64,000 nucleotides of DNA, taken from assembly GCA_012295275.1 (NCBI GenBank), contig CM022673.1, forward strand, positions 12,958,001 to 13,022,000, in the 5' to 3' direction. A program made the translations under genes and the position numbers. Of this stretch, positions 1-64,000 are shown in pieces. This stretch comes from Chrysomallon squamiferum (taxonomy: Eukaryota; Animalia; Mollusca). Numbering within the stretch: the first letter of the stretch is position 1; every line of letters starts with the position of its first letter. The notes below the pieces were generated by a model. That model searched no databases. It saw nothing but the letters and a program-made list of their open reading frames with translations, and was not told the DNA's origin.

Positions 1-204
1 GTCATTGCTAATAATCAAAATTGTTATTAAAAATTTGAATGACACTCTATTAAAATTTTTAATCTGTAATCATTCCGTTTAGAGAGATATTCACTCAATA
101 TTTACCCATCTGATTAATTCTTTTTCTTTTAGGTGGCATATTTCGATTTTGATTTTCCCTCGCTCCGTTCAGTATGTCACGTCCTATAAATAAGATGTAT
201 AGCA

Positions 205-350
205 TTTTGCGCATGCGTAGATTGTGAAGCATTCCAAGATGGAGTTGTTGTGTCCGTTGCGACGTTCGTTTTTGTAGCGTTGGAATGACTGTGTTTTATG
301 TTTTAAATGACAAATATGACAGCGACAAGAACCTGTTGATGCTTCATGGT
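205..350 (+). promoter_or_regulatory. Putative LRRC56 promoter and non-coding first exon
   Basis: Local CpG cluster, NRF1-like TGCGCATGCGTA at 208-219, YY1-like CAAGATGG near 235, and a candidate donor near 348 that could splice to the acceptor at 1360. Confidence 0.45.
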
Positions 351-753
351 ATTTTAATGTATTTATTATTATATAGTTTAGTAACTTATTTTAAAAATAA
401 TTCATTACCGGGATGTTATTAGTTGGTTGTTATGGAAGAATTAGACTGCGTTCAACTTGTTTTTACTAAAGGTATACACAAAATTTTTAGCGTAAACATT
501 TTACTTTTATTATAATAATTAAAAATATATATTTTTTCAGTAAGAGAGCAAAGTTTATCTTTATCACAAGTGTTAACACTTAAAATATAGAATGACATTT
601 TGTGTCGGATTTTCAAGCTCAATTTACCACTTCTTTAAGTAAATAAAATATACCTTATTTAAATTTCGTGGTAGTTAAATAATTTAATTTTATAGGTAAT
701 CTTCAACAATTACAGCATAAAAATCTGTATGTAAAATCATAAAAATATATACA

Positions 754-757
<4 letters not shown>

Positions 758-831
<74 letters not shown>
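758..831. repeat. (GT)n microsatellite
   Basis: Uninterrupted GT run seen directly. Confidence 0.95.
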
Positions 832-833
<2 letters not shown>

Positions 834-1435
834 GACCTATGTTAATGCCACGTTTTTAATTACTCATTTAATAATAATAATCATTTTTTGAAATGAAATA
901 TGTGTGCATGACTTAGAGATTAATGTTTAACCATGGAAATATTAAAACAAAGATATTCTTGAATTTTGATGCAGAAATATATTCAATGAATTAATGGGGT
1001 CTGAACAGCTCCACATGCTTCCATTGTGTAAAAAAAACTTTAACATTTTTTAAAATTATTACTTATTTTATAGTACCATGTCAAAGAGTCATCATTAACT
1101 GATAGAAAAACTTTATTCAAAATTGGTACTTATGTACAAATTTTGGCAGATCAACCCTTCGTTTATCAATTGTTATTTACATTGATATAAATTCCACAAA
1201 AAAATGTCAGCTATTTAATTCACATCATTAGACCTAGGAATTTTTTTACTTACTGTAAGTCTGTCATTTTGGACTGCTGAAATAGCCAAGTGCTATCATT
1301 ATAATTATTTTAATTATTTTATAATTTGTTCTTAACTCTAATTTTGTATTTATTTTGTAGGTGTGATGTTTACTGGTAGATTTTTATGAAATTGCAAATA
1401 GGCAATTCATGATCTGTGTTTTCATATACATTTAA

Positions 1436-4400
1436 ATGGCTTTAGCTCAGAATGCTCTTCAGATGCAAAGGTGAGATCTTGTTGTAGAATGTACAATATT
1501 GTGTTATTTCAATTTAAATTGATTCAGATTTTGTCACGATTTCAATCATTCATTGCTAGATTTAGTCATAATTAATTAAAGATGTATAATTTAAGTATGA
1601 AAGGATTAAATTTATTTGTTAAATGTTTTTATTCTCTGTCAGTGCTAGCTAATACATTTATACAACTTCTCTTATCTTTGGACTTCACCATGTATAAATT
1701 TGGTCTTGAAAATGTTTTTCTTTTTTTCAAATACATATACTTTGAATGTTATTTATTTACTTACCATCTATTGCTAATATAAGAGTATATTGTTTATTTT
1801 TTAAATTAGTTTGTTTATTTTATTTGTAGTGTCTACAACATGGAACCCAATCTGCAGATTCCAGGCACAGGTCTTGCTCGAGGAGTGCATATCACTGAGT
1901 ACAAAGAAACCAGGATCAACCCCAACCCACTGGTTTTTGAGGAATCAGATCTGCTTATGGAACAGTACTTATCCCCCAGTAAATTGGTAAACTATTTTTT
2001 ATATTTCACCGAATCATTCTCAAAGATGTTTAAAAATATGTGTGTAAAAGATATTGAAACTAAATGTCTACCAATTTTAAAATAATAAATGGGAAATTTA
2101 TTATTAGCATTTTTACAATGGAGTCCTAGCTTAAGTAAATATTAAGTAAAATTTGCCACACCAATAAAAATACAGAAAAAGCAAATACTGTTTAAGATCT
2201 GTTTATTTAAAATATGCATTTTGACTACACACATTAGCCTCCAACAAAATAATATTTTTAAAAATATATAAAAGGAGAGTTTTCACAGCATTTTTTATGT
2301 AATGAAATTTATTAATTTCTATAGCAATAGAGCTATTTCCCATTCCACTGTGTATGTGCCCGTTGCTGGGTAAATCGTGAGATCTTACCAAAAAAGCAAT
2401 CATGTTGTAATGGGAGGCCACAACCATCATTCAGCTATTAACTATTCTAGTAGCAGAAGTCTCGGAAATTCGTTATCCTTCCATTATTATCTATATCCGA
2501 ATCATTTGTGGGTAATCACTTCACATAGAAATGAAAAATATTTTAATGTTTTCTGCAAACACGAGGATTTGTTAGCACAGTGTTTAGGTGGGAAGCCAGT
2601 GAACGACAAGAAACATGGACTATATTCCCACTCTGAATATAATATGGGACGGGAAATTGTCACAATCACCTAGGATAACAAATGAAATTAATGACATCGT
2701 TCAGATAACTTCATAGAACAATACTTTCAATTATGGTCTTAATTATTCAGTCTACCTCAACTAGTTGAGGTGTTTGCTGCTTGGAGTCACAAATACTTAG
2801 TAGAGGTTGTACAAGTATGTAGGTGTTTTTGTGAGTATATGAGTAAAGGTACAATCTTCAGTGTAACAATTATATGTTATTCCAAAATAAATGGTTCATT
2901 TATAGACTTTTTTTTAAGCGTAAAGTATGTATACTTGACTGTGTTTGTACTAATTACACCTAACAATAACTGTAATTAGACAAGTAACTGGTTTTAACAC
3001 TGTAAGGAAGTAAGTTGCTTACATTTCCTTCATAAACAAAAGGTTTAATTAATCATGTTACTGTATGTTTTGTTTGATGATCATAGTGTGCGGCCATGTT
3101 GTCAGTGTTCAGTCAGAGATGTGTCTGCAACAAAGGTGTACATACTCTGGCTGTAAATGGTCTCATTGCAAAGACTTGCTGAACAAACAAGTTATTACCA
3201 ATGTTTGTAGTGCTTCTATGGGTGATGGGCACCTGCTACCTGTCGATCTGGACATGCATGCACAATAGGAATGCAAAATATCTCTATTTGCAGTTTGATT
3301 TGTGACAGATTTTGCTATGTTGAAACTGAATTTTAAAATTAATACTAAAAAAAACCCCATTTCTGAAGTTTTTAATTAAAATATTAAACAAAAAAGGTTC
3401 TTTGTTTTTGTATGAATAAACATATGTGTTCTCTAAAATGTCACTTTATAATTTACATATATGATTATTAGCAAATTTGTTATTTTTGCAAAATCGATTT
3501 TTATGCACTAACCATTTCTAAGCTATATTTGAAAACAGGGGGAAAAAAAGATTTATTGTAACAACAACTATTCATAACTACTGTAAATCATGAAAGAAGA
3601 ATTTTACTAGTTGGATTATTAAAACAAACTCAGAATTGATCTGTTTAAAAAAGTATTTGGTTTATATATTTTGAGTTGGGTAATAAATTATGTTAGTAAT
3701 TAGGTGAAACATTATTTACTTATATTTATAATTTTTCATTTAAAAAGTTCATGATTTACAATGCTTTTTATATTATTTTTTAAAATTCTTTTAATTTAAA
3801 AAAAAATAATAATTATTTTTTTAAATCTCAGTTTGATACTTGATGGGGATCTGATATCCTGGTGTTGGCATGCTTTGTTAATTTTTATTATTTATTTTCG
3901 TTACCTTTGCAGTCTGCTTTAATTGTTGTCACCTACTGCGTGTTAACAACACATTTTTATCCCAATTCAGACAGATCATTTTCATTGCTATAATTATTTT
4001 CACAAGGTATATTTGCACAGATGCAATAATGAAAATTTAATTTTTTTGTACACTCACCTGTTTGCATGATAATAGGGATATGAATGTTTTTTTAAGAAAT
4101 CAATTTATTTCTTGGTCTGAGCTTGATCAATGCAAACAACAAAAAAAAACATGCTGTCATTTTGGAGTCAGATCCCTGCCTCTTAAGTCATTGGCAAGTA
4201 TCACAATTTAAAACTGGATATGCACAATCTAAAAAATAATTTAAGTGTATATCAAGGGCATTTTTTTCTTCTTTATTTCTTCACCAGCAGAGCACAGACC
4301 ATGACTTTCAAACAGAAAATTTAACTGAGGTAGGGACCATATTTTGTCGTGTGCAAATATGCCTTGTAAATAGATATAGCAATAGAGAAATTAATTTATA

Positions 4401-7400
4401 ACTCATTGTAAAATGCAGAACATTTTCAGTATGATCATAAAAAAAATACAAATATATAATGGACATCATTGACATATTCTGTGTAATATGGGTTTATTTA
4501 AAATGAAAAAAAAAAGATAATGAATAATAGTTTGAGATATTTGTCTATATTCCATGAAAATTATTTATCCTGTATGTAGCATTCAGTTGTTTCCTCTCAT
4601 TTGTTCTTTCATTTTCTAACATTTTGATGTTACACATCATATATCTACTTTCTTCATTTATCTTTTCAACTTACCAAAAATGTTATATTTATCATTTAAT
4701 AATGTCTTCATTGTCAGCGTCTCATAACTGGCATAGAAAATCTAGAAGAAGTGGAATCGTTAGAGTTGAAAGTCAATACAGAGGAAACAAGTCTTGGTAA
4801 CTTTGGCTCTTTGTTACCCAATCTTCATCAGCTGAAACTGTCTGATAGCGTGATACCAAGAATACGGTATATATATTTTTTCAGTCTCAGTATGATATGT
4901 TTCAATATAGTACATGAGTATAATTTTAAAAATGTTCTTTTGAAAGTGCTAATTTGTTGTTAATACATTTAAAGATTGACTAAACATTTGTAGAATTAAA
5001 TAAAATAATGTCTATTCAGTATCAGCCAGGTATAAAAATACTTTCCCCAAAAATGGAAAAAAAGAAAATGTCCTATTAAAAAAATGTCCAGTCAGGTGAA
5101 AGCAAATTTATGTAAATATTCCCTCCTTTTTCACATTCTCAGAGATTTAGGTTCATCATTACGAAATGTTCATGTTATGTGGATGTCTCGTTGTGGTTTG
5201 AGTGAGCTTGATGGAATATCCTCCATGTCCAGTCTGAAGGAAGTTTATTTGTCCTACAATGACATAGCAGACATTAGTCCTCTCAGCATGCTCGACACAC
5301 TTCAGATTCTTGATCTAGAGGGGTAGGTAATTTAGTATTTGGGTTTTTTCTTCTGTTTTTTTAAAGACTTCTGAACATCTATTCAGAGTATTTAAAATTA
5401 AGGCAGTTTATTATGTTTTACATTTTTTTGCAGGTTAAATTTTTAAAATTTACACAGACACACACACACACTAAAAAAAATATAATTCTGTGAAAACATT
5501 TTTTTTTTTACCACATCTAAATCTTATACAGATGCGAGAATTACATTCCTTGTTTTAAAAATGTCTTCTGTGTTAAACATAGAATTCTTTTTTAATAATT
5601 TTTCAGAAACAATATTGATGACATAGCTCAGATTCAGTACCTCTCTCTATGTCAGAATCTAAAGAGTCTGGCGTTGGAAGGAAACCCTGTCTGTGTTATG
5701 TCTAGTCCAGACAGTCAGGAGGTAATTTAATTAGCAGATAGAACTGTTTTATAATTTACATTTTTAAAAATTCTTTCGGTAAAACTTGCAGAATCATTTC
5801 CCTGCACCAGATTTATCTTTGCCTTTTTTATGACTTGGTGAACAAGATAAAAACATAATGAAGCATCCTTCTGGTGTTTGGTTGTTTTACGGTATAATGT
5901 GACATGATGTTTAATTTACATTATATATGTTTTTCTTTTTCTTTATGTATATTTTTCTGTTTTTAAGGTTTCGTACAATTATCGATCTGCTGTAAAAAAG
6001 ATTTTGCCTCATCTTCGAATTCTTGATGATGAAGCTCTAATTGAAGGTCACAAACCAAAGGTCAAACCCAATGCCTTTGATGATGACTGGGCCTATCTTC
6101 AGGAATTGCAGAAGGATGCTTTGATGATGGAAGAATCTATTGAAAGTATTGATGCAGCTGATGCAGGTATCGAGTCTTGAGAAATAGTAGTAATCAGTTT
6201 TGTATGATAATCTAAGATAACCTAAATCTGCTACTGTGAAGACTCATTAATTAGGAGGAAAAGCAGTCATTGTTTAAATTCATAAACCTTATCACCAGCA
6301 GAGCACAGACCATGACTTTCAATCAGAAAGTGGTTCAAAATTGGCACAACCTATTTTAAAGGATACTTTGAATTGTTTGTTTTTTCATAAAATAAAATTC
6401 TTGAATGAAAACCATAATTATCACAAACATTTATTTTTACACGATACTGTTCATCTTTGTATGCTGTGAAATACTCACTTATTAACAATAATAGTTTGAA
6501 TTCAGTACTCGAAGATTTTTGTTTTTGTTGTATGAAAACCATACATTTTGTTATAACAAAACAACATTTTTTTCAGGAAATGTATTCCTGTATGTTTGTT
6601 AATCGTTCTTCTGTCTTGTTATTTAGTAGACAGCTCCTCTCCAAAGTCACCTGAGAATTCACGACCTCCTTCTGCTGCACTTCGACCAGCTACCTCCTAC
6701 CGACCTGGCTGTTCCCTTCGCCCAAAGTCAGCGTTCCGTCCCCTCTCTGCTAACCGACGCCCAGCCACTGTAGCAGCCACTCGTGTCATCAGCGACATTC
6801 GACCCATGACAGCCAACAGACCTTTCTCCAGTGGTAAGTTTTTTTTGTTTTTTAAGTTCGTTTTTTGAAGAAAAGAAAAAAAGAACTAAATGTATGTTTT
6901 ACATTATTGGTAAGATATTGCTTAAAAGAATGTACAAAACAAAAGGTCACAACTAAATGTAAATTTTACAGTACTGACTTGTCAGTTAATATACTTTCAA
7001 TAAAGTTAATTTTCATTCTTAGATGCTGTCGATTTAGACATAGATCCAGTTAGTGATTTGACTGCAGGCATAGTTATCTGTGGTAACCCATCAAGAGCAT
7101 TGCGGTCACGAAAAAAACCAAGAAATTCTGAAGGAGATGGAGAACATATAAAAACTAGACTTTTTGCAGAGGTATACCAATGGTTTCTTTTAAATAAAAT
7201 TATCTTGCTCATACAGAAAATTAATTTTGTGTAGTAAGTCTAGAAGTTAATGTACTTACAACTGTTTGAAAATCCATGCTATTAGTTAGTATGAATTTTG
7301 TAAGTACAGTAAAAGTTAACCACACATTTCAAATACACAATTATTGAATTAAAAGAAAGGCATTTTAAATAATATTTGTTGTTTCATAGTTGAAAGTTTT

Positions 7401-8634
7401 GTTGGATTTTTTGCTGGTGATCTTTTCTTTATCTCTTTTTTTTTTTTTTTTTTTTTTTTTAATTAAAAAAATATAATTATAGTGGACTGCTGCATGCTTT
7501 GTTGTTTTCAGAAGACATGTGAAGAAGACATAAATGAACAACTTGAACATGATCACCATTTAGCAGATGTAGTGCAGGAGCTGAAAGACTGGAGAATACA
7601 TCATGAAAAGTCAGTTCTATTCTTTATTTTTGTTATATATATGTGTGTGTGTCTTAGTTTGTGTTTCTTGTTTAATCATTAGATAAAACAGTCTAATCAA
7701 ATTTCCTCTCATTTTGATTAAGTTTCATTTCAATTTTGTTTCTTTTTTTTTTTTTTTTTTTCTTTTATTGTCTTTCCTGCTCTTCCAAACATCTGACATT
7801 ATTAAAACAAAATTTGTATCAGTTAATGTTAAAGATAAATAATATTCTTATCATTTCTAAGCAGTGTATTGAACTATGATGAATTCTTTTCTCCAACACA
7901 TTTCAGGAGAATGCAGAAAATTATGGAAAGCAAAGCTCCTCAGGTGCTAGTAATAGATGAAAATACTCGACTGTCCGACTCAGAATCAGAAAATGATGAT
8001 GAGGATTTGTTTCCTGGATCATTTTCACGACAAGACTGTTTAACTGAACAAACTGTTAACAAAAACTTTAATACAACAGCTCAACATCCCAGTGTAAAAC
8101 TGAAAAGTTTTAAGCATGATGAATCTTTCGAATTGGATGATGATGAGGAGGTTGGTGGGGATGACGTTTGTAGGAAAGCTAGTCCCCCCAAAAAAACAAC
8201 CAGCCGATCGCCTGGTTACATCATACAGCCTCTGTTGCCTAGGTAATTATCAAAAGTTGTTCAAAATATCGAAAATTGTGAAGACTAAATATATAAAATA
8301 TCTTAATTCTATTTTTAGTCTTACGGTTTGTTTTTTTTGTTTTATTTGTATCCATAGAATTTATTTGTAAACAACTTATTTGATTCCTTTACGAATTACT
8401 GATAAGGATATTTCTGTTTATAGGTCAAATATGAAAACTCCATCAGAGTTAGTGACAACCGCAACAGGACTGGCAAAACCAGTTTTCAAAATGGCCAGCC
8501 CACCTGAAATACCTTTTCCACCCAGACCAACCACCGCGGGGGCAGGCTTAGCTTTTCTCAACTCAGCGCGCATGCGACGGCAGCATGCTGATGTTCATGC
8601 ACTGCCACCTCGGCCACCAGTTAGAAAGTCCTAG
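1436..8634 (+). CDS. LRRC56: Leucine-rich repeat protein 56 (axonemal dynein/IFT-associated), 11 coding exons, 611 aa
   Basis: GT-AG exons join in frame: 1436-1470, 1830-1986, 4718-4866, 5143-5322, 5607-5721, 5968-6166, 6627-6833, 7023-7171, 7512-7609, 7907-8242, 8424-8634 (1836 nt, TAG stop). Motifs YLSPSKL, SLGNFGSLLPNLHQLKL, RDLGSSLRNVHVMWMSRCGLSELDGISS, LDLEGNNIDD, LEGNPVC, YNYRSAVKKILPHLRILDD and VICGNPSRALR match LRRC56 as I recall it. The start could alternatively be ATG 1840. Confidence 0.92.
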
Positions 8635-11600
8635 CAAAAAACCGAATTCATTCAGAGCACAGACGTGTTGTGTTAAACTGCTGTGATAATGTTGTGGTTG
8701 TGGATCAAACACACAAGATGTTCATATACACTTTCCATTGTGAAGGGTCTGCTCATTGTGTCCATTGACGAGTGTATGTAATGTATATTTATCATTCTTC
8801 TCTGAAATGCGGTCACAGGGTGTTCATGAAGTTGAATAGGAAAAGAAGAACAGATAATTTAAAAAAAGATGTCAGTGATGTGACTATGAAAAGACAAGAA
8901 CTAGTAATAAAAAAATGATAAACTTTAACTCCTCAAAGACAACTGCTGAGATGTTTGTTAAACTGTCTAATGCTGATGGTAACTTAACTGCTGTAAAAAA
9001 GTGTATATAAATATTTATTACTGTACATTTCAAAACTGATGTTCAATGTGCAGTTTAAAGTTTATTTTAATATTAATTATGGAAACCGAGAAGGTTGAAT
9101 CTAAAGGATTTAAGCTTATGAAATGATACAATTCACAGTTAAATTCTGCTAGAAAAACATTGTTTCATGAACAAAGTCATTTTTGACATGATCAGCTAGA
9201 TTAATATAAATTTATCATTTTTTTCACACTATCCAAAAAGATTATTTTATTAAATTAGTTAACTCAGTTTGATCTCAAATCATTTCTTGTACCTTTTGCT
9301 AACATAATTATTTATGAACAGGTATTTTATGCACATAAATTATTAGAATCTGAAAAACAAATGTGTTTGTTTATATATTTACTGATGCTTAAACTGTATT
9401 GTTAATGAGGAGGGAAATTCATAGTTGGTGAAGGGTTACATCACTTAATTCTGTTTTATGGTTTGGGAATTATTAGGCAGTATTTTCATTTTATTTTATT
9501 TTTAAAAATAAAAATAATGTGTTTGGATATGTATATAGATTTCTTTTAATTAAAGAATGAATACTGTTTCCAAGTTTAAGGTGCTGGTATCTTTAATTCA
9601 TCAGACCCAAACATGACATCTGAATTAATTGATTACAATAATAATATAATAATAATAATAGTAATTAATGTCCTGATACCAATGAATCTTTGATAATGGT
9701 TCATATTGTATATTGTATATTGTTTATCATTTTTGTTATGTGTATAAAAAATTGCTACTGTGAATGGGTAATGAATATATATATATATTTGTACATTTTC
9801 ATTGTACATGTTATAATGGAGGACCAGAAAATATCTACATTATTTTATTTTTCAAAGTGTCAAAAATTAAACAACAAAATTGTTGTTGATAAATTATTCT
9901 TGATGTTACTTTTTTCTTTTCCTTTTTTATTTTTTTGATGACAAATAATTAAGGATTATAATGTTCATATGTATAAAGATACGCTTATTTTTTTTTTAAC
10001 TTTTAGTTTTAAATTGTATTTTTAGTTTGCTTTACTTTCTAAAATGTTTTATTTTTATTTATTTATTTTTGTTATATTGATATTATTTTTACATTTGATT
10101 TATAATGATGGTCGATTGAAATAATACATTTAATTGTACTTTTTAACAACCTATCATTCATTTAAATCTATTTCTTAATAGGTATTCATTGTATTTCATT
10201 CCAAAAATATTTCTGCCAAGAATCATTTGTAAACATTCCTGATTCTGTGCCTTTTATTTATTAAAATGTTAAGCAATTATTGTAATAATTTTTTTCTTGA
10301 TCTGTGATTTTGTTTATATTACATTTTTGGTTACTTTGTACATGTATAAAATTATTTATGTATTTTTTTATTATTATTTATTTATTTATTATTATTTTTT
10401 TATTATTACCAGAAATAACAGTATTGACATACAAATGTATTGTTGATTATTTTTGTCTTGAGTGAAAGTATAATCCAAACAAAAAATGAATATAAAATTG
10501 GCTAAAATCTGAGTCCTGTTTTTTTATGTACTGCATTAATAAATTATTAGTATTAAAATATATATCTGCTGATGGAAAGGAGTCTAAATATATTATGTGC
10601 TAATTTTCAAGTTATTATTTATTTATTTAATAATAATTTATATTAAATAACAACAAATAAGAGTATATGGATGCTGACATATTTTCCATAGTGACATCAA
10701 GATACAGTGTGGTGCAATATACTCTAGTTTCTAAGTGTGAAAGAAAACAAAAATAATTAAAAAATAATTAAATAAATAAATAAATAAAAACAACACCCAC
10801 CATTCCGCTCCGTATATGACAAAGGGTATAAAATGGCCTGCATTCAAATGTTTTGTAACTATGATTTTATTGTTAAAACAAGTCAAGCAGAATATAATAA
10901 TTACTCAGAATTATAAAGAAATTTATTCATTTATTCAGGCTGCCGTGAGGACACTACATTTGCAAACATTTTATTCACTGATGGATGCCTTGATACTGCA
11001 CTTGTTATTATTATAAATATTAAGTGATTTGATAAAAACTGTCTTGCAAATATAATAATATTTTATTATTTCAAGTACAAGTTCCGTATCATCTGCAGTT
11101 TCTGGATTTTACTGTTTGTCATTTGTTGCTTCTTTTTACCAGCTCCAAAATCTTTATTCTCAATGACCACACACAAACTGTACCAGACGGTGATATCATT
11201 TTTAATACAACACATTGGTTGAAATAAAAGTATGGATACATGCATCAATAAATGGAAGCATCAACATATTTCTTAACTTTTATCATTTTGATCTTGTAGT
11301 TTGTCATTTGTTATGACTATCAACAAAAATATATAATTTGGAAAAATATAGAATGTATTTAAAACTATTTCTTCATATCACCAAAGGTATTAAAATTAGA
11401 CTTTAAAGTGAAATACCAAGAGAAAATGTATTTTTCATCCTTAGAAGTTATATTTTATTATTTATTTTTATGATTAGTCTTAATTAACAGTGAAATAAAA
11501 CAATGACTTCAAGATTATAAAAAAAAAAAAAAATGATCTAAAAGAGTCTGAAATGATCATGTAAAATGGCTGCATTCAAATATTTTGTAACTATTATTTT

Positions 11601-12162
11601 ATTAATATTTAATATACCTGTATTATTTCTGTAAGATTAATATGACAGGAAAACTGCTGTCACATCATTTTTTTTTTTTTTCTGTGAGTGGTTGTATGCA
11701 TCAGTGTGTGCATGTGTGTGTCTTGAATTTATACAACAGATCTAAGAACAAACACAAACAACAGAGGAAACCAGTAGCATAACATTTATTAAGGCAGTAA
11801 AATGTTGAAAACTTCAACACAACAATAAAATAATATAATCACTATAATCTGTCAAAAATGTAATAATTACATACTTGTAAATTAAAAGATAAATAGATTC
11901 AAGACATGAAGGCACTGTGTGTTTTACACAAATTACCAAAATTAGGCTAATATCTCAATTATAATCAAATTTATATATCTGATCCTTGATAAAGTCGCAT
12001 ACAAAAAAAACATAACTGGTAAGTAGAATTAAAAATGATTAAAAAAAAAAAAAAAAAAAATGAACAACAGTGAAAAATAAAAGCAATAAACTATAATAAC
12101 CAAATAAACTACAGTAACCAAGCATATGCAGTACATACATGGGAATAATCATAAACAAGTTA

Positions 12163-15100
12163 TTAATTGTGGAAAAGGGGTCTGTGCAGTCCCTTTCTCA
12201 CTGTGTTCTTATTTAGATGTCTCCATTTATTCCTCAAGTCTTCAGCAGTTCTTTCTTTGAAAAATTTATAGGCTCTGAGAATACCTTTCCAGTTATAGCC
12301 AAATATTTTCACTCCTCTTAAAAGTCTACGCTCTTCACACATAGAGAAAGGTCTACTTTGTCTTGCAATATTCTTCTTTTTGTTGGCCTAAAAGAAAAGC
12401 AAATATATATAAATAAATGAAGCAGAAATATTCAGCAATGATTAGCTATTAATATTTTTAAAACAAAAAATAAATTTTACAAAAACAAAACATAAAATAA
12501 GCTTATTTTCAATTAAATTTTTGAAATGAAAAGGTTAAATAAACTTTATCGTTATTTTAGCAGAATTGTAAAGTATGCACTCAGACAAAGTAATTATCTC
12601 TTACTTGTGATAATATTCCAAAAACTACTTCAGTGTCTATATTAGTTCATCATCAAATTGATAAGTGTATAAATGTAAGAAATAATAACAATCTGGAAAA
12701 CCATTAACTTATGGATAAATACCTGAAAAAAAAATATCAGCAGATATTTTGTTGTAGATTTCTAAGAGTACATCTTTTAATCAAAGATGCTTTTTGGATT
12801 AATATTCTATTTTCACATTTTACAAAAATTTCTAACTTAATAAAACTGTCAATACCACCAGTCTTTGGTATTTCTCTTTCAGATCAACAGCTGTTCTTGA
12901 TGGATTAAATTTGTATGTCACAAGGATTTGGTTCCATCTTTTGCCCATGTTCTCAACACCATGCTTGAGGTATTTCAGTTCTTCATCACTGTATGGTATT
13001 CTTCTACGTCTTTTAATATCATGGTTTTTCAGTATTTTTAATGGATGTACTGATGACTGGAAGGTATGTGGTGGTGAAACACACTACCAAATATACATAT
13101 TAAAATTTAAATATAGAAAACAAAAATGGGAGGAAGAAATTAATCAATTTTTAAATTTTGTAAAAAGGTTTTGCTATGTGCTTTAAACAATCACTCGCCA
13201 CTGTAAAGTTCTGTTTTAATCCAAAATATCTGTTTTTAAATTATGAAATCATAATCAATTGTTAGAAGAAAAAAAACGTTAATGGTTGAGAATGGCTTTC
13301 TACAGTCTAAAAAAATGTTACTAATTTTAATGAATAATTTTACCGGTTTTGATAGTTCTGAATCGCTGTTGGATGTATGAAAATCATACACATTTAATGC
13401 TGTCTTCTGAATAGTTGATTCTTTTGGGTAGATTCTTTCCTTTATTTTTGAAAGCAGTTTTCTGCTTTTCTGTTTATTTGTTAATGCCTTTGTCTTTTGA
13501 ATGAATTCCCTTTCCAGTGATCTGATGTATCGATGACTTGAACATGTGTTACATGAAGTTTCCAAAGTGATATTGTAAGTGCGGCTGTTTAAAAAGACTC
13601 CGTGAATTTTTTCAGAGGAATTACATCCTTTATGAACAAATAAAATTTAGAATGTAAAATAAAAATTAGTGTTTTACAATTTATAAATATAATTCAAACT
13701 CTAAATTCGATTATAAAATTTATATTATATGATATTTTTCATTAAAATTATTTACTGTTAGGTTTCTTCACTGTTGCAATAACTATAAATCTTCTTTTTT
13801 TAACAATTTATCAAAATTATTATTATATTTTTCTTTTATTGAAAAAATATATTCGTTTGTTACATTTATGCATTTATATTTTATTTTTTATCACAATATA
13901 TAGAAATGAAACACAAAAGAAAATAAAAATAAAATATACCTGGGCAAAGATAATTCTTCTTACCCATTTGAGATTTCTCACAGAATTGAATCAAGTTTCT
14001 TCCACTATTATCTGAAAATATTTGAAACTGTGCTTAAATCACTGAACTCCTATAAAAGCTAATTGTATACTCATTTAACAATAAGCCAGATGATTTTTTT
14101 TTTTTTTTTTACAAAAAAACTAAATAATAAACCTCAACAACTTTTCATCTTTGTTATTAATAAGAATATTATCTAGGAAATAAGACTCACCATGTGGGCA
14201 TTTTTGACACATTTCTGAAATTGGATGGCAATAAGATGGACTATATTTACATTTCTTCACACTTCTTTGATCAGTGAAATTTTTAATCTGGTTAACAGAA
14301 ACAGCCACTGGGGTGGACAATTTGCTCACTTGATTATTTTCCTTAACACCAGAGTTCCACAGATTTTGTTTAGCTAATGTTAACAAATGAAAATCAAATT
14401 CTGATGCTGCTGGTGAAGGTACAGGTTGAGGGGGTTGTTGGATGTGGTTATATAATAAGTTGCTATTGTTTGTAACAGGTTTAACTTGGAAAGCTATCAT
14501 TGGTCTTCTGGCAAATACTCTGACATTGTTTCTCTTATTCATACCGTTTATGGCAGAAGCACTAGAGGATGTTACTATTTTTCTTTTCAGTGGTATGACA
14601 TTTGGTTTCACAAAGTTATGTTCTGCTTCTTGTCCATCCTTGACTGTCACAACTTCTGTTCTTTGCTTTGTTTCAGTACTAGACAATCTACTGTTAGCAT
14701 CACTTCCTTCTTTATTCAAACACTTCATTTTTTTAGATGAATCTGCCAAACTTTCATCATTGAGAAATATGTTAGAAATTATATCATCATTTTCTGTTTG
14801 GGTTTTCAAATTAATTATTTCTGATTTGTCTTCATAAGCATTTATTTTATTTGCAAATGGTTTTGCTTTATATGCAACATATAATGCTCTTTTCGGCAAG
14901 ATGTCATTTATTTTGTGATTAGAACTCTGACAATCATCATATTTTTGTTTATTTTCAGAGTGTATTGTCTGTGAAGAATTTATTTTATCAGGTGACAAAT
15001 AAATGTTCTCTGAAATATTTGTTCCTAGTTGATGGTCAGTTTTATTTTCAGATGTGATTCTAGAGTGATCACTAAATCTTCTATCCAAATCTTCACAGTT

Positions 15101-18100
15101 CTCAGAACATTCAAACAGTATTTGATTGTTAATATGATTTCCTTTATCAGTAGCAGCAACTATTTGGTGAGATATTTCTTGTAAAGAGATTTTACAGCTG
15201 TTATTTGTATCAAATCTACAACAAACTGGATGAGGATCTACAGCTTTACAAACACAACCATGGTTTGACTGTGTAGTAATATCTTGTCTTGCTGAACTAC
15301 AAACCTTACAAAAACTCCTGTCACACTCATTATAACTGCCATGCTTACATAATCTAATATGTTCAGTATTATGAACACCATTGTATTTATGTTGTTTATT
15401 ATTTCCAAGCTGGTATATTGGGCAGCTATGAGATAAATATGAAGATTCCCTTGCCCATTCAGGATAAATGCCTGCAGTCTGAAGATCTGAAGTGTTATTT
15501 ACACAACAACCTGTTCTAAAAGATGTAGTAGCAGTAATGTCACTGTGTTTTTTTGAATGTATACATTCATAATTATTAAGACCTCTACTTTTGTAGTTGT
15601 GATTACTATCCTGTTCACAAACCAACCAATTATTTTTTTTGACACAGGAACAGTTATGAAGCTCGCTGACAGTACTTTTGTTTTGTTCAACTGAGTCAGC
15701 TAGATTACATCTGGGTAACTGAATTTCTATGCAGGCATTACACTGACAAATTTGTTCTGAGTTTGAGTTAGTATTATTGTTGTTGTTGTTGTTGTTGTAG
15801 ATGTTTCTCAAAAAACTATTTCCTGTTTGTAGTACAGAATCCTGAGGTACATTCTGATTCACATTTCTTGGCAATGAATTAGCCACATCTCCAGTACTTT
15901 CAACTATTGTAATACCTGATGCTTCTTTAGCAGTATTGGATATTTTATTTTCTGCTTCAGTACATATGGCTGGTGCTTCATCACTTTTCTGATTATCATT
16001 ATTGGAATTAGTAATTTTATCTTTTTTCTGAAAAGACTTAAAAAGACCAACAAGTTGCGTAAGAAGTGACTCTGTTCTGGAAACCTGTGGTTCTTCAACT
16101 TTCTTCTCATTGGTTTTTATTTCTTCCTATATATAGAGAAAACTAAATGTCACACATTTAACCTAAGCAGATTATGATTCATCATTTGTTTTTATACTGA
16201 AGTTACTCAATTATAGGTATGTCAATCTGTTTTGTCTGTCTATCTATCTATACAAGTTCATCACAGAAACTGTAAAAGCCAAAACAAAATGTATGTTGTA
16301 AATATAATTTATACATCTGCCTTAACAGTCTTGCTCATTCAAAGTCAGTTACTGATAATTTCAAAAATCACAAATAGCTATTAAACCCAAAACTCATATA
16401 CATCTACATTTGATAGAAATATCTGATACTAGTTAAAATATATTATAAATGTAAGATATATATCTGACTATATTTTGTTTGATTCCTGTTCTTTCATGTT
16501 TATCAACAGCGTCTAACATCAGCTTGGACTCCTGTTTTGATGCCTCTTCTATAGAATTCAACTGTGCAGATAATGTAGAAATTTTTTCTAATATCAGATC
16601 ACTTTTTTGCCTAAAAAAACCAAAAACATCACCAATCCAAAATATTCAAAAGCAAAAAAAAAAAAAATAAGTTTATCAAAATCTATCTATTATAATTTAA
16701 AGTTAAGTATATCAAATATTTTTTAAAAACAGGTCTTCACACTCATATAGTTAAGAATAAATTAATTTCATTTTTACTTACTTTTCTGGTTTTTGTACAT
16801 CAAAATTTGTTTGACCTTTAAAAAGAATAAATTTTCAAACTATAAGAAATGATAAGTCTTTTATAAATTTAAATATTTATATCATTTTCTATTGTGTTTT
16901 GGATAAAACTCTTAAGTTAAGTCTGATTTGGTGGCCAAAACCTGCTCTTCTCTGAAGCAGTGATGGAAATGGGATTGGTACACAAGGGGACAGCATGCCC
17001 CTACTTTTTAATTTCAAGTTTATTTCTATTATCTGTACTAATATGGACTTAGAGATGTCTTTTAGCTAACTTTTGTCAAATTTCTAACACTTAAGATTAA
17101 TAGTTTATTTTCTTAAATTATATTAGCATATTTTACTCAACTCTCATAAAAACACATATAGTCACCAAAATTCAAATACATAATCTTTCTTTGGTGAATT
17201 AATGGCTTTATAGGGAAAAGTGAAAGTGAAGTGGTATTGTTAAATTGGCACATATTGTAGCATATTGTATAGGTGTTAGAAATTGTTACGATAGGCCTGA
17301 ATCAGGGCAGGTAAGAGAAAGTTGAACTATCTGCCTCCATTAACAAACTGCACATTCAGATTACACCATATACCCCCTCCTTCCCAACATCACCCTCACA
17401 GATAACTGTATCTCCAGTTCCCAAAACACATTTCCATCACTGGTCTGAATAATGCCAGAAACTACCCACATTAACACTTTCCCCAGAAATAATACAGGAT
17501 TGTATGCCGTTTTCATAACACTAACTATTTTCGTCACTTGGTTTTTAATTTTATAAAAAGTCAGATATCTGTAATATCTAACCTTCTTTCTGACAAAGAT
17601 TCAAGGTATATTTTAGAGCTTTAATAAGTTCTTCATCTTGGGCCTCTGTAAGATGTCTGACCAAATTCTGGTATCCTTTTCTGTCAATGTACTTCTGGTT
17701 CTCAGCTGAGTGAAAGGATAAACAAAACCATAATCTCACTTACTAAATTATAAATAAATGTGATAAAATAAAATAAACTGATGACAAAAAATATTAAATA
17801 ATTTTTTTTCAACAAATTTCAACATCATAGCAAGGAAAAAAAAAAAATTATCTGAATTACTGACAGACTGAAAAAGGGTTATTTCTTTTTTCAGTCCATA
17901 GCAAAATGTAGCTGATAATGATAAAATAAAATTACAATCCATGCTATTTTCACATTTCTGAATTTATTTAAGAGGTGGGTGAAGGATTATGATTCTTCTT
18001 TCTATTATTAATGTTTTTAGTGATTTATAAAATTATATTTGAAATAATTAATATTAAAAGATTATGAGAAATTTTATTAATTCTTCATACTTGCAGTATC

Positions 18101-18300
18101 CAAGGTGTGTCCTAGAGTTAAAACAACTTGCAGATATTCCTGCTGGTCCAAATCAGATTGTTGTAAAGTCTCCAGTAGTAATTTAATTCCACCCAGTTTA
18201 CCAAATTTTATACAGTTTGCTTCTAAAATAAATTACTGATTATCTAAACACAAAAAAATATTTTAAAATTTTCTAAAATACATATTCATACAAACAGAAA

Positions 18301-18339
<39 letters not shown>

Positions 18340-18837
18340 ATACACACTCACATAAGTTGTTTTCAATCTGGATATTTTATACATTTAAAATTTTAAAAAT
18401 CTATTTTTTGAATTGAAAATAAAATTAAGTAATTCCAGTTACTTATTACATACATGAAAATAAAATTGCAAAAAAGTAAAATCTAACTAAATTACAAACC
18501 GTGATCAGTGATACAGGAATCCACAGTGGCAATAACAGGAATGGCTAAGGCAGGTTCATCAAGCACTGAGTAACCCATACATTTACCAAGAGTATTGACT
18601 AAAATGTCCAATCCATTACATCTTCTCACTCGATCTTGATTTACAACTAAGAATAACAATTTATGATTAAAATTTGTTTTTGAAGCATTTATTATTAAAT
18701 AAAATGAGTGGTTCAGTAAAATCATTATATAAATTTAAATTGTTGTTTTGATACAGGTTTTAAACAACAAGACCTAATTTTAATAAGTCTTAAATTTCTG
18801 AAGACTTAATTTAACACAAATGAAAAAACTGTGTATG

Positions 18838-18882
<45 letters not shown>

Positions 18883-21800
18883 TATTGTTGTTGTTGTTAT
18901 TATCACTATTATATATTTTATTTTTATTTTTTATTTGTTCATTGTTTTTGTTGTTAAAAAAACATAATAAAAATAAAAATGAAAACTTACCATTGTTTGC
19001 TACAGCTAATCCAATTAATGACAAAGATGGTTTTAGTAAGTCAGGATTAAGATTTTCTTCAATAAGCTTAAAAAAGTGTGGAAATAAAGTTGAAAATAGA
19101 TGTTGATTCTCCTCTGAAATCCAAACAAAATTAGTTCCATAAATATATATATATTTTTTAAATATATGATTAATATATGAAAAAGGGATATCAATTTATG
19201 TCAACTGTTATGTGAAATTGGTGTTAAGAAGAGCACTGTGCAATTACTAAAAAAAAAAAAAAATCAATAATATTAAAATACATTATTTTTTATAGGTATG
19301 TCATTAACGATGGTGTATTAATGGGTGTACTATGTGAATAACTTACATTCATTTCATTTGAAAAAATAAAAATAAAGAAAAATAAAAATAAAAATGAATT
19401 TAAATTTATTTAGTTGATACCATCCAGCTACTATTTAAGAATTTATTATATAAAGTAAATAATATAATTTTGGGATTAAATGTATATTTTTGTAATTTTA
19501 CCATTTTGAGGATTGTTCACACAAACACTAATGGCACTGTTAACAATAGTCCAAATTTTATCAATGGCATGACTAGACTGCTTTTCTTTTATTAATACTC
19601 TGAAATGTAATATTATTCAAAATACTAAACTGCCTTCATTCATAAAATATACTTTCATTTATATAAAACTATGCCTAACTTTAATCAAATGTATTTATTT
19701 GATGATAAAAAAATTACTGATGTAAGGTAAAATAATTTTATTTTAATGTAGGGTTGACATTTTGAAATAACATTTATAATTTAATGCAAAAAAAAAAAAA
19801 AAAAAAAAAAAAATTTTTTGAAAACTTTATTATGGAATGACATGTGTATCATGTAATGTTATATTTGTACATAACAGGTAAGTGAAAAAGAAAAGCTTAA
19901 GAGTTAATATATGCATAAATGTCTGAAGACATATCCCCCCCCCAAAAAATAAAGTTTATAATTATATGTACTTGCACATTTCCATCAAATCAACCAAGCA
20001 TCCTGTCTGTTTTGCAAGGTTTTGTCCCAAACCTAAATTACGTAACAGATCAAACTTGTATAAAATATCAGTTTAGTACAAGTTAAAAAATGTCTTTTAC
20101 TCATTTCACATTTCTTATATACATCTTTCTCTGCTAATGGTTCTATTATCCAGTGTAGAACCTGCCAGTTTATAGCTTTTATAGATATATATATATAAAT
20201 GCACACACACACACAAACACACACACACATTTTAGTATTTTAAAAAATTCATAAAACTTTGTAATTCAGAATAGTTAAGAAAATGTACAATAATTCTGTT
20301 TTATCTTTATATAATTTTTTTTTTTTTTTTTTACCTGAGCCAGAGTTTTAAGTTATGCATAACTGACATAAATGTTTATCTTCAATTTTTAATTTTTTTT
20401 CTTTAAATTTTAAATATTATGATTGTGCAAAATTAATAAAATAAATAACATTTCCACACCAAAACTACATATAGAAGAATAAACAGTCATACTGTTGTTG
20501 GCCACAAGACAAAGAAGGAAAAAAACGGCTGTCTGTTTCATTTTAGTTGATGCAGATGTGTTACTGAGAATTTCATGGATAAAATCAAAGACCTGCTGGG
20601 TTGACAAACTGTTCTGAGCAAACACTGAAAAGGTTAAAAATACTAAATAAATAGATAAATAAATCAAAAAAAAAAAAAAAAAAAAAAAATATCTACATTA
20701 TTTGTAATAAAAAAGAAAAAAAAAAAAGAAAAAAGACATTGAACTTACTATACTCATTTTCATCTCAATTTGAATAATTGCATTTGATAATACTCTCAGT
20801 AATATTTTTTTTGATGAATACAAAATATTATTTAACTATTAACATTATTCAGATGTTTGATTACATAAGCTCTTGGAAATTTTATCCTGTTCAACTTTAT
20901 TGAGAATTACAGTATAACCTAAACATACAGGTGCATCAAATATATTGTTTTCTACTATTGCAAAACATTTTCTTTATATGAAATCTACTGTTTTATAATG
21001 ATAAATCATAGCTGATGATATTTAATATTGGGATATTCATGCCAGTGATTATAAAAAATCTGAAATTAAATTTTACCATGTTTTTCTACACCACAAGCTA
21101 GGCAAAACAATCCTGATTGCTTTACAGCAATATGTTCTGTTCGTACTATTAAATCAAAAATATATTTCAACCCTCCAAGTTCTCTAAAACATTCTTTGGC
21201 TCCATCTGTAAAATATTTATTGAAATAAATTAATCATACACACACATAATCACACAAACAGTTTAAGATTATTTTTAAAATATATTTTTTATATTCTTTT
21301 GGTATATTTTTTTGATAATTATAAGGAATTTCTAAATATAATAAACACAAAACATAAAGATGTAACATTTAACTAATATTGAACCATGTCTGGTGAATAA
21401 CCAAATAAATAAATATATAAATAAATAAAACAAATTAAAACATGTGATAGAAAGTTAAGATGTATTGCTTTACAATCTTGTCTTATTGGGTTACAATGTG
21501 TTTAAAGTAATGAATCAGAGAAAAGCTGCTTTAATAATTTTTTCTTTTTCTTTACAAAATGATTGATGTGATTAGTTTTCACTGTGTATACCATTTGCAG
21601 TAAGTATAGAAGCTAACGTCACAAGAGATGTCTTCAAAGAATCTGGAATTTTCATCTGACATTTAAGACATTCCAGTAGAATTTCAATATCAGTTTGTAT
21701 GTCTGAAAATGAGAAAAAAGGACTCTTAAATACCTTACAGAGTATTTTATATATGCAGAAATATTTGGAAAATTTAAGTAAAATTACTTCAGTTTTGATT

Positions 21801-22035
21801 AAAACCTGATGCCTTTTAATACAGGTTTTTTTTTTTTTTTTTTTTCTTTCAGATAACATATAGGCAAGCATCTGGTTGACACACAGCAACATTATGCTGA
21901 AACTGCCAGTCATTTCGAATAATGGTTAGTACTCATTATTCAACATATTATTTTTCCATAAAGGAACTTAATATAGATCACATCAAAATATTTTACATAA
22001 AACTGTAATAAGTAAAGGTAAAACATACCTTCCAT
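12163..22035 (-). CDS. TERB1: Telomere repeats-binding bouquet formation protein 1 (TERB1/CCDC79) homolog, 17 coding exons, 1327 aa, two C-terminal Myb domains
   Basis: Exons (high to low): 22035-22029, 21702-21592, 21205-21077, 20624-20493, 20032-19972, 19599-19502, 19113-18991, 18646-18500, 18222-18091, 17705-17583, 16815-16782, 16610-16469, 16126-14191, 14011-13940, 13627-13344, 13083-12856, 12387-12163. They total 3984 nt and are all in phase. ARM-region motifs TDIEILLECLKCQM, FRELGGL and CVNNPQNEENQ, the CPGC...LNSRTY...CSSHR block and the C-terminal Myb are characteristic of TERB1. Confidence 0.9.
16958..17442. mobile_element. Non-autonomous DNA transposon (MITE), probably hAT-type, in a TERB1 intron
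   Basis: Perfect 14-bp terminal inverted repeats CAGTGATGGAAATG...CATTTCCATCACTG. The flanking 8-mers CTCTGAAG and GTCTGAAT match at 6/8, consistent with a decayed 8-bp target-site duplication. Confidence 0.75.
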
Positions 22036-22972
22036 ATTTCTGTAATTTCAACAGCAACTTTTTCATTCCTACAATAAAGGATAATCAGTACATACATAAT
22101 GTAGCAATTAATAGTGATCTCACATTATTATTATTATTATTTTTTTTTTTTTTTTTTTTTTTTTTTATGAATTTAAAAAAAGAAAAATTAAAATAATTTA
22201 AAAAAAGCATTTAAACTTACAAAGAGATTTAGATATACAATTCTTCTATTAACAGTCAAAATAGTTCTTATGAATTCAGTTTCAATACCTGCAGTTAGGG
22301 AATGGAATGGAATATTTAATGATATCTTCTTGAAATTCTGAATATGGCTTTCATTTTGCTACAAAGTATTTGTGACAATTCACTTTATTTTCTGATGGCG
22401 CAAGAATTTTTAAATAAAATTTTATTAACAATTTCAAATAGAATCTTGGAGGAGACTCAGTGAGGTGGTTTAAATACTCAGTACTGTATTGGAATTATGA
22501 AGAAAAAAAAAAAAAAAAAAAAAAAACGTGTCAACTAATTATTTAATGTTATTCATAAAAAATTTCTTTAACTATCTCAAACAATAATATACACTGAAAT
22601 TAAATAAATGCCAATGCATGTCTTTTCCTTGATATTCTTTCTACATAACTTTCATCTCAAAACAAAAACTAAAGACAGACGACATCCTCTTAGTAATGAC
22701 TGGTTTCCTAAAGAATAATGCATTACCAATGTATAACAATACAAAAGACAGTATAACTGGTTATCAGTCCTGTATTATTATGTTCTCATAGCGGCAAAAT
22801 ATAAATAAAACTATTACACTTCACAATTATAAACACATGTATTAAATAAATAAATAATATAAACAAAATTTATTTGTTTTATTATTATGTTTTAATATAG
22901 TTTATTTGTTTTGTTGCTAATTTTTCTGATAAATGTCTTAAAAAATATATAAAAATAATAATAATTAAAAAA

Positions 22973-22976
<4 letters not shown>

Positions 22977-23041
<65 letters not shown>

Positions 23042-23056
23042 AATAAATAAATAAAT
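22977..23056. repeat. (AAT)n / (AAAT)n microsatellite
   Basis: Seen directly. Confidence 0.9.
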
Positions 23057-23304
23057 AAAATTAAAAAAAATTAAAAAAAATAAAAATAAGGAGAAATAAT
23101 TCTTTGTATTTTTTCTCGCATACCATATAATGTTTGTAGTCGATATTCAATATGAAGCATGTTATCAAACACAGCGACTACTCATATTATTCTCATGTTT
23201 AGGAACTAATTATTCTTGTATTACCTCTAAGGGCAAAATTTGTTTTGTACTGCATATATTTTATTGTCATATTTTATTACAATTCATTAGGAATTCGTAT
23301 TTAC

Positions 23305-23667
23305 TTGTTGTTGATGTGAATAATATTTGGCATGTTCCATCAGTGACGAGCATTCACATCTACATATGACTTCGAACCTCGTAGAAGAATTATGTGTAAG
23401 ACTGGGGTTTATTTATTTATTATTAATTAATTTATTTAATCATATTATTATTATTTATTTTACATATATTAAAAGAAGGAAGCCTTCCATTCGTATTTGT
23501 GAATAATATAAAGAACTTATAATTATAATATTAAAAAGTCATATAAATAATATTTGTTACTGTTCTATGTGTTTAAGCATTTGTAATTTAAATTAATTAG
23601 AAAAACAAGAATGCGAAAAACAAAAATAAGATTAACTTTATTTCAGTTATTGTAGCAACGTGACAAA
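23305..23667. promoter_or_regulatory. Divergent TERB1/LRRC72 promoter region with an RFX X-box-like site
   Basis: A minus-strand donor at 23304-23303 is a candidate end for a TERB1 5'UTR exon. GTTATTGTAGCAAC at 23646-23659 resembles the RFX X-box and lies just upstream of the LRRC72 ATG. Confidence 0.5.
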
Positions 23668-26600
23668 ATGGCCGAAAGTGAGAAGGTTTGTTCAAATATC
23701 TTATGCATGCTGGCCGAGTATCATCTTTAAAAAATTATAGTTGTCTGATATAAATCAAATTATTAATACAATGTGACACATATTTCTTAAACAGCCTAAC
23801 TATTTACTGTTTAATGATAGTTTGTAATTAGGTTGTTATTGTTATTGTGTTTTCGTTATGAACCTAATCTCGTAATTTCGTTTAATACTGTTTTTATTTT
23901 CCATTATTTTATACAAGGACAGATTATAATATTTTGCATCCTTGTCGTTTATACCAGCAACATAATCATGATGTGTTATAAAATATCATGATTTAATATC
24001 TGGAGATCAATACCCAGTTTTGATTAGCATTCATCATTCCTTATGTCATGCATGTAATAAAAATAATATGATACCAAATGGAGTCACCTCGTCTTATTGT
24101 GTGAATGTGGTGTGTTATTCATCATAAACAAAACTATGCATGTCCACAAAACACCTATAATTTGAATTTCTTTCCATGGGACAAGAAAACTATATATATA
24201 TTTCGCAAATGATATGTATGACATCAATATTGTTGCTTTATAAAATTTATCTCATTTCTTTTTCAGATAATAGCTGAATTTCTATCAAAGAAAGGCCTCA
24301 GAAATAAAGATGTGGAAGAATTGTATCTGGGTAAAATGTATGTATAAAAACTGTAAATGATATAAAATATTATTACTGCTACTACTACTACTACTACTAT
24401 TATTATTTTAATATCATCATAATCATCAAAATAGTTGCAGGCTTATTGTTGATTGAAACGTATTAGAGAACAGCGAATAATGCAAATATTTAGTTTTATT
24501 TCCAAAAGATATGACTAATACATGGTATTTTAATTATTATTCATTCTGAGTTTCAGTTTATTATGATATGGAAATCAAATATTTTCAATATTTTCTTTTG
24601 ATTTAAAATTGTAAACAATAAAATTTTATATTTTATTTCAGAGGGCTCACAGAAGTGTGTGATTTACAGAGATTTGTATATTTAAAACATTTGTGGTTGA
24701 ATGGAAATAAGGTAAAAAAAATTCATTACTTTAGATGAGTTTACTGATTGTGTTCCACTAAGTATTTTTATTCTTGTACAATAAAATAAAGTTTTAAAAA
24801 ACACCCAACAAACCAAATAATATTAGGACGTGTCCCTGCATTAAAAAATCTCTCAAATTTGTAAAATTGAATATATTAGTCTAATATATTGTTTCTTAGA
24901 CACAACTGAAAACATATCATTGTGTTTGATGACATGTTAGGATAATGACTGAACAAAATAATTTTTAGTCTATAAAACTTTTATTTCTACAGTTGTGGAG
25001 AATCAACTGCATTCAAAAGAACCTACACCTGACTGAGCTGTACCTGCAGAATAATGAGTTAGTGGATGTTACTGGAGCTCTGCATCACTTGACCTGTCTC
25101 CAGGTTCTCATGCTTCAAAACAACCAGCTCAGCAATCTAGAGGCAATTATGCATGAACTGCGAAACATGCAAAGTCTGGACACACTGAGTAAGTGGACAC
25201 TTACTTTTTTTTTTTTTTTTTTCTTGCAGAATAGTCACAGAGCTGTCCTAGGAAATCATTTAATCTTTTTACCAGTTAGATAAATGCTGTTCTCATTTTT
25301 ATCCTCATACATATTTGTAACCAATTTTGTGGTAATCAGGTGAGAGTTCTTCTATTCGTTATTGTTTTCTTTATTACCATCTACGTAAACCCCAAATTAT
25401 TAAACTAAACTTATTAATATTAAAAGTTTTATATTTCATTACATTTAAAGATAATAGCATTATATATTAATATCAAGATTGCATATTTGTTGTTTAAAAA
25501 TGGATTATTTTACATATTTTTGAATATTCATAAGGTTAAACAGAACAGTCTTATTTGTGCTTGGGGCCATTTTGAATGTGTCCTGATTTTTTTTTAAAGA
25601 GGTTTTAAACTATCTCCATTTTCAAAGGACTGGCAAATTAAAAATCAAAGCAGTACTTTGAATATTTATAACACAAAATTTTAATTTAGATAGATTCACT
25701 GCCATTCACTGCCCTTTTGAAAAAATCAGTGTCTTATTATAATGAGAATGTTCAAAACATGTTAAAATTAAATTTTATTTGGTACAGATCTCTTCAGCAA
25801 TCCTGTGGCTCAAGAAGTTGAATATCGTTTTTTTGTGATTCGTTCACTGCCATCTCTAAGGTTGCTTGATAGAAAAGGTAAAATATATTTAGTCGAATAT
25901 TTATTCTTTTTAAATTCCACCAAAAGTCAACTATCTTACTTCAAGTCTCACCGTTTTGTAAAAGCTTCCCAAATTACTTTTGTTAAATATTATGGGCAAC
26001 ATTTGTTATCAAAATGGAAGCAATTTGAACACATAGAACAAATATTTTCTTTTCTTCTTTTTTTTTTTTTTGCTGTATATTTGTTACTTTAAAAATCCAT
26101 CAGAATTAATTTATCATTATTTTAAGTTTATTTTCTTTGTAATTTTTTTTTAAAATTTTTTATATCAAATTAAATAAATAAATAAATAACAAACAATAAT
26201 AATAAAAAATAAAAAATTTCCTCTATCTGCTACAGTACTTTGCTGTTAAAAATTAATTATTAACTCTACATTTTCAGAAATTGTGAAATCTGAAAAAGAC
26301 TTAGCTAGAAAAATATATGACCAGGAGCAGGAGGAAGTGAGACAGACTATTGCTTTTGGTCGAAGGTCTCAAGGTCCACCAGATCTATACTTCCCACTGA
26401 CCCCTGTAAAGAATATTCATCTACACTCTGATAATGTGCAATCTAGTCCAGGTATGTATGTATGTTACTTCTTGCACAAACACCAATATAATGTAATCAA
26501 ATATTATTGGAAACTTTAAAGCATAAATATTTATAATTTGTTGGTTTTATCACAGAAATGTCTAGGTAAATAACATAGACATACAAAAGGTAATTTTCTG

Positions 26601-27251
26601 CATAAACCATAACAGTTTGTCTTTCCTTAAGAATATTATTTGGATTTTTTAATTGATTATGTTTGTGATATAAAAATCGTATATAATTTTTCTTTTTAGG
26701 AAAAGAAATTGCAAACAGTTTTTATAGGGATAGGTGAGATTTTTAGTTTTTTGTGCATGTTACTTAAAAGCATTCAAGGTTAAAAATAATATTAAGAAAA
26801 AGCTAAAATTATTAATAAGTTGCAGTTAAAGGATAATCAAAATGTACACTGCTTTAAAAACAAAACTATTCTAAATTAAACAAATAAATTCTGCACAACA
26901 TGAATTGTTTTATTTAATTAAATCTTTTTATATGTATTCACGAAAGCTGCTATTAAATAACCAAATATGTTCATCAGATTAATTTGAACAACATATTATC
27001 AGGTCACATTAACATATAAATTTATTGGTAAAATGATTTTCAGTCAATAAATAGTATCTGAGTTTTTTTAAACAACAAATTTCAGCGTAATTTATGATGA
27101 TCCTGAGGAAGCGTTCAACCAGCGGAGATTAAGGAATTCTGTGAAAATTTATACAACACTTAACTGGTCAAAAGTACCAAAGTATGAAGAAAGAAGACAA
27201 TCTGAAGCCCCATTTGAAACTCCAGAAAGTGTAACTTACGTGTATCGATAA
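23668..27251 (+). CDS. LRRC72: Leucine-rich repeat protein 72, 8 coding exons, 272 aa
   Basis: Exons 23668-23685, 24267-24337, 24642-24711, 24993-25188, 25788-25877, 26278-26451, 26700-26733, 27086-27251 (819 nt, in frame). Sequence includes DVEELYL...LTEVCDLQRFVYLKHLWLNGNKL, LTELYLQNNEL, the LRRcap NPVAQEVEYRFFVIRSLPSLRLLDR, and C-terminal LNWSKVP. Confidence 0.85.
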
Positions 27252-27687
27252 ACTCGTTTTTATGCAAGCATTTTTAAAACTATCTTTATGCAAATGTTTA
27301 TAAAAACATGTATCTATATGGTTGTATAAACAAATCTTTTTATTATCTTTATTAAGTTCTGTTTATATTTATACCATTTTAGATTTTTATATAAACAAAG
27401 TTTTAATATATTTATTAAACTAATTTTTATACAAATGTATATATTTGTTTCCTAAATTTTGCAGTTTTATAAGCATTATCATAAAAATGTGGTGTTTATG
27501 CAAACAGTTTTATCATTTTTTTAAAATTGTTTTCATTACAAGATTTTATCATTACTTTTAATATTCTTTTAAAAATGTTACTTCTCCATCTTTTTAAAAA
27601 AACAGGATGAAATTTCATTTTTCACTGAATAAATTTTATTTTCCTTTGCTAATTTAGAATGCAAATAAATCTGCTTATCACATAGAA

Positions 27688-27691
<4 letters not shown>

Positions 27692-27737
<46 letters not shown>
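27692..27737. repeat. (TA)n microsatellite
   Basis: Seen directly. Confidence 0.9.
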
Positions 27738-27739
<2 letters not shown>

Positions 27740-29385
27740 TATTCTTTTAATTAAAAGTGAAATTGTATAACAATCTCTATTTATAGATTTATTTATGATC
27801 AATGCTAAACACATATATTTTATTTGTAATGCCATGAAAGTTACTATCAGGTGTTTACAATACATTTTTTTCTTCCCTAAAACATTAGTGATGTAAATCC
27901 TGATCCAGTTTTATCCTGACCATATAATTATATACACTCAGCAAACTAAATATTACTAATCTAGTTAATGTAGAACATTTCGTTTTAAAGTTGTTCCTAA
28001 AATAGTTTCATCATATGATAAATGGACATGTTCTTTCTCATTTAAATGAATTAGTTTGAATTGTAAATGGGGAAAACAGTAATTAAATGTTTCTTGTTTA
28101 AATATAATTTCTGAATCAATCCAATAAAACATATTTTCATTTACACCTGAAAATAAAAAGTGGCAGATATTCCATTACAAGAACTGTACTAAATCTTGTT
28201 TAATGCTTTAATAAAATTAAGTTTTAATAAAATATATGCATATGTGTGTACATAAATGACTGTTTATGAATGATTGTAGGCATGTTTAGTGTTTGTTACT
28301 CTATGTATGTACAGGTAAATACTTACCTGGTACAGATTTTTAGATATAGTTTAATCACTTATACAAGGAAAAAATAATGTTAATTTATAAATAGTATACT
28401 ATATGGCTTGAAATTCTTTACAGGATTTCATATTTTATCTGTCATTTTTAACCATGTCTTAAGAAATAAACCACATCACCAAAATCCACAACAAAAAAAA
28501 CCCTCAAACAAAATAATAAAAAAAGTACTTTTCATGTTTCATGTTTTATTTTGATGACATACATGCAGTTATAAATTACAAAAAATATTTTTTCTGTTAA
28601 ATACATGTGATACAAAATTTTCTAAACTGTGATGAAACTGAGATTTAGAAAAAAAAAAAATGTAATGTTATTTTTAACATGTTTATTTTATGATAAATGT
28701 ACATGATGTTTTGAAATGAATGTACATGAAAATGAGGTGGTTAATTCTGTGATTTGTCAATTACATAAATTTTTTGATGACAAGACGTATGATGATATGA
28801 TGAAAGGTGGGTTAATGTTAATGTTAATAATAAAAATAAATAATTAAATCACATATTTGTACATTAAACAATCTGCCATATTCCTGCTGTGTTTCACCAC
28901 AGAGCAAACAAAATAAACTGACTAGTGGTGAGATATAAATGCAGATATTACAAAGTTTTTGTTTTTGTTTTTTTACTTAAATAAAGAAAGAAAAAATAAA
29001 GATAACAAAATGAAATATTTATCTCAATAGTGTGTTATTATTGGATTTAACAATCAACAACATTTGAAGAAACATCTCAAAATTTCAGTTATAAATCCAA
29101 CATGAAAATATGCTGAACAGACCTCACTGTGTATGGAAGTGAAAATAGTAACTTTTTAATTTTTATATTGTGTTAATACTGTTGTCTCAACACTTTTCAA
29201 GAAATAGAGATTCTATAGTTTTGTGCTGTACATTATAAACCTTGTACTCGACAAACGTTACAGACAAACAAAATAACAGACATCAGAAAATGTGTCACAC
29301 CTAACATCCATTCATGTGTGCATTTAACATGCACCATTTTGTACACTTGTTTCCACAAGGCAAAATATTTTTCAAATATAAATAC

Positions 29386-29548
29386 TCAAAGCTCCAAAGC
29401 TTTAATTATCGCATCTCTTTCCTTTATGGCTTTCCATGCTGCCTCTTTTTCTTTCTTGGTCGGAGTTTTCTTTTTCTGTCGAGCTGCCTGGATTTTTCTA
29501 TACGCTTCCATCACCTGAAATTAAATGTAGTTTTAGTTAGTAATAATC

Positions 29549-29579
<31 letters not shown>

Positions 29580-32500
29580 TGAGATATGGTCAAGGTATGA
29601 TAATAAAACTTCTTTAATTAAAAATTATTATTTATTACTGAACTAATCTCACCATAGATGTTTGTGATTTCAATTTAAACAACAGAAAATAGTCACACAT
29701 ATATTCTAAATTAATTCAATAAATTCAAATGTACTATTCTCTCATTTTCTCAGGGTTTTTTTATTAGATATTAAAAATATTCCATAACCACAAATATAAA
29801 TTTAAAAAAAAAGAAAAAGGTTTACACATTTATTTTGTTTTTATTGTCCACTAATTAAAGAAAAAATGAACTGCTACCATATTTTATCCTTTCAACGTTT
29901 TATAATTTCAGGAGGTAAAACTATTAAAAAAAATAATTAAAGTGTGTGTGTAACAATTAATAAAAATAATACAGAAACAATGAAAGCTATCAAAAACTGA
30001 AGAAGTAACTTTATTGTTTAAACACACTCCCAATCTTTTTGAAAACAAAATGCCATTGCATATGTCAGTTATTCACAGAACATATTAATGTACCAACTAT
30101 TATCGATGAAGCACAAATTCAGAATATATTTAAGTTCTAAGCAAATGCTGAATAAATTAAATTTATTCCTCTATGATTCCAAAACATAGGCAATTTATTT
30201 TTAACACTGAAATCATTGGTATAAATTGTGAGTTGTTTTTATATATTTTTAATAAATCAATAAAAACGAAACAATCATGAAACATAGTAAAATAATAAAT
30301 TAAAAATAAATACAATTTAATACAAACAATTGAATATTGTAGTTGCAAAATAAAGACAGTTTCCAGTGTTCAGTCTGTTAGCCGCTCAAAACTGCAAAAT
30401 CACAATAATTATAAAGTTTTCTGATATACATTTTAAGGAATTTATTGACCTATCTTTTTGCTTTACTATAATTTTCAAATATTATTTGGTGACAATAGTC
30501 AGATTATAATGCTTTAAGGTGGTAGCTACAATTTTTTAGATTTGTTTTTTGTAATTCTTTATAAACTTTCATAAACATTAATTCAGTTTTGTCAAGTCTT
30601 TGATTCACATATTACAGTATTAGATTTTAAACAAACAGTTTGAAGTTCAATAATTATTAGTTACTAATTAAATATTTAATACTGAGTTCTAAAGAATGTC
30701 TAAAACAGTCCAAACACCTACCTTTAATTTATCTCTCTAATGATCAAGGTAAAAAATAAAAAGTACCAAATTGTGGCCAAATTTTTGTAACAATTCCCCC
30801 TGGCTTCTTAATTTGTTACATCCTTTATTATTAGCAAAGGATGATGTTCAGTAAACCTTGCATATTCACAGACAAATTTGTAAATTATGATATTGCAGAT
30901 ATTTGTTAACAGTATCCAAGTTAAAAGAAACCAAAACGTCACTCATAAATGTAAAAAAATCATTAATGAATACTCTCAAGTATTTTCTAACAACATCTGT
31001 GCTAAAAAGCATCCATGGAATACCTCTGCATCTGCTGCCACCAGTTTCTTCCTCATTTCTTGTCGTGACATTTCCTCCTTGGCTTTCTTTATCAGCTGTT
31101 TTATTACGACAACATTCCTGTCATGTAAGGCCCGTAACTCCTGCTGTTTCTGTTTTATCTCGGCAAGAATTTCATCTTCAGGATCATCATCTGGCTGGTC
31201 CTCAGCATCTATTATACCTGAATGAATAATTGCTTTTTTTTGGGGGTTTTTTTTAATTGATAATGATTTTCATACAAAAGAATTTAATTTTTGGTATTAT
31301 GAAATTATAGAAAAGTTAATTGTAAACTTTAAGTAATCGGAAAGATCAGAGGATTAGGTTTTGGAAACATTTATTGTTTTTTAAATTCATGCATTTTAAA
31401 TAACATTTCATATTTATAGAAGATGGCTGATCTGTTAATTTCAAATGGAAAACATTTAAAGATTTAAACAAATAAAGAAACAAAGAAAGAATGAAATAAA
31501 CAAACAAACAAAAAAATAAATAAACAAATAAAGATTTTAATTGAAACTGAATTGGAATTAATTTGATCTCACTTTAATCCTTTCATATACACATTTCTGC
31601 ATTTTATGTTTGAACAGAGACTGCAAAATGTTCCATATACAAAAATTTTCTCAAATTCAAAATACAGAAATATTTGAAAATGTACTGAAATAATATTTAT
31701 AATTATGACAACACACCTTGTTCTTCCAATTCTTTCTTTATGCGTTTTTCCAAGGTGGATTGGGTTCCCAATATTCAGCTGCTTGGCCAGTGTGCGTGGG
31801 GATATGGCTGGAGCTTCATCAGCACTATCTGAAAAAATGTCTACACCAGAGTTCCATTATTATTTTACTTACATATGCAATCACTTTTTATTACTGACAA
31901 TTTACTGTACATTTATTATCCTAGTTTTAAAAGCCTTTACAAATAGACAATATAATTATTATTACTATTTTTTTATATATATATATATATAATAATGATA
32001 TGATATTAAATAAGTGTTTCTAAAACTGAGAAAAAGCTCCAGAGTTTGGTGATTTTTATTTTTATATAGTTGTAAGAGTTGCATAACATTTGATTGTTCA
32101 GGTAAAACAAAAAGCAGATTTGTTTAATACAATTTTGTATACTTTAAAAAAAAAGCAGACACAGACAGTTAATTATTAAGATTTAAAACAATCAGTAAAA
32201 TGCTTAAAACTTAGATCAACAAATATCTCTAGGTACCTTTTGCACCATTTTCGTTCATGGAATCGTCAATGTGTGTCATGATGTTCTCTTCTATTAATGC
32301 TGCGACCAGTCGCTGAGTCAGGGGCCCAAATGGGGAATCTTCCATACTTCTGAAAAACAAATATGAAAATAATGCCTCAGATTACTAAGAACTGAAAGAG
32401 AATGATTACAAATAAAAATATTTTTTAAAATGTTATTTTGAAGAAGCAAGGAGTTCTTTTGATGATAATAAATTATGTAAATCCATATATTTTAAACTGG

Positions 32501-35395
32501 AGCAAGAAAAACAGTAATAAAAACAATTAATGAAAATATTTATTAAAATATTTACAGTTTGATGAAAGTATGAATGTGATTGATTAACTGATTGCATATA
32601 TTCATAATGGAAACATATTAAACAGAATCAATAATACAAATAACAGAAATAAACATTATATATTGAAATGATTTTTCAATTTTACTTACATGGATTCAGC
32701 CTTCTTCAACAGAGTGGTAGCATCATGCATTCCCAGAGAAGAGTTACTGTGATTACTATTAGTATTTTTTCTTTTGTCATTTATTTTTGCACCTGTGGAA
32801 AAAAAAAAATTTCCAAATCAAAAACAACATTAAAATATTTTCTGTTACTGAACCTTTTTACTTTCATTTTCTGTTGATTGTAAAAAGGAAACAAAATTAG
32901 TTTTTAATTTGTATTAAATGACAATGTGAGAAAAATAAATAAATAAGAAGAAAATGGCAGCTCTATACCTCCTCCCACAAGACTCAAGGTCTTATATTAT
33001 GGTTATACTTTTTTATCATTAGGAAAGGTTGGTGTAATTAACATATTTATTAAAACTATTTAAAATGAATTCAAATATAACTTTAATTGTTATGAGAATG
33101 ACTATTGTCACATTAAATTATAATTCAGTCCTTATTATACGTAACATATATAGACTGTAGAATTTAAGTTACTGATTAAATAAAAAAATTTTTAATAAAA
33201 TGATTATCCTGATTCTTCTTCTTCTTCTTCATCAATGTTCAGACAGGGATAAATTGTACACATGAAAACCAAAACCAAAAATAATACAAAATGGAAAATG
33301 AAATACAAAAAATCTGATACCTTCTCTTTGCTCCTCCAACATATCTTCTTCTGCCCATTTCTCTGAGTAATGCTTTCCAAGAGGAGGTATTTTAAAGCTT
33401 TCGGAATCTTGTTCGTGTGACTTCAACAAGTCATCGAGAACTTTGAGGTCATCGTTGGTAATTTCTGCACAGTAAGGCTCAACTGAGCTCCAGAACCTGT
33501 TCACTGCATCGTTTTTAGGCAACTTAGGCAGTTCCACAGGAGAGTCAACAAAATCATAGTCGAGTACTTTGTTCTGTGGTAAATTGATATTTTAGAAAAA
33601 TCTTCAAAAAATTGATCAATATGGTAACTTTGTCAATTTTTTTGTTACTAACAACCAAGAGTAACTTAAACCACTGGCATTTCTGTCAGTGTATTTGTTC
33701 TTCTACACATTTTATGATTTTTATATAACAGATAATAAAAATAAATTTTGTAAAACATCAATCTTCTTTAAAACTGTTTTAAACATTAGCCCATATATGT
33801 TGTCAAGAACATCAAAAAATATTCAAGAATTTATTAGGCTTCATGTTAACATGATTACATCACAGATAGGCTGACATTCACCTGCATATTTTTGCTCTTG
33901 GCTCTGACAGGGGGTGGGGGAGTGAGCTGAGATGCTTTCCCACTGGAATCCTTCAGCTTTTTGTTTGGTTTATCGTCACCAGCACCTTTACCTCGCTTGC
34001 CAGGAAGTGGTTCAGAAGGCTACAAACAACATTTTAAAACATTTTTATTGAAATACTGTAGGTTAAAATTCACATATTTAAATGTATGTGTGTATGTCTG
34101 TGTGTGTGTGTGTGTTTGTTGGTGTAAACAAATATCTCTGTACAGGTCTACACCAGTATAGAGTCATACATTCAAATTTGTATTATATTCACACATACAT
34201 AAATTCAAATGCTTAAACATATATATATATATATGTGATTACATTGGATAAACATATATTACTGTATGATTGGATCACTTTGGGTTTTATAAATATTTTA
34301 AAAAAAAAAAAAAGTAGCAATTATAAATTATAGACTAAAACATTTATCAGAACCAGAACAGGCTGCAAAACACAACTAAAAGTTCATGATAAATTTTTGA
34401 AAAACTTCTTGTTATTAAAAAAAGTATACATTGTGTCAAAGACACTAACTGTGGCAACTCCTTTTTTGTCTTTCTTATCCTGCCAGTTGTTAAGTAGTTG
34501 AATTTCCCCCTCCAGCAGTTTCAGACGTTTTCCTGCGTTTGCGAGAAGTGTCTCTATATCAGTTTGTAGCTGGTTCATCTCATCTAGAGAACAAGACTCA
34601 TCTTCCGATCTTGACAGAACTGAAACAGAGTTAATATTTATTACATTATTCTATAAACAAAGTTAGTATTTATTACATTATTCTGTAAACAAAGTTAGTA
34701 TTTATTACACTATTTTGAAAACAGAGTTAATATTTATTACACTATTTTGTAAACAAAGTTAGTATTTATTACACTATTTTGTAAACAACATTAATATTTA
34801 TTACACTATTTTGTAAACAGAGTTAGTATTTCCTACATTATGCTGTAAACAAAGTTAGTATTTATTACATTATTCAGTAAAAAAAAGTTAGTATTAATTC
34901 ACTATTTTGTAAATAGAGATAGTATTTAATATGTTATTTTGTAAACAAAGTTAGTATTAATCACATTCACTTATGACAGAAATTAAAAGTTAGATTACAA
35001 TCAGTCATTATTTCTAAATGTGATTAATATCTTGGGAAAATATTTTTTAAAAGACTAGCATGAGCTAATGTCATTAAGACATTTGTTTCACTAATGATTT
35101 CAGTTATATTTTTAACTTGGGTTTTTTTAAATTACATTAATCTTTTTGCCCCCTCAGTTCTAATAAAATATATTTCAGATGTAATACCTGTATTAATGAT
35201 TTTTTTTATTTTATTTCTTTTAAGTTTAAAACTGAAAATTTTATTACCTATATTTTAAGTTATTAATTCTGTAAGAGTTTTGTTTATCTTACTTGACGTG
35301 TATTTTGGACATTCTTTCACGTGGTCGACAGGCAGAAGATCAGGAAACTGAAGAGGACAGTCCTTGTCCTGTACCACCTTCCCTTTACCTTTCAT
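29386..35395 (-). CDS. TADA3: Transcriptional adapter 3 (SAGA/ATAC subunit), 9 coding exons, about 437 aa after correcting a 1-nt excess in exon 31828-31717
   Basis: Exons 35395-35293, 34619-34450, 34019-33882, 33573-33321, 32792-32690, 32349-32237, 31828-31717, 31217-31024, 29514-29386. Hallmark motifs KDCPLQFPD, WQDKK, NRFWSSVEPYCA, KIPPLGKHYS, PFGPLTQRLVAALIEENI, EDEILAE and PTKKEKEAAWKA. The total is 1315 nt (3n+1). A 5'UTR exon is likely at about 36153-36230. Confidence 0.93.
34620..34965. repeat. 32-bp minisatellite (about 11 copies) at the 3' end of a TADA3 intron
   Basis: Unit approximately AAACAAAGTTAGTATTTATTACACTATTTTGT, abutting the acceptor of exon 34619-34450. Confidence 0.92.
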
Positions 35396-35716
35396 TATCT
35401 GGAACACAAAAATATCTTAATTATTTTATATATCATAATGATAAAATATCTGTTTTATTTTACATCAAAACTTTTTATTAACAACTGTTATCTGGTTGGT
35501 TTTTTGAGGTTGTTTTTTTTACAATTTTTGTTGTCATTGTTCAGTTTGTTGTTTTGTTTGTTTGTTTTCTTTCCTCATCATTGTCATTGTTGAATTTGAT
35601 ATCTTTAATATCATTTATAACCGTGGAAATAGTGATAATAAGAATACAGTTAATATTAATTGGAATACTTAATTATATGCAAAATGTTTATAATATCATA
35701 TGCTCTCTCTCTCTCT

Positions 35717-35756
<40 letters not shown>

Positions 35757-36152
35757 GTGACTTACAGTCATTAACTTCAATGATTAAATAATTAATACAT
35801 TTAACTGCATGCTTATCAACTTCTGTTTTAGCATCTATTGGATGATCTAATAATGGCGTGAAGAAAAATATCACATTCGATCAAACATCATTTAAAAAAA
35901 ATTATTTTCACATTTTAATGCATATTTCAATTAACATTTAATTAATTTTAAAAATTATTTATAACTGTTATCAATGAACGAATGATTATTTGCCATTTCA
36001 GTGTGTTTAAAGTTAAACAAAGATTATTTAAGTTAATTAAATTGAAGATGTTTTCAAACTTTTAGTAGGCACCTTGGAGTAAACTGCTGTGTTATGGAAT
36101 AATTATTAATTTAACTCAAGAAAGCTAAGTTATTTAAATTAAACATGTTTAC

Positions 36153-36309
36153 GACAAATATATTATATCTAATTTAGCCATCAAGATCTTCCTTTTCCAT
36201 GGACAGCGCCATTTTGATTTACCTTGCTGAAAGTAGCCAATTAAACATAGTGTTTCTGCGGTTAGAAACGATGCTCCAATGAAAGCCATGCTCTGAAAGT
36301 AAATAAGAA
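36153..36309. promoter_or_regulatory. Compact bidirectional TADA3/PIGV promoter
   Basis: YY1-type CAAAATGGCGC on the minus strand at about 36206-36216, CCAAT boxes near 36237 and 36276, TADA3 5'UTR donor at 36152-36151, and PIGV ATG at 36310. Confidence 0.65.
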
Positions 36310-39150
36310 ATGTCTGCAAAACTCGAGTGGGAGATTCAACTCTGTGCAATTTACAGTAGAATCGCTGTAATTCTTCTTCAGGTATATAGGTTGACCAATT
36401 TTCAGACTTACGAAATAACTGTAAATTAATATACATTTTAAAAATAAGAACCACAGGCGTATGTACAATTAATGTTGTATTAAAACACCGACACAGGTGC
36501 GATGGGTAACTCACTAACTCAACTGAGACCACTGCTAATGGATAATTATAATAATACTAATAGCAATTAAATAATTAACATTAATATGATTTAATAAAAA
36601 ATATCATTTACGTTGTCCGTCTTAAATCTAATGTTTCAATATCATAATTAATATTTAGTTAAAATCACCATAATGACTATTTCTATGTCGAAACATGTCG
36701 AAGGCGGGGGAGGGGGAAATGGCCTTTTCAATATAATTTATTATGTTAGAGTGCTAAATATTTTTGAAACTTAGAGCGTATTTTGCCTCCAAGTGACTTA
36801 TAACATGATTAAGAACATTATATAGATCTTTTATATTAAAATTGCTAAAAGTATGTGTCCATTGGCATTGGTAATATTTATTGTTGAAAAATAATAAAAT
36901 GAATGAAAGAACTTTGGCACCATCATTCTTTACCTACTATATTTTATACAAAGATAAAAATGTAGATGTTTTAATGAATTATATCAAAGTAAACAGTGTA
37001 CCTGATATATATGTCTCTGAAAATGGAATCAGTTACAGAGAGACAATAATTAAATGATTCCTTTTTCTTTCTTCATTTTTATTATTTATTTTAAATTTAT
37101 TCTAATAAACCTTTCATGTGTAAATAAGAAAGAGTTTTAAACACTTGTAAGTTATACAGAAGCTAAATTAGAAAAATAAAACATATATACATTTTTTTGA
37201 TAATGAATTATTTTCTTATATTGTTACTAATTTTGACTACTTATAGATTGTGTTCAATGCAGTCATTCCAGACCATGATGCCAGTGTGTTTAATCCACCT
37301 CCTGCTCCTAGAAATAAAACATCAGTCGACACTGCAGTGGAATTCCTTCTGGGAGGGTTCCGTCGTTGGGATGGAGTTTACTTCATTCACATTGCCGAGT
37401 ACGGTTACACCTATGAAAACACTGTAGCTTTTTTTCCTCTCTTCCCGTTGTTTGTTGGGAAAGTCACTGAAGCTGTTTCACTGTTTACAAATTCTTTTCT
37501 TTTAATGAGAAACGTTGCACTCGTACTCTCAGTGGTGTTAAACTTTGTTTTGTTTGTTAAAACAGCTAAAATTTTATACCATTTGGGTGTGTTTGTATTA
37601 ATTGATAAAAAACTGGCCTACAAGTCAGCCATGTTGTTTTGTATAAATCCAGCCAGTATATTTTTCACAGCAGCTTATTCAGAAACTATGTTTGCTTTTA
37701 TCTTGTTTTATGGAATGCTGTATGCTTCTAGAGGAAACCACCTTATCGCTTCAGTCTTCTTTGGACTGGCTTCTGCAGCAAGATCAAATGGAATTGTTGC
37801 CATTGGTTTCATTATTTATGGAACTGGAAAATTATTTCTACAAACCTTATATTTCACATATTTATGTAAATTACCACTGATTTCAAAAATTCTTCAAATA
37901 TTTATGACTGCTATTAAATATGTTATGTTAACTGTCTTGTACTTGTCATCAAGTCTTCTTCCATTTGCTCTATACCAGTACTATATATATGATATTTTCT
38001 GTGGAGGACAACCACAGTATTTACCTCTACATATTGTAGAATATGGACACTCAGAGAATTACACCATGGCAACCAGCAAACGCTCTGAATGGTGCAACCA
38101 TTATCTTCCATTATCATACAGCTACATACAGAGCAAACACTGGAATGTTGGATTTTTGCACTACTACAAAATTAAACAGATTCCTAACTTCATACTGGCT
38201 GCTCCAGTCATCTGTATCAGTATGTCTGCTTGTTTACATTACTACAGACAAAACAAGAAATTGTGTCACTGTCTGGGGATTTTATTTGTTGTTGATCACA
38301 AGAAGAATGATAACCACGACGAATGTATTGGTTTTGCTAGCAGCAGAATTTTTCCCTTTGTTGTTCATCTTCTGGCTCTCACAGTCTTTGGATGTTTCTT
38401 TATTCATATACAGGTCTGTATTGCCTTATGTTAAAAAATATAAATCTACACCTCAGTATTTTACTATAAAATACTGTTCAATTACTGGGATGTACATTTA
38501 GGTACATATCAAATATTATTTTAAGATAAATATTTTCCAATTAAATAGTTACCAATAAAAATAAAAAAATTATATGAAATACCTTATTTAAAATATAATA
38601 ATATTTTATGTTTTTTATTGTTGTATTTTTTCCTTCTTTATATTTTTGGAATTACAAAAAGTATTGATTTTAGAGAATAGTCTTATTCATTTTTGACAAC
38701 AGTATTTTCAGTAAAAATATATCTTGGACATCTATCATTAGCTCTGTATCAGACACCATTTTAACCAAACAGACTTCAGTTTTCAGAGCCAGATAGTGAC
38801 AGTTCTTCATTCAAAAGTATTATATCATTATTTTTTAATTTACATATTTTTATTTATTTGAAAACCAGGTTCTGACTCGACTGCTCTGCTCATCTTCTCC
38901 TGTTATTTACTGGTACACAGCCCACTGCATCAGAAAAAGCAAAGATTCCAAAACACAACATCCCAGACATGAAGAAAGAAAATTTGCAGCATCTAATCTC
39001 AATCCACATCATCACAAGACTAATGTTCTATTCGACGACTTGCTTTCCTGGAGGAATCTAGATTTTAATTCCAAGTTAATTTATACATATTTCTTGTCTT
39101 ACTTTGTGATTGGAACTGCAGCTTTTTCAAACTTTTTACCTTGGACATGA
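36310..39150 (+). CDS. PIGV: GPI mannosyltransferase 2 (PIG-V), 3 coding exons, 506 aa
   Basis: Exons 36310-36381, 37247-38413, 38869-39150 (1521 nt). Motifs IPDHDA, RWDGVYFIHIAEYGYTYENTVAFFPLFP, FCINPASIFFTAAYSE, ARSNG, YSYIQSKHWNVGFL...KQIPNFILAAP, HIQVLTR...SSSPVIYW and terminal NFLPWT*. Confidence 0.96.
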
Positions 39151-39770
39151 TTTGTCAGTTATATTGTTATCTTTTTGTAAGAATCAAACAGAAGCAATAT
39201 CAAAATGTCAGCAAAAATGATTCTAACAAAATGTGCAATAGAGGTGAAGATTTTTCTTAGCTGTAGATAATGGTTTTTACTGCTACTTTCATACTGCTTA
39301 AAAGTGCTAGATGATGTGTATGACTTAAACTTCATAAACTGATAAAATTATGTTTTACTAAATTTTATAACATTCTTTAATGTATATTGTTATGTATAAA
39401 CTTTACATATGATTCTACATAATGTAGTGAAATGTTAAAGTTTTCTTTAACTATTTTTCCAGTTAAAATAATAATTCTTTCATTGAAATTATTAATTTTT
39501 CAAGAACTGCTATAATAACAATAACAAAGTTTTTAAAATGTTTAAATCTTTAATATAAATTAAATAGATAATATCCCATAAATCCCATAACTAAAAATAA
39601 ATCTTGAAGCTAAAATTCACCTGAAATATAAATGGAAAAAAAAAAAAAAAAATCAGTTATTGTAGATTTTAAAAACATTTTTAAAAATATGTAGGTAACT
39701 AGTATTTAAAATATTAATAATAACATTGTCATTTTTATTGTTATTATTATTTAAACCTGTATTTTAGCAC

Positions 39771-39915
39771 TTTTCCTGGTATTGTTGTATATATTCAACA
39801 TAGAGAGTAATGAATAAAATCACAATTTTTTCAGTTTTATAAAATAGCTAATTTATTACAGTTGTTTTATTTTATTTTTAAAAACTATGAAAATTGGTCT
39901 TGATTGAAAGCTTAA
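39771..39915 (+). pseudogene. Inverted, decayed copy of the promoter and signal-peptide exon of CCC-His peptide gene B
   Basis: TTTCCTGGTATTGTTGTATATATTCA...TTTTATAAAATAGCTAATTT...AAAACTATGAAAATTGGTCTTGATTGAAAGC aligns with the reverse complement of about 44635-44770. The copy has a short deletion in the exon and has lost the GT donor. Confidence 0.6.
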
Positions 39916-40800
39916 ATTTTTTATGCATTTTCTTTTTTTTATTTTAATTTTGTTTATCTTTTTGTTTCTTTGTGTATTTATTTAGTAACTTTCAAACTAA
40001 TTTATTATTACCATTATTATTTATTATTGTTCTTATTGTTGTTTTTATTTGTGTTTTTGGGGGGGGTTTTTTACTTTTAAAATTAAAATTTCACAAGACA
40101 TTTTGAATAAATTTAGAACACTTTATCTTGTTAAAATTCATTGTATATCATTTATTAATATTTAAATAAACTTTTAAATTATTATTATAGTCTTCTTGTA
40201 TAATGTATTTAACTTTTTCATTTTAAGTGTGGAATGTTTTTTGGATGGTTATACACATTTTCACAATTTGGTATACACAGCAAAATGTCATCTTTATGCA
40301 CATTTCTGAACAACTTTCTTGAACAAAATTACCATCTTTTGCTAATTATAAAGTATAGCAATAAAATAAAAAAATTGTCAGAATATATGAAATCTGATAT
40401 TGCAGAACACTGTGACATGAATAATAAAAATGTAAAAATAAAATAAAATAATAAAATATTATTTAAAAAATAACATATTGTTATAGATTAATCAACCACA
40501 AAGTATTAGTATCCTCAGTCCATCAGGAATTTTTGTGCCTTTCTGTAAGACACGATACCAAAATGATAAAAATGTCAGCCTTTATGCATGCGTCGTTAAG
40601 AATATGTTATTTTATGGTAAATGTAAATAAATAAATAATCATTCAAAGCTACAAAAAAAAAAAAAAATAAATAAATAAATAAATAAAAATAATAAATAAA
40701 ATAAATAAATAAAAAATATTAATTTTGTTAATTCTTCTACAATGTTTTTTATATTTTTTTGTAAAAGTTACTTTTAAAAACATAATGTTATCTCTGTTCA

Positions 40801-41356
40801 TTACTTGGATCTAAGAATGAAAAACGCAGGAGGAGCCAGTCTGAACCCAAATCCAGAAGCTGCGTGATGATGATGATGATGATGATGATGATGGTGGTGG
40901 TGGGGATGACTGGATTTTTTTATCTTTACACTACTGTGATGGTGATGATGACAACAACATTTTGCGTTCACAACAGCAAGTAGACTGGCTGGAAAATAAG
41001 AAAGAAAAATTTTAAAGAAGTAAAATGAACGAGTACAATGAAAAATTGAACATTGTCTACACTGCATGGGTATCATATCTTTGTGAAAAGATAATTTTTT
41101 TTTTTTTTTTTTAATTTTTTTTAATTTGAAATAAATATGTTGTACAACATTAATTATTATTATTATTGTTGATTGTGGTGGTGTTGTTGTTGTTATTGCA
41201 GTTTATTATATGTTTTAATATGTGGGCTATTTATATTTTAATGTATATAACCACAAAATACAAAATATTTATCAGTTTATAACAATAATAATAATTAATT
41301 AATTGAGGGGGATTATTTTGCTTACCTATAATAATTAAAATAAATGTTGTCTTCAT
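40801..41356 (-). CDS. Secreted Cys3/poly-His peptide precursor A (72 aa)
   Basis: Exon 1 41356-41326 (donor G|GTAAGC) joins exon 2 40988-40801 (acceptor TTTTCCAG) to give MKTTFILIIIASLLAVVNA|KCCCHHHHHSSVKIKKSSHPH13AASGFGFRLAPPAFFILRSK*. TATAAA at 41430-41425. The structure is the same in two paralogs. Confidence 0.8.
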
Positions 41357-41938
41357 TTTCACTATCTGTTGATTATTATATTGTATAGATCAACCGAATA
41401 ATGACACAAAATTCAACCTTAGTCTTTATATGTACAGTTTCAGATAAGGAAATAAGACATTAAAAATCCTTTTTAGTGCCATAAGATTTGAAAAGACCCC
41501 CAGTTATTTTGGAAAACCTTTATATCCTTCTTAAAGTTTCAAAGATCTTTCGCCCGATTCACAAAGCCCGATGTATTAAAGTTCTTTGATATCGAAACTA
41601 TTTTAAAATATTTTATCTTTCTCTCTTTCTAGTCGTGATTAATTAATCATTACCGCGTTTAATCCTTTGAAGACTTAAACACCGTTTTAAAGTAAAGTTG
41701 AGACAAATAAAGGGTAAAAGAAATCACGTGACTTCAAAGGAGATAATGAAAAGGTGATTAAATGTCGTCTGCTTTGGTGTGTACGCAACCTCACAGCGGA
41801 GTGCGTTTTGTCGCGTTCGTACATTCACAAACCATTTAAATTATTTTCTTGGATGGATTTTGTTAAATAATACCTCTCCCGAAAATATGCTATGTTGCAA
41901 GTAATTTTTATTACGTTTTACGAATATATGTACATTTA

Positions 41939-41972
<34 letters not shown>

Positions 41973-42330
41973 CCTTTTATTTGCAATTTGTTGAATTTAT
42001 AAACATTTACAACAACATTTTGTTCAGCGGCTTGCGTATTTGCGCCATTCATTGGGAACTAATTTAAATTCGTAAGCTTTAAATTATCTGAAATTAAATT
42101 TGTTTATTTTGTTTTGTTTCTTTTCAAGAGAGTGCCTAAAATCGTTACGTGGCTTCATTCATATTTTAGCATTATAACAAACAGTAAATAAATTTAAACG
42201 TGTGTTGACACCAGTCGCATGATTTTATCATAACATCAGTGTGTATATGTATTTTTTTTTTAGAAAACCTCTAATCCAGAATATGAAACGTGAATCTGTT
42301 GCTGTCATACATTTTTTAAGTTAATTTCAT

Positions 42331-42335
<5 letters not shown>

Positions 42336-42394
<59 letters not shown>
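42336..42394. repeat. (GA)n microsatellite
   Basis: Seen directly. Confidence 0.95.
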
Positions 42395-42396
<2 letters not shown>

Positions 42397-42888
42397 AATC
42401 AAAGACATCAGTCATTATTCATAAATATTTATTTTTTGTTGGTAAATATATAATAAAAATATACATTTATCACTGATAATAATTACGTTTGAAAAAGATT
42501 AATGCTTCAGATGTAAACTAGAGCACTTATAAAATAGGAAATTACAATTAATTTCTCTCTGAAGAATGACGATCACAACACATGCACTCTTTTTGTATCT
42601 TTATTTTCATAATTTAACATATTTTTTTTTTAAATAAACTAAAATAATTCAAAAACATAGAACACTACAAAAAGCAGTGATAAAGTTCGTCAAATAAGAG
42701 TTATTCCCCTTGTTCTTCATTTATACTATATTGAACATCGAACCGATTGCATTAAAATTACGTATAAGATTATTATTAATATCACAGTTTCAAAAAAAAA
42801 GACAGTCAGATTTACTTCATTTCGTCGATAGTCATCATTTATCTGAAATCACAAAAATATTATTATATAGATATATTTAAATAATATA

Positions 42889-43722
42889 TACTCTAACAAA
42901 AAAGAAACGCAAAAGTTGATTTTATTGACATTGGGAATATCTATTTAATGGATCAACAGAAAGCAGCAGAATGTTCCCATTTTACATATGCTTTAGGGTT
43001 CAAATCCGGAGATTTAGAGGACCAGGGCAGGACCTGAATGTTATTGTTGTGTAGGTATGCTGTTGTGAATCTGGCTGTTGGAGCGACATGTGGCTGCAAA
43101 ATTTCATCTCGGCATTTCTGTGCCGTTAAGTCGCCTTGGATGTGAACCAGGTTGGTCCTGCCAGTGTATGAGATTGCTGCCCACACCTTCGCACTACGAC
43201 CGCCAAATCTGTCCGCTTCCTGAATGTAGTTTGCAGCAAAACGTTCACCACGACGTCTGTAAACTCGACATCTTCCATCAGCTCGACGAAGCAGAAATCG
43301 AGCCTCGTCACTAAACCAGACAGTTCTCCATCGTAACTGAGGCCAGACTGTGCACTTGACACCACTGACGTCGTACATGGAACACCCGGGCTACGGCCGA
43401 GAAGGATTCGCCAGCTTGTAAACGGCCGATGGCGTTGTTTCGTTGCGGTTCACTCAGAATAAAAATAACGAACAGAAGTTTTCGAAAACCTTGCATTTTT
43501 ATAACCCTCGTACTGAAGTTTCATGTGCGGCACGTGCCCATGGACTGGTAACGTGGTTTTGGCTAATAAACACGATCATAGCCATTATTTTGTGTTACCT
43601 GCTTTTTGGCGACTGCTATACGTTTGAATCATCAGCTGTCATTATATTCATAGTTTGTATATGTCAGTTTACAATAGTTATCTAAGAATTCAACCATTTT
43701 GCGTTTCTTTTTTGGGAGAATA
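42889..43722 (-). mobile_element. Internally deleted Tc1/mariner element with a transposase remnant
   Basis: TA-flanked TIRs of about 30 bp (CTCTAACAAAAAAGAAACGCAAAA / TTTTGCGTTTCTTTTTTGGGAGAA). There is an HTH fragment AIGRLQAGESFSAVARVFHV and catalytic fragments WRTVWFSDEARF, VWAAIS and LPWSSKSPDLNP. The DNA-binding linker, the QQDNA motif and the catalytic E are missing. Confidence 0.9.
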
Positions 43723-44007
43723 TAATTAAAGGAAAATATAATAATTAAAAAAATATATGCTAAAAAATAAATGTTTTGGAAAAAACAAAACACATCATTT
43801 ATTTATATATTTTGCAATTAAGGAAACATTATGTCGTAAGAGTAAAATTGTACATTAAAAAAGAAAATATACATGAATTTTAATCTTATATTAATATGGA
43901 ATCTAGCCTTCTTCAGTCATCGTCATGTAAAGATGATATCCGAAATAATTTTTTTTAAAAACATTAATTACAATTGTCGTCACTACTTACAAATTTTAAA
44001 ACTACAC

Positions 44008-44143
44008 CAGGGACGAATCGAGCATTGAAAAAAAGGTTAGAAACTTACAAACAGAAATGAGTTTAATTATAAAGAAAATTACGTTCGGCAAAGCATTGTG
44101 GGAAATTCTGTTTAATGTTCTCTCCCCTCCAGATCCGCCCCTG
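44008..44143. mobile_element. Short MITE-like element
   Basis: Imperfect TIRs CAGGGACGAATC...GATCCGCCCCTG of the CAGGGGCGGATC type. No clear target-site duplication. Confidence 0.5.
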
Positions 44144-44148
44144 GGTAC

Positions 44149-44672
44149 TTACCTTTTTCCTATTAGGGGGGCAGGCTGGGCGGGTGCCGCAGGGACAAGT
44201 CTCAGCTGAGCCATTCCTGTTCTGGTAGCTGTGTTGTTGTGTTTGACGATGGTGCTGTGGTGATGATGATGGTGGCAACAACAACATGCATCTCCCATAG
44301 CAACGAGACACGCTGAAACTGAATATTTGGGATAATGATTTTGTTTAATTGTTTAGTTTATTATTGAGCATAGTCGACATGTACGATTACGTACATTCTT
44401 ATTAATTCTAAACAGAATACATACCTATGAACATACACATATTCTTTTTTTTTTATCTTCCTCTTTGTACATAATAAAAATTAAAAATTAAAATCTATAT
44501 GGAGCCTAAATTTACCACTGAAATAAATAAATAATTAGACAACAACAATAATAAACAAACAAACAAACAAACATACAAAAATACTAAAACGCAAATAAAC
44601 AAAATAAATTAAAACAGAAAATAAATACATGAAATTTAGCTTACCAATCAAGAAAACAACAGCAATTTTCAT
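44149..44672 (-). CDS. Secreted Cys4/poly-His peptide precursor B (63 aa, GKR amidation signal)
   Basis: Exon 1 44672-44645 (donor G|GTAAGC) joins exon 2 44312-44149 (acceptor TTTCAG) to give MKIAVVFLIACLVAMGDA|CCCCHHHHHHSTIVKHNNTATRTGMAQLRLVPAAPAQPAPLIGKR*. TATAAA at 44727-44722. Confidence 0.8.
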
Positions 44673-45221
44673 AGTTTTAAAAATTAAATTTTTAACAAAA
44701 CAACTGTTGTAAATTAGCTATTTTATAAAAATGGAAAAAATCGTGAATATATACAACTATACCAGGAAAGGGAAAGTAATAAAATCTTATCCTGTTTTAA
44801 CAAAAACCTTATTTACTTTCATTGATTTCATCTCTTTATTCATTTCATGAACGGCTTTGTGGTCGCTTATGTTATTTCAAACAAAACATTCTTTTATACT
44901 TTTTTTTTTTTTTTTTTCAAAAATACTTGAAAGAAAATAATTTCACTTACAAGTTTTAAAAAAAAAAATAAAAATAAATAAAATGAATAAACAAAAACAT
45001 TCTGTTCCTTATTTTTATATATATATATTTTATTATAATAATTTATATCAAAGTATTTCTTTGCGACCCAGTCTTGGATTCTGTCTCATACATTTTGTTC
45101 TTTCTCTTCTTCTTCTTAATACAAAATAAGACGTTTTATATATATCTTTGACAGATTTATTTTTGCTTCTTCCTTCTCTTGATCCTCATGCTTATTAATT
45201 CAGATACCCACTCATTCTTTA

Positions 45222-45417
45222 CCTGTCTGTCTGTTTATCTATCTGTCTGAATCTATCTCTCCCTATGCCGGTCTGTCCGTCTGTCTCTCTGTCTATATTT
45301 CTATGTATTTATCTGTCTATAAATATCTCTATCTGTCTGTCTCTCTCTCTTTCTCTTTATTTATATATCCAGCAATCTATGTATGTATATGTATATATTT
45401 ATATATCTGTCTATCTG

Positions 45418-45450
<33 letters not shown>

Positions 45451-45600
45451 AATCTATCAGTCTATCTATTTATCTCTCTGTCTATCTGTCTGTCTCTCTG
45501 AATATCTGTCTGTATGTCTGTATGTATGTCCGTCTGTCTGTTTATCTATATGTCTGTATTTCAGTCTTCTATTTGTCTGTCTGTCTGACATTCTCTCTAT
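45222..45600. repeat. Degenerate (CTAT/CTGT)n simple-repeat tract
   Basis: Seen directly; it accounts for the spurious YLSI/SIYL ORFs here. Confidence 0.9.
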
Positions 45601-47635
45601 CCCTTAATTATTATTAACATTAATAAAATAGAATTTAATTTTCAAGCTGTCCTGTCGCATGCCGACTAACTGGCTATGTTAAAGGAGTTTGGTAAGATAT
45701 TAAACATAGCACCAAAATGTGACCTATGAGTTTTATTTGCTTTTTCAGCCTTATCATGAACAGCTAAAAGTAAGTGAGACTAATTTTCCGCTAAATTAAA
45801 CATTTTAATTGTTTTAATTTTTTTTTTTTTTTTTTTTTTTTTAAAATTTTAATGTCAAATCACTAATTAAATCACATATAATTTTAACAGTTCACTGTCG
45901 TACAAAATGTGTGACAAATATCAGGCAACAGAAGTCACAGGAAAACAGATCGACCAAGAATGAAAGGCAAAATACTCGTTTTTATCTTACTTAGCAAAAC
46001 ATATTGTATACTCTCACCAAATCTTGGTCGTCTTAGTAAAATTAATGAGTCAAAGACACCTAGTCCATGGTGTTTGTTTCAGGATCGTTTGGAATGTCTT
46101 TTACGTCTAACTATCTGAGTTATGATTATAATTATGTGTCTGGTGTTGTATATTGTCCTAAACTGCGGTTATAAAATTATTTAGTCGTTTACGATCAATA
46201 ATAATTCAATAAATATTCGCTAATTTGTTTTATTTTATTTTATTATTATTACCTTATTTATTTATTTATTTATTTAGTTAGTTAGTTATTTGGTTTGTTT
46301 CTTTGTTAGAAACATTTTCCATGGCTAAAATAAAAATCAGAAATAGATTATGTTCCAAACTGACCTCCATCACAAACGTGTAGTAGCGCAAGGGAGGTAA
46401 TACAAAATTATTATTATTAATATTTATGTTTATTTATTTTTTTTTTTTCAGCACTGCATTTTTCTTTATTAGTATTTAATCTTCACTTCGTTTTTTTTTC
46501 CTGTTTTTTTTTATCCAGACTTTTTTCTTTCCCATCACTTGTTTACGAATCTCTCTCCGCTCTTTCCTTCTTTTTTTTTAAATTTTAATTTTATTACTTC
46601 CCAAGTTATTGTAAGTAGATAAATGAAATAAAACCAGAAAGCATCATTTTATGCTAAATCATATTTTATTATGAATTCGAGAATAAAAATAAATCCAAAC
46701 CCTATAATTATAACATAAATTTCGGATATCTGTAAAAAAATATAATATTCTTGTCCGAGGAAGAACTTTAGAAACCTTTGTGGTTTGACTTTGAGCTGAA
46801 CCTGAAAAAAAAAAAAAAAAAAAATAATAATAATAATAATAATAACAACAAAACCAACAACAACAACAATAATAATAAGAAGAAGAAACAAGATTTTTTT
46901 TTTTAATAATATATAAATAAATAAATAAAAAGTTTGGCAACAATATTTGATATTTTTAATTAAAACTAAAGATGAATTCAAGCTTCTGTAGCAGATAAAT
47001 AAAATTATTTACATTTAGTTCATGAAAACTGTGTTAAATAATTTTTGATGCAGTTAGGGAATTATTGTAATATGTATTTGCATTTCCCTGTCTTATTATA
47101 CGCGTATCTGGGAATCAGTGAATATTTGTAAAACAATTTACTTATATTATTATTATTATTTACCTTGTGAATTACAAAATCAGTGTATTAGTTTAATAAA
47201 TATTAAACACAAAGTAAATTAATTTCGTTTATGTATGTCTAAGTGTGCCTAAAACAATGTTTTTGTGTATGTTTATTTGTGAAGGTGTGCGTGCGTCCGT
47301 CCGTGTGAGAATCTGTTTAAATATATCGGTTTGTTATACATCTTTATTTTGTACATTTAATAACAAGTGCACATTAACAGATTTTTAGTTGTTAACTGTA
47401 TTATGTGAGTAGGAACAAAAGTATATTTATAAATATATTATTATTTATTTATTTTCTTCTTCTAATTCTTCTTCTTCTTCTTCTTCTTCTTCTTGTTATT
47501 ATTATTACTTTGTTTCTTTATATATTTTTGAGAGTGCATGCCTTTGTGTTTGTGTGTGTGTGTGTGTGGATGTGTGTGTGTGAAATTTTAACCTCTTACA
47601 TTTAGTTCACCATCAATATCTAACCACTGACTGTT

Positions 47636-47868
47636 CTAACCAGCGGCAACCAGAACTGGTTTGAGGACTGGAACAAGTTTGATTTTGTGTGTGTGTGATG
47701 ACTTGAAACTACAGCAGCAGTGTCCATCAGCCATAGAAACTATAGCTGCAACTGAAACAAATAAGAAAACAGAATATTAATATGTATTACGATGAATAAT
47801 TATGAATTATATTTATAATCAGGGATTGTTTGGAGAACAAAAAATTTCTGGAAGCAGTTAAATAAAGT

Positions 47869-47935
<67 letters not shown>

Positions 47936-48109
47936 TCAGAGTCGAATTCAGCAATATTTATCTTGTTAAACCACAACATTTAATAATAAATAAAATATAT
48001 ATAAAAAATAATAATAATAAATAAGTAAATAAATAAAAATAATGTATAAACGATAAGAAATAAATGACATACTTAACATTACGCAGAAAGCAACAAATTT
48101 CCATTCCAT
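47636..48109 (-). CDS. Secreted Cys3 cationic peptide precursor C (50 aa, C-terminal Gly amide donor)
   Basis: Exon 1 48109-48073 (donor A|GTATGT) joins exon 2 47751-47636 (acceptor TTGTTTCAG) to give MEWKFVAFCVMLIAAIVSMADG|HCCCSFKSSHTHKIKLVPVLKPVLVAAG*. TATAAA at 48191-48186. A candidate 3'UTR exon begins at the strong acceptor at 46801. Confidence 0.78.
47869..47932. repeat. (GA)n microsatellite in the intron of peptide gene C
   Basis: Seen directly. Confidence 0.95.
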
Positions 48110-48821
48110 TTTCGTTCTATATTTCTTGCAGTGTTTTATGAGTCATTTAAAATATCTTTACCTCACAAATTCATAAAATAATAGTTTTATACTCACTAAA
48201 GAAGGAAGCGTGTATGAACATCCAAATACCAGATTTGGAAGAAACCAATGTACGAATTAAAATATCAAATGATTTTAGAATGAATCATTTTTTTTATTTG
48301 AAGTTGTTTTGTTTTTGAGAAAAAAAAGTATTTTAACATCGACTTGAAAGTTTTCAGATTAGCAACGATTATCAAAAAGCCTATACCAAGCATTTTAACT
48401 CTTTGATCCTTTAAAAGAATTAATTCTTTTAGATCCCAGTTTATTTTTGAATGAACCATAATTTTCGTTTTTCTAGCCCGCATCAAACGCACGTGTTTCG
48501 TTTTCGTTAATAACGTAAAATGAAACCGGAATAGATAACTGTTGAAACAAACGCTAGTCCTTGATCATGTTCAGTTTGAAAGACATAAATGTGTCTGTTT
48601 GCAGACTGGTCAATTTAACAGCGGAGACGACGTCAACTGTTTCAGCAACATGACAGTGACCCCACGCCGAGAAATAAGTCGTGTGGTCACGCTCACGCTG
48701 ATAAAGAAAATAGACGTGCTGTTTTGTTTTATAACAAAGACAGTGATATTTACTTTGAATGAAGTTGCTAATATTTTTGGATCCTTTAATAAAAATTTTG
48801 GATCCTTTAATAAAAATGTAA

Positions 48822-48825
<4 letters not shown>

Positions 48826-48869
<44 letters not shown>

Positions 48870-48895
48870 AATATATATATATATATATATATATA
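48826..48895. repeat. (CT)n + (AT)n compound microsatellite
   Basis: Seen directly. Confidence 0.9.
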
Positions 48896-49059
48896 CACTC
48901 AAACTCTCTATCTAATATATCTATATTTTTGTATCTGTCTCTCACAGAGACATGAATATGCAAATAACAAAGAAAAAAGAAAAGACATACAAAAAATATT
49001 TATTTTTCATTAGCCGGATATCTTTTTTTTTTTTTTTTATTATTTTATTTTTATTTGAT

Positions 49060-49085
49060 TATCTATCTATCTGTCTGTCTGTATG

Positions 49086-49118
<33 letters not shown>

Positions 49119-49192
49119 ATATCTATCTATCCATCTATCTATCTGTCTGTCAATCTATCTATCTATCTATATTTATTTATTTATTTATTTAT
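49060..49192. repeat. (CTAT)n / (TTTA)n simple repeats
   Basis: Seen directly. Confidence 0.85.
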
Positions 49193-49814
49193 TTACAAAA
49201 GGCGAAAGACTTATTCTGGGCAGAGAACAAATGCAATATAATATCTGGATTTGAGCCATCATTATTTAAAATGAACAAAACTGATAAAATAAACAGCAAA
49301 CCCAACATTAGCATTAATAACAACATTTTATCTTATAATCTGACAACATATCTGCAAGAATTACTCCCCTTTATTCATAATTTCGATACCATGTTCTTTA
49401 TTTTCAAGATAGGATAATTGTGAGTTATTTCCCTTTACGATGTGTTATCTGTTTATAAAACTGGGATAGGCCTACGTGTGTGTTCGTTCATGTGTGTACT
49501 AGAAAGTACCAATGAAAGGTTAAATAAATAGATAAAAAAATCAAAATCAGGAGCAGCCTTATACAATCTATAATTGATTAACTAACTGAACCATTAGATC
49601 GATATCGTTAAGCAAAAAATTAGGTTTTTAAAAATGAACAGTAATTTCGGTTCTGTAATAAACCCACTGAAGCGAGCAGTACCGGATTTGGTTTTAGTTA
49701 CGTGAGAATAGTCGTATAATTAGTGGGACAGGATGAATCGGACATAAACCATAATTTAACAAGAAGTATATACGACATGTTTCTTCAACCCCTAAATTAT
49801 CGTTATTTCAGCAT

Positions 49815-50270
49815 CATTGCGCGCAATTAGAGTCAGAGTGTAATTCACTGACGTCATGAGATAATGACACTTTGTGCTCAACCGCAGTTGAAAAGAACAA
49901 TGCACGTGATGTCACATACCGCCAAGAGTTGTCACATAATTGGGGTATTTTTCTTAGTCCATAATTTCCGACGTCAACGAGGCGCACCCGCCGACTTGAC
50001 AAAGGTTTTATAACAAGAGCGTTGTGTTCGCTGTGTGTTTGATACGGTCGCGGAGATAGACGGGGCGTGTGGATTCAGTGTTGGTTTTCCTGCCCTGTTA
50101 TTATGTCGCTCTTTTATTACTGTATTTTATCATGACTAAACCACCCGCACGCCGCCGAGTCCAATAGGTACAACACCCAGGTACAACACCCAGGTACAAC
50201 ACCCAGGTACAACACCCAGGGAAGACAACACCCAGGTACAACACCCAGGGAAGAAAAGTCGCATCGGGGA
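49815..50270. promoter_or_regulatory. CpG-rich promoter- or enhancer-like island
   Basis: Dense CpGs, full CRE TGACGTCA at 49849-49856, E-box CACGTG near 49903, GC-box-like GGGGCGTG near 50062, and CCAAT at 50161. Confidence 0.45.
50166..50253. repeat. 13-bp tandem repeat (AGGTACAACACCC), about 6 copies
   Basis: Four perfect copies followed by units with AGGGAAG variants. Confidence 0.93.
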
Positions 50271-50991
50271 ATAGGATTTTTATTTACGATAAAAAATACT
50301 GAACTGTTGCAATGTATTTGTCTTATAACGTTATGTGTTTGTTGATTTCTTTATTATTATTTTGAAAAATATATATATATATATGTATATAATTTTGTTA
50401 CTTTACCACTAACATGGAGTAAAAAATATGGTATGTACACTTTTATCGAATTGGAAGAACTGAAAACAAAAAATACGAGACAGAGAATACAAATGACATT
50501 TATTTAAAAATAACGTTCCTTGTTATGAATTAAAATGTATTCTTGTACTCTAATTCAAAAGAAAGAAAATTTAACGTTCACACAAGATACAGTACTGAAT
50601 TACCCATGTGACAAATGTATGAAAAATGTCACTGCAAACTGTGACAAATATTCACATATCATATTTACATATTAATCGCCAAGGAACGTGCAGTTAGTGT
50701 TTGTACACGTGCTATTATGATGCAACCCGATATAAGCGGGTCGCCTTTAATGAGTGTTTATTGACCCGAACGTCGTAAATCTTAGTCTAATTAACCGGCC
50801 TGTCCCTGGCTATTTTACCTGTCTGTATTTATCCACAGAGTTGACTTTGTCAGATTTCACGGCCAGGTATTTCCTGTTCTCTGGAATGCTGACAACACCA
50901 CCTGTTATCTTCACATTACATGACACGAAGTCTTGATGATAATCGAATTGTTGATAAGTTAGTCAGATGATAAAGAAAACGTACTTAAATA

Positions 50992-51034
<43 letters not shown>

Positions 51035-52627
51035 CAAAAAAAAAAAAAAAAAAATGCAAGAAAATCACCTCGTTATTATTATTATTATTATTATTAATAC
51101 TAAAACAACAGCTTCTAAAATGGAATTGCTGTTTATTTATATCTGCATTCAGTTTGTTAAAATTTAAGTACTAAAATAAAAACGTAAAATAATAATTTAA
51201 TTATAAATACTACTACTACTACCACTACCAGTACTACTAATAACAATAATAAATTAATTATAAATAATACTACTACTACTAATAATACTAATATAATAAT
51301 AATATTAAATAGCACCAATATTATCAAAACAGGAGTTGTTTCCCTTTGAACGACGAGCACAAGCAAGGCATTAAAATGCATTTCAACAAATAATGGATAC
51401 AGAAACATTTAATCAACGTGATTTTATATGAAATCCATTTAAGTACGTCTGTCTTATACACGAACTGTAACTATGAAAGGGAATTCTCAATAACAGAACT
51501 GTTATTTGTATCACTATATTGTCAGCGAAAATCCACAGAGATGAATCGAGAATTCCCCATGGTTATGAAGACCATTTACTTTTATTTCGTTAATTTTCAG
51601 TGTCTGCAAATAAATGTCTGAAACGGTTATTATTAAATAAACGGTAACACGATACATATTGAAAATAAATATTTTATTAGTATTCTCTAATTTTAATTAT
51701 TTTGGTCGAAAATGAACTATCACTTCCGTTATTATAATTATTATATTATACTGCTTATTTTTACATTGTTATTATTTGGATTATTATTATCGTTGTTGTT
51801 GTTACTACTGCTACTACTACTACTGTTGTTATTTTGTTGTTGTTGTTGTTATTAACGTTAAAAGGCTTTATTAAACGCGTTCTTTCGATTTTTTAATTAC
51901 CATTCTTTGAGGCATTAGTCGTAACTTCAAACTTTTGAATAAGTGCAATGCTTTCAAAGCGATAATGTATCGATTTTATTAATTCTGAATCCTCATACTC
52001 TACCAAAATATCACTATGTCCCACATGAGATTTATATATTCAAGTTATTCCAACGTAAGGTATATCTTGTATTGAAAATCATCGACACAGAAACTATAGT
52101 TCAAGAATTTATGAAAATTATCGTAACTGGAATAAATTATTTCTACTTTTATTAAAATATTTTCAAACATTATTTTATTCCATGAATTAGAAATTATTCT
52201 TGAAAAAAAAAAAAAAAAAAACGGTTCGGACTAAGTGACCCGATTTCAACTCAAGGGGTACAGAAGTGGCTGGTGATACGACTGGAAAAGTGTGAGGTAC
52301 CGACACACCCTTCACACAGTCAACACGATCGTATTCTAAAAGCGACACATTAAAATTACTGATCACGTTCTGCTGAATTCCTAGCCTGACCCGCACTGAT
52401 CATGTGAAATAAATAAAACTGCACTTGTTTGCTCGCCATCACCTCTCTCATGTTTTCACTCCTTTATCTGGCTTATTGGCAGTTTCTCTGTGTGATCGTT
52501 CTTGTTTCTCTCGTTATTTCACTCTTCCTCCCCGATTTCTGTATCCACCTCCAGTTATCTATGTTTTATTGTCTGCTTCGTACTGTTTATCATCAGAGCT
52601 GATTTTCATTCTCACATTAAACGCAGT

Positions 52628-52662
52628 AATAATAATAATAATAATAATAATAATATAATAAT

Positions 52663-52705
<43 letters not shown>
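52628..52705. repeat. (AAT)n + (CAT)n microsatellite
   Basis: Seen directly. Confidence 0.9.
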
Positions 52706-52706
<1 letters not shown>

Positions 52707-54316
52707 ACGTTATCATACGTCTTCTGCAGAAAACAAAGGCACCAACATCAACACGAACAACACTATCAAATGCAACAGGGCGACCCTGTTCACAATCTAT
52801 TCGAGATCATGTTTGGAAGACCTCGCCTAGGAAAATATTTACTCTTTTCCAGCGAGAGGGAAACGGTTAAGTGATTGACTATTACAAGAAATACTTTCCA
52901 AACGACTCCGAGATTGAATTAACTCGAGGTACAGATTTTCAAGTTCAATTTGTTTGATCATGCCTGGTCACACGTGTCGAATAAAAGATAGCGCGGATGA
53001 TTTTTTTCGTCAACGCAGTTAAAGACGAAAATAAATTTGCCGAAGAGATAACGAAATCGGATTTAATTCAGTTGGTAAAATGTAGACGTTTTGACGCCAT
53101 GTTGACCAGATAGGCAAATTTCGTTAATTTGTTTTGTTCGGATTGGGAATTATTTATTTATTTATTTACTTTATTAGAAATTTCTGTTATTATAATAAAA
53201 TTTGTTTTAAAACAATTATTTCTGGAATATCTCTTCTTCTTCTTTTTTTTTTTTTTCTTCAATAATTAAGTATTCCGAAGTTTTTAATTCATTTATTTTA
53301 TTATTATTCGTCTTTATCAGCTATGTGGGTGGGTGGGTGTTTTGCAAGGGTGTATTTCTGTTATATGCTTATGGTGTAATGTTGTTATTGTTATTGTTAT
53401 AGTTAATATTTATTCTACTAATTCCGTATTATTAATATCAAAATGAACACACCTATGAAATTCTGGCCGTTATGTGACCTCTTGTAGTACCAAACAGCCG
53501 TCACATACCTACTAATACAGTGGTGCGCAGATCAAGAGATAAACACGGGTATTTGTACATACCGATAACAGGTCAATTCGAGTGCAGATGACGGCCGATA
53601 GTGCGGGAGATAATGCGAGATAAATTTACAATTAAAGGTTACGATCACACACAGTCGCATGTACAATACTACCGCAATCTGCTACGGAAATACAAGAGAC
53701 TATTTCCAATACTGTAACAGTAGAACAGGTTGCAAATATTCATCACAGTCTGCCCACGGCTGTCGTTTTTCAGTCTCATGGTAACGGCCGGATATAAACG
53801 TGAGGTAAATGGTATTTCAAGTTAATTTCTGTTAAAAATCCGGATTCAGTGAAATAAATAGGAGAATCCAGTATTGCAACAAACAAACAAACAAATAAAA
53901 ACTGTTTCCAGATTCGTAACACCAGGACAGCTTGCAATGCTTCGTCACGATTATTAATAGTCCTAAGGCAGTAAAATTTCAGCATGAAATGATATTTACA
54001 TATAAGACGTAAATTATTATTCCTAAAAATTAACTTCAGTAGAATAAACAGGATAATCCAGCATTGAAATGAATGAATGAATGAATAAATAAATAAATAA
54101 ATAAATAACTGAAGTGTTGTCACAAACAAATAAATGAACGAACAAATAGCACTAAAAAATATAAATAATAACAATAAAAAAAAAAAAATAAATAAAAGAC
54201 AGCTTAAAATATGTCATATGTCGACATTGGCAAAATATTCCATATTGGCTGTTGGATGTCAAAAATTATTTTTATTTCCGACTAGTACTGGGAAGAAACC
54301 ACTTATTATTATTATT

Positions 54317-54350
<34 letters not shown>

Positions 54351-55615
54351 CCAGACAAAACGGTATAAAATTTATAGTCTTCCTAATTCCGTATATTTTA
54401 CCAAAATGTTCAACCACAGCTTTGCAAATTTTATTACAAGTGACTGAATGACATAATAGGCAAAACCCTTGAAAATTATTATTTTTTTTATTTTTTTTTT
54501 TAAAGCAGTAATAACTGAAAATAACTAATATTTCTCCATTTTTATTTGTTATTACGGCTATTTTCCGACTCTTGTGAAACATTGCTTCCCAAGTACGTTT
54601 TTCTGATGCCAGAGTCGGATTATGAAGTGTACTCCAACATTTCGTTCTGAATTACTGTGAATGAGTTTGAATCTATTTCAGCTGTCACTGTGGCGGCACC
54701 GTGTCCAGTTCCACAAGGTCTGGGAGTAACTGTAAAAAGAACGAAGTAGCCAAAGCGACTATCAAAAAAGTCAAATTGTCACTTGCATGAAATACGCAAG
54801 AAATTGCACTGCGTGGAGTGGGGTCGTTGTAATTTAGTTTGTTGTGGTGTAAATTGCCATGTAAGCATTTCAAACAGACACACGTCTGCTTGTTTATCAG
54901 CGGTTATTTATCCTGGCTGCATACATCTTAAATTTAAGTACATTAATTGTCTGTGATGAACCAGTTCTTCGTGAAAAGTATCGGAAATGAATATCGAGCG
55001 CCAAAGATACGCCAATAATTCTGGATTGGGAAACAACCGCAGAAATCCCAGAAGTCCATCGATCGTAAAACATTTTACAAATTCTGTTAATAATAATAAT
55101 ATCTTTAACTCAGAGGGCTATTAACTATTTTCTTGCATGCCTTAATCAAATTTAATGCAGTTTGCTTAATCGTGTATTAAAGTCAAATGAATTCGCAGCA
55201 GTCAACGCTGTATATATTCCTAACAGCTGCATTTCGCCATACTTGAATACGATGTAAGCGTTGCAATTGAATTAATATTTTATTATTTCATCACGCTGAT
55301 AACGTACTCACTCGGATGTCGTAAGTCAGAAAAAAAAAAAAACAAGCGCTGGAAACGAAGAAGATTTGGAGGGGAAGAAAAAGTCCATTATACGCCAATT
55401 ATACGGTAATTGAGATTACGACCTGGACAGATCTCTCAGGAGAGATTCCGCTAATCGAGTAATGTCTATTCTCGGTCTATCCTACCCATTACTACATCAT
55501 TCTTTACAGCTAATTTCAATCCCCGTAACGTGGACACACCAATTATCTTCTTATTGGATTTTCTTCCTTGCAAGAAAAGTGGAGGGAAAGAACACACACA
55601 CACACACACATACAG

Positions 55616-55648
<33 letters not shown>

Positions 55649-57532
55649 AAAGAAGGAAAAAAAAAAGTAATAATAATGATAGTGTTTCTATGACGATAAG
55701 TTCGCTTCATTATCACTAACTTGGTTTGAAATGGATTTTCTTTAAAATTTAAATTTAAACCTGGATCTATATTCATTATGTTGGTAAAAATGAAGGTTTA
55801 GAATAGCAATTTTTTTTTTTTTTTTTAAAGTGTATATAAACTAACACTGCTGTTATTACATTAAGTAAATCGACAACCAGTATATTGATTCTTCTTTTCA
55901 GTATTTTTTTTTCCCGTGAAGAATTTAATAATTTCCTAAAAGCCATCTTACATTATAAACCTCAACTTTAAGTGTTTAACGTGGTTAAGCGACTAACTTT
56001 ATGCACTTTACGTGATCTAGACACATGTTCCAGTTCTTTATGTTCCATCAAATTCGATTTCGTTTACAGAAATCTACGTTGTTACAAATACAATTCTCTC
56101 TCGATCGCTCGATTCTGTACTTGCACTGCAGTTCACCGTGAACAGTAACGTACCATTGCGCGCATTCTCTCCATTAGTATAATTTCATGTAATTTTGTTA
56201 TACATTCTGTATTGAAATTATAAGCCTAGTCCGGGTTTAATATCAAGTAATAATACACCAAGTTCCTTCGTTTGGAATACACTGAATATGAATAGTTAAA
56301 AAAAAAAAAAAAAAAAAAACTTTTCCTTTTCAAGGAAAGAAACATAGAGTACATTCGTACAACTCTTATTACATTATAATTAAATTCTGTCATCTGATGC
56401 AAATGTATCTTTTCCCTGACCTTGTTTTTCATTATCAGTATAATTTTTCAGTAGGTATTATTTGTATGTCAGAAATATGTAGCTTTCCTTATGTCGGCTG
56501 AATACGCAGTGTGCTACAATCAGAATGTAAATTATGAAGCGATATTATGTAAAATGTCATATTTTCTGACCATGCCATGTACTGTTAAACTACTAATATA
56601 ACAGTGAAAATATACTTTCGTATAAATACTTAAATATATCATCTAATGATGTCCCAGCTATTTAATAACAAGCTGGGCCAATTTGTTTTTGTTGTCTTTA
56701 TAAATAAGATTCATGTTTGTCTATCTAAAACCGTGAAACAAATGTTGATTTTCCGTTAGAAATTCCAAAAAAAAAAAAAAAAAAAAAACAACGAAGTATA
56801 TCTGTCAACCTATCCATCATTCTATCTGTTTTTCAAAGCTCCAGGTTATTAGAATTGTTAATTTTCCGTTAAAAATTCTTAGACTATCAAAAATGAAGTA
56901 TGTCTGTCTGGCTGTATATCTAAGGTAATAATTATTACAAATCGTAACTGCCAGGAAGAAATTATAACAAAAGTAAAAATAAATTCGCATGACGTGATTT
57001 ATTAATGTTCAGCTGCTTCAAAGACCACTTTATTGCTACGTAAGGGAATAAAACATTTCCATCATTTTATTCACAAAGCGAGTATTCTCAATTAAACGCC
57101 TGTTACTAGTACATCGCCAACTCGATGTGTTCTAATGAAGTCCTGCACGCATGCTGAATTACAGATCCTCTCAGTAGCCTCACTTAGCAACTTCATTTAG
57201 ATTTTATGCTTTAAAAACATTCATCCGGGATGCTTCTTATTTTCGATCAAATTGGCTTCGTTTTCCTCTGCCTGTCATCTTCGGGCCTGCAGAGAGCTAT
57301 TAGCGGTTGTCGTTCCTGGTACGTAAGCGAGGCTGCTCGGTTCGTTACGTGGAGAAAACCCGCCGAAACGCGGAGACGTTCAATTCTTCCACTTGTCAAT
57401 TAGAGGCAATCGTTGTAGAAGCTTCGCGACATTACTTGACTTCCTAGTAATGTGTCTTGTCATCCTGAGTTTTTGGGGTTTTTTTTAAAACCATTATTTT
57501 TTCGCAGCGTTAGACCTAGAGTATACATTCAT

Positions 57533-57568
<36 letters not shown>

Positions 57569-60500
57569 TTTTTTTTTTTTTTTTTTTTTTAAAGTTGAAG
57601 AATAAAAAAGAAAGATGAGAGAAAGGAAAGAAACAGTAATGTTCGCCAATAACTATAATCAGTGTTTTGAACAAAAAATGTTCTCGAGTAGAATTTTCTG
57701 CTTTAAGAGTATAATTATATTCTTGTTTTCGTGGTTATGGACGGATGAGATAGAATAACAAATGAACATGTTGATGATTACTTCCACTGTTAATCTCCGA
57801 TACATTTGGTGCAGCACGGAGGCATCATGATCGACAGAATCAATCCTAACCAGTTAGAAACAGGGTGTGCTGTTTTCACCTCCACTGGGGGTTACTCTTC
57901 CCGATTAACAGGACATAAATCTCATACAGAGCTTCAGTAATCAGAACACTTTATGCTAATCTCTATTACAAATCAGTCTGGGAGCTCAGGTTGGAACAGT
58001 AAGAAAATTATTAGAAATCCATCAGCCACACAACCTGTTGTATGGTTAGATAGCAAATCCGCCTTAGTATATAATCGTTAATTCTCTGTACATCTTTAAA
58101 ATTTACAATAAAGCACTTATTTTACAAATTTAATAGATTGTCGAGCTTTTACTTTATCGATAGATTTTTGTTTGGAAAGACCTTGAGACAGTGTATTAAT
58201 AGATTGATCGCACTGTCCGAGGAAATGTGCATCCTTAGGAAAGAAGACGAAGTGTAAGTGTATTTGGACATGACGTCTAATGCAGCACTCAACGAGATAA
58301 CGCGGTAATATATTGGTAAAGTCCTCCATCACGTACGTACAGAGAGTCCGGCTACCTAATTAGTGCGGAGAACTTGCAACATGGCTTCCCTAATAACGCC
58401 AATAATGTTGGAACGTTCTGGAATTGGTCAGTGTAATGGAAATTAGCGTTAATGCCTTGACATACGAAATCGAATCGTGTCGTTCACTGACCCAGCTCGC
58501 ATCACGTCTGAAGACGCCAGTGTCACACTCTACATCTTCATTTCATTTAATGCTCTTGTGGTGGCCCGTGCCGCAGTTGCAGTTCGAAATTGACGTCATT
58601 AAAAAGAAAACAATAATAAGAAATGTAATATCCGATATAAACGTAATACATTTTGTATCGAGGACTCAGTTTTTCTCATGAAGACAAAATAAATAAATAA
58701 ATAAATTTAATTATTAAATCAGATGCATGGCAATAAAAATCTTGAGATTATAAAAGAAAAGAACTAGAGGAAGAAAACATCTACACAAACATATGCGGTC
58801 AATATTAGTTTATGATTTACGTATATTTTTCATATATTTGCAGATTATCCGTTTGACGTCAGTGCTAATTATAACGTGACAGCTTTCTTGTACATTAACC
58901 ATATTTAAATGTACATCAAAGATTATATTTCGTTTTCAGTCATGTTATCTTTCATCTAAAGCACCGGTTCGGTTTTCTGATGAACCGCTTTTAGACTGTT
59001 TCTTGGCCGCTTCACTGAGCGAAATAATAAAGTTCGGCGTAAGATTTTGGAGCGGATAAGAAGCGAACGTTTCCTTTTGTTTGGAAAGTATCATGTAATA
59101 GCAGAAATATCGTTAACATGACAAATGGAAAAGCATTATCTTTATTTTGTGAGTCAGAGAGAGATGTAAGATCAATAAAATCACTGGAAAATTGGTATGA
59201 GTTGTAATAGGGACGGGTTTTCGTCCAACTCATCTAGTACAAATATGTTTTCAAACTAGATACACTATCTTTGGGCGTATATTTGATTTGGTGAACATTT
59301 TTCGTTTTAAAGAGTTTTATATATTACATATTTACATTTATATAACTGACTTTAATTATTAATTAACTAATGTTGTTGTTAGTGATTTCCTGAATTATGT
59401 TAAAATAATTTGATGTTAAAATATATACCTTAAAATTGATATGCGTTAATCATAATAATGAATTTCGTCATTTTTAATAATTTTAAACATTTTAATGAGA
59501 CAAAAAAAAAAACGAAAGTAAGCCAGTTAGTATTTAATTTATTGCCTACTGCTCTTTATCCAATTTCAGCCAGTGCTGTGCTGTCTGGGGAAGTATTTGT
59601 AGAAAAAGATATCTTGTTGTTAATATGTATCAATGTTGATCTTGAGTTGCTGATAAAGGAATTAATGTTCTTTTGTATTTATATAACTCATTAAAATCTT
59701 TAAACAAAACACACCTATTCTCCAACTCTTTTCCTTTAAGAGACGTGCACACACATAAACACACATGCACACACATATATACACACACACACATAAACCG
59801 CCTTTTCAAATCGACAAAGTAAAAGAAGACACAAGGCACATTATATAGTTATATATACATTTTATTCAAAGTGTAGAAACATACACTTGAAGTATGTTAC
59901 AAAATTATTTTATAGAAATAACATCTGAGAAACACGGATAAACTGAGCGAGGTGAGAACGGGAAAAAAACACACACAGTGATACCAGACATTGTCAAACA
60001 TAAAACATTTCATCTGCCTGGGCCTGGTCTATTACATATTGCACATCCTTTGAATATTCTAAAATCATTTTATTATCATATTTAATGCAGATGTTTTGAA
60101 AATTAAGAATAAATATAATAAGTACCTTGAATTAAACATTATCTTACTTTATTTTTAATTTATTTATTTATTTATTTAATTATTAAATTAATTATTTATT
60201 TATGAACAGTTATGCCTTAAAATAATTTATTTTAAAAGGGAACTAAAATAGTAAAAATATCCTGAATATTTTGTTATTCAGAGTTTATAATGAATACTTA
60301 AAAATTTGTTTCAGATTTCAAGACTAATCTGTTAATTGGTCTTAAAATATTTAAATTTTTAAAATTATTTTAAAAATCACCTTATAATAATAATATTATA
60401 TTTGTTACCATGAGGATTGACTATTACTAATTAAGGGATGTCACTTCTTGTTTAGAACATACAACCTTTGACCTTAATTTGCAACTGCATGTTGTCACAG

Positions 60501-62235
60501 AAACTGTAAACTGACAGAACTTTCTTTAATAATCTGAACTTGCAAAACCTGACTTTCTGACATAAACTCTGGTTCTCCTAGCAAGAGTAGTAAAATTTGT
60601 ATTTAAAAAAAAAAATGTATAATAATAATAATAATTATAACAATAATTAAAATAAATAAAAGTATTAATAATAATAAAAATAATATAAAATAAATATAAC
60701 AATAAATAAGTAAGTGGACATATTTTGAAAAGAAATGATTAAGATCTAAAAAACAATGCTGATTTTTGAACATATTTGTTGGGATTTGCCCGTGACAAAT
60801 ATGTTTGAACTTTCAAAGCATGTGTATCAGAGTTATTTGTGTTTGAATGTTGTATGAACTCAAACACACGACTTCAATGATATGATCACATGACATTTCA
60901 CAAATCTGATATCACATGACCCAATATTATTGATATGTGATGAATAGGAAATTTCAAAAAAAACAAAAAGACTGAAAGAAAAAGATAGTAAAAAAAAAAG
61001 TAATTTTTGTTCCATCTTCTGTTTTCAAAATCTATTTTTAAAATCGAACATATTCTTGAAAGAAAAGGAATATTTTTAGTTTTAATTTTTGGTTAGATTT
61101 TTAGATAATTGTACACAGTTATTCATACAATAGTGAAAAACAGATGATTCATGTAAGGGTTAGGGATTTAAGTATGTTAAACATAAAAATATTATTTTCT
61201 TATTTTTTGTAGCTCAGTATAGTTCCATACAAGTTCATGAATCAATACACTCTACATCAAAAACATTGAAATTTTTTTTAATGTATCAGTATATTCATAA
61301 CAAAAACAAATCTGTACATTTTCTGTAGTTTAAGATGTCATGTATCATTTGAAGGAAATTTATATTTTACTTAAAGATGTGCAATATGAATTCCAAAATT
61401 AGACTATTTTTTTTTCATTTGGGAATCAATAAAAATTCATTTTCTGATGCCCAGAACATTAGTGCGACATTTTCATTTTTAAACATTTAAAAAATCAAGA
61501 CATATGTACAGATTTATACAGTAACAGTTCAACAAATGTACATAATATTAATATGTTGTTATGACAACATGTCCACAGCACTTCACTCACTCGCACACAC
61601 ACATATACCCAGACACACAGAAACCTTGCGATGCTTTGATATGTTACTTCATTTTGGGAGTAAATTAAACAAGCTTCAATTTCTAAACCAATCAGAATGC
61701 AGTGTTTCACTGCCACGCCCATTCACTCACTTCCAGTCAATCACAATAGGTCTGCTTAAATACATTATTTAGAGTGAATACATTTCACTTGGACACAATA
61801 ATTTACAATGTGCTTTGAAACTATATTAATAATAATATGACAGGCAGAAGCTAAACAGGGTTATTTTTCACCAGTGGAGAGATTTTATTGGGGTTAAAAA
61901 ACATAAATAAAACCAAAAACTTAAAAAAAAAACATAAATAAACAAAATACAGCATACATGTATCGGGAACAGTATACAAAATTTTCAATCACAAAGTAGG
62001 AAATAAATTCATTAATAATCAAATGACTTCATTAACATGGTATTTGCATATTTTAATTTTTTGTTTGTTTTTGTTTTGTTTTATAAACATGAAGAGCAAG
62101 GATTTGAACTGTGGTCCACAGTTTGGGAGTACAGTGTGTTTCAAACCAAACAAAACAGCTATAAAAACAAACAAAAAACAACAACAATAGATTTACTTGA
62201 GATTCTGTTATATATTTATACTCTATTTAATTTTC

Positions 62236-62269
<34 letters not shown>

Positions 62270-64000
62270 GTAAATAAAATAATGATTATCCATTTGAGGT
62301 AAAAATAAAATTAATAATCCACCCTTAAAAAATAAATTTAATGAGAAAAAAAAATAATAAATAATGATTTCATATTTATGATGCAGGGAAAAACTTCAAA
62401 GGAATTCTTTAAGAAAATTTTTAAAAAAGTGAGTTTTAAAGCTTCATAATTAAATTTTTTTTTTTTTTTTTTTTTAAAAAGAATTATATTTAGTCCCTTC
62501 CACTGGTGAAAACAATAAAACTCACAACAAAACACAAATATTAACACAAACTTGAATTAAGATAGCACCCAGTGAACATTGCATTTGTCAGCTCTCAATG
62601 TAAATTCTGAGGGTATGGGTTCAATTCTTATGGGTGCAAATTCTAACTATATTTTTTTCTTTTTAAATAATTAATAGACTGGTTAAATTCTTCATGTTTT
62701 TATTAAGTTGTAAAGTTTGAAAAAAAAACAAAATTGCAAATGATCTGTCAGCCATTAGAAAAATATTAATATTTGTTTTTCATTTATTAAAAATTTAATT
62801 ATCTTTCTTTTCTGATTATATATATATATATGTGTGTGTGTATATATATATATATATCATCAAAAATATACAACTTTGAAATATTTATGTAACTAAATAA
62901 TAATTCTTCCCCTTTTTAAAATACATTAAACACTGCTTCAACACTGACAAACTCTTTTATATTATAAACATAAATTGTTAAAAAGCTGAGGATTATAGTA
63001 ATAAATAGCAAGTACATACATATATATCAAACATAACAACAGAGAAACATGTAGAAAACTAAAACCAAACTGATGAGTTAAACAAAGCACTTCGTACTCT
63101 GAATAATTCCATAGCAGTTCTTGCAACATACTTATCAGCCAATAGGAAATCACCACAACAAGGGAGATAATTAACATGTGAATAAATTAATTCTTAACAT
63201 GGGGGGGAAATAAATTTATTTATCATTATCATTATTTATTATTATTATTATTATTTTAAAATTATATTTATATTTCTAGAGACAAATAACATTGTGGTAA
63301 AAATAATTGGAAATATCCTAAAAATTTTGGAAAAAAAAAAATTAAGGATTGAAGCAAATTATAAAGAGAAATGATATCATTTCACGCATTATACTACACA
63401 ACAATTAAAAAATTACTTTCAATAATTCATGATGTACTTTAACTAAAAATGTAAATTATAAGTCAAAACAGTTTATGATTAAAAATTTCAAGAAGATCTG
63501 GTTTGTCCTCTCATCCCTGAGCTTTTTACAACAAAAGTTTCTATTTTTATTTTCATAATTAAGTACTAATATAATTACTAATCGATTCTAAACTAATTAA
63601 ATCAATTCCTCATGCTTGTTTCAATTTCTTTTTCATTAAATGAAACTAACACAAAATAATGCTTGCAAATAAAAATATATTTTTTGTAACATCTCCCCTT
63701 GTAAAAATTAAACATTTGCCAACCCTCAAGTTAAAAATTCACAATGTTCTGTCCCTCATTGTGTTGCTTGGTAACTAGTTATTTCAAATCATAATTTCTG
63801 ATAAATATGAGAAATACATATGTTCAGTACTCGTTACCACAATTCCAAAAGTTCTACATTAACAAAAATAGAATAATCAATTTGCAATGATTGGCATGTA
63901 AATATCAATAAGTTTTTTTATTTGATCCATTTACAAAGTCTGATAAATAAAAAAAAAAAGGGTTAAAAAGCAAAATGGCAGTATTTGAAATTTTATTTGG

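What the first reader, a model, noticed from the sequence alone, without database searches (positions are those of the whole stretch)
40801..48109. Hidden tandem family of secreted vicinal-Cys / His-rich cationic peptide genes
Seen in sequence: three minus-strand genes about 3.4 kb apart share one architecture. Each has a TATAAA box, a 28-37 nt first coding exon, a phase-1 intron inside a hydrophobic signal peptide, and a small-residue cleavage site (VNA, GDA, ADG). The mature peptides start KCCC, CCCC or HCCC, continue through a His/Ser/Lys-rich segment and a shared [RK]L[AV]P motif (FRLAP, LRLVP, IKLVP), and end in a Pro/aliphatic tail. None contains Asp or Glu. Three independent in-phase splice junctions make chance unlikely, and the ORF track does not show these genes because the exons are tiny. 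I do not recognise the family. Inference: adjacent thiols plus poly-His suggest Zn/Cu/Ni binding or intermolecular disulfide and metal cross-linking. Possible roles are a pH- or metal-activated antimicrobial family, an adhesive/mucus/shell/radula matrix component, or a secreted metal chelator.
Basis: partly seen in the sequence, partly recalled or inferred. Interest (0 to 1): 0.9.

Follow-up and report, generated by a model that had tools for sequence, protein, structure and literature searches.

The report
Snail cysteine-headed histidine-rich peptide gene family
Three neighbouring small genes, plus a broken fourth copy, in a relative of deep-sea vent snails are predicted to make short secreted peptides with a three-to-four-cysteine head and a histidine-rich body; they match no family we searched and likely bind metals while guarding the animal's surfaces against microbes, but their expression and activity are untested.

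Summary
Three minus-strand two-exon gene models (ATG 41356, 44672, 48109) give 72, 63 and 50 aa precursors: a signal-like leader split by a phase-1 intron, then a Cys3-4 head, a His/Ser/Lys body, an L-x-P motif and an aliphatic tail. None of 36 shuffled windows gave such a model. The three resemble each other beyond shuffles. New here: (1) the host is a Neomphalina gastropod (the neighbouring PIG-V groups with Gigantopelta aegis; species not fixed); (2) an inverted, broken fourth copy of gene 2's promoter and exon 1 lies at about 39770-39985, so the family has duplicated and decayed; (3) genes 2 and 3 end in amidation-like signals (GKR, G); (4) each predicted stop overlaps a possible splice donor, so the C-termini are uncertain. 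No homologue was found in Pfam, PDB, 5.8 billion clusters or 1.84 billion representatives. No RNA evidence was obtained either way. A second DNA set keeps gene 2's frame, but 4 changes are too few to show selection. Best reading (about 0.4): secreted, metal-binding, disulfide-linked surface-defence peptides. Rivals: matrix cross-linker, or metal/sulfide sink.

The parts
41326..41356 (-). Gene 1 coding exon 1 (31 nt; first 10 residues of the signal-like leader); TATAAA 74 nt upstream
   Evidence: donor TAG|GTAAGC
40801..40988 (-). Gene 1 exon 2: end of leader (VNA), K-CCC head, two His runs (19 His in 53 aa), FRLAP, tail ending ILRSK; stop overlaps a weak possible phase-2 donor at 40805
   Evidence: GC 43% vs 21% intron
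44645..44672 (-). Gene 2 coding exon 1 (28 nt); TATAAA 55 nt upstream
   Evidence: donor TTG|GTAAGC
44149..44312 (-). Gene 2 exon 2: end of leader (GDA), CCCC head, His6, Thr/Asn linker, LRLVP, Pro/Ala tail ending LI-GKR (amidation-like); stop overlaps a consensus donor AG|GTAAGT at 44153
   Evidence: frame, Cys, His and splice sites unchanged in run X1
42600..42842 (-). Candidate exon 3 of gene 2 (acceptor at 42842 would keep the GKR-stop end; AATAAA at 42605); inferred only, one of 9 candidate acceptors
48073..48109 (-). Gene 3 coding exon 1 (37 nt; best of several possible first exons); TATAAA 82 nt upstream
   Evidence: donor TAA|GTATGT
47636..47751 (-). Gene 3 exon 2: end of leader (ADG), H-CCC head, SFKSSHTHK segment, IKLVP, aliphatic tail ending AAG (terminal Gly, amidation-like)
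46659..46801 (-). Candidate exon 3 of gene 3 behind a very strong poly-T acceptor: 3' UTR if spliced from the donor at 47600, or a 47-codon basic/aromatic extension if spliced from 47641; inferred only
39770..39985 (+). Pseudogene fragment: inverted copy of gene 2's promoter, exon 1 and intron start; ATG 39887, 8-nt deletion in exon 1, donor GT lost, stop after six codons, no exon 2 found up to 40400
   Evidence: blastn 74% over 195 nt, E 2e-24; alignment; promoter 85 of 93 aligned bases identical
44007..44144 (.). Small element with 13-nt terminal inverted repeats (11 of 13 matching), MITE-like, starting 9 nt behind gene 2's possible donor
   Evidence: read by eye; label recalled, not tested
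42950..43570 (-). Degenerate transposase-like remnant between genes 1 and 2
   Evidence: ORF 42953-43390; Tc1/mariner label is recalled, Pfam gave no family

Best explanation
The three genes are a tandem, lineage-restricted family predicted to encode small secreted cationic peptides that likely serve as metal-binding host-defence peptides on the snail's mucosal or shell-edge surfaces. Shown in the sequence: gene models, paralogy, a decayed fourth copy, composition. Inferred mechanism: the leader takes the precursor into the secretory pathway and is cut just before the Cys head; genes 2 and 3 would be trimmed and amidated at GKR / terminal Gly; three or four adjacent Cys, with no other Cys in the mature chain, cannot all pair within one chain, so they would link chains into oligomers or stay as metal-binding thiols; the His runs would be charged in acidic granules (gene 1: about +21 at pH 5.5, +6 at pH 7.8) and on release would lose protons, bind Zn/Cu/Ni and condense in mucus; the Lys/Arg residues and aliphatic-Pro tail would then engage microbial envelopes, killing or restraining surface microbes by membrane damage and by withholding or delivering metal.
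For: Precursor layout and size (28-53 aa mature, pI 9.4-10.2, no acidic residue). GKR and terminal-Gly ends, which PMC5577615 (passages) describes as the amidation signal common in AMPs; for gene 2 the GKR end survives splicing to the acceptor at 42842. Constant gene layout with a hypervariable mature region, tandem copies and a pseudogene, the pattern PMC5577615 reports for myticalins and calls typical of defence peptides. His-rich cationic AMPs that are pH-dependent and Zn-binding exist (clavanins, histatins; PMC10004757 passages). No Tyr and 4% Gly in the mature peptides, unlike the Gly/His/Tyr jaw proteins and Dopa-bearing byssal His domains in PMC9999432 (passages). Predicted to be unstructured (single-sequence model of gene 2: pTM 0.16, no secondary structure).
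Against: No transcript, tissue or activity data. Helical amphipathicity is only modest (best 11-residue moments 0.51, 0.51, 0.37). No anionic pro-piece was found among the candidate third exons, unlike myticalins. Gene 1 has no amidation signal. No strict NF-kB or Relish-type site within 1 kb upstream of any gene, and loose sites no commoner than background (consensus recalled). Lineage-restricted shell and cuticle proteins also duplicate and diverge fast (general knowledge). Selection on gene 2 is not shown: 2 synonymous and 2 replacement changes, p = 0.23. High salt weakens many cationic peptides (recalled).
Confidence: 0.4

Rival explanations
1. Structural cross-linkers of an organic hard part or secretion (periostracum, operculum, radula, scale, egg capsule, adhesive mucus): stored soluble in acid granules, they would condense on release and harden the matrix by disulfide, His-metal and quinone cross-links.
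For: Large computed charge drop between pH 5.5 and 7.8 parallels the pH-triggered assembly and His-metal cross-links of mussel preCols; mussel foot proteins include 4-6 kDa basic disordered members (PMC9999432 passages). Peltospirid shells and scales hold many proteins without known domains (PMC11871041, parts 1-3 of 10).
Against: No Tyr/Dopa, no Gly-rich or chitin-binding repeat, no acidic domain; amidation-like ends are more typical of bioactive peptides. Family motifs were not found in that proteome paper's readable supplements, but these list accessions rather than sequences, so this is weak.
Confidence: 0.25
2. Secreted metal or sulfide sinks: thiol head and His runs bind excess Zn, Cu, Ni or Fe (or carry reduced sulfur) and are shed in mucus or locked in the shell surface as detoxification.
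For: Cys and His make up 21-42% of the mature peptides. Host groups with vent peltospirids; the scaly-foot snail deposits sulfur in its scales and up-regulates a metal tolerance gene at iron-rich sites (PMC7142155 passages). A poly-Cys, His-tailed nematode protein binds Fe, Ni and Zn (PMC2954182 abstract).
Against: No metal-response element (TGCRCNC, recalled) within 1 kb upstream of any gene. Gene 3 has only 3 His; the hydrophobic tails and amidation-like ends are not needed for a sink. Habitat of the host is inferred from one neighbouring gene, not known.
Confidence: 0.15
3. Not expressed genes: chance readings of trinucleotide repeats, or dead copies.
For: The CCC-His5 motif is common in off-frame repeats. 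A dead copy exists next door. No homologue anywhere searched.
Against: 0 of 36 shuffles gave such a model; mutual similarity exceeds 2000 shuffles in all three pairs, at most 1 of 2000 reaching it; same intron phase, similar intron length, TATAAA at all three, GC-rich exon 2; in run X1 gene 2's exon has no indel or stop while a 9-nt indel falls in the intron.
Confidence: 0.12
4. Signalling peptides (neuropeptide, pheromone or developmental cue).
For: Signal-like leader, amidation-like ends, shared L-x-P motif.
Against: No repeated peptides between dibasic sites, no conserved C-terminal motif, lengths 28-53 aa, His/Cys cluster unlike known neuropeptides (recalled); no Pfam match.
Confidence: 0.05

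Closest known systems
Myticalins / modiocalins (mussel gill linear cationic AMPs; PMC5577615, passages)
   Same: Molluscan multigene family, signal peptide, hypervariable cationic core of similar length (23-42 aa), Gly-Lys-Arg amidation, Pro-bearing members, pseudogenes.
   Different: Myticalins lack Cys, have over 10% Arg, pI above 11, a 35-75 aa anionic extension, and introns in the 5' UTR and the extension; here Cys3-4 head, Arg 0-7%, pI 9.4-10.2, intron inside the leader, no anionic extension found.
His-rich Zn/pH-dependent AMPs: clavanins, histatins, shepherins (PMC10004757, passages)
   Same: Short, cationic, His-rich, secreted; charge and metal binding depend on pH; clavanin A is amidated.
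   Different: The listed sequences of clavanin A, histatin 5 and shepherins have no Cys; clavanins are amphipathic helices, these peptides are predicted unstructured; no sequence match; unrelated phyla.
His-rich structural proteins: mussel preCol His domains, Nereis jaw NVJP (PMC9999432, passages)
   Same: His runs able to bind Zn/Cu; pH-triggered change on secretion.
   Different: Those are 30-240 kDa or Gly/Tyr/Dopa-rich; these are 3-6 kDa, without Tyr, Gly-poor, with a Cys head.
Trichinella Ts-PCHTP (PMC2954182, abstract)
   Same: Secretory protein combining poly-Cys and a natural His tag; binds Fe, Ni, Zn.
   Different: Larger protein with two poly-Cys domains and a C-terminal His tail; here a tiny peptide with Cys at the N-terminus directly followed by His.
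Helicobacter Hpn nickel-storage peptide (recalled, no call)
   Same: About 60 aa, His runs with adjacent Cys pairs.
   Different: Bacterial, cytoplasmic, acidic residues present, no signal peptide (recalled).

Membership tests
Myticalins | Cysteine-free mature peptide | tested here: not met
   3, 4 and 3 Cys in the mature regions; myticalins lack Cys (abstract start of PMC12294457)
Myticalins | Over 10% Arg and pI above 11 | tested here: not met
   Arg 4%, 7%, 0%; pI 10.2, 9.7, 9.4
Myticalins | Lys-Arg site followed by a 35-75 aa anionic extension | tested here: inconclusive
   Only gene 2 has GKR; none of its 9 candidate third exons outside the transposon remnant gives an anionic extension; true 3' exons unknown
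Myticalins | Intron 1 in the 5' UTR, whole signal peptide in one exon | tested here: not met
   Phase-1 intron inside the leader in all three
Clavanin/histatin-type His-rich AMPs (works-like class) | Secreted, short, cationic, His-rich | tested here: met
   28-53 aa, His 11-36%, net positive at pH 7.8; secretion predicted from hydropathy only
Clavanin/histatin-type His-rich AMPs (works-like class) | Amphipathic helix (clavanins) | tested here: not met
   Best helical moments 0.37-0.51; no secondary structure in the low-confidence model of gene 2
Clavanin/histatin-type His-rich AMPs (works-like class) | Antimicrobial activity raised by low pH or Zn/Cu | not testable with these tools
   Needs synthetic peptides
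His-rich jaw/byssus structural proteins (NVJP, preCol His domains) | Gly/His repeats with Tyr or Dopa | tested here: not met
   No Tyr, 4% Gly against 36% Gly, 7% Tyr in NVJP-1a
His-rich jaw/byssus structural proteins (NVJP, preCol His domains) | Presence in a hardened extracellular structure | not testable with these tools
   Supplements searched hold accessions, not sequences
Metallothioneins / Cys-stabilised folds (defensin, conotoxin, hepcidin type) | Cys spread along the chain forming a cluster or disulfide frame; Pfam match | tested here: not met
   All Cys adjacent at the N-terminus; no Pfam family at E up to 0.1; PDB hits are His-tags only, judged from their positions

The most novel reading that the evidence does not exclude
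A self-polymerising thiol/histidine peptide system of vent-type snails: the Cys head knots chains together while the His arms switch with pH and trap metals, giving a secreted film that both controls surface microbes and sequesters metal and sulfur, possibly supplying the organic sulfur or nucleation sites for the metal-sulfide coats of peltospirid shells and scales.
Probability: 0.1. Interest if true: 0.85.

Novelty: new variant of a known kind. Interest (0 to 1): 0.55.

Why it matters
Very few gastropod defence peptides are described (the review PMC12466427 lists a handful; passages), and the Gigantopelta hologenome paper does not use the word 'antimicrobial' in its main text. Tiny two-exon genes like these escape ORF-based annotation, which would explain their absence from 15 billion predicted proteins. 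They are short enough to synthesise, so metal binding, oligomerisation and killing can be tested at once. A natural Cys3-4 + His-tag peptide is also of interest as a pH-switched, metal-binding material. If tied to shell or scale sulfur, it would bear on how vent snails handle sulfide and metals.

Tried and rejected
RNA: the one run search listed no RNA holder; three RNA contig sets of the same coded organism (X2-X4) gave 0 contigs on gene 2's exon 2. Neither counts as evidence for or against expression. No whole genome is held, so no genome-wide count of copies. Homology, exon-2 peptides only: Pfam 0 of 3; ESM Atlas gene 1 no usable hit, gene 2 did not complete; PDB gene 2 only His-tag matches; 5.8-billion search no candidate for gene 2, 11 candidates and none at E up to 10 for the alignment (short queries limit sensitivity); 1.84-billion profile search 1 hit, P0121, a bacterial Ig-like repeat protein scoring by six summed weak stretches, rejected; metagenome loci 435 pattern matches, 0 confirmed; motif scan 116 loci, 118 matches, 9 passed a loose filter, all rejected by eye as repeat readings without a hydrophobic leader end and tail. 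Earlier scan notes: nothing relevant. Literature: five searches combining His-rich / consecutive cysteines / gastropod / vent / periostracum / Neomphal terms found no description of such a family. Synteny look-up in scaly-foot supplements failed, since PIG-V, TADA3 and neighbours are not listed. The 'histidine-rich PFHRP-III-like' gene CsqKR_Scaf59_23.2 is a KTVHEITVHE repeat protein, rejected. Promoters of the three genes are not detectably alike (p 0.93, 0.92, 0.17). A fourth CCC model at +15772 is an antisense reading of an Asn repeat in a neighbouring gene, rejected. No complex prediction was run: short disordered peptides without alignments would give no usable answer. The iron-sulfide nanoparticle paper was not held. 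Unseen supplements (PMC11871041 MOESM2, MOESM5 and the cut end of MOESM4; PMC7142155 MOESM12) may hold these genes.
Full report
1. Observation. The three gene models are in the sequence as described. Gene 1: exons 41356-41326 and 40988-40801, 72 aa. Gene 2: 44672-44645 and 44312-44149, 63 aa. Gene 3: 48109-48073 and 47751-47636, 50 aa. All three introns are GT-AG, phase 1, 321-337 nt, and split a hydrophobic leader (best 9-residue hydropathy 3.2-3.5). A small-x-small triplet (VNA, GDA, ADG) precedes a head of three or four adjacent Cys. The exon-2 alignment has the CCC, one Lys and an L-x-P invariant. With that cleavage the mature peptides are 53, 45 and 28 aa, without Asp, Glu, Tyr or Trp (the script cut gene 2 one residue early, so its figures include one extra Ala).

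2. More than chance? The window is 28% GC and full of simple repeats, and the CCC-His5 motif alone is cheap: at least 116 metagenome loci carry it, mostly as off-frame repeats. The whole architecture is not cheap. A spliced-precursor scan found these three as the only His-bearing, acid-free CCC models in 128 kb of both strands; 0 of 36 local shuffles gave one, 5 of 36 gave a single CCC model (filter written after seeing the genes). The precursors resemble each other more than shuffles do: 0 of 2000 reached the score in all three pairs, and at most 1 of 2000 when leader and mature part were shuffled apart. Exon 2 is GC-rich against its introns. All three ATGs have TATAAA 55-82 nt upstream, against 216 of 2485 ATGs overall. 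Against over-reading: junction phase is weak evidence, since seven open splice combinations exist for gene 3, and the promoters are not detectably alike.

3. New anatomy. A self-comparison found an inverted copy of gene 2's promoter, exon 1 and intron start at about 39770-39985 (74% over 195 nt, E 2e-24). It has an 8-nt deletion in exon 1, has lost the GT donor, stops after six codons and has no exon 2 up to 40400; 85 of 93 aligned promoter bases are identical. The family therefore duplicates and decays. Second, every predicted stop overlaps a possible donor. For gene 2 it is the full consensus AG|GTAAGT, an 8-mer that occurs 3 times in the window, and a MITE-like element follows directly (by eye), which suits an intron. 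Splicing to the acceptor at 42842 would give the same GKR-stop end. Gene 1 ends at the matching position with a weaker donor. Gene 3 has a strong poly-T acceptor at 46801 that could start a 3' UTR exon (donor 47600) or add 47 codons (donor 47641). So the tails are provisional. As read unspliced, gene 2 ends in GKR and gene 3 in Gly, both amidation-like; gene 1 does not.

4. Host. Neighbours on the left are PIG-V (PF04188), TADA3 (PF10198), two leucine-rich-repeat genes and a Myb-domain gene. PIG-V's best match is Gigantopelta aegis (65%), then an unnamed assembly P0002 (64%), then Haliotis (48%). In a 17-row tree (16 of 120 listed hits chosen by hand) the window joins these two at 100/100 and lies outside their pair. 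G. aegis is a peltospirid in Neomphalina. The host is thus a neomphaline gastropod; one gene cannot fix the species, and the window's 28% GC is below the genome means of 34.5% and 37.5% given for Chrysomallon and Gigantopelta (PMC7736800 passage). A vent or chemosynthetic habitat is likely but inferred.

5. Expression and conservation. No RNA evidence was obtained either way (see Tried and rejected). Run X1 (kind not on record) holds 44060-44430 in one contig with 11 substitutions and a 9-nt indel; the indel is in the intron, the splice sites, Cys and His are unchanged, and the four exon changes are two synonymous, Lys-Arg and Pro-Ala. This fits an intact gene but does not show selection (p = 0.23).

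6. Relatives. None found in Pfam, PDB, ESM Atlas (gene 1 only), 5.8 billion protein clusters, 1.84 billion representatives or metagenome contigs. Only exon-2 peptides were searched, and such short low-complexity queries are insensitive, so this shows absence from annotation rather than absence from related genomes.

7. How it likely works. Shown: composition and computed charge (gene 1 +21 at pH 5.5, +6 at pH 7.8; gene 2 +10/+4; gene 3 +6/+3); predicted lack of fold (low confidence). From general chemistry (recalled): disulfides between adjacent Cys are strained and three Cys cannot all pair in one chain, so interchain links or free metal-binding thiols are expected; His runs bind Zn, Cu and Ni near neutral pH. 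Inferred: storage as a soluble polycation in acid granules, release into seawater, metal binding and condensation, and action on microbial surfaces through the basic residues and aliphatic tail. I put this surface-defence reading at 0.4, a matrix cross-linker at 0.25, a metal/sulfide sink at 0.15, non-genes at 0.12 and signalling at 0.05. The first three share the same chemistry and are not exclusive.

8. Comparison. It works like the His-rich, pH- and Zn-dependent AMPs (clavanins, histatins; PMC10004757 passages) and evolves like myticalins (PMC5577615 passages), but fails membership of both: it has a Cys head, little Arg, an intron in the leader and no clear amphipathic helix. It lacks the Gly/Tyr/Dopa of His-rich structural proteins (PMC9999432 passages). 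Five literature searches found no description of such a family; the library lacks most subscription journals. Papers seen: PMC11871041 parts 1-3 of 10 plus supplement searches; PMC7142155 passages plus supplement searches; PMC7736800, PMC5577615, PMC12466427, PMC10004757, PMC9999432, PMC12380485, PMC7895826 passages; PMC2954182 abstract and outline; PMC12294457 search listing.

9. Verdict. Very probably real genes (about 0.85-0.9), an undescribed lineage-restricted peptide family, a new variant of the secreted His-rich cationic peptide kind. Interest 0.55: easy to test and unusual in design, but without expression, orthologues or activity.

Noticed in passing
window 36310-39147 (+): PIG-V (GPI mannosyltransferase 2) in three coding stretches by tblastn; used to place the host near Gigantopelta.
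   Followed up: yes
window 1800-35400: Compact run of conserved genes: two leucine-rich-repeat genes (+), a gene with a C-terminal Myb domain (-; TERB1-like label recalled) and TADA3 (-). The peptide cluster sits at the edge of this block, before a gene-poor stretch.
   Followed up: partly
window 48300-64000: About 16 kb with no gene recognised by eye or by the spliced-peptide scan; many short GC islands that could be regulatory or repeat remnants.
   Followed up: no
window 52654-52830 (+): Open frame with a His14 run from an ATC repeat; no leader or Cys head, read as a microsatellite.
   Followed up: no
window 50166-50254: GC-rich 13/29-nt tandem repeat (ACAACACCCAGGT units).
   Followed up: no
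window 34623-34967: Intronic 32-nt minisatellite, about 11 copies, inside the TADA3 gene.
   Followed up: no
PMC7142155 supplements (CsqKR_Scaf180_0.42): A scaly-foot gene with long His/Leu/Asn repeats is 17-fold mantle-enriched, annotated 'CD19 antigen-like'; a different His-rich protein, possibly a shell-matrix candidate or an off-frame model.
   Followed up: no
L021, L027, L038, L047, L055, L080, L083, L085, L096, L103, L105, L114: Metagenome frames with repeated Cys2-3-His4-6-Asp/Glu-rich units, apparently real bacterial metal-binding linkers; acidic and unrelated to this family.
   Followed up: no
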